The notes under the pieces are model-generated. The model saw only the letters and a program-made list of their open reading frames with translations. It made no database searches and was not told the origin of the DNA. A DNA stretch of 30,336 bases from a candidate division FCPU426 bacterium (lineage in GTDB: Bacteria > Oederibacteriota > Muellerivitia > Muellerivitales > Muellerivitaceae), in NCBI GenBank assembly GCA_963771075.1, contig CAVYSE010000012.1:1-30336 (forward strand), in the 5' to 3' direction. Every line of letters starts with the position of its first letter. Within the stretch, counting starts at the first letter, position 1. The position numbers and the translations under genes are program-made. This document shows positions 1-30,336 of this stretch, piece by piece.

Positions 1-307
1 TATACCGACGAAAAAGCGCGCCGATTCCGATCCAAAGTGCGCAGTGATTCCGCCGCAAAGTGCGCAGTTATTTGACCAGCTTAGCCGGAAGCGACAAGGG
101 TGTGGGAATGGTGTTGCACACATTTCGGAACATGGTTCCATTCCTATGCTGTTGAGGGAATCTCCTTTCTTTTTTTGATCATACATTCTGATGTGCCTGG
201 TGAGGAAATATTTATTCTTCACCATGCCCCGAAACTCAACTCCATCTCCGATCACCCAAAAGAAGGGCCGTTACGTGCATAAAATATTTCTCTCCCCATG
301 ACAAAAA

Positions 308-1046
308 TTATTTTTTCGTTCCCCGACGGGTTTTCCTCATGGACTCCCCTTTCATCGTGATCTTGTGGGAGTTGTGCACCAAACGGTCCAGGATGGCGTC
401 GGAGAGTGTCGGGTTTCCCAAAGCTTCATGCCACTCTTCCACCGGAATTTGGGCGGATACGAGGGTGGACTTACGATCGTAGCGGTCTTCCAGGATCTCG
501 AACAAGGCCCTTCGTTGTTCATCCACCAATGGCATGGAAGCCCAATCGTCCAGGATCAAAAGGTCAAACTTGGCCAGGCATCAAGGAATTTCAAATATTT
601 TCCCTCCACCCCGGGAGATGGCCAATTCCTCGAAGAGCCTTGGAAACCTCAAATACAACACCCGATGACCTTCCCGGCAGGCCTTTTGACCAAAGGCACA
701 AGCCAGATAACTTTTGCCTTCCCCGGTGGGTCCCACAATCAGACAGTTGTCGTGGTCTGAAATCCAACCGCAAGAAGCCAGGGACATCACTTGGCCTTTG
801 TCCAGGCCTCGGGGTTGCTTGAAGTCCAAATCCTCCATACAAGCGTTCAGCCAGCTTGGCCGTACGCAGACGGCTGACGAGTCTTTTGTTCTCTCGTACC
901 GTCATCTCCCGGTCCACCAAAAGCCCGAGCCTTTCCTCGAAACTCAAGGATTTGCAGTTCTTGTTTTCTATTTGCTCCTTGAAAGCTTTCAGCATTCCTT
1001 CCAGGCGTAATGCGGACAACTTTTCCAACATCGGTTGAGCCAACAT
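308..1046 (-). pseudogene. istB: IstB AAA+ helper ATPase, split by two frameshifts (~845 and ~585)
   Basis: Three ORF pieces join into one IstB: LSFEERLGLLVDRE / Walker A GPTGEGKS / Walker B ILDDW and AILDRLVHNSHKITMKGESMR. The breaks may be sequencing errors. Confidence 0.9.
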
Positions 1047-1056
1047 ATAGTCTCCT

Positions 1057-2606
1057 TTAGTTTTGAGTTTGGTAATACTGCGCGCCTCGGACAAACTCAT
1101 GTTCCAAGGCGGGTAATACCGGCTGCTCTTCTACCAATGGCTTTTGATCCAATCCCGATTGGAGAATGGCATGGATCTGACGCAACTTGGGATCAGCCAG
1201 TTTCGAAACTCTCCGACAAGCCGCTTCCAGGCGATCGGGCCCATAGGTTTTTCCCAAGCGCATGATCCCCAAACAGGGCCTAAACCCCTGTTGAGGATGC
1301 ACATGGTTGGACAATATCTTTTCAACTACCGCCTTCGTGGCTTCCCCTGATTGGGCGGCCCATTGGGCCAATCTCACGGGCGTCCATTCGGCATATTCCC
1401 TGTGGTTTTGAGGCATATGTTCCACCAGCGTGGTGTAGCCGTAATCGACGAAGGATCGAACGTGGCTGGCCACCCTCTGGCCTTTGTGGAAAATCTCCAC
1501 CACCGCGCTTGTGACCCTCGCTTCCAACTGCTGGTGTGCCAGTTGATAGGGCGCGCTGTAGTAGTGTTTTTTCAGCTCAACGTGGTAGTCAATGTTCACA
1601 CGCACCTTTTTCCATTCAGCAAACTCGTAAGGGTATTGGGGAAGGGGCTTTAATGCTGGTTTTTCAAGGGTTTCAAACTGTTGGAGACGGCTTCCCGGCA
1701 GTTTTTGGAAAGGCTTTTCGTTGTAGTCCTTCAGGCGTTCCCAGAGGGCCTCATTGAGTTCATGCAGGGAGAAAAAGGTACGGTTTCGCAAAGCCGCCAG
1801 AATCCATCTTTCCGCCACCTGGACCCCCGATTCCACCTTGGCCTTATCCCGGGGTTTGAGGGGTCGGGCTGGAAGAATCGCCGCTTGGTAATGCCGAGCC
1901 ATTTCCTGATAGGTAGCGTTCAGGGTGGGTTCGTAGCGGTGGGCCAACACGACTCCACTTTTGAGATTATCTGGAATTAACAGTTCACTGGTTCCGCCAA
2001 AAAATTCAAATGCCCTGACATGGGAAGCGATCCAATTAGGCAACTCTTGGGTCCAGGTGGCTTCCACGTAGGTGTAGCTGCTGGCCCCCAAGACCGCCAC
2101 GAAGATCTGGGCTTGTTTCACTTCGCCGGTTTTTCGATCCACTACTCCCATCGTCATTCCGGCATAATCCACGAACATCTTTTCCCCGGCCTTGTGAGAC
2201 TGTCTCATCACCACGTCCAAGGTTTTTGCCCAGGCACGGTAAAGATCGCAGAATCGACTGTATCCATATCCTTGGGAATTGGCTTGGCTGTATTCGCTCC
2301 ACAAAAGCATGAGCGTCACGCCTTTTCTCTGAAGTTCCTGGTGAATCCAGGAAAAGTCCGGAAGAGTTCGATTCTCGGTGGGAATACAGGGGGTAGGAGG
2401 AAAAAGCTGTTTTTCCAGCATTTCATCCGTTAAATCTTCCGGCAATGGCCAGTCAGGCGGCAAGCGTTCAACTTCTTGAGATATCCCCTCACTGCGGTGG
2501 GACTTATTCCACAGGATTGGGCTATCGCCCGATGACTTAACTTCTGCTCAAACCTTAACCTCAATACTTCTCGAATTTGACGCATGGGGATTTTTTCCCT
2601 CGGCAT
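1057..2606 (-). pseudogene. istA: IstA DDE transposase with one frameshift near 2465
   Basis: The N-terminal HTH piece (MPREKIPMRQIREVLRL, RBS AGGAGG) lies in one frame. The catalytic part ([23 protein letters not shown]) lies in the 468-aa ORF. Confidence 0.9.
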
Positions 2607-2806
2607 GGGCCCTCCTCCTGATGGATTCAAAAGGAAGCACCATACCAACTAACAGGAATTCACCCTGCGTCGCTTTCACCGAAAAGCTTCTCCCGAAACA
2701 ACGTGCCAAAGTTGCGCACTTTGCGTCGGAATCACTGCGCACATTCGATCGGAATCGGTGCGCACTTTAAATCGGAATCAATGGGCACTTTGACTCGGAA
2801 TACCCA

Positions 2807-3252
2807 GAGCATCTCGTTACAGCTAAACTTGGCCGCCTTGGTTATATTGCCGCACCTTTCGCAGGGAACGTACCCGATTTTGACTTGATGGCCGCAGATG
2901 TGAGGGGGATTCCATCCCTATTCAAGTAAAAGCCATCAATGGGCCCTCCTGGCAGTTCAACGCCAAGAAGTTTCTGGACATCGATTTGAAAAATGGTTTC
3001 CAAACTGTCCGGGGGGTAAAAAAGGTTCCGAACCCCAACCTTTTGTGTATCTTTGTCTTGCTTGGTAAAAACGAACGGGAAGATGAATTTTATCTCTTCG
3101 AGTTCAAGGCCCTCCAAAAGTATTTTTCCCTGGCCTATAAAGGCGGACGCCGGGTCAAAAACCCCGAGTCTTTCCATTGCGCGATTTGGCCAAAGGACTT
3201 GAAGAAGTATCGGGATAATTGGGATTTATTAAAATCTGAATTTCCAAAATAA
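2807..3252 (+). pseudogene. Small PD-(D/E)XK-type nuclease, 5'-truncated by IS21 and with a frameshift in a G-run (~2905)
   Basis: Manual translation from 2807 gives EHLVTAKLGRLGYIAAPFAGNVPDFDLMAADVRG, then (shifted) DSIPIQVKAING, which runs into the 2986-3252 ORF. This gives an E...PD.D...QVK motif. Confidence 0.65.
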
Positions 3253-3259
3253 GGTATAC

Positions 3260-3508
3260 ATGCCCAAACCCTTCCTTAAATCCGACTTCAAAGCGGCCGT
3301 CCGGGATCCCGAATTAGGGAGGATCTACACCGGAATTGAGCATCACGACGCCCTAAAAGCGGCAGAGGCGGACGGTAATCGCCACTTAGGAATGGAAAAT
3401 ACCGGCTTCCAACACAAGGACGGCACCTTCTACACGCGAGCCGAAACCCAGCAGGAATGGGGCTTCAAAACGAGCCATGAACTGCGTGAGGAATTAGGAG
3501 ATTCATAA
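3260..3508 (+). CDS. hypothetical protein (82 aa)
   Basis: ATG with AAGG upstream; tightly packed between its neighbours. Confidence 0.6.
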   Translation: MPKPFLKSDFKAAVRDPELGRIYTGIEHHDALKAAEADGNRHLGMENTGFQHKDGTFYTRAETQQEWGFKTSHELREELGDS

Positions 3509-3514
3509 TAATTT

Positions 3515-4483
3515 ATGAGTAAAATTATTTTGACAATCATGAGCATTCTTTTATTTTTTGTTTTGATCCAATTAATTACTTTTTTTAATATTTTTTCAAG
3601 TAATTATAAAAAATACGGTTTTAAAAAAGCGGTCAAAAGAATTGTTATTCCCGATTTAACTACCGTGGTAAACATTTTTGTCCCAATTATTGTTCTATGG
3701 CTGACCTACCAAGCCAATCAGGAGGGGGCAGGTCTTCTTAAGGAAAATGAAAAGTTTTTGGAAACCGCAAGGAACATCAACGAACAAGCCGAAACCTTTC
3801 AAAAACAATCCCTTGAATCTTTCAAAACATTAAATAATGAAACCAAAAATGTTTTGGATGGGGCCTCCGAAATGAATAAAAGAAGTGTGGATTTTCTTGA
3901 GGCTTCCAAAGGTTCATTAGAAACCTTTAGGAACACGGCCAATGAACTTCAAAAGGTCCTTCAATCAAATATAGACCTTGCAAATAAGCAAATTGAAATA
4001 TTAACCAAAACTTTAAAGCGGGAAGAGGAAATAATGAACCGCACGGCCATAATCGATGTTTATTGCGGTGGCCTAGATTTGAATAAGAGAAAAGATCAAG
4101 AGCCTGTTTCTCTAGACGTTGCTTCTGGGGAAGAATGGACTAAACTCAATTTTGTTATTGGAAATTCAGGATTGATCCCTTTAAAAAACCCCATAATTTT
4201 ATTAACGGTCAATCCTTCGTCAGTTTGCATAAAGGATTCCACTCCCGGCGAAGATTGTAATTTCCGTCAGTTTTCCGGTTTAAATATAATTAGTGCCATT
4301 AATCCAGGGACTTTAAATAAATTTCCTATTGAAGTTAAAATTCCTAATGAGGTTAAAAATATCCAAGTGAACGTTCAGATTAGTGGAGAAGGTCTTCAAG
4401 GACAGGTTGGATCAATGGTTATCTTCAAGGTTAACCGGCTTAAACCTACTCCCACCGTTCCTACGAGTCAGAAAACACCATGA
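3515..4483 (+). CDS. membrane-anchored protein with coiled coil and beta-rich C-terminal domain
   Basis: 322-aa ORF with two N-terminal hydrophobic helices and a heptad-like E/K/N/L middle; markedly AT-rich. Confidence 0.75.
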   Translation: MSKIILTIMSILLFFVLIQLITFFNIFSSNYKKYGFKKAVKRIVIPDLTTVVNIFVPIIVLWLTYQANQEGAGLLKENEKFLETARNINEQAETFQKQSLESFKTLNNETKNVLDGASEMNKRSVDFLEASKGSLETFRNTANELQKVLQSNIDLANKQIEILTKTLKREEEIMNRTAIIDVYCGGLDLNKRKDQEPVSLDVASGEEWTKLNFVIGNSGLIPLKNPIILLTVNPSSVCIKDSTPGEDCNFRQFSGLNIISAINPGTLNKFPIEVKIPNEVKNIQVNVQISGEGLQGQVGSMVIFKVNRLKPTPTVPTSQKTP

Positions 4484-4738
4484 AAGACTTCCCCTTCTGG
4501 CGCGGCGCGATCCACAACGCAAAGACGGCTTTCTTCCTGAAATCCGTTGGGGTAGACCTTGCACAGATTCCCAAGGAATCTGCACCGGCAACCTTCGCCC
4601 TCAACTGGAAGTTTCGAGCGGCCAGCCCAATTCCAGGGGCAAACCGAGCTTCTTAACGACGGGGAAAAGAGACTCGCCGAATTCCACAATCCGAAGGGCC
4701 TTTGGCCCTGATAGAATTCGGCACTAAGCTTCGTCGGC

Positions 4739-5140
4739 TTGAGGGCCAACGGCTTGACTGCCGACCAGGTGGCCGCCCTCCGGAAGATTTATTCGAATAA
4801 ATTGAAAGACTTTAAAGAAGTGCCCGTGGCCACCAGCTCCCCCCGCCAGGAGGAAAAGCCCCACCCAGAAACCGAAGAATCCGTCGAAGCCGTTGTTTGT
4901 ACCAAATGTGGCCAGCCGATCACCATCGAGCGTTTGGAGGCCGTGCCAGCCACTAAAAAGTGCGTAAAATGCCAGGAGAAGGCCGAATCCGGGGAGGAAC
5001 AAAGACCCCAGGCGTCTAAATGTAAGCGGTGTGGGTCCGTTATGGTTTGGAGAATGACGAAGAACGTCAGGCCCGCGAAGTATTTCCTTGGTTGCTCCAA
5101 TTACCCAAAGTGCACCTATATTGGGGTTAGTGCTTTTTAA
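4739..5140 (+). CDS. TraR/DksA-type C4 zinc finger fused to a topoisomerase-type C4 zinc ribbon (start uncertain)
   Basis: CTKCGQPITIERLEAVPATKKCVKCQ and CKRCGSVMVWR...FLGCSNYPKC. Confidence 0.75.
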   Translation: MRANGLTADQVAALRKIYSNKLKDFKEVPVATSSPRQEEKPHPETEESVEAVVCTKCGQPITIERLEAVPATKKCVKCQEKAESGEEQRPQASKCKRCGSVMVWRMTKNVRPAKYFLGCSNYPKCTYIGVSAF

Positions 5141-5155
5141 AGAAGGATAGAAAAC

Positions 5156-5341
5156 ATGGCTTTTTTCTTTTGCCCACCATGCCAAAACACCTTTAATGAA
5201 AGCCGGGATCATGGAAAACCTAACCCTGTGTGCCCTGTATGCCAAGGACCAACAAAAGATTTACCCCGAAACAAAGCCGAAAGAGAGAAGACTATTGAAA
5301 CTTTAATTGGGGAAAAGCTTGTTAAAGGTTCCCCATCCTAA
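5156..5341 (+). CDS. small zinc-ribbon protein
   Basis: CPPC...CPVC; RBS AAGGA upstream. Confidence 0.55.
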   Translation: MAFFFCPPCQNTFNESRDHGKPNPVCPVCQGPTKDLPRNKAEREKTIETLIGEKLVKGSPS

Positions 5342-5347
5342 AGATCC

Positions 5348-5584
5348 TTGGTTGTTAGGGGCGAACAATATAAAGGGGTGTGCCCGGTGGACCAGCTGGA
5401 ACCAGGCGATAAGTTGAAACATCACATCACCGGCGAGGAAGGAGTATTCATAAAACCCTTGCCCTGGACCATAGGTTCGAACCACGGGGAAGGGCTTTTA
5501 GTGGACGTGAACGGCCACGAAAGATTTTGGATTTTTGAGGAAACGACCTTTTTGGAAAGACCAGCTCCTAAACAAGGCCCCTAG
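5348..5584 (+). CDS. hypothetical protein (start uncertain)
   Basis: ORF fills the gap in a co-directional gene run; protein-like composition. Confidence 0.4.
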   Translation: MVVRGEQYKGVCPVDQLEPGDKLKHHITGEEGVFIKPLPWTIGSNHGEGLLVDVNGHERFWIFEETTFLERPAPKQGP

Positions 5585-5674
5585 CTGGCCGCCAGTTGAA
5601 AGATTATTGCTTGGGTGGACCAGTTGAGACGCTGTTTTTTAGAATAAATTTTAGGAAAGAAAAGGAATCATAGA

Positions 5675-5875
5675 ATGGCACAGGGAATAGTGAAGTGGTT
5701 CAAAAACGAGAAGGGTTTTGGTTTTATTACTCAAGAAGGGGGACCGGACTTATTCGTGCATTTTTCTGAAATCCAAGGCGAAGGTTTCAAGAGCCTGAAT
5801 GAAGGGGACCGCGTTGAGTTTGATGTGGCCCAAGGCGATAAGGGACCAAAGGCGGTTAAAGTCCGCAAAATATAA
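5675..5875 (+). CDS. cspA: cold-shock protein (CspA family)
   Basis: [15 protein letters not shown] (RNP1), [17 protein letters not shown] (RNP2); RBS AAGGA. Confidence 0.97.
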
Positions 5876-6033
5876 CCGTAAATTTAGGCGGACCCCGGGC
5901 CACAGTGGACCCGGGCGGCCGCCAGTGGACCAGAACACCCCCAGCCCAGGGCATTGGTTTTCCCGTTTAAGCCCCTTCGGACTATAATCCCTTTCGCTCC
6001 ATAAGGATTTTAGATATGCCCCCTGATGCAAAC

Positions 6034-6390
6034 ATGTTCATTGAAAAAAGAGTCCACCCTCGAGTTACACTAAAAATCCCCGTGAAGTACCGGGTGATTG
6101 AGGACCAGAAAGAAATAGAGAACGTCCACGAGCGGAAAATAAACGTGCTTACAAGTCATACCTTTAACGTAAGTTTGGGGGGGTTGTACCTGGTCCCGGA
6201 TCATGTCCTCAACGTGGGTAGTGTCCTTCGAATGGATATTACGCTTCCGGAGATTTCCGACATGTTTTCAGTTTATGCAGAGGTGGTTTGGACCAATGAT
6301 ACCGGAGCGGGACTTCACTTCGAGGCGATAAAAGAAGAGGACTTGGACACTTTGAAGGAATATCTTTCACAGAAAACCCATAGTAAATAA
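6034..6390 (+). CDS. PilZ-domain protein
   Basis: EKRVHPR (RxxxR) and NVSLGG (D/NxSxxG) c-di-GMP-binding motifs, plus AEVVW...GLHF. An alternative start lies at 6016. Confidence 0.88.
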   Translation: MFIEKRVHPRVTLKIPVKYRVIEDQKEIENVHERKINVLTSHTFNVSLGGLYLVPDHVLNVGSVLRMDITLPEISDMFSVYAEVVWTNDTGAGLHFEAIKEEDLDTLKEYLSQKTHSK

Positions 6391-6410
6391 GGCAACAAGG
6401 ATTTTTTGAT

Positions 6411-7085
6411 ATGGAACGTGTAAGTGTTTTTATTGACGGGAGTAATTTCTACTTCGCCCTCAAGCGCAACAACCGGGCCACCCGGGTTGATTACCACGAA
6501 TTATCAAAGGCTTTAGCCGGGCCAGATCGCAAGCTTGTCCGCACCTTTTACTACAATTCAGCCTATGACCCGGTTACAGCGCCTGAGCAGAGCAAGGCCC
6601 AGCAGCCCTTTTTGGATTCTTTGGACCGAACGCCCTACCTTGAGTTAAGGCTCGGGAGACTGCACCCCCTTAGCCTTGGTGGTTATAAGGAGAAGGGAAC
6701 TGATGTTCTTTTGTCCGGGGACTTGGTTTATTACGCCGCCAGGAACTTATTCGATACGGCCATCATTTATACCGAGGACTCGGACTTCGCTTACTCCATC
6801 AATAAAGCTAAGGAGCTGGGGAAGCACATTGAAATTTGTTCTTTCGCGGACTCACAGCAGAGGGATTTGATACGCGAGGGCGATTCTTTTATTCACCTTG
6901 ATAAGGTTTTGGAGAAATACGCAGAGAAGATATTCCCGCAGGAGATCAAATCCAACGTTGTGAATTTGCCCGCAGAAAAGAAGATCGTGGAAAAGAAACC
7001 CGAGGAACCCCCGGTTAAAAGACCAAGGGGAAGGCCCAAGACGAAAGGCATCCTTGACGGCTTAAAGAAGATCATCGAAGGTTAA
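6411..7085 (+). CDS. NYN-domain (LabA/DUF88-like) protein with C-terminal AT-hook-like motif
   Basis: VFIDGSNF, EKGTDV, TEDSDF and GKHIEI motifs; tail KRPRGRPK. Confidence 0.9.
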   Translation: MERVSVFIDGSNFYFALKRNNRATRVDYHELSKALAGPDRKLVRTFYYNSAYDPVTAPEQSKAQQPFLDSLDRTPYLELRLGRLHPLSLGGYKEKGTDVLLSGDLVYYAARNLFDTAIIYTEDSDFAYSINKAKELGKHIEICSFADSQQRDLIREGDSFIHLDKVLEKYAEKIFPQEIKSNVVNLPAEKKIVEKKPEEPPVKRPRGRPKTKGILDGLKKIIEG

Positions 7086-7219
7086 GATGATGCCCGGCCA
7101 GCGCTGGTAAACTACATACAAATCCTGGCCAGATCAGCCGGGAGAGCCCACCCCCGATAAATACCTCTAATGACAATAATTTACTTGTTTTAATTAATTA
7201 ATATATTAACATGTGATAT

Positions 7220-7447
7220 ATGGGCCCCCAAACTTTACCTAAATACACCTGTTTGCGTTGCGATTATGTGTGGATACCACGGAAAGACGGATTACCGAGG
7301 GTATGCGCTCATTGCAGATCGCCGTATTGGAATAAGCCGAGGGGTCAGCAGCGCGGTCGGCCAAGGAGCCAGATGGTTCTTCCTTTGCCGGAACCAAGAG
7401 CACCTAGGCGAACGCCTAATCAACCCAAGAACAGAAGGACAAAGTGA
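7220..7447 (+). CDS. small C4 zinc-ribbon protein with basic tail
   Basis: CLRCDYVWIPRK..PRVCAHCRSPYWNKPR and RGRPR; preceded by an AT-rich promoter-like stretch (7170-7219). Confidence 0.7.
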   Translation: MGPQTLPKYTCLRCDYVWIPRKDGLPRVCAHCRSPYWNKPRGQQRGRPRSQMVLPLPEPRAPRRTPNQPKNRRTK

Positions 7448-7463
7448 AAACGTAGAGAGCTCA

Positions 7464-7502
7464 AAATAAAAAGCCCCGAATCCTTCGCAAGATTCAGGGC
7501 TT
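7464..7502 (-). terminator. intrinsic terminator for the antisense transcript
   Basis: Stem AAGCCCCGAATC/GATTCAGGGCTT. Its single C.A mismatch on + is a U.G pair on -, and a U-tract follows on -. Confidence 0.65.
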
Positions 7503-7654
7503 GAGAGTTTCGCCGATCTGACCACCGTCCAAAGTTTTCAGATTGGCTTAGATTTTTCAGACGCTAGAAGTGCGTTCGCTACGCCCTTTTTGCGTTCTGG
7601 ACATCCAACTGGGGGCCTACCTTCGCGGGGCGTGTCCCTTACAGAGGAGCCAGT
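7464..7654 (-). ncRNA. putative counter-transcribed (antisense) RNA in the rep leader
   Basis: Minus-strand promoter at 7688-7661 and a minus-strand intrinsic terminator at 7502-7464 bracket a hairpin-containing ~190-nt segment. Confidence 0.55.
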
Positions 7655-7660
7655 GAGGCT

Positions 7661-7688
7661 ATTTTAGCCACTGGCCCTTGGGTGTCAA
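7661..7688 (-). promoter_or_regulatory. sigma70-type promoter pointing away from rep
   Basis: TTGACA-N16-TAAAAT on the minus strand. Confidence 0.6.
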
Positions 7689-7713
7689 TACCCTTTTAAG
7701 AGCCAGGAGTTGT

Positions 7714-8838
7714 ATGCCGGAGACTTTAAGACCCAAAACCATTGAGTCCGACGACACCCACGCTATAAGTGTCCTTTCCAACCTAGGGTTGCCCTACGTT
7801 TGGATCCCCTATCTCGTAATCGACTTTTACGGCCCTGGGATGGGCCGCGCTGGCTGGCTTTACACCGTTCTTACCCGCCTGGCTGACCACGACACAAAGA
7901 TTGTCGTTAAATACACCGCCGAGGACATTGGGAAGTTATGCGGATGCGACCGAGACACTGTTCACGCCGGGATAAAACGTTTGGAAGCTTTGGGGTTGAT
8001 CAAGAAAATCCCCGGGGACAGGGCTAAAACCAACGAATATTTGCTCATAGAGCCTATTTTCCCGGCTCCTGACCACATCGTAGTTGAATATTTTCCGAAA
8101 GGCTGGAAGCCCTCAAAATCGTCCCTTTTGGCCCTTCAGAAATCGGGCCTTCAATCGAAATATACCCACATACCACAGGTAGTAGGTGAAAATGGGTCGA
8201 GCGGAAATTTTCCGCACGAGGATTCCGAGCCGTATATTTCCCCGAATGAGCCGAATAATTCCGCACGATCAAGCGGAAATTCAGGCCTACCGAGCCGAGA
8301 AAATAGCGTTATGAGCGGAAAAAACCAGCACCTTATAAACAAACAATCTTTAAAAGAAACAAACGAACAGGAAGAAGAGTTTGTCCGTTCCCTTTTTAAA
8401 ATATTTATAACCAAAAGCCCCAACACCGTTTTTGAAAGGTTTGAGGATCTTTGGTTCAAGACCTTTAACCTTTGTGAGGATAACCTAGCCCTGGCACAGG
8501 ATAGGTTTAAAAAAGGCGTTTTTGTCGTGGAGCAGTCCAAAATCGTCAAGGACCCGGAAGGATTGCTTTGGAAGGCCATCGAAAAGGGTTGGTCACCCAG
8601 GGCTACCCCCGAGACACCAACTCCACCAGGCGACGAGCAAAAGCGAATCGAGGACAAATACGACGAGGAATTAAAAGCACAGAGGAAGTCGGCAACGGTC
8701 GAGGTAATTTTGGATTCTTTGGATTTTTTCAAGAAGCACGATAAGAAAAACGACCCCCTGGATACCGTGAAAAAACTTTACGAGGGGAACCCGCACCTGA
8801 ACGAGGCGATTAAGCGTTTCACTGAAAGGGGCAAATAG
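7714..8838 (+). CDS. replication initiator-like protein with N-terminal winged helix-turn-helix
   Basis: RBS AGGAG; AEDIGKLCGCDRDTVHAGIKRLEALGLIKK...TNEY wHTH; low-complexity linker with internal repeats; KDPEGLLWKAIEKGW C-terminal motif; directly upstream of parAB. Confidence 0.78.
   Translation: MPETLRPKTIESDDTHAISVLSNLGLPYVWIPYLVIDFYGPGMGRAGWLYTVLTRLADHDTKIVVKYTAEDIGKLCGCDRDTVHAGIKRLEALGLIKKIPGDRAKTNEYLLIEPIFPAPDHIVVEYFPKGWKPSKSSLLALQKSGLQSKYTHIPQVVGENGSSGNFPHEDSEPYISPNEPNNSARSSGNSGLPSRENSVMSGKNQHLINKQSLKETNEQEEEFVRSLFKIFITKSPNTVFERFEDLWFKTFNLCEDNLALAQDRFKKGVFVVEQSKIVKDPEGLLWKAIEKGWSPRATPETPTPPGDEQKRIEDKYDEELKAQRKSATVEVILDSLDFFKKHDKKNDPLDTVKKLYEGNPHLNEAIKRFTERGK
8199..8331 (+). repeat. 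iteron-like degenerate repeats inside rep (candidate oriV)
   Basis: RAGC(G/C)G followed by an A/T-rich run starts at 8199, 8227, 8248, 8271, 8292 and 8313 (mostly 21-23 bp spacing), then A-rich DNA. Confidence 0.55.
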
Positions 8839-9918
8839 ATGGCCTATAAGATTTCGATTTACAACAAAAAGGGCGGCGTAGGGAAGACGACGATAGCCGT
8901 CAACCTGGCAGCCCTAATCGCCGCCAAAACAAACACCTCTAAAAGGCCCGTCAAACTCAATGGCCGGGTCATCGGGCCGGGCGATCCCTTTTACCGTGTT
9001 CTTTTGATCGACGCGGACCAGCAGGAAAACACGTCCGATTATTTAGGAATGGGTTCTAATTTCCGGGACGACGCCGACAAGGACCGCCATCTAGGGACCG
9101 TCTTAATGGGCGGTTCGATCCAGGAGGCGGTTATCCCCTTCACATCGAGGGATTATTTAAGGGCGGACGCCACAGGCCCGGATGTTCTTTCCGACGAACA
9201 GTGGACCGGGTTTGACGACAACGGCCAGGAAGTCCTACAGAAACGAAAATTCAGGTTCAGGGTCATCAAGAACTTCCACATTGTCCCGGCTCATGCCAAC
9301 CTGGAGAAGGATAAGCCGAGCCACAACGGGAATTATTCCAAGGTGACGAAGGCTTTGGATAAAGCGGGCTTGGAAGAACTCACCCTTGGGGATTTGATGG
9401 ACGAGGATTTATTCAGGGCAAGTCTTTCACCGACCTTGCTGGCCGAAAAGATATCGGAAGTGGAGGACCAATACGATTACATTTTTATTGATTGCCCTCC
9501 CTCTTGGGACCGTCATTCCAAAATGTCGATTCTCGCTTGTGACCAGATCATCATCCCTTTGAAGCCGGGAGAATTCGAGCGGCTTGGAGTCATCCGGGTC
9601 ATGGACCAGCTCGGGGACTTGCAGGCGCTTTACGGCAAAAAACCGGACCTGATTTTCGCCATCATGAACATGATGCGGGGAAATGTTAAGAAGCACACGG
9701 CCTACCACATCAAGAATTTCCGGGAGCTGGGGCGGTTGGTGGCCATGACGGGCATTCCCTTAACGGAGGAAGTGAACAACTCCCAGGGGGACATGGTTCC
9801 TTTTGCCTTTGCCCCCAAGAAGTACCCGGTCATGGTGAAGATTTTCAACAACGTTTTCCGTGAAATCCGGAAAAGATTCTCAGAGCTAGAAACCAAAAAG
9901 GAGGCCGTCCGTGGTTAA
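8839..9918 (+). CDS. parA: ParA/Soj-family ATPase with insertions
   Basis: KKGGVGKTT, VLLIDADQQ and YDYIFIDCPP. Confidence 0.93.
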   Translation: MAYKISIYNKKGGVGKTTIAVNLAALIAAKTNTSKRPVKLNGRVIGPGDPFYRVLLIDADQQENTSDYLGMGSNFRDDADKDRHLGTVLMGGSIQEAVIPFTSRDYLRADATGPDVLSDEQWTGFDDNGQEVLQKRKFRFRVIKNFHIVPAHANLEKDKPSHNGNYSKVTKALDKAGLEELTLGDLMDEDLFRASLSPTLLAEKISEVEDQYDYIFIDCPPSWDRHSKMSILACDQIIIPLKPGEFERLGVIRVMDQLGDLQALYGKKPDLIFAIMNMMRGNVKKHTAYHIKNFRELGRLVAMTGIPLTEEVNNSQGDMVPFAFAPKKYPVMVKIFNNVFREIRKRFSELETKKEAVRG

Positions 9919-10966
9919 GCCTATTTCCTTAAACACGCTGTCCAGCCAAAAACTAACCGGGCTTTTCAAGGACCCGGTCCAGGGGGATCCCCCCAAGGAA
10001 GTCAAAGGCGGCTTTACCCCCGCCGAACTCAAGGCGAGCTTCAAATCGGACGTGGTTTATTCGATCCCGGTCAACGAGGAATGGTTCAACCTGGAAAACC
10101 GGAGACTTGCGACCAGGCGGGCCATCGACCCGGAGGCCGTTCAAAGCATGGGCGAATCCATCAAGACCCACGGCCAGGAGCAGCCGGTCAAATGCCGGTG
10201 GGATGAAACGAACAGGCTACAAATCATCCTTGGGGAAACCCGGACGCACGCTTGCAAGCTCATCGGGAAAGAGGTTCTTGTCCTCATCACGGACGCGGAC
10301 GAGCGGACTTGCAAGGCTTGGGCCCTTTCCGAAAACCTTCAACGCAACGACATGAAGGGGTATGACCAGGCGCTCAAAATGTACGAGCTTCAAAAAGAGA
10401 ATTTTTCAGTGGACGAGATTTCAATTATCGCCAACAAAAAGAAGGCCTTGATTTACCAAACTTTCAAAATTTTTGATTACCCGAAAATCACGGAGGCTTT
10501 GGAGGCGGGGAAGATCACGATTTCAGACGCGAGGCTTTTAGCTTCGACCACTTCCTCCAAGTCACTCGAAGAAGGGCTTCAAGTGAAAGCTATCGAGGCC
10601 CTTTCGGCTGGGACGTTGAAGGTTTCCGACCTTGATTATTTCGCCGACAAAAAGGGAGATATCCCGTTGGCGACCGCACCAGCCGCGCCGGGCCAACCAG
10701 GCGCACCAACAGATCCGGCGTCGAAGTCTGATGATTCGAGCAAACCCAAGACCAAGAGCCACACCGCCAAGGATGACGGAGCTTACTTCAAGAAATTCAA
10801 CGATGGGAAAATCGTGTTCAAGGCAACCGCCGTGCCCGGGAAGACACAGATGGCGGAACTAAAGAAGATGAAACAGGCCGTTGCCGGCTTCTCGGCCGCA
10901 TTGGAAAAAGTTATCACCGTTGCTTCAACCGCGGACAAAGGTAAGAAAAAAGGGAAGAAGGGCTGA
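9911..10966 (+). CDS. parB: ParB/RepB/Spo0J-family partition protein
   Basis: SIKTHGQEQPV, ILGETRTHA (GxxRxxA), ALSENLQRNDM and a following HTH; overlaps the parA stop. Confidence 0.9.
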   Translation: MVKPISLNTLSSQKLTGLFKDPVQGDPPKEVKGGFTPAELKASFKSDVVYSIPVNEEWFNLENRRLATRRAIDPEAVQSMGESIKTHGQEQPVKCRWDETNRLQIILGETRTHACKLIGKEVLVLITDADERTCKAWALSENLQRNDMKGYDQALKMYELQKENFSVDEISIIANKKKALIYQTFKIFDYPKITEALEAGKITISDARLLASTTSSKSLEEGLQVKAIEALSAGTLKVSDLDYFADKKGDIPLATAPAAPGQPGAPTDPASKSDDSSKPKTKSHTAKDDGAYFKKFNDGKIVFKATAVPGKTQMAELKKMKQAVAGFSAALEKVITVASTADKGKKKGKKG

Positions 10967-10991
10967 TTTTTCAACCATCGGGAAAGAATGA

Positions 10992-12878
10992 ATGCTTTCA
11001 AACTTTTATATAAAAATTCTTTGGTTCTTTGGAATCTTTTCGCTCGTCAACTACTTGCTGGAACTTTTCGGGCTGGTTGCGCCCGGGGTTAGCTGGGTGG
11101 ACGTTCTGGCCGTAGCGGCGAATCTTTATTGTGCTTTCCGGCTTGCGAAGGATAAGAAACTTTCCGTTTTGGAGCGCCTGGCCGCTTTGGCACCATGGGT
11201 TGTCTTCACAGAGCATTTTTTCGGTTTGCTCGGAAATAATATAATAACTGTTTTTGTAACCGTCCTGGGCGTCGTGGCCACCACCGTAGTTTTATTCATG
11301 GTTCTTGGAAAGGTTGAGAAGAAGAAGACCGTGACCGCGCCTGTTGACGGCGAAAAAGGGAACTATCCGATTATCCTGGACGAAGAACAGGATTTTTTCA
11401 TTTCCACCAAACAAGTTTTCGAACACGTCCAGGTGATAGGGAAGTCAGGAAGCGGAAAATCCGCCAGCTATTTTTTAAACGCTAAGTTTCAGGCTATCCA
11501 CCAGGGCAAAGGTTGCTTCTCATACGACGCCAAGAGCGAGGAAATTCATATCCTGGCCTATTACGCGCATGAAGCGGGTCGGATTACTGATTTTGTACCC
11601 TTCGATTTGCGTTGCCCGGAGCGTAGCGACAAGGTCAATCCTTTGGCATGGTTCACACCGGAAGGCAAACCCGACTCCCAGGTTGTTTCAAATATTGCCC
11701 AGCAAATTCTTTATTTCGAAAATAAGTCGAATGTGAGCTTTTTCCCCGACACCGGAAAAATGTTCATTCAGAATCTTACCGGACTTCTTCATTACGAATA
11801 CCCGATCATCACTTTTGCGGACTACTACCACGTCGTCACATCTGAAATGGAAAACCTGGATTCAATAAACGCCTTGTGTGAGCTGCACCCTAACAGCACG
11901 GAGGCAAATTATTTTAAGGGCCTTTGGTTGGAAACATCTTCTTCTGAAAGGCGTCAAGCTCTTTCCGGACTTATAAATCTTATAGTGCCATTCGTGCAAG
12001 GACCGTGGGCACCTTTGATAAACACCAAGACGCCCACTTTTCTTATCTCCGACCTCATTAATTCAAACAGGATATTTCATTTTGGGGCGGCGTCTTCCAT
12101 TTACCAATCGGATTATCGACGCTTGGCCGCCTGTTTCTTGATGGGGATAATGATCGAGGTAGGTAAGAGGGCGGCCAAGTTGGAGAAAACCCCTTATGAC
12201 CTATTTATTGACGAGTTCGCCTCTATCGCCTATGAGAAATTCGCAGATACCGTTGGAACGGTAAGGTCAAAGGGGATAGGTATTCATCTAGGTCATCAAT
12301 CCATGGGCGACCTTGATAAAGTCGGCCCGGCCTTTAAGAGAGCGGTTTGCGACAACACGACCACGAAAATTTATTTCCGGGTCCTCTCAAAGGAAACGGC
12401 CAGGGAATGCGCGGACTCCATAGGGACCGAGATCGTGGACCCATACATGGTGAAATCGGTAAAGACAAACGCTGGCCTCTTTGGTGGTTACCAGGAGGCG
12501 GGGGCCACCATTAAAGAAAACGACCGGGCCTACAAAGTCCACCCGGATTTAATAATGGATTTCGTCAAAGGGCAGGCCGCAATAAAAGTGTCTTATGAAA
12601 AGGGTGTGAAGCACGGAATCATCCAATTCAAACTTGCGCCGGAACCGCCGTCATCATTCGATTTTACGGAATATGTGAAAATCAGGAATTACCATAAAGG
12701 CCCTGTTGAGAAAAATTTACCATTCAAAAAGCCCTTGGCCGTGGCGAAGGTGGACCCCTCGCCTGGCACGGGGAAGCAGATGTTCAAAAAGGACGCCATT
12801 TTCGACAAGGTGGACGCCATGAAGAAGGAAATGATCGAGCACCGCAGACCTAAGAAGGTCGAGGACGGATCGAATTGA
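10992..12878 (+). CDS. type IV coupling protein (TraD/TraG/VirD4 family)
   Basis: N-terminal TM helices, HVQVIGKSGSGKS Walker A, LFIDEF Walker B, RSKGIGIHLGHQSMGDL and NTTTKIYFR. Confidence 0.9.
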   Translation: MLSNFYIKILWFFGIFSLVNYLLELFGLVAPGVSWVDVLAVAANLYCAFRLAKDKKLSVLERLAALAPWVVFTEHFFGLLGNNIITVFVTVLGVVATTVVLFMVLGKVEKKKTVTAPVDGEKGNYPIILDEEQDFFISTKQVFEHVQVIGKSGSGKSASYFLNAKFQAIHQGKGCFSYDAKSEEIHILAYYAHEAGRITDFVPFDLRCPERSDKVNPLAWFTPEGKPDSQVVSNIAQQILYFENKSNVSFFPDTGKMFIQNLTGLLHYEYPIITFADYYHVVTSEMENLDSINALCELHPNSTEANYFKGLWLETSSSERRQALSGLINLIVPFVQGPWAPLINTKTPTFLISDLINSNRIFHFGAASSIYQSDYRRLAACFLMGIMIEVGKRAAKLEKTPYDLFIDEFASIAYEKFADTVGTVRSKGIGIHLGHQSMGDLDKVGPAFKRAVCDNTTTKIYFRVLSKETARECADSIGTEIVDPYMVKSVKTNAGLFGGYQEAGATIKENDRAYKVHPDLIMDFVKGQAAIKVSYEKGVKHGIIQFKLAPEPPSSFDFTEYVKIRNYHKGPVEKNLPFKKPLAVAKVDPSPGTGKQMFKKDAIFDKVDAMKKEMIEHRRPKKVEDGSN

Positions 12879-13675
12879 ATTCCCTTCGCGGCGAGCATTA
12901 CAAGATGCTGGCCTATATCCACAGCAACCGAACCATTACCATCGAGCTTTTCAAAGAGAAATTTTTCCCCGGCAAGACCTACCAAAGGGCCTGGCAACTC
13001 ATCGGCCTTTTAAAGCGTAAAAACTACCTTTTTTCCAAGCATGAGAACAAGTTCAAACCGGCTGTCTTTGGGCTGACCCAGGAGGCTTTGTCCGAAATGG
13101 TGTCAAAAGGATTTCTCTTGGCCAAGAGGGTAAGGCCCGTAAGGATTTATTTCGGCCATGAGGCCCACCACGAGGCCGTTACCAGGTTAAGGATCAAGAT
13201 AGAGGGCGACCCGGCATTTTCAGACGTGTTTTGGCTTTCAGACTTCGAGATCAAGCAAGGGATGAGCAAAGAGGCCAAATGGAAATTCCGGGAGCTGGAA
13301 ACCGCCGAGGAGAGGCTTGAGTTCATAAAGACCTGGAAGAAGATAAAGTACAAGCGCGACCCGGACGGATACTTTGACGCGCTGGTTGGTAACGATGAAG
13401 TGGAGTCCTACGTCCTTGAATACGAGCACCAGGAATATTCCAGGACCACAATCCTTGGGATGATCAACGGGCTTGAGGATTCTTTCCGGGGAGCGGGGAA
13501 GTTGGTCGTTTGCAAAACCCCGGAAAGGGAAGACGGGTTTAGGAAGATCCTCGTTCAGACCATGGATTCGATCAAAGGCCGGAGATTCGACTACGGCGAA
13601 TGGATGACGTCCAGCATCGAAAAAGCCACCACCCAACCCTTCAAAACCGCATTTAAAACGTTAAATAAAGACTAA
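12875..13675 (+). CDS. replication-relaxation-family-like putative relaxase (wHTH + PD-(D/E)XK-like)
   Basis: N-terminal wHTH, HEAHH...WLSD...RDPDGYF...VLEYE; start overlaps the T4CP stop, the usual context for this family. Confidence 0.65.
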   Translation: MNSLRGEHYKMLAYIHSNRTITIELFKEKFFPGKTYQRAWQLIGLLKRKNYLFSKHENKFKPAVFGLTQEALSEMVSKGFLLAKRVRPVRIYFGHEAHHEAVTRLRIKIEGDPAFSDVFWLSDFEIKQGMSKEAKWKFRELETAEERLEFIKTWKKIKYKRDPDGYFDALVGNDEVESYVLEYEHQEYSRTTILGMINGLEDSFRGAGKLVVCKTPEREDGFRKILVQTMDSIKGRRFDYGEWMTSSIEKATTQPFKTAFKTLNKD

Positions 13676-13712
13676 AGTCTATTAAATAGACACTTTCCCT
13701 TTTGTTGATATC

Positions 13713-13878
13713 GTTTAAACACTTTTAAGTCGTAAAAACATTACAGGCATTGATCCAAACGATTCCTCGCGCTCCCGACCCCGCTCTTACCGCATCACAT
13801 AATACGTGATGGGTTAGCAAGAGCGGGGTCGGGAGCGCGAGTAATGGATCAATGTAATGTTTTTAAAAGTGTTTAAAC
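13713..13878. repeat. long imperfect inverted repeat (rod hairpin 1)
   Basis: 23-bp perfect core 13766-13788/13819-13841, extended out to GTTTAAACACTTTTAA/TTAAAAGTGTTTAAAC. Confidence 0.92.
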
Positions 13879-13886
13879 AGTTGGAG

Positions 13887-14018
13887 AGAAAAAAACAGCA
13901 GGAAAAAAGCTAGAAAACAGGCCGGAAAAAGTCGGTGAACAAAAGAAGGTTCACCGCCTTTTATAGCCCGGCCAAAGCGGTTTTCTAGCGTTGCGCTTTT
14001 TTCCTGCTGTTTTTTTCT
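13887..14018. repeat. long imperfect inverted repeat (rod hairpin 2)
   Basis: 24-bp perfect outer stem 13887-13910/13995-14018, plus inner stems CTAGAAAAC, GGCCGG and CGGTGAAC. Confidence 0.92.
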
Positions 14019-14019
14019 A

Positions 14020-14320
14020 AAGGTACAGGGCCGCGCGAGTGGCTGGCCCTGCCAAGGCACCGGGCCGCGCGGGAGGCTGGCCCGGCAAAGAGGCACGGCC
14101 CGCTTATGAGGGCGGGCCGCTAGGCATGGCCCCTCGGATATCGGCAGGCGAACCGGGGCCACCAAGGCACAGTTGGCCCAAAGGCAAAGTTCGCCAATGG
14201 GCCAACTGGAAGGCAAGCGGATCAAAAGGCGATCCGCATTAACAGGCGAAAGGCTTATTTATTCATTTCGCCAAAAGGCGTGGCGAAAAGGGGGGGCCGG
14301 GCGTAAGCCCGGCCAAGGTG
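14020..14320. other. tandem array of about eight short GC-rich hairpins with AGGC motifs in linkers and loops
   Basis: Stems such as CAGGGCC/GGCCCTG, CCGGGCC/GGCCCGG, CGGCCCGC/GCGGGCCG, TGGCCCC/GGGGCCA, CAGTTGGCCCA/TGGGCCAACTG, GCGGATC/GATCCGC, TTTCGCCA/TGGCGAAA and GGCCGGGC/GCCCGGCC. Confidence 0.8.
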
Positions 14321-14497
14321 TGAACGTCAAAGGATTCAAACCAGGAGGAAGGAAACCTTCGGTTTCCTTTAGAGGCTTTTTAAAGTCTATTAAATAGACT
14401 TTCACCAATTGGAGTTTTTTGGATAACCGGGATTATCCCGGTAAATTTGTGAGGAAATTTCAGGTTTTAATTTTTTGGGGTTGGTTTTGCTTTTACC

Positions 14498-14525
14498 ATT
14501 TCATATAAACATGGTTATATGAAAT
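14498..14525. other. dif/pdif-like tyrosine-recombinase site
   Basis: ATTTCATATAA-ACATGG-TTATATGAAAT, an 11-6-11 inverted repeat. The right arm matches the XerD arm TTATGTTAAAT at 9/11. Confidence 0.6.
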
Positions 14526-14626
14526 ACTTGACAAGAAGTATACCCGGTATACTTTTCCTTACGGATTCTTTCAAGAAAACTCGGTATAAAAATCGTTATA
14601 CCGAAAGAACGCGACAACGAGTCTAT

Positions 14627-14821
14627 TCAATAGACTTTCAGCTTGGTCATTTCAAGCTTATTCAGGAGCTTTGCGAGCTTATCAAGGGTCTTTAGGAATT
14701 TCTTTACTTCTTTCTTCCGCATGAGGGCTTTCACGACTTTGGGCTTCACTTTATTCCGCACGAGGAATTTCACGAGTTGCGGGGTTTCCTCTTTTATTGC
14801 TTTGGCGGCTCTGGGTTTCAT
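14627..14821 (-). CDS. possible small lysine-rich helical protein
   Basis: MKPRAAK...KLKVY; the only unstructured, protein-like stretch in the non-coding block; no clear RBS. Confidence 0.35.
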   Translation of the reverse strand: MKPRAAKAIKEETPQLVKFLVRNKVKPKVVKALMRKKEVKKFLKTLDKLAKLLNKLEMTKLKVY

Positions 14822-15733
14822 TCGCTTCTGTTTTCGATCCGAGTAATTTTTAGGATTACACAAAATATCATTCCGCATCATAGATTTTAAGACATTGGTT
14901 TAAGGGGGGAAGGGGAAGGGAACAGGAGCACTTCCCTTCCCTGGGCCTTCCCCCTGGGTTGCACTTCCCTTTTGGAAAACCGCCAAAAGGGTGATTGCAA
15001 CCGCACCCCTTTCCCCGGGGGCGACTGCCCCGCGATCCCCTGCCCAAAAGGGAGAACCCCCTTTTGAATTTCCCTTTTTGGGGGAAAGGAAAACAAACGA
15101 GAAGAAGTTTGTTTTCCGTGGGCTTTCCCCCGGGAGACTTCCCTTTTGAAGATCGCAAAAGAGAAGACTCCCTCCCCTTTCCGGTGAGATCAGTTCCCCA
15201 CTTCCCTTTCGTTCATTCCCCTTCCCCTGACCTTTTGGGGACCCCGCCAAGCAGTTAAACCGACTAGCCTGTCCAAAAGTATTTTATCCTCCCGGGGGAA
15301 GGTGTTTTTGGAGTCTATCGGTTTAACAGATTGGCCCTCCCACAAAGGGGCCTTCCCTCCCGGTCCACAAGAACGGCGGACCCGGAACGTAAGCCACCAG
15401 GAGGAAGGGGTCGTTAAGTGCCTCACGGAAGATCCTGAAAATGAAAATTTCCGCGTAACAAAAAAAATACCGCGTCGGTTTCCATTTTCAGGATTGCGGC
15501 CAGAAGGAAAGGCCGCAGGTCGGTTCCCTTCCCTGCCGTTCGGGTGGCGTGAGGTAAAAACCCTTTTTCTGAATTTGTCGTTTGAGGTAGGTATTTTTCC
15601 TTTTCCGGGCATTTCTGTTAGGTCGAGAAAACATTTCAAAATTTCGGCCTTTAAAAGTGAAATCGTCTTTTTTTGGTTTTTCCAGGGTCGGGTTATCTAA
15701 AAAGTCTATTAAATAGACTTTTCTAGTCTCATA

Positions 15734-16098
15734 GCCCGGGTGGTGGACCCCCGGACCCCCCAGGGGGAGGGACGAACCCCCCCTTCCCTTTATCCCCACC
15801 CAAGCCCGGGGGAAAATGACCCCCGGTGCCCCTCAGGCGCAAGTCAACGTGGAAGAAATCCTTTTTCCGGGCGGCTTCGCCGTCCGGGCCGGGGCCTCCG
15901 CCCCTAAACCCCGCCCCTGGCCGGGGCGAATTCTCGCCCTTTCGGCCAACACAGCCGGGCCGGGATTTGCCCGGATGATGCTGACACCTAGACGCACTCC
16001 CCCGGAACAAAGAGTTTCTGGAACCAACAGCCCACACCTTATCGCTCCGAGAACCGCCCCCTAAGTCTTTTAGGGGGGGCGGTCCCCGGAGGCCGCTC
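15734..16098. repeat. ~365-bp structured direct repeat, copy 1
   Basis: Aligns along its whole length with 16915-17278; long identical blocks such as CAACGTGGAAGAAATCCTTTTTCCGGGCGGCTTCGCCGTCCGGGCCGGGGCCTCCGCCCCTAAACCCCG. Confidence 0.95.
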
Positions 16099-16155
16099 TC
16101 TCCTCGGTAAAACAACTAAATTTTAGCGTATTAAGAGAAGTTTATTTCAGCGGGT

Positions 16156-16184
16156 TTGCACTTGTAATCTAAATAGGTTACAAT
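16156..16184 (+). promoter_or_regulatory. sigma70-type promoter with overlapping palindromic operator
   Basis: TTGCAC-N17-TACAAT; inverted repeat TTGTAA...TTACAA at 16162-16183. Confidence 0.6.
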
Positions 16185-16197
16185 CAAGGAGATGAAA

Positions 16198-16470
16198 ATG
16201 AATGAAATTATATGGGACGTGGAAGCGAGAAAGAATTACGACTTTTTGATGTCAGACCGTAAGAACGGATTGACGAAGTTTCAAAAAGACCTTTTGGACC
16301 AGCGGATTGACGCTTTAAGGTGGTGGCCACCGAAAAGGTGGTTCGACTTAAGGAATCAAAAGGATGGGACGGTCACTTTCCAATTGGAAAATGACCAGAT
16401 GGCGGAAATCCAGGGGGCTTTTGTAGATGGTGTGGTTCACATCTACTTTTTCGACATAGAGAAAGGATAA
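16198..16470 (+). CDS. hypothetical protein, possibly divergent RelE/ParE fold
   Basis: RBS AGGAG; IIWDVEARKNYDFL...IDALRWWP followed by beta-strands. An alternative start lies at 16192. Confidence 0.65.
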   Translation: MNEIIWDVEARKNYDFLMSDRKNGLTKFQKDLLDQRIDALRWWPPKRWFDLRNQKDGTVTFQLENDQMAEIQGAFVDGVVHIYFFDIEKG

Positions 16471-16473
16471 AAA

Positions 16474-16794
16474 ATGGCGAACACATTTACCTACAGGCCG
16501 AAAAAATACAGTGTTGACCAATTAAGGGGAATCGCCAGGAAGAAGGGAACCAACTTAAACCGCTTAATTGAGTTTGCGCTTATCGAGAAAATCCACCAGG
16601 ACGAAATCGGGAAGAGAGGGGGGGACGTGGATGCTTTGACGGAAGATTTAAAACGTGTCGTGGTGGAACACATGGGGGTCAAACTCCTCAAGCCCAACCA
16701 AAGAACCCATGAGCGGATTTTGAAAAAGATGAGGGAGACGAATCCCAAGGATATGATTTCCGACCGGTTGGTAAGGCCCCACCGCTACAAATAA
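16474..16794 (+). CDS. ribbon-helix-helix-like DNA-binding protein (candidate antitoxin)
   Basis: TFTYRP...LRGIARKKGTNLNRLIEFAL; 3 nt after the upstream gene; hairpin at 16806-16860 follows. Confidence 0.7.
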   Translation: MANTFTYRPKKYSVDQLRGIARKKGTNLNRLIEFALIEKIHQDEIGKRGGDVDALTEDLKRVVVEHMGVKLLKPNQRTHERILKKMRETNPKDMISDRLVRPHRYK

Positions 16795-16914
16795 TTTCGC
16801 GCAGGTAGGAAACCTCGCCGTCCCCGGGCGGAAGTCTTCCCGGGGCCGTGTAGGTTTCCTCTAAAGACATACCTAGAAGGGAAGGGGGAAACCCCTTCCC
16901 TTCACCTTTTCCTG

Positions 16915-17278
16915 GCCCGGGTGAAGATCCCCCGGACCCCCCAGGGGGAGGGACGAAAAACCCCCTCCCCTTTATCCCCACCCTAGCCCGGGGGAAGTAA
17001 CCCCCGGAGCCCCCACAGCGCACGACAACGTGGAAGAAATCCTTTTTCCGGGCGGCTTCGCCGTCCGGGCCGGGGCCTCCGCCCCTAAACCCCGTCCCTG
17101 GCCGGGCCTCCTCCGTCGGCTATCCGGCCAGCACAGATGGGACGGGCTTTGCCCGGATGATGCTGACACCTAGACGCACTCCCCCGGAACAAAGAATTTC
17201 TGGAACCAACAGCGCCCACCTTTTCGCTCCGTGTACCGCCCCCAAGTCTTTTGGGGGGGCGGTCCCCGGAGGCCGCTC
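16915..17278. repeat. ~365-bp structured direct repeat, copy 2
   Basis: See copy 1; differences cluster in loops. Confidence 0.95.
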
Positions 17279-17310
17279 CCCTCCAACAAATAAATCAAGC
17301 GGAGGGTGAC

Positions 17311-17442
17311 ATGAACGAATTCATGACGAAGTTTATCGAAACGAAATTGATTCTTGAGGAGGCGATAAAGCATCCCGTTCCAGAAGCCGAAATTGACAGG
17401 GCTTTGGAAATGGTTTTGGTGGAAGGGAGGGAATGGTCATGA
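17311..17442 (+). CDS. 43-aa acidic hypothetical protein
   Basis: RBS GGAGG, ATG at 17311, ATGA overlap with radC. Confidence 0.6.
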   Translation: MNEFMTKFIETKLILEEAIKHPVPEAEIDRALEMVLVEGREWS

Positions 17443-17927
17443 ACAGGAAACCCAAACAACTCGAAATGACTTTAGACGTGATGTTCAAAATACCCCCGAC
17501 CACTATTCCGGTTTCATGGGCAGAAGCCCGAGCCGACTACAAGAGGGGACCCGCTTTATCCGGCCCCGGAGACGCAGCCGATTATTTCCGCAAATGGATA
17601 GGCGGGAAGAAGGTCGAGATTTTCTTGACCATGTACGTTGACCACCGCAACCACGTTTTGGACGTAATCGCCGGAGGAGAGGGAACCGTTGACCATACCG
17701 CCGTCTACCCTAGGGAAGTCCTCAAGAAGGCTTTGGAACTAGACGCTTCTGGAATCATCTTGAGCCACGTCCACCCCGGAGGAAGCCTTGAAGCCTCAGA
17801 GGGTGACCGCCAGCTCACACGCCAGATTGTCACCGCTTGCCGTGCGCTTGGAATCACCGTCCATGACCACGTTATCGTGACCCATGAGGGCCACTTTTCT
17901 TTCCGACAAGCCGGGCTTTTGGCTTAA
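17439..17927 (+). CDS. radC: short RadC-like JAB/MPN-domain protein
   Basis: E.F...D..N, GTVDHTAVYPREVLKKAL, HVHPGG..ASEGD..LT and LGITVHDHVIV. Confidence 0.92.
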   Translation: MNRKPKQLEMTLDVMFKIPPTTIPVSWAEARADYKRGPALSGPGDAADYFRKWIGGKKVEIFLTMYVDHRNHVLDVIAGGEGTVDHTAVYPREVLKKALELDASGIILSHVHPGGSLEASEGDRQLTRQIVTACRALGITVHDHVIVTHEGHFSFRQAGLLA

Positions 17928-17955
17928 CAAGGAATTCAAAATTTACTAGAAGCGG

Positions 17956-18034
17956 AGCCCTGGCCACCAGGCCGGGGCTTTCAGCTTTTGAGGGAAATCA
18001 AAAAAGCGGGGGCTTTGCCCCCGCTCCCCTTTTT
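17956..18034 (+). terminator. tandem terminator-like hairpins after radC
   Basis: AGCCCTGGCC/GGCCGGGGCT-TT and AGCGGGGGC/GCCCCCGCT...TTTTT. Confidence 0.55.
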
Positions 18035-18185
18035 ATCGCGCCGATTTTGGCTTTGCCCTTATAAATCGGCGCTCATTTAAGAAAATATTGCATCTCGCTC
18101 TTAATCGATCAGGCGTAAAATTGTCGGACCAAAAGGGAAAAGGTCGTCCACGATGGGGACCCATCGTGAACAAAGGAGAATGTAT

Positions 18186-18229
18186 ATTGTGTACATAATT
18201 GTTGACATAATTATAAGAAATCCTATATT
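18186..18229 (+). promoter_or_regulatory. TA operon promoter with tandem palindromic operators
   Basis: TTGACA-N16-TATATT; ATTGTGTACATAAT (18186) and ATTGTTGACATAAT (18198). Confidence 0.6.
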
Positions 18230-18271
18230 GAAGGGGGTCGAAAGTATCAACGGTCGTGGGAAGGCGGTTTT

Positions 18272-18550
18272 ATGCGAGTCGCGGGGGTAAGGGAATTTAG
18301 GGATCACGCGCCGGAGTTTCTGAACGGCCATGATCTCGTGTTTGTGACCAAACACGGGAAAGTTGCAAGCCTTTTGGTTCCGATGACCAAATCACAGGAA
18401 CTTCCTTTAGAATTGCGGAAAGAGCTTTTGACGAACTTGGGCTTTGCCATTTCGAATCACCTTAAAAAATCAGGCGTCACTGAGCGGACGGTCACACATG
18501 ACTTTGAAACATGGAGAAAAGGCCGCCGGTCGGATCGCCGCGGACGCTAA
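18272..18550 (+). CDS. Phd/YefM-family antitoxin
   Basis: GVREFRDHAPEFL...VFVTKHGKVASLLVP. Confidence 0.85.
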   Translation: MRVAGVREFRDHAPEFLNGHDLVFVTKHGKVASLLVPMTKSQELPLELRKELLTNLGFAISNHLKKSGVTERTVTHDFETWRKGRRSDRRGR

Positions 18551-18929
18551 CGTCCTTCTTTCCGCTGTAACCGGCAGGGCTGCCCTCAAAGTTTTCACCC
18601 AATCCCACCTTGAAATCATATCCACGACCTTGAATATCCATGAGGTTCGGGAATACATACCGATAATGGCAGAGAAATACGGTATAGCCGTGGAACTTTT
18701 GGAAAGCCAATTTCAATTATTAGCCCTCAAGGAGTACAGCTTGAGGGATTATCAAGGTTCGCTTGCAATGGCCCGCAAAAAAATCGGGAAAAGAGACCCG
18801 GACGATGTCGATTTGCTGGCTTTAGCGCTTGAGTTGGAAATACCCATTTGGTCAAACGACGGGGATTTTGAAGGAACAGGCATTGAGTGGTACACCACGG
18901 CCCAACTTCTTAAAAAGTTGGGGCTTTAA
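18498..18929 (+). CDS. PIN-domain (VapC-like) toxin; start approximate
   Basis: DANVLLSA, E, RDPDDVDLLALAL and IWSNDGDF; overlaps the antitoxin. Confidence 0.9.
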   Translation: MTLKHGEKAAGRIAADANVLLSAVTGRAALKVFTQSHLEIISTTLNIHEVREYIPIMAEKYGIAVELLESQFQLLALKEYSLRDYQGSLAMARKKIGKRDPDDVDLLALALELEIPIWSNDGDFEGTGIEWYTTAQLLKKLGL

Positions 18930-19205
18930 TCTGATGATTTTGTTGTCCACGACGGGGACCCTGAAGGAACACCAAAATTGGTGGATAATGGATGATCCCA
19001 ATTTTTACACGCTCTGCCGGTCGTGCTTTGAGGATTCGATTTTCAGTGATACGCTAAGTTCTGTGAAAGATGATGTCGACATTGAATCTGCATTTGAGCT
19101 AATCCAAATCACGCCGAATTCGGCTGAACATTGAAAAAGTCCAATAAATACTGGCTCCTGCACATGGCGGTTTTAAAAAGGATGGTGTGCAACTTTTTTT
19201 CCCTG

Positions 19206-19631
19206 CTAATCCTTCACGAGCCTCTTTCCAAGGCTGACAGCGCCCGTATTTTTGGAGTATCCGTGTTTATCGTAAAAAGTCATGACCGATTCATTCCCAA
19301 CCCGCACATAAAGGTTGATCTTAGGGCAACCGAGGCGAGCCATTTTTTTCTCAACCGCTTCCATCAGCGACCGGCCGATGCCCTTCCCCTGGTAAGCCGG
19401 GGAAACCCCGAAATAATTGACGGCCCCCCGGTGGCCGTCATAGCCGCCCATCAGGACGCCCACGATCGTCTTTCCGTCCAGCGCCACCAGGAAGAGCTCA
19501 GGGTGCTCCCGGCGTTTGCGCTTAATGTCTTTCACCGGGTCATTGTCGGGCGACAACAAACCGCATTCTTTCCATAACTGGATCACGGCTTTCGTGCCGG
19601 CGCCTCGAAAGGCCCTTATCTTGATTTTCAT
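19206..19631 (-). CDS. ypeA: GNAT acetyltransferase (YpeA-like)
   Basis: MGGYDGHRG, QGKGIG and GCPKINLYVR..N..V..FY...GY. Confidence 0.85.
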   Translation of the reverse strand: MKIKIRAFRGAGTKAVIQLWKECGLLSPDNDPVKDIKRKRREHPELFLVALDGKTIVGVLMGGYDGHRGAVNYFGVSPAYQGKGIGRSLMEAVEKKMARLGCPKINLYVRVGNESVMTFYDKHGYSKNTGAVSLGKRLVKD

Positions 19632-19751
19632 TATTTCCTCTTCGGTGTTCGTAAGTCTAAAGCCAGGGCGTCATTTTATTCACATTTCGCCGAAAGCGTT
19701 AAGGGCACTTTTTTGCAGTACCCTCTTCGTTTGAATAGACGATACTTTTGT

Positions 19752-19914
19752 TGTCATTGCGAGCCGCGAACTTTGCGGCGCGGCAATCCCTGTAAACGGT
19801 GAGCGAAGCGAACCGTGCATGGTGGGTGTGCGATGAGGATTTAAAGGCATATTTAAACTGGGATTGCCACGTCATAACCGTCCCGCTATTCGCGGGACAT
19901 TCCTCGCAATGACA
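19752..19914. repeat. miniature palindromic repeat pair (GTCATTGCGAG...GCAATC / GATTGC...CTCGCAATGAC type)
   Basis: Inverted termini TGTCATTGCGAG/CTCGCAATGACA and GGCAATCCC/GGGATTGCC. Confidence 0.8.
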
Positions 19915-19948
19915 CCCAAACCGACTCACTTCTAAGAGGCTACCTTCT

Positions 19949-21517
19949 TTGCCAGACGGGGTCTTAAAGAGTAAACTTGAGTCAATCTCTCACCGGGAAC
20001 CGACCTTGACCCAAGCGCCGAACCCAACCCACGCCCCTTCCCTCCTGGACCGCTGGCGTTATTCCTTCCGGACCAGGCTCCTGCTCACCTATACCGTCCT
20101 CTGGTTCGCCCTGAACCTCCTGACCGGCGTGACGGTTTACTGGATCGTCTCCTCCAGCTTGCAGGAAAAAATGGGGGAACAGCTCCTGGCCATGGGCCGG
20201 CTCGTGGCGCAAACCCTTTCCGGCCAGTTGGCGGGGCCGCTCCAGCCCAGCCTGCCCGATTCCCGGGAGATCGCCGGGCTCACCCCCGTCCTGCAGGGTT
20301 TCCTGAAGGCGGGCGTGCTCCAGGATCTCACCCTCCTGAACCCCCAGGGTACCGTGCTGCTCGACGCCACGGGCGAGGCGGTACCGGGTTTCAAAAGCCC
20401 CCTTCTCTCCCCCAAAAATCTGGAGGCGCTTTCCCAAAACAAGCCCGTGATCATCCCCATCCACGCGGGCGACTTCGGCTTGCTCCACCAGTCGGTCTTC
20501 ATCCCCCTTCCCCGGGGGCTCCTGCTCCAGGTGGACGCGGACCCCAAGTCCCTGGAAGTGCTCAAGAAATTCAAGACCTACTCCCTTCTGTTAGGCCTCG
20601 CCGGCCTTTTCCTCAGCGCCCTGGTCAGTGTGCTCGTAGCCGGCACGGTGCTTCGGCCCATCAGCACGGTGGTGCGGCTGGCGGAAGAAGTAGCCCAGGG
20701 CCGATACCCGAAAGACCCCGTCCCCTCGACCCGGCGGGATGAGCTGGGCCAGTTGGAAACCTCGATCCGTTCCATGTCCGCCCGCATCGAGGCCCGGGAG
20801 GTGGAACTGTCCCACCTGAAGAAGGAGGCGGAAAACCTGGCCGAGCAGATGAAGGAGATCGCGGGCGGTATCGCCCATGAGGTGCGCCACCCGCTGGGGA
20901 TCATCCGGGGCGAGGCCGAGTGGATCGAGAAAAAATCGGTCGGTTCGGCCGATATCCAGCCCGCTTCCCAGAAGATCCAGGCCCAGGTGAAGGCCCTGAA
21001 CTACCTGGTCACCCGTTTCCTCGAATACAGCCGGGCCTTCCGGCTGGACCTCAAGGTCCAGACCCCCGCCGATTGGATCGAGAGCCTGGCTCAGGATCTG
21101 GCGCCACTCGCCCAGAAGCAGGCCATTCAGGTGGTCAAGGAGATCCGCCCCTGCGGGCCGGTGGAAGCCGACAGCGCCCTGATCTCCAATTCACTCTATA
21201 ATCTGGGTTTGAACGCCCTGCAGGCCATGCCCAATTTCGGCACCCTGACCCTGCGGCTCACCGAGAGCGATGGGTTCGCCCGCATCGAGGTCGAGGACAC
21301 GGGCGCCGGCATCCCGGACGATGTGCTCCCCAATCTCTTCAAGCCCTTCTTCAGCACCAAGGTCTCGGGCACGGGGCTGGGACTGGCCTTCACCCAGAAG
21401 GTGGTCTTGGCCCACGGGGGTAAAATAGAGGCCTTCAACCGCAAGGCGGATGGCTACATCCCCGCCGGGGGCGCGGTCTTCCGCATCGAACTCCCGATCG
21501 TGAAAGGGAACGCATGA
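19949..21517 (+). CDS. membrane sensor histidine kinase (HAMP-HisKA-HATPase); start uncertain
   Basis: Two TM helices, RRDELGQL, IAHEVRHPLG, NALQAM, DTGAGI and GTGLGL. Confidence 0.95.
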   Translation: MPDGVLKSKLESISHREPTLTQAPNPTHAPSLLDRWRYSFRTRLLLTYTVLWFALNLLTGVTVYWIVSSSLQEKMGEQLLAMGRLVAQTLSGQLAGPLQPSLPDSREIAGLTPVLQGFLKAGVLQDLTLLNPQGTVLLDATGEAVPGFKSPLLSPKNLEALSQNKPVIIPIHAGDFGLLHQSVFIPLPRGLLLQVDADPKSLEVLKKFKTYSLLLGLAGLFLSALVSVLVAGTVLRPISTVVRLAEEVAQGRYPKDPVPSTRRDELGQLETSIRSMSARIEAREVELSHLKKEAENLAEQMKEIAGGIAHEVRHPLGIIRGEAEWIEKKSVGSADIQPASQKIQAQVKALNYLVTRFLEYSRAFRLDLKVQTPADWIESLAQDLAPLAQKQAIQVVKEIRPCGPVEADSALISNSLYNLGLNALQAMPNFGTLTLRLTESDGFARIEVEDTGAGIPDDVLPNLFKPFFSTKVSGTGLGLAFTQKVVLAHGGKIEAFNRKADGYIPAGGAVFRIELPIVKGNA

Positions 21518-22869
21518 GCACCATCCTGGTCGTGGACGACAAGAAGGACATGCGGGAGATCATCGAGCGTCACCTTCTAAGCTCGGGCCACCGGGTGCTG
21601 ACCGCCCCGGGAGCGCAGGCCGCCCTGGACCTGCTGGACCACGAGAAGGTGGAAGTGCTCCTTACCGACCTGAAGATGCCCGGCATGGACGGGCTCCATC
21701 TCCTTCAAAAGGCCAGGGAGAAAGACCCCGAACTGCAGGTGTTGGTCATGACCGCCTACGGCACGGTGGAAGACGCCGTTACCGCCATGCGGGGCGGGGC
21801 CTATGACTTCGTGTTGAAACCCTTCTCGATGGACGAGCTGGAACTCAAGATCAAGAATTGCCTGCAGGTGGGTTCGCTCCAGGGCGAGAACCGCCGTCTC
21901 AAGAACGAGCTTTCCCTTTTCCAGGGCCGCATGGTGGGCGAAAGCGCCGTCATGAAACAGGTGTACGACAATATCCGCCGGTTGAGCGCCGCCAAGACCA
22001 CCATCCTCATCGAGGGCGAAAGCGGCACGGGCAAGGAGCTGGCCGCCCAGGCCATCCACGAGAGCAGTCCCTGGAAGGATGCCCCCTTCATCCGGGTCCA
22101 TTGCGCGGCCCTGGCCCCCACGCTCCTGGAAAGCGAGCTTTTCGGCCACGAGAAGGGCTCCTTCACGGGCGCCCTCCAGCGCAAACTGGGACGTTTCGAG
22201 ATGGCCCAGGGCGGAACGCTTTTCCTGGATGAGATCTCCGAGATCGCCCCCGAGATTCAGGTGAAGCTCTTGAGGGTGCTCCAGGAGAAGGAGTTCGAGC
22301 GGGTCGGCGGAACCCAGACCCTCAAAGTTGATCTGCGGGTCATTACCGCCACGAACAAGAACCTGAAAGAGCTGGTCGAAAAGAACGCCTTCCGAGAAGA
22401 CCTCTATTACCGCCTCAACGTGGTTTCCCTTCGCATGCCCCCCTTGAGGGAACGGTTGGATGATCTTCCCCTGCTGTGCGGGAGTTTCATCGAGCGTTTT
22501 TGCCGTCAGATGGGAAAGCCCAAAAAACAATTGAGCCCCGAATCACTCAAGGCCCTGCAAGGCTATTCCTGGCCGGGCAACGTGCGGGAACTGCAGAACC
22601 TGCTGGAAAGGGCGGTGGTCTTTTCGGAAGGCGAGGAGTTGGCGGTTTTCCCCGAAGGCGGTCCCCACACTTCCAAATCCGCCCCCGCCCTGCAGGGCGA
22701 CCTGAACCAGACCCTGGAACAGGTGGAACGGGCACTTATCTTGCAAGCCTTACAGGAAGCCAACGGCGTTCAAAACCGCGCGGCCAAGAGCCTGGGCGTT
22801 TCCCGCTCGGCCCTGCAGTACAAGATCGCCAAGTTCAAGCTGGAGGAATATTGCCGTGAAAACCCTTGA
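21514..22869 (+). CDS. sigma54-dependent response regulator (NtrC/AtoC family)
   Basis: REC (VVDD, DLKMP), GESGTGKE, ESELFGHEKGSFTGA, WPGNVRELQN and a Fis-type HTH. Confidence 0.97.
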   Translation: MSTILVVDDKKDMREIIERHLLSSGHRVLTAPGAQAALDLLDHEKVEVLLTDLKMPGMDGLHLLQKAREKDPELQVLVMTAYGTVEDAVTAMRGGAYDFVLKPFSMDELELKIKNCLQVGSLQGENRRLKNELSLFQGRMVGESAVMKQVYDNIRRLSAAKTTILIEGESGTGKELAAQAIHESSPWKDAPFIRVHCAALAPTLLESELFGHEKGSFTGALQRKLGRFEMAQGGTLFLDEISEIAPEIQVKLLRVLQEKEFERVGGTQTLKVDLRVITATNKNLKELVEKNAFREDLYYRLNVVSLRMPPLRERLDDLPLLCGSFIERFCRQMGKPKKQLSPESLKALQGYSWPGNVRELQNLLERAVVFSEGEELAVFPEGGPHTSKSAPALQGDLNQTLEQVERALILQALQEANGVQNRAAKSLGVSRSALQYKIAKFKLEEYCRENP

Positions 22870-23608
22870 AAAATATTTAATCTTTTCACCGCCAAGACGC
22901 CAAGACGCCAAGGAAACCTTTTTACTTGGCTCCAACAAAACAAAAAAACTTAATTTTCCCTATTCCGTTATTACTTTTCGACTTTTTTACATTCCATTAC
23001 TTCTTATCACCCTCTGGTCCGGGGTTCTCCGGGCTCAGGAAAGCGCTGATCCCCAGGCCCAGTTCCTGAGCGCCGTGGGCGCCTTTAACGCGGGAAAGTA
23101 CCCCAAGGCGCAGGCGGGGTTTTTGGGGGTCTTGAAGAACGATCCGGATAATTTAAAGGCCCATTTCTACCTGGGCCTGATCAAGTACGAGCAAAACCAC
23201 CCGGCGGAAGCCTCGGCCTATTTCCAGTGGGCGGTCGATCATGACCCCCATAACCCGGTGGTTTTTTATTACCTCGGAAGGTCCGCCTACGACCTGGGAA
23301 GATGGGATGAGGCCAGGGCCGAATTGACGGCCGCCAACGACCTAGACCCGGGGATTTCCATGGTTCATTACTACCTCGGTTTGAGCCGATATAAGTTGAA
23401 GGATTTTCCGGAGTCGAAAAATGAATTTTTGAAGGCCCTAGAGCTGGAACCCACACTCGCCAAGGCCCACTACGCCCTGGCCTACCTGTACCTTCACGAT
23501 TTGAAAGACTCTAAATCCGCTCGAAATGAGATCAAGGAAGGCCTCCTCGCCAAACCGGACGCGAAACTAAAAGCCAAATTCCTGCGCCTGAAAAGGGAAT
23601 GCAGATAA
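22856..23608 (+). CDS. exported TPR-repeat protein
   Basis: GTG with GGAGG RBS overlapping the regulator; hydrophobic segment ending VLRA-Q; repeated AHFYLG/YYLG TPR units. Confidence 0.85.
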   Translation: MKTLEKYLIFSPPRRQDAKETFLLGSNKTKKLNFPYSVITFRLFYIPLLLITLWSGVLRAQESADPQAQFLSAVGAFNAGKYPKAQAGFLGVLKNDPDNLKAHFYLGLIKYEQNHPAEASAYFQWAVDHDPHNPVVFYYLGRSAYDLGRWDEARAELTAANDLDPGISMVHYYLGLSRYKLKDFPESKNEFLKALELEPTLAKAHYALAYLYLHDLKDSKSARNEIKEGLLAKPDAKLKAKFLRLKRECR

Positions 23609-24036
23609 AGATTAAAACCTGCAGCAAAACCTCAACCAGAAGCACTTTTTTTCACCGCCAAGACCGCCAAGTTCGCCAAGAAAGAAAAAATTATTCGGAA
23701 GAATGCACTTGGCATAGCCATAACGACCTACCCTCTCCCCTTGAGGGAGGGGGCAGTGTGAGGGGTGCATGTCCAGCGGAATTCCCCCTCATCCCATCCT
23801 TCTCCCTCCAGGGGAGAAAGAGAAAGCAACAAAAGCCAAGTCATTCTTGGCGAACTTGGCAGTAATAGCCGTCTTTGCTAAAGCAAATGTTTGGAAATCT
23901 TTAAACCCCAGAATGCTTTTGTCTTTCTTGTGCCGATTCTCCATAAAAGATTAATAAGGAAATCGGTACTATACCGACCTCTTTTAGTTTTTTATTGAAG
24001 GTCGGCATGGCGCACTTGGCGTTCTTGGCGGTGAAA
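22884..24036. repeat. dispersed CCGCCAAG/CTTGGCGG short tandem palindromic repeats
   Basis: Forward units at 22884-22912 and 23650-23680; inverted units at 23846-23863 and 24006-24036. Confidence 0.8.
23731..23820. repeat. CCCTCTCCC...GGGAG(A/G)GGG-type miniature palindromic repeat pair
   Basis: Two opposed units; a related pair lies at 24992-25083. Confidence 0.75.
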
Positions 24037-24179
24037 TCGGTTTTTTAATCTGTATGTTTTATCCTTTGGTTCGATCTTCTTCGGTTTTCCCGGTGGCTTG
24101 AATTTCGGCAGCCTGCCGAAAATTTGTACATGTCGGCCCCTCGGCCACTCAAAATCCCTGAAAATTCACGTCCCAAGTC

Positions 24180-24194
24180 TGGCACAAGGGTTGC
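24180..24194 (+). promoter_or_regulatory. sigma54 (-24/-12) promoter
   Basis: TGGCAC-AAGGG-TTGC, an exact TGGCAC-N5-TTGC match 48 nt upstream of the ATG at 24243. Confidence 0.9.
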
Positions 24195-24242
24195 TTTACA
24201 AGGTATCGAAGTTGTTAGCCGTACAGATCCAAGGAGGAAGTC

Positions 24243-24905
24243 ATGAAAAAGCTCATTCTCACCCCATTTGCCTGGCTGTTCGCCGCCAGCCTGCTTTTGG
24301 TCGCGACGAGCGTTTACGCTCAAAAATCTGGAACCGGAAGCGTCCCAACGCCGCTTCCCCCGCAGAATATACCGACGCTTCCACCCACACCGCCTCCGGG
24401 AACGGTTCAGCCGCCCATTATCATCGCCACACCCATCTCGGTCCCCACGGTCCCGGCTGGTGTGCCTACCCCGCTGCCTCCAATCGTCATCCAAACCCCC
24501 TTGCCCGTACCGACGTTGATCATCATGCCCCCGATCCCGGTGCCGACCACGATCACCGTCCCCCCGATCGTCCCGTTGCCCACGCTCTTCCCCACGCCGA
24601 TCGTTCCTCCGACGACCTTGCCCCCGGGTTACGGCGGTAATTTGCCTCCCATGCCTCCCATCGCTGTTGGAACCCCGGTTGCCATCGGAAATCCGCTTCC
24701 CCCGGTTGCCATCGGGACGCCGGGCACCTCGGCGACCTCTAACTCGGGAACCAACAACGGCTGGACCGGGGCCGTGCCTCCCACCGCTTCCGGCACCCCC
24801 TTGCCAGTCGCGAATCCCCCGATCATCATCGCGACCCACGTGATTCCTTACAGCCCGGTGGTCCTGCCCAACGAGAAGCTGGGAGCCAAGGACATCGACG
24901 AATAA
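24243..24905 (+). CDS. secreted proline/threonine-rich low-complexity protein
   Basis: RBS AAGGAGG; signal peptide MKKLIL...SVYA-Q; PTPLPP/PPIIIAT repeats. Confidence 0.88.
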   Translation: MKKLILTPFAWLFAASLLLVATSVYAQKSGTGSVPTPLPPQNIPTLPPTPPPGTVQPPIIIATPISVPTVPAGVPTPLPPIVIQTPLPVPTLIIMPPIPVPTTITVPPIVPLPTLFPTPIVPPTTLPPGYGGNLPPMPPIAVGTPVAIGNPLPPVAIGTPGTSATSNSGTNNGWTGAVPPTASGTPLPVANPPIIIATHVIPYSPVVLPNEKLGAKDIDE

Positions 24906-24928
24906 CAACCGGTCTTCCCCCGTCTTTC

Positions 24929-24960
24929 AAAAAGCCCCTTGGAAACAAGGGGCTTTTTTT
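24929..24960 (+). terminator. intrinsic terminator
   Basis: AAAAAGCCCCTTG-GAAA-CAAGGGGCTTTTTTT. Confidence 0.9.
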
Positions 24961-24991
24961 GTTTCTATAAATATTGTTTTTTGGATTTTTC

Positions 24992-25083
24992 TCCTTCTCC
25001 CTCGAGGGGAGAAGGTCGGGATGAGGGTGAATAATCAAGAAATCGACACCCCTCACCCTGCCATCTCCCCCAAGGGGCGAGGG
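24992..25083. repeat. CCTTCTCCC...GGGAGAAGG-type miniature palindromic repeat pair
   Basis: Same family as 23731-23820. Confidence 0.75.
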
Positions 25084-25239
25084 TTTTGGATACATATGAA
25101 GCGGCTTCTAGGTATAAAAAAACACTTTCAGCATTCGAACAAGACCCCAAATACCGCTAAATCCAAACAAAGGGTGTGATATATTTTCACCATTGATTAG
25201 GTTTTTCGGTTTTGAACATCTCGATTAAACGGGTCATCC

Positions 25240-26769
25240 ATGCCAACCCAAGCGACCTTTCTTTGGGTTTCTTTCACCCTTTTATCCTTTGCCCTGCCAA
25301 TGCCCGGCCTTTCCCAGGACCAGGATTGGATGAAGCAGGGCAATCAGGCCTACCTCCAAAAACAATTCTCGGACGCGGCCCATCTGTACCTGAAAGCCGC
25401 CCTAGTCAACCCCAAGAACGCCGACGCCTTTTACTGCATCGGCATCTGCGAGTACCTGCTGGGCCATCTGGATGTGGCCGAGGCCTACCTGAAACGCGCT
25501 CTGGTCTTGAACCCCCAGCACAAGCTGGCCCCGGGCATCCTTCAATTGATCGCGCAGAAAAAAAACGGGAACCCGGAAGACCGGTTCCACCAGACGATGC
25601 AGGAAGGGGTGGTTCTTTACCGGGCCCACCGTTACGCGGAAGCCATCCAGGACCTTCGCCAGGCGGTGGATCTCTATCCCGCCTCGGCGGACGCCCATTT
25701 CAACCTGGGGCTTTGTCTTCTGAAGACCAAGAATTGGGCGGAATGCCAGGACCAGCTTTACCGTTGCCTGCAGATCGACCCCAACAACGCGGGCGCCCGC
25801 TACGCGATGGGCGTGTTGTACCAGAAGGAGGGTTACTACGCCCAGGCCCAGCAATACCTGAGTTCCATTTCTCAACTGCCCCAGGCCGGGTCCTTTTCTT
25901 CACTGGCCTCGAACCGCATGTCCCAGATGCAAGTGTCGCTTTCCCCGAACCCCTTCCATTTTTACGGCAGGCTCCAGGCGGGCTATGACATCGGCGGGTA
26001 CAACCAGCTTTCCACGGCCGTACCCGACAGCCTGCAGGAATATCTATTAGGCCAGCTTTCCTATACCCCGCCGGGGTTGAACAATGTCCTCAACTTTTCC
26101 CTGGGGCTATACACCCTTTTCAGCGAGCAAACCTCAACCTTCAGCGAGGTCGGATACACCAACCTGACCGTTTCGGCCCAACCCCGTCTTTCCCCAATCA
26201 TGCTTCTTCCCTGTTCCTTTGACGAAGCCCTGGAACTGGACCAAAACCTCAACCTGGAATACCAGCACCACCAGGCCTCCCTGGCCGGGCTTTATTATTT
26301 CCAACAGCCGAATTTCATCGAGATCCAGGCGCAGTACCTCAACGAGATCTACCCGACCTACACGGGCTATACCTCGCAGAGCGGGGTGGGAACGTTGTCC
26401 GCCATGTATTACCTGGCGGGAGGGCATGGGTTGAGACTTGCCTACGCCTACCGCCAAACCTGGGCCCAATCCGTAATGTTTGACTACACCAACCAAAACG
26501 TCACGGCCCTGTATAGCTATGGAGGGGGAACCAAATGGGGCATCACCGCGAGTATTTCCTCCCAGTGGGTGAACTGGCCCAACTTCCCGAACACCGACGG
26601 CTCGACCCGCGCGGATTGGGCTTTGGGAGGCACTGTCGAAGGGTCCATCCCCCTTATGACCGGCCTGAACGCCGGCTTGGGCGACCAATATTCCAACGCC
26701 CAATCCAACAACAGCACCTATTCCGCCTGGAGCAACCTGGCCTATACCTTCATGACGTTGAGTTTGTAG
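25240..26769 (+). CDS. TPR + C-terminal beta-barrel outer-membrane protein (Slam/DUF560-like architecture)
   Basis: Signal peptide; about six TPRs; then alternating aromatic strands ending QYSNAQSNNSTYSAWSNLAYTFMTLSL. Confidence 0.75.
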   Translation: MPTQATFLWVSFTLLSFALPMPGLSQDQDWMKQGNQAYLQKQFSDAAHLYLKAALVNPKNADAFYCIGICEYLLGHLDVAEAYLKRALVLNPQHKLAPGILQLIAQKKNGNPEDRFHQTMQEGVVLYRAHRYAEAIQDLRQAVDLYPASADAHFNLGLCLLKTKNWAECQDQLYRCLQIDPNNAGARYAMGVLYQKEGYYAQAQQYLSSISQLPQAGSFSSLASNRMSQMQVSLSPNPFHFYGRLQAGYDIGGYNQLSTAVPDSLQEYLLGQLSYTPPGLNNVLNFSLGLYTLFSEQTSTFSEVGYTNLTVSAQPRLSPIMLLPCSFDEALELDQNLNLEYQHHQASLAGLYYFQQPNFIEIQAQYLNEIYPTYTGYTSQSGVGTLSAMYYLAGGHGLRLAYAYRQTWAQSVMFDYTNQNVTALYSYGGGTKWGITASISSQWVNWPNFPNTDGSTRADWALGGTVEGSIPLMTGLNAGLGDQYSNAQSNNSTYSAWSNLAYTFMTLSL

Positions 26770-26925
26770 GCAAACACACTTAATCGTGAGGAAACCCCAC
26801 AACTAAACCCTAGAAATTAAGATATGCTTTGATGGATCACCCGCTTTAGGGAGAACCCTGCGCACAGCCTGACGAAGGGGAAACAAGACACCATTTTTCA
26901 GAATTTAATTCGCGAGGATTTGCAC

Positions 26926-28653
26926 ATGAATAAAAAGATCTTAAAATCCATCGAGAACTGGTGGCAAACCGCATGGCGCTACGCGGCGACGGGCGCCCTT
27001 TTGGTCACGATCCCGGGGTTATATATCGGCAAGGTTTGGCCCTGGCACAGCATCCTGCCGTTCCGGTTTTGGCTGGGTACCGCCGTTCTTGGGATAGGGT
27101 CCCTACTCATCCTGAGAGAACTAAAACCATGGCGATCTCCCTTCCCCAAGACTGCAGGGTCCGTCCGGCCCTGGATAAGGGGCCTTTCCATCCTGTCTTT
27201 CCTCCTTTTCTTCATCGCCGGTTACATCCTCACGGGCCATATCTGGTGGCACGCCGGTAAGATCGCCCTGGCTTACGCCAAAAGCGATGTTCTTTCCGCC
27301 GGGCTCCAATTAGGCGTTCCGGAAAACGCCCCTCCCTTGCCGGATGAAAAAAACGCGGCCCGTGACCTTACCCAGGCCATGAACGCGCCCTCCATGGGTA
27401 GTTTGGAGGGGCAAACCGCCGATTCTAAAAAACCTTTTTACGGGAAGGAAACGGAGTTCGAGTTCTTGTTGGCTTTTAACGAGGCTGCGAAAGCCGGTTT
27501 GGCGACCAAGAAAGAAAAAACCTACGCCCGCAAATTGTTGAAAGAACACCAGGATATCCTGGGCTTCGCCGACAAGGCCTTTGAGAAGAAAACCGTGGAT
27601 TGGGGATTGGATTGGAGCAAACCCTTCCGGGAAATTCAATTCCCTCCCATTGGGGCTAATTTCATGAATATGGCCCGTTTGGAAAGATGCCGGGCTTTCC
27701 TGGCGGCGTTCGACGGGAACGGTTCGGAAACGGTCAAAAGCATCCAGACAGCGTTCTATTTAGGGGACGCGGCCTGGCAAGAACACACATTGATCGGGGT
27801 GATGGTCGATGCCGGCATCGTTCGGATGATGGCGGATACGGTCTGTGATGTTCTTCCCATGTTGAAGTCGAAGAATTTTTCATCTAAAGAGCTCATCCCC
27901 TTCATGCAGCCGAAAAAGCTTTCGGAAGGTTTATCGAACGTCACGCAATACGAATTTTTAGGTTCCAACCGCTTTCTGGAACCCATGGATTGGTTGAAAT
28001 TCGCCGATTTTTTAACAAAGAGCCCTTTCCCTGGACATACCGAGGCGGAAAAAATATTCCCGAATTATTTTTTTGGCGTCATTTACTGGCCGTTTTTGTT
28101 GTTCGATCTGGCTTCCCGGTATGAGGCCTACATCCCCGAATTAAAAGCCATTCAATCAATCGGTTCCCAACCCGGCCAGCGCCCGGACTGGGGATCAATG
28201 CATGAGGGTTTTTACCGTAATGGTTGGATCTTGGGTTTGAGTTCTTTCCCGGAAAACGGCCAGTTAGTTGAAAAGGTCAGGGAGGCCATGACTGTCTGTA
28301 ATCTGGCGAGGTTGGAAATCGAGGTCAGAACGTTCGGTCAAAAAAACAAACGCTGGCCGGCATCGACCAGCGATGTTGAAAAAATGGCCTCGGGCGACTG
28401 GGATCCCTTATCCCCGAAGCAAGACCTCATCCCGGATGTCCTAGCGACGGGCGCCTTCGTGCACGCTTCCCCGAGCCCGGAGGGGAACAAGGTCACCCTG
28501 GCCCACAAGGGCGAGGCGCCCACCACCGGCGATTCAGGCTGGCTATACGACAGCAGTACGGGCTCGGTCTACGTGAACAGCACCGTCAAGGACTCGAAAA
28601 GCATTTCATCCGATATACGCCAAATTAAACTTCAACCGGAATTTCCCAGATGA
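26926..28653 (+). CDS. membrane-anchored helical hypothetical protein with pseudopilin-like C-terminal motif; 3' end supplied by IS1380
   Basis: Three N-terminal TM segments; LEIEVRTFGQKNKRWP...DP motif; stop codon lies inside the IS terminal repeat. Confidence 0.75.
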   Translation: MNKKILKSIENWWQTAWRYAATGALLVTIPGLYIGKVWPWHSILPFRFWLGTAVLGIGSLLILRELKPWRSPFPKTAGSVRPWIRGLSILSFLLFFIAGYILTGHIWWHAGKIALAYAKSDVLSAGLQLGVPENAPPLPDEKNAARDLTQAMNAPSMGSLEGQTADSKKPFYGKETEFEFLLAFNEAAKAGLATKKEKTYARKLLKEHQDILGFADKAFEKKTVDWGLDWSKPFREIQFPPIGANFMNMARLERCRAFLAAFDGNGSETVKSIQTAFYLGDAAWQEHTLIGVMVDAGIVRMMADTVCDVLPMLKSKNFSSKELIPFMQPKKLSEGLSNVTQYEFLGSNRFLEPMDWLKFADFLTKSPFPGHTEAEKIFPNYFFGVIYWPFLLFDLASRYEAYIPELKAIQSIGSQPGQRPDWGSMHEGFYRNGWILGLSSFPENGQLVEKVREAMTVCNLARLEIEVRTFGQKNKRWPASTSDVEKMASGDWDPLSPKQDLIPDVLATGAFVHASPSPEGNKVTLAHKGEAPTTGDSGWLYDSSTGSVYVNSTVKDSKSISSDIRQIKLQPEFPR

Positions 28654-30336
28654 CCTTCTCTGAAAACATTGCCGGGTAATTTGTTTCTCATTATATTGCC
28701 CCCCCCCCGCTTCTTCCAACGAAATTCAGAATTTTCTGGCCCAGGGCCAGTGAAATGAGTTCCGGGAAAAGGTTTCTGTGCCCGAAAAGAGTTGAAAATG
28801 ACCTTCCAGAAAGCAATTTCTCGTTGTGAGCGCACACCTATCCCAGGGTAGTCGATCCGGCTAAGGCCATGAAGCGTTCCTGCGTTTATCGCAGTACTGG
28901 CGCTCGCGGCCTTACCATCGCCAGCAGCCGTATCCGATTAAGGATTTCAGCAAACAAGTGCCGGGAAACCATCACCTCCGCCATCTGGAAAACCACGTAC
29001 CGCGAATGGCGGATGACATTAGCACCGATCTTGATGAGTTTTTCCCGCAGGGTTGTCAGCGACCAATGCTTCACCAGTTCTGGCAATACCAGTCGGCGAA
29101 GGAAGTTGCCTAGGTTGTAAGCCAGGGCGAAAAGTTGTAACCGCACCTGGTTATCCGCGAAGTCGTGGCAGCTTAGTCTTGTCCACTTCATCGCATACTT
29201 TCCCTCTTTGATCCACTGCTCAGCCGTGCCTCTTCCGTTGTAGAATTTCACCACCTGGGGTGCCGGTCGTCGCATGTTCGTTACGATGAAACCCACCTTT
29301 GGGAACAATTCCCCGTTGTGATGTTCGATCTTCGCCACCACGCGGCGGGGTTTGTCCCAGCTGACGGCTTGGTATTGGAAGCTGTGAAACCGGACAACCG
29401 GCTTGTGGGAGGGGCGGCCCACGGGACGGGTTAAAAATGGCTCGATTTCCCGTTGGAGTATGGCATTGGCAGGTTGGCGGATCGCGTAAAGATATCCTTC
29501 GTCTTCTAGGTATTCGTATAGTTCCTGACGGGCGAAAGCCGCGTCACCCCGGAAAAACCGGCTGATGGAAAGACCCCGGTAGCGGGCAACTACCGGTTCA
29601 AGAACCGAACGCCATTCGTGGGCACTGGCCACATTGCCGTTGCGCAACATAGCCCGTTCCAAATCGCCGAACTGGTTGAAGCAAAACAGGGGATGGTAAC
29701 AGGTACAGCCAAAGTAACCGTTGTACAAGGAACCTTCCTGATCCCCGTAGGTCTCGCTCACTGAGCTATCCATGTCGAGGATGATCTGTTGTATGGACTT
29801 TTTCTCATGGACTCCATCGATCCATTGGCCCGATAAGTCAATTAAGCCGGTCAAATTCTTCGACTGGGTGAGGACCTCCGTCTCGAAACGACCCATCTGG
29901 CTGGTGGAGGCGGCCTGTTTTTCCCTGGCCCGTCCTCCGATCACATGCCGCATCGCAGGATCGACACTCAGGCGTTCTGCGTCGTTGGTATCCTCATAAC
30001 CGGCCAAGCGGCTGAATACCGACTGGCGAAGAAGCGCCGTCATCGTGTGTTGCGTATTCTTACCGGTCCGCCGATCCCAAAGGATGTTTTCTGTTCTGTC
30101 AGTCAAACCAAAAGCTTCGTCGAGTTCGCGATAGGGAATCAACCCGCCATCGGAAGTGACCTTCGCACCATGGAACTCCAACTTGAGGCCAGGATCAAAA
30201 ACCACCCGAAGAGCGTCTTTTCCGCCTTCACCCATTGCATTTCCCCCTCTCATGTTCCCCAACACGAAGAAAAACCTTTGTTTATATGGCCAAACGTTGT
30301 CTTATTATACTCGAAAGGAAATTCCATCTGGGAAAT
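28636..30336 (-). mobile_element. IS1380-family insertion sequence (right end clipped by the window edge)
   Basis: Terminal IR CCGGAATTTCCCAGATG at 28636 versus CATCTGGGAAAT at 30325-30336. Confidence 0.9.
28886..30265 (-). CDS. IS1380-family DDE transposase (probable start 30235)
   Basis: VTSDGGL, GYEDTND, ILDMDSS, CYHPL, FRGDAAF and FYNGRGTAEQWIKEGK. Confidence 0.96.
   Translation of the reverse strand: MLGNMRGGNAMGEGGKDALRVVFDPGLKLEFHGAKVTSDGGLIPYRELDEAFGLTDRTENILWDRRTGKNTQHTMTALLRQSVFSRLAGYEDTNDAERLSVDPAMRHVIGGRAREKQAASTSQMGRFETEVLTQSKNLTGLIDLSGQWIDGVHEKKSIQQIILDMDSSVSETYGDQEGSLYNGYFGCTCYHPLFCFNQFGDLERAMLRNGNVASAHEWRSVLEPVVARYRGLSISRFFRGDAAFARQELYEYLEDEGYLYAIRQPANAILQREIEPFLTRPVGRPSHKPVVRFHSFQYQAVSWDKPRRVVAKIEHHNGELFPKVGFIVTNMRRPAPQVVKFYNGRGTAEQWIKEGKYAMKWTRLSCHDFADNQVRLQLFALAYNLGNFLRRLVLPELVKHWSLTTLREKLIKIGANVIRHSRYVVFQMAEVMVSRHLFAEILNRIRLLAMVRPRAPVLR

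Follow-up and report, generated by a model that had tools for sequence, protein, structure and literature searches.

We read, with moderate confidence, the DNA lying 3' of a MOBC-like relaxase gene as a row of separable DNA modules: an oriT rod, ParB centromere palindromes, host-matched dif sites and single-stranded-DNA (ssDNA) promoter/primer cassettes. Linkage, covariation and sequence matches were found directly, and from these we infer each activity. The folded stretch is likely to act as the hub that controls a large plasmid-like conjugative element of an uncultured bacterium, probably of the MOBC type and at least 124 kb long. Each module has a known counterpart, so that this is not the new kind of system that the first-pass annotation had proposed, although its assignment of the region to the mobilisation system is supported. 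What is new here is the host-matched dif array and a conflict over strands. The window is the whole stretch of DNA analysed (30,336 nucleotides). The copies counted below are related and the counts are not independent. The features are as follows.

7678-8838, plus: Rep-like protein with an HTH domain and a presumed role in replication (Pfam HTH_36/HTH_Crp_2 below cut-off; first gene of the same operon in 6 related elements)
8839-9918, plus: ParA ATPase (AAA_31/CbiA)
9911-10966, plus: ParB (ParB_N; TIGR00180 over cut-off), by helix comparison the likely binder of the repeated palindrome
10992-12878, plus: type IV coupling protein, VirD4/TraD-like (TraG-D_C, T4SS-DNA_transf, TrwB_AAD_bind)
12875-13675, plus: MOBC-like (Replic_Relax) relaxase, winged helix and restriction-nuclease-like domain (homologue profile matches, structure model)
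13674-13694, unstranded: parS-like palindrome, copy 1, overlapping the relaxase stop
13713-13878, unstranded: rod 1, predicted oriT (rod linkage, covariation, CloDF13 nic comparison); core arms 13762-13788 and 13819-13845; conserved loop motif GCATCA at 13792; nic-like 11-mer 13823-13833 (plus), mirrored at 13774-13784 (minus)
13887-14018, unstranded: rod 2, 89% identical in L003; other rods or hairpins take its place in more distant elements
14020-14370, unstranded: array of short hairpins with A(A)GGC spacers, partly kept in L003 and L034
14382-14402, unstranded: parS-like palindrome, copy 2
14416-14443, unstranded: dif-like site A, degenerate (9/10 and 7/10 to an arm seen in host G048)
14498-14525, unstranded: dif-like site B, of Xer helix class RY, with arms identical (10/10) to those that G046, G047 and G054 have in their chromosomal site
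14579-14606, unstranded: dif-like site C, of the class found in the own host (Xer helix DY; arms 10/10), with a spacer unlike the chromosome's
14618-14638, unstranded: parS-like palindrome, copy 3
14627-14881, minus: 84-aa basic ORF, which may not be a gene (no homologue in the related loci examined)
14900-15500, tentatively minus: "pyrimidine" module, a conserved multi-branched fold and the first cassette after oriT
15701-15721, unstranded: parS-like palindrome, copy 4
15734-16120, tentatively minus: conserved upstream repeat, copy 1, candidate ssDNA promoter/primer cassette; no start codon directly after it
16155-16184, plus: sigma70-like promoter match overlapped by a palindrome (16162-16183), the likely operator of the gene pair that follows
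16192-16470, plus: 92-aa RelE/ParE-like protein, as a lead only
16474-16794, plus: 106-aa putative antitoxin, so called from its position
16798-17306, tentatively minus: conserved upstream repeat, copy 2, long form, with an anti-SD/SD hairpin (17279-17306) at its end
17311-17442, plus: 43-aa ORF, found after 5 repeat copies in the family
17433-17927, plus: RadC-like JAB protein (PF04002 over cut-off)

Folding of the region

Folding was assessed with DNA parameters in 120-nt segments against 25 dinucleotide shuffles. A z of -2 or lower on at least one strand was obtained in 14 of the 20 segments at 13741-16140 and in 4 of 5 at 16741-17340, compared with 6 of 49 across 7741-13620, which is coding DNA. 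The folding therefore exceeds that of the shuffled controls, but the claim that nearly all of this DNA folds was overstated, since 6 of the 20 segments at 13741-16140 were unremarkable. Rod 1, the 365-bp repeat and the pyrimidine module covary across related loci. The parts that the first-pass annotation had named were found again, including the four copies of the palindrome (from 13674, 14382, 14618 and 15701), the twin rods (13713-13878 and 13887-14018), the AGGC-separated hairpins, dif-like sites of the form ATAA-N6-TTAT, the 365-bp duplication (15734-16098 and 16915-17278, 88% identical) and both TTC triloops (14351-14367 and around 15873). As a general signature the TTC/GAA triloop did not hold up and is a weak region-wide strand marker: among 63 distinct triloop hairpins in the family, GNA loops numbered 10 on the minus and 3 on the plus strand, against 31 and 23 of 416 in the genomic control. 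Nor is the span wholly non-coding; the 84-aa ORF, the 92/106-aa gene pair (16192-16794) and the 43-aa ORF at 17311 lie within it or at its edge.

The idea of a control region for the ssDNA stage applies to part of the stretch. The folded parts behave like ssDNA structures, because their covariation consists almost only of Watson-Crick swaps and the cassettes precede establishment genes in the manner of Frpo/ssi elements, but for the palindromes and dif sites the best reading is that proteins bind them as duplex DNA. Neither one elaborate platform nor a set of large non-coding RNAs is supported: Rfam gave nothing that reached its gathering score, there are few G-U pairs, and between the related loci compared each module is reshuffled independently of the others. 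In the window region Rfam 15, with E values up to 1, gave only hairpin-like matches far below the gathering threshold, and the sole match in 4 related loci was a SAM riboswitch outside the modules; the radC motif RF01754 had no match at gathering threshold in either set.

Relaxase and the predicted oriT

PF13814 (Replic_Relax), which CONJscan treats as MobC (PMC5357655), matched 5 of 30 aligned relaxase homologues (best E 7.4e-9), while the window protein itself gave no match. A VirD4-type coupling protein adjoins the relaxase, and the latter has a PD-(D/E)xK-like nuclease domain with conserved PDG and LEYE motifs and no HUH motif. Its structure model (pLDDT 96) aligns to SdaI over residues 92-266 (Z 8.6, rmsd 4.2, 131 residues aligned), and the best Foldseek row for the model was FokI (E 6e-3). 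No solved TraX-like structure was among the matches listed in the sequence or fold search. A T4SS was found on contig C8, and the coupling protein as query returned no confirmed locus in the collection of genome contigs.

A rod lies within 700 bp downstream in 25 of 44 distinct relaxase homologues and upstream in one; 19 have no adjacent rod. Where cargo displaces the relaxase, the rod profile located the rod 0.5-1.1 kb before the pyrimidine module (6 loci). Of 364 cells 98.1% were paired, with 81 double-sided changes and no G-U, a pairing that is partly by construction because the rods were selected by an inverted-repeat search. The window rod arm is identical to the CloDF13 nic site at 9 of 11 positions (nic from PMC5935869), and across 25 rods the similarity is 6-9 of 11, only 6-8 of 11 in 21 of them. 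Protein and rod searches gave no return for L157 and L158; L157 is uninformative because its contig appears to end within the operon. From this evidence rod 1 is very probably the oriT.

The window and CloDF13 (the MOBC oriT type found also in pMET1/HPI-ECOR31) share a coupling protein and, probably, a MOBC-type relaxase, as well as a rod with a branched loop in which a nic-like 11-mer in one arm is mirrored on the other strand; the CloDF13 nic is placed in one arm of such a rod. They differ in order, since the window rod is 3' of the relaxase with the mob genes directed at it, whereas CloDF13 has the order oriT-mobB-mobC, and the nic site mapped in CloDF13 is predicted in the window from the sequence match. 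The oriT2 of pAD1 is presumably a further MOBC oriT for comparison. The rod would give this little-known class of relaxases an oriT family.

Predicted partition and resolution sites

In ParB-parS and KorB-operator centromeres one palindrome recurs several times near a parAB operon, and its sequence follows the ParB HTH. The window palindromes agree with this in copy number, in position and in following the ParB HTH, but are interleaved with oriT, dif sites and cassettes. All 6 rep-par elements examined have their own palindrome in 2-4 copies. The tracking of palindrome by ParB rests on these 6 elements and two informative pairs: L102 and L103 have palindrome and ParB helix in common with Reps only 26% identical, while palindrome and ParB helix are both different between the window and L003, whose Rep and relaxase helices are nearly the same. 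Rep was rejected as the binder because its helices do not track the palindrome. There is good reason to predict that this element-specific palindrome is parS, the site of ParB.

The window dif-like sites comprise two arm classes and one degenerate third site. In the host family an Xer orthologue was found in 30 of 31 genomes, and a symmetric 11-6-11 site just upstream of xer in 25 of the 28 genomes with upstream sequence. Within the own genome, the chromosomal site adjoins the Xer gene at the terminus, where the polarity of GGGNAGGG, which we take to be a KOPS-like motif, flips (29:9 to the left and 5:12 to the right), though the GC-skew maximum of contig C6 is 24 kb away. The chromosomal Xer scores below the XerC/XerD cut-offs. 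One xer gene adjoins its site in xerS-difSL as well (PMC5357621), and this arrangement and the 11-6-11 layout are common to the family and single-recombinase systems (XerS/difSL, XerH/difH, XerA). The family site is unlike those known in being fully symmetric, with a 6-bp spacer and several allotypes that covary with a helix of the single Xer; three helix classes (DY, RY and HF) are tied to three arm sequences, which would make the family a natural Xer specificity code.

Plasmid-borne copies of such sites are known as cer, psi and pdif, but the element bears different allotypes side by side. Matching sites were present in 7 of 7 rep-par element loci (one each in L003 and L034), with 1 marginal match in 15 other loci. 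We predict from the arms that these are Xer resolution sites, and consider this quite probable. Small ORFs between successive sites in L036, L047, L102 and L103, TTGACA after most sites, and a chromosomal site abutting the xer start codon, so that Xer may also be a repressor, are what would be expected if the sites were instead operators bound by Xer, or the ends of mobile gene cassettes in the manner of pdif modules. We regard this as unlikely, since neighbours in the array have different arm classes and spacers, and the mechanism known for Xer disfavours exchange between such sites (PMC5357621); rep-par elements carry the sites while integrase-type elements hardly do, and no consistent -10 box follows TTGACA by eye. 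Integration at the chromosomal dif in the IMEX style was rejected, as the own-genome site is on another contig and the spacers differ, and so were the pyrimidine tracts as KOPS toward the array, since the two orientations occur with similar frequency (5:8 in the window).

Replication and defence are the usual explanation for the host range of a plasmid. Host-matched resolution sites would be a further determinant readable from sequence, and the array would let the element stay stable in different host species, whose Xer would resolve its dimers. A broader picture is possible, if doubtful: a "key ring" of dif sites, one per host-family Xer class, resolving dimers in any species entered, together with anti-defence genes run from box-less ssDNA promoters of a new class on the strand entering last, or in either direction, from a symmetric MOBC origin. 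If true, the establishment island would be at the trailing end, contrary to the leading-region rule. Titles and the beginnings of abstracts of freely available papers yielded no multi-host dif array.

Folded cassettes and their strand

The cassettes probably serve the establishment genes that follow them as ssDNA promoters and primers, and are likely to switch on anti-defence genes from ssDNA. In the family, 23 of 27 repeat copies end in an SD (ribosome-binding site) and ATG, followed mostly by ardC (next in 6 of the 27), radC (next in 7) or small genes. The spacing from repeat end to start codon is fixed at 32-39 nt, which ties the cassette to expression rather than to priming alone. The pyrimidine module is elsewhere the 5' half of a leader of about 1 kb that ends at a ribosome-binding site. 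Both sides changed in 33 of the 63 base pairs in the repeat, with 14 G-U among 1003 cells, and the fold upstream of the establishment genes is stable and conserved, as in Frpo/ssi elements. No sigma70 or sigma54 box is conserved in 16 repeat copies or 8 pyrimidine modules, and the window's repeats contain no -35/-10 boxes. A sigma54-type ssDNA promoter was rejected: GG-N10-GC occupies one position in at most 9 of 16 repeat copies; it does recur at a single plus-strand position in all 8 pyrimidine modules, but these show no conservation of the looser full consensus. Repeat-end patterns occurred at 4 loci in the collection of genome contigs and at none in that of viral contigs.

The Frpo/ssi promoters of F, ColIb-P9 and pESBL classes 1-3 (PMC9849209, PMC12672017, PMC11541004) are likewise repeated folded cassettes before anti-defence and toxin-antitoxin-type genes near oriT, and their folding also leans to the template strand. 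The present cassettes differ in that no -35/-10 boxes were found in them, in the absence of a match to repeat 2 in 72,556 plasmids (blastn, E 0.01), and in their genes, which are directed away from the predicted oriT and not towards it. EGeRS1 of pLS20 is a GC-rich, multi-hairpin repeat of 420-750 bp directly upstream of ribosome-binding sites, including that of ardC; it has no promoter, blocks read-through, and the transferred strand is the non-template one (PMC8708921). The present elements share with it GC-rich multi-branch repeats of 400-750 bp directly before the ribosome-binding sites of ardC and other small genes, the lack of a sigma70 promoter and modular length variants. They differ in host group and relaxase family, in cassettes that begin within about 1 kb of oriT, in covariation showing a selected fold, and in sequence: membership of EGeRS1 calls for homology above 60% to the pLS20 repeat, and no similarity was detected between repeat 2 and the plasmid collection (in which the presence of pLS20 was not established). 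For EGeRS follow-ups only the original paper was found among freely available papers. The covarying cassettes could serve as a model for the open question of EGeRS1, namely by what means, and from which strand, folded repeats that lack a promoter drive establishment genes.

Folding modestly favours the template (minus) strand. The minus strand was more stable in 12 of 12 repeat copies, clearly beyond shuffles in only 2 of 8, and all 8 pyrimidine modules favoured it by more than the mean of the shuffles (10:9 with RNA parameters). A-C against G-T mismatches, a weak strand test, were 11:4 in the repeats (p=0.12), 12:15 in post-relaxase regions and 680:573 in shuffles. We predict a template-strand ssDNA promoter in the cassettes, with chances that we put at about even. 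The geometry of CloDF13, with nic in the arm far from the mob genes, would by analogy predict plus-strand transfer, in conflict with the lean of folding to minus, and it opposes the template-strand reading because the predicted transferred strand cannot template these genes. Relaxases are usually in the lagging position (PMC11541004), and this too predicts transfer of plus. With the plus strand transferred first, the cassettes would be leading but non-template, as in EGeRS1, and would fold on plus as single-strand origins, or as read-through blocks silencing the establishment genes until second-strand synthesis; the oriT, parS and dif readings would be the same. Besides the nic geometry, the likeness to pLS20 EGeRS1 (PMC8708921), the absence of promoter boxes here too and the direction of genes away from the rod in every mapped element speak for this arrangement. 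We think it fairly unlikely, since most strand tests lean, if weakly, to minus, a minus-strand G..A loop is retained by the small hairpin of the repeat in 13 of the 16 copies aligned, and the spacing to the start codon is fixed. Plus-strand RNA leaders (attenuators or translational switches) or non-coding RNAs are very unlikely. The anti-SD/SD hairpin does terminate the cassettes on that strand, and a radC-associated RNA motif (RF01754) is known, as is the STAXI motif near antirestriction genes (PMC2864571). However, there was no Rfam match at gathering score, G-U pairs are few in the repeats and absent in the rod, GNRA and cUUCGg loops are not enriched on the plus strand (2 and 0 of 46), and this strand folds less stably.

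On the template-strand reading, the relaxase would nick rod 1 in one of its arms, where the CloDF13-like motif lies, and the strand would be passed to the T4SS by the coupling protein. During the single-stranded stage the cassettes would fold, most likely on the minus strand, and RNA polymerase acting on them might produce short-lived transcripts of ardC, radC and toxin-antitoxin-like genes, which could also prime second-strand synthesis. Once the duplex has formed, the cassettes would be silent and ParB would load at the palindromes. The single Xer of the resident host might then recombine whichever fitting dif look-alike with its twin in a dimer, and exchange from one site to the next, or with the chromosome, would be prevented by the difference in spacers.

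Between the two repeat copies lies the small gene pair. Its 92-aa product has no Pfam or NCBIfam match and reaches an Atlas TM of 0.61-0.67 to RelE/ParE-type clusters, below the naming bar. The 106-aa partner has no family match and is homologous to the partners of other small gene pairs.

The carrier element and its folded region

The folded region lies downstream of a five-gene operon encoding an HTH protein, ParA, ParB, a coupling protein and a 266-aa protein. The last of these has 28 relatives among cluster representatives, and its structure model combines a winged helix with a restriction-nuclease-like domain. Five of 30 aligned members of its family match Replic_Relax, the MobC of CONJscan naming (PMC5357655).

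Positions 1-4895 of the window match the start of contig C8 of the same genome, reversed, at 99.5% identity. C8 carries a VirB4-like gene, ArdC, a DUF2958 homologue and three further copies of the 365-bp repeat, and no tRNA was found on either contig. We infer that both contigs are parts of a single conjugative element, probably a plasmid, with a size of 124 kb or more. What we take to be IS21-like and IS1380-like genes lie at the ends of the window contig (308-2463 and 28886-30265), which also carries:

18272-18929: PIN-domain toxin-antitoxin-like pair, with a sigma70 match at 18202

DNA matching the folded region occurs in 15 of 99 genomes of the phylum and in 12 of 30 other genomes of the family. 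Elsewhere in the own genome, C2:14783-15563 holds a relaxase homologue split over two frames, about 8.5 kb from its own rod. In the related genome G053 (C4:183000-246000), ICEs of this family stand in tandem, with the T4SS operon and integrase repeated and a coupling protein-relaxase-cargo-rod-ardC stretch between the repeated parts.

The first-pass annotation had read nearly all DNA from the relaxase stop to 16.1 kb, and again at 16.8-17.3 kb, as folded, and the span as a modular non-coding platform. Folding was well above that of shuffled sequences in 14 of 20 and 4 of 5 windows, compared with 6 of 49 in coding DNA, but it is not uniform; every named feature was recovered in place, although genes lie within the span. 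The idea of a new system did not hold, since the individual parts have known counterparts. What stands out as surprising and testable is the array of host-matched dif sites, together with the Xer helix code and the conflict over the transferred strand.

Candidate transfer origin and partition site

Rod 1, the hairpin rod at 13713-13878 after the relaxase gene, is likely an oriT. A rod of this type lies within 700 bp downstream of 25 of 44 distinct relaxase homologues (L083, with unresolved bases in its loop, being scored as a miss), and an upstream match occurs in 1 of 44. Profile searches also placed rods 0.5-1.1 kb ahead of the pyrimidine module (14900-15500 in the window) in six loci without an adjacent relaxase, and in G053 cargo sits between relaxase and rod. 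Seven rod matches in the own genome comprise five directly after a relaxase match, one before a pyrimidine module and one inverted. Across 26 aligned rods, 98.1% of 364 cells are paired, with 81 double-sided changes and no G-U; this pairing is inflated because rods were chosen by inverted repeat, which leaves the conserved arm and loop letters unaffected. The right arm of rod 1 matches the CloDF13 nic (PMC5935869) at 9 of 11 positions (6-9 of 11 across the rod family). CloDF13 likewise has the motif within a comparable rod, on the arm farther from the mob genes, and the opposite strand bears a close copy. For a related oriT, PMC2262945 describes a repeat with two nic sites and notes that either strand may be transferred.

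The palindrome present in four copies from 13674 is likely parS, on the basis of two informative pairs: its sequence tracks the ParB helix, not Rep. The rest of the genome holds one match, with four mismatches. All six elements with a Rep-ParA-ParB operon that were examined have a distinct palindrome of their own, which occurs 2-4 times around the end of the relaxase gene, and one common to two G070 contigs suggests a seventh. A palindrome in the post-relaxase region of L003 (7680-7700) is presumably the RK2 KorB operator sequence.

Predicted Xer sites of chromosome and element

The sites of the own genome considered here are:

G000:C6:114166-115235 (L106, L120): symmetric dif immediately before the single Xer gene of the host family
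Window 14416: degenerate dif-like site, resembling the G048 site
Window 14498: dif-like site, RY class
Window 14579: dif-like site, DY class, that of its own host

An Xer-like recombinase is single-copy in 30 of 31 family genomes, and a symmetric 11-6-11 site stands just before its gene in 25 of 28 genomes with upstream sequence, resembling xerS-difSL (PMC5357621). In the own genome the polarity of GGGNAGGG switches at this site, although the GC-skew peak is 24 kb away. The arms fall into classes that follow a helix of Xer, at least five variants covarying with it across species: GG-containing arms accompany DY proteins in 13/13 (including one hybrid site and one GGGATAA variant), TTTCATATAA arms RY proteins in 3/3, and ACTTCTATAA arms HF/NF proteins with a site in 7/8.

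Dif-type sites scoring at least 18/20 occur in 7/7 loci of Rep-ParA-ParB elements, against one marginal site in 15 other loci. Classes are also mixed within L036, L047 and L103; L102 has two DY-type sites, and L003 and L034 one site each. The element carries the dif class of its host in all five comparable genomes (G000, G050, G052, G067, G070). In the own genome as a whole, five sites reach this score: one is chromosomal, two lie in the window and two are marginal. Because the element spacers are unlike the chromosomal spacer and unlike one another, dimer resolution fits and integration does not, and we regard these as candidate dimer-resolution sites. At title and abstract level, we found no literature report of arrays of host-matched dif sites. 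A tRNA-Ala gene (ARAGORN; anticodons CGC and AGC) lies between dif array and pyrimidine module at L102:11207-11280 and L047:2249-2320, and a tRNA-Gly gene at L034:14350.

Repeat cassettes and the strand conflict

The 365-bp repeat (15734 and 16915) gave 50 profile matches, or 27 copies as counted by 3' end, some from near-identical loci. Downstream of 23 of the 27, at a distance of 32-39 nt, comes a ribosome-binding site with a start codon, leading into radC (7), ardC (6), a 43-aa-type ORF (5) or other genes (5). Among 16 aligned copies 94.4% of 1003 cells are paired, against 38-61% in slid controls, with double-sided changes in 33 of 63 pairs and G-U in 14 cells. The pyrimidine module also covaries (41/92 pairs on plus, 47/104 on minus; 8 sequences). 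In five other elements it makes up the 5' half of a leader of ~1 kb, whose 3' end has a hairpin followed by an A-rich stretch and a ribosome-binding site. As G-U pairs are rare and the modules of the window and of related loci have no Rfam matches at gathering score, the cassette folds point to DNA structures rather than the large ncRNAs proposed earlier as an alternative. Their architecture is that of EGeRS1 (PMC8708921), and they resemble Frpo-type promoters by position (PMC11541004, PMC9849209, PMC12672017). No promoter box is conserved in the cassettes.

The minus (template) strand is modestly favoured for folding when stability, mismatches and loops are combined. It is more stably folded in 12/12 repeat copies, an advantage that owes much to composition (clear excess over shuffles in 2/8); in the pyrimidine modules the minus excess over shuffles has the same direction in 8/8. 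A-C versus G-T on plus in strand-neutral helices stands at 13:4 and 14:8 with DNA parameters and 14:7 and 10:9 with RNA parameters; an independent mismatch count gave 11:4, 9:4 and 12:15, none reaching significance. Of 16 repeat copies, 13 carry a G..A loop on the minus strand in their small hairpin.

Every gene is oriented away from the rod, so that the plus strand would be transferred if the relaxase trails as usual, and as CloDF13 suggests. We give an even chance that the cassettes are template-strand promoters. The conflict would be met if transfer took the minus strand, which would put the cassettes at its 3' end, where priming is required as well, or if both strands can be sent. Alternatively, the cassettes may function as in pLS20.

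The block of gene pair, repeat and radC at 16203-18172 is 98.7% identical to G000:C8:90518-88546, and 15734-17300 is 96% identical to G048:C183, from another species of the genus; by these alignments the block is apparently a recent cassette exchange. A ~38-bp sequence at 19157-19194 has many matches genome-wide, one at the cut point of a 92-aa gene copy on C8. A short serine recombinase gene lies divergent to the repeats in C8, L051 and L053. A hairpin of ~65 nt that bears a separate palindrome (L034:10611, L036:13430 and 13930, L037, L042) is inserted in both repeat loops and pyrimidine modules, indicating sub-module shuffling. In elements with no Rep-ParA-ParB operon in view, rod 2 and the AGGC array are replaced by a strongly purine-rich tract with GTGGTAGG-like words and then a hairpin (L040:13150-13400, L038, L045, L048, G000:C7).

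Follow-up and report, generated by a model that had tools for sequence, protein, structure and literature searches.

A hairpin array rich in AGGC behind a candidate MOBC-type transfer origin of an uncultured peat bacterium

Introduction

MOBC transfer origins are poorly known. Francia and Clewell reportedly described, in 2002, a large inverted repeat at oriT2 of pAD1. TraX of pAD1 is the experimentally studied MOBC prototype; the pages of PMC12857230 that deal with it give MOBC relaxases such as TraX a winged helix plus PD-(D/E)xK architecture, place the winged helix of TraX at the N-terminus and state that the protein binds five direct repeats 70-120 bp from the nick. For CloDF13, also of the MOBC type, the nick site 5'-GGGTG/GTCGGG-3' is given in the relevant part of PMC5935869, citing Nunez and de la Cruz 2001. 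According to the part of bioRxiv 2024.01.30.577996 on oriT position, oriT is mostly located upstream of the relaxase gene, ~2 kb away for MOBC. One section of PMC4595007 describes sso1 of ICEBs1 as a region of stem-loops located downstream of oriT and counts recruitment of the host primase among three known priming routes.

The locus described here lies in the window, by which we mean the whole stretch of 30,336 nt that was analysed. As in pAD1 oriT2/TraX (PMC12857230, part on this system), a coupling protein is combined with a winged-helix/PD-(D/E)xK relaxase (predicted in our case), and short direct repeats follow the nick region at a distance. Unlike pAD1 oriT2, the oriT candidate of the window is downstream of the relaxase gene, the element also has rep and parAB, and its repeats, which outnumber those of pAD1 and alternate with perfect hairpins, lie at a distance of 190-550 nt. 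CloDF13 oriT/MobC, as covered in PMC5935869, resembles the window in a nick word matching at 9/11 positions and in a coupling protein gene before the relaxase gene; the window differs in its hairpin array, none being mentioned in that paper's account of CloDF13. ICEBs1 sso1, pBAA1-type sso and ssi/primosome sites are comparable in having stem-loops near oriT and a relaxase without a primase, but the sections of PMC4595007 and PMC5714925 on these sites describe three stem-loops, whereas the window has nine hairpins and a repeated unpaired word.

The first-pass annotation of the window compared the array with RNA sponges. CsrB and RsmZ carry repeated GGA motifs in hairpin loops and act as a sponge for CsrA/RsmA. 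The window array is similar in that a short motif is repeated on the plus strand between hairpins over ~350 nt; it differs in that the motif is AGGC and not GGA, in that the host family has no CsrA, and in being tied to a mobilisation module. No literature on this element family, nor on AAGGC together with oriT and a relaxase, was found in the limited collection searched. The locus family offers a predicted oriT with 39 non-redundant natural variants, together with a defined array of hairpins and a recurring word. This makes the position and strand of the nick, the direction of transfer and the priming of the second strand accessible to in vitro tests.

Host, element and gene order

The window is the entire contig C12 of a 96.7% complete genome. 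Four metagenome runs, one of a bog, two of soil and one of peat, contained near-identical DNA. The host is an uncultured peat bacterium, and the array is part of a mobile element with the following features.

7678..8838, plus strand: helix-turn-helix protein, putative replication initiator (weak Pfam HTH matches; role suggested by position)
8839..9918, plus strand: ParA
9911..10966, plus strand: ParB
10992..12878, plus strand: type IV coupling protein (TraD/VirD4-like)
12875..13675, plus strand: 266-aa MOBC-like relaxase (predicted N-terminal winged helix and PD-(D/E)xK-type domain)
13674..13694: 21-bp palindrome copy 1, directly after the relaxase stop (likely parS)
13713..13878: IR1, long imperfect inverted repeat with core hairpin 13766-13841 (candidate oriT)
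13823..13833, plus strand: CloDF13-like nick word, 9/11 match, with a mirror copy at 13774-13784 on the minus strand
13887..14018: IR2, a second long inverted repeat whose base pairs perfectly over 24 bp; the array begins at its foot
14019..14381, plus strand: hairpin array with nine Watson-Crick stems and 13 AGGC (15 AGGY), chiefly in linkers and loops
14026-14051, 14060-14085, 14096-14119, 14127-14161, 14170-14208: array stems 1-5
14217-14237, 14266-14288, 14295-14314, 14349-14369: array stems 6-9
14382..14402: 21-bp palindrome copy 2, which closes the array
14618-14638 and 15701-15721: further copies of the 21-bp palindrome

The order is thus rep-parA-parB-coupling protein-relaxase, then IR1, IR2 and the array, with all genes co-oriented with the plus strand. 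The four copies of the 21-bp palindrome are exclusive to contig C12 in the genome, and copies 1 and 2 bracket IR1, IR2 and the array. Contig C8 carries a VirB4/TraG-like ATPase gene and also shares window positions 1-4895 and 16203-18172; C8 and C12 appear to be parts of one conjugative element.

Several elements have a repeated palindrome of their own, namely the window (13674, 14382, 14618, 15701), L039, L040, L044, L045, L047 and L094. L039 and L040 have one palindrome and the ParB recognition helix in common, with Rep only 31% identical; sharing of the palindrome along with the ParB helix and not with Rep suggests parS sites. Pairs of inverted TATAA-N6-TTATA sites were seen at 14498-14525 and 14579-14606 of the window, in L039, L040, L042-L045 and L047, and at G000:C6 114166. 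We take them to be laid out like XerCD dif sites (11-6-11); in some relatives small genes lie between them, as in pdif modules, and the G000:C6 copy may be the chromosomal dif. An IS21-family element with 23-nt terminal repeats occupies the left end of the window (11-2801) and an IS1380-type transposase the right end (28630-30336), each present in several copies in the genome. Two kinds of REP-like inverted repeats lie at 23650-24036 and 24974-25084, one kind having short iterated GCCAAG-type units found also at G000:C23 96078.

A predicted MOBC-type relaxase

The coupling protein gene directly precedes the relaxase gene, as in MOBC mobilisation modules. D164, E182 and E184 are invariant across 27 relaxase homologues and fit D-x(6-17)-E-x-E, which we take to be the motif of MOBC relaxases. 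In the structure model of the window relaxase (pLDDT 94.5) the N-terminal winged helix was aligned with MarR at Z 10.2 (rmsd 2.6, 77 aligned) and the C-terminal restriction-endonuclease-like part with SdaI at a borderline Z of 8.4 (rmsd 4.2, 131 aligned). Foldseek against the PDB gave no match to the model at E 0.001 or better. The window relaxase had no match in Pfam, including Replic_Relax PF13814; one of the 27 family members matched PF13814 (E 0.0024), and of 28 distant proteins scanned from the 99 collected by a profile search, 12 matched it, 8 above the cut-off. The model and the motif indicate that the 266-aa protein is likely a MOBC-type relaxase.

The relaxase gave 79 matches in 22 of the 99 genomes of the phylum. 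None was found in scans of the genome-contig and viral-contig collections, and tblastn against the PLSDB plasmids gave no detectable protein similarity.

The candidate oriT

The core of IR1 is a C-rich/G-rich stem with a GCATCA-type apex. Of 74 relaxase loci, 44 have such a core within ~400 nt on their downstream side (43 found by script, one by hand; 39 non-redundant), the 74 being 73 of 74 distinct places (without G014:C7) plus the metagenome locus L047. The script found no IR1-type hairpin behind 30 of the 74; beyond the 44, one further hairpin was recognised by eye and one contig breaks at the hairpin. Across 13 aligned cores only double Watson-Crick swaps vary, which is the behaviour of a DNA inverted repeat. 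AGGC also occurs in bulges of IR1, both in the window and in L047. The left arm of IR2 is an A-rich tract, which in relatives lies 50-130 nt behind the putative oriT hairpin.

The conserved core and the CloDF13-like word suggest that IR1 is the oriT. Contrary to the usual layout, this candidate is downstream of the relaxase gene. The nicked strand is ambiguous because the IR1 stem is symmetric and the CloDF13-like word occurs on both strands.

Two other kinds of locus were observed. In group A (L018, L020, L022, L032, L048, L052, L079, G000:C2 5650-6200 and G000:C18 218400-218700) the DNA behind an oriT-like hairpin is rich in G and poor in C (C ~10%) over ~250 nt instead of carrying a hairpin array. 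Group B consists of small integrative elements that bear an integrase (L023-L030, L054, L061-L076, L084, L085, G000:C27 56400-57200); in 21/24 of its loci an open frame of 110-140 codons runs from the relaxase stop through the hairpin to the excisionase start. Its peptide frame is not conserved, and it is possibly a translational coupling bridge. In the example L064 the order is coupling protein, relaxase, hairpin, excisionase-like ORF and an ORF judged by eye to be tyrosine-integrase-like.

The hairpin array

The array (14019-14381) is non-coding, with stops in all three plus-strand frames. The short-stem array proposed by the first-pass annotation is real, although it has nine Watson-Crick stems and not eight. 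All 13 motif positions given there were confirmed, namely AGG(C/T)A at 14021, 14055, 14091, 14122, 14165 and 14211 and AGGC at 14074, 14146, 14182, 14227, 14244, 14251 and 14276; to these can be added an AGGC at 14373 and an AGGT at 14316. The plus strand of the array has 13 copies of AGGC and the minus strand has none. Not one of 3000 dinucleotide shuffles reached 13 (mean 4.45, maximum 12), and the enrichment stands. AGGC is also the top-ranked 4-mer of the array (z 4.4, dinucleotide shuffles), only one further 300-nt stretch of the 4.4-Mb genome equals its AGGC count, and the folding z-score against shuffles is -6.2.

The motif had been described as unpaired. At least two of the three AGG bases are unpaired in 9 of the 13 copies with DNA parameters and in 6 of 13 with RNA parameters, above the maxima of 6 and 5 in 200 shuffles; the remaining copies do not fit the description. 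It had further been claimed that the stems differ while the motif is conserved. The linker AGGCA is constant among the units while loops and stems diverge, but the stems are related to one another: units 1 and 2 form a 34-nt tandem pair of 82% identity, and units 1-5 have GGCC cores in common.

A second gene-free, hairpin-dense block was noticed at 14900-15700, 68-80% conserved in L047, L044, L040 and L039. No tRNA was found by a scan of the window; a low-threshold scan of relatives, mostly yielding noise, placed tRNA-like sequences behind the array at L094 1835-1907 (minus strand) and L040 11207-11280.

Arrays in related elements and strain variation

Eight non-redundant rep-parA-parB-coupling protein-relaxase elements with sequence behind IR1 were compared. 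L041/L045 was counted as one element, presumed to be linked across a contig break, and L093 was excluded from the counts, its available stretch having rep-parA-parB-coupling protein and no relaxase or hairpin. All eight have 3-9 perfect hairpins at the place of the array, largely unrelated in sequence (segment ends set by eye). The AGGC counts on the plus and minus strands were 13/0 in the window, 7/0 in L047, 3/3 in L044, 2/1 in L094, 1/0 in L039, 1/2 in L042, 0/1 in L040 and 0/1 in L045. Since arrays are present in 8/8 elements and only the window and L047 are rich in AGGC, the hairpin array is a family trait and AGGC richness a lineage trait. A high copy number is confined to 2/8 elements.

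L047, whose relaxase is 79% identical, has units 2-4 and lacks units 1, 5 and 6 as well as the hairpin at 14349-14369, which had been said to close the block and does so in the window; L044 has one unit in common with the window array. The AGGC-rich state was reached partly via unit duplication. A looser word, (A/G)AG-N, picked post hoc from data already inspected, stands in the 8 nt 5' of 22/43 stems, against 4/43 on the minus strand and 126/852 in the genome background; without the window and L047 it precedes 12/28 stems. An exact search of the genome-contig collection with a conserved unit gave two matches in high-GC actinobacteria, which we attribute to chance.

The variants reveal selection on folding in that they spare the stems. 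In strain contigs, 10 of the 12 variant positions listed for 13705-14381 are unpaired, against 32% expected. Five substitutions are listed (at most nine) in the 602 nt of IR1, IR2 and units 1-7, compared with 20 in the next 361 nt. Between the window and L047, 30/309 paired and 25/101 unpaired sites are changed.

A possible single-strand origin

The array is probably a cis-acting DNA part of the transfer origin. The best explanation that we can offer, plausible if short of probable, is that it serves as a single-strand origin for the host primase, with AGGY as the recognised word. The predicted MOBC-type relaxase would nick the candidate oriT IR1, one strand would be unwound for conjugation, the array would fold as ssDNA, and the repeated AGGY sites, left unpaired, would be where the host primase initiates second-strand synthesis. 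We infer the oriT identity of IR1, folding of the ssDNA in vivo, priming, the strand used and AGGY recognition.

A single-strand DNA landing pad or priming array was the secondary option of the first-pass annotation, and the context fits it, the array being placed behind a conserved, relaxase-linked hairpin. A stem-loop cluster near the candidate oriT, the criterion for sso/ssi, is present in 8/8 related elements. The sole Toprim_3 match of the genome is dnaG and no Prim-Pol match was obtained; as the relaxase has no primase domain either, the second strand would need host priming. At the two residues that set specificity the host DnaG carries Ser-Phe, according to an alignment made by eye; this is not one of the pairs characterised in the pertinent part of PMC2978363. 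Against priming at AGGY, AGGC is not conserved, with 13, 7, 3, 2, 1, 1, 0 and 0 copies on the plus strand of the eight arrays. The GC skew of the host contigs is too noisy to show how the motif is oriented relative to replication. The array may also be described as a structured flank of a predicted MOBC-type oriT, and the oriT lists in the supplement of bioRxiv 2024.01.30.577996 may bear on its novelty.

Relaxase binding and folding as alternatives

It is doubtful that the relaxase binds the AGGC copies as repeats of the oriT, in the manner of pAD1 TraX, with the hairpins a separate feature. The window relaxase, too, has a winged helix in its model, and in 24/24 group B loci the hexamers AAAGGC/AAAGTC/AAAGAC/AACGGC are found on the same strand 40-130 nt behind the hairpin (75 on the plus and 4 on the minus strand). 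In 38 other loci AAGGC behind the hairpin amounted to 33 against 15.1 expected. The window copies, however, are 190-550 nt off and irregularly spaced, and the word is shared beside relaxases only ~30% identical whose recognition helices differ, which suggests a host factor rather than relaxase specificity. The hexamer pattern was moreover defined post hoc, and the group B loci are kin. Repeats fall in the pAD1-type 70-120 bp stretch in 24/24 group B loci, but in 21/24 the tract lies within the stop-free frame leading from the relaxase stop toward the excisionase, so the 6-nt period may be a frame-keeping microsatellite, although 7-nt periods and frame switches in the tract show that the peptide is not conserved. 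In the window this distance from the hairpin is taken up by the left arm of IR2. Scanning the whole genome for tracts of the hexamers gave five matches, one at an oriT-like hairpin, and so no general host signal emerged.

Equally unlikely is that only folding matters, by compacting the transferred strand's end or shielding it, and that the many AGGC copies arose incidentally as one linker-plus-stem unit was duplicated in tandem in this lineage. The 82% identity of units 1 and 2, the absence of units 1, 5 and 6 from L047, the single unit shared by L044 and the 0-3 AGGC copies of six of the eight arrays are consistent with this, as is the alteration of one AGGC in strain X1 and one in L047. By contrast, the linker AGGCA stays constant despite diverging loops and stems, L047 has its AGGC 7 to 0 in favour of the plus strand, the IR1 bulges of both elements contain AGGC, and none of the five substitutions listed in 13676-14277 falls in a motif.

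DNA or RNA, and strand

The array likely works as DNA rather than RNA. Rfam searches at gathering and E-value thresholds gave nothing relevant to the array, only sub-threshold unrelated matches. No sigma-70-like promoter precedes the array, and the promoter and terminator scan was at chance level, with 6 terminator-like matches against 6.1 by chance. None of 31 genomes from the host family, 17 of which reach 90% completeness or more, had CsrA; the control search was positive in 3/14. GGA is not enriched in the array (8 observed, 7.6 expected).

Folding of the array is better on the plus than on the minus strand by 4 kcal/mol with DNA and by 9 kcal/mol with RNA parameters. In 1.9 kb from seven elements, internal 1x1 mismatches comprise 8 G-T and 10 A-C, without the G-T preference that DNA inverted repeats would indeed not be expected to show; loop-adjacent pairs, with 10 G-T against 2 A-C, favour the plus strand, and outer pairs number 11 against 14. 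If one strand folds, the plus strand is therefore mildly favoured by loop-adjacent wobble and fold energy. A purine-started AG primer would need the minus strand as template, and the strand signals thus conflict.

That the array acts in cis as RNA, as the tail or leader of a rep-par-mob transcript with (anti)termination of read-through into the cargo, is improbable. The genes are co-oriented with the plus strand, and the plus-strand fold advantage as RNA and the loop-side wobble agree with a transcript. The primary array stems, however, have no G-U pairs, two long stable hairpins come before the array, its last hairpin is absent in L047, and terminator-like matches do not exceed chance. Least probable by our judgement is a trans-acting, CsrB-like small RNA titrating an AGGC-binding protein, the main proposal of the first-pass annotation, which is not supported: its ~360 nt, multivalent layout, strand-specific motif and closing hairpin would suit it, but Rfam, promoter, CsrA and GGA searches speak against it, no candidate binding protein was found, copy number and closing hairpin are not conserved (AGGC-rich in 2/8 elements), and the position is fixed behind an oriT-like hairpin.

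Cargo genes and transfer polarity

Behind the array are repeated GC-rich modules of 370 nt, each preceding small genes.

Window 15729-16098 and 16910-17278: 370-nt modules
G000:C8 77588-79913 and 89441-89805: 370-nt modules
L047 9781-10147, 11084-11451 and 13233-13599: 370-nt modules

The modules fold strongly, better on the minus strand in 7/7 copies, and have no Rfam match; the minus strand is G-rich, however, and favoured anyway. To us the modules recall CUP/ssi/EGeRS upstream repeats. The genes that follow are RadC in the window and DUF2958, RelE-, MazE- and Gp49-like genes in relatives; ArdC follows one of the modules on C8, and on C2 it comes ~2 kb after a hairpin of the IR1 type. RadC, ArdC and toxin-antitoxin type genes are typical establishment genes. 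Against the leading-region rule, they point away from the candidate oriT.

In other MOB types such genes can be read off the first-entering strand, as stated in parts of bioRxiv 2023.02.15.528439 and PMC11541004. The survey results given in PMC11541004 include no leading-region enrichment for MOBC, which was dropped for lack of signal, and a passage of PMC8152469 says that MOBC proteins do not attach to the 5' end. Entry could thus be 5' first for the sense strand, with quick priming needed, or 3' first for the template strand. It is a long shot that MOBC-like elements transfer with reversed polarity, the minus strand entering 3' end first with the array leading; the lack of a covalent 5' adduct on MOBC relaxases would lead to this reading. 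A dozen GCCT template sites would then be offered to AG-started host primers, and the 370-nt modules would have the cargo genes read immediately off the entering strand. The plus-strand fold bias of the array opposes such 3'-first entry. If it were true, the array would serve as a multivalent landing pad for primase and mark a direction of conjugation not yet described, and the absent MOBC leading-region pattern in the genome-wide survey could be explained.

A second mobilisation element, with a frameshifted relaxase gene, was observed on the minus strand at G000:C2 2861-17065. It has 8.5 kb of cargo between the relaxase gene and the hairpin, followed by ArdC and RadC pointing away.
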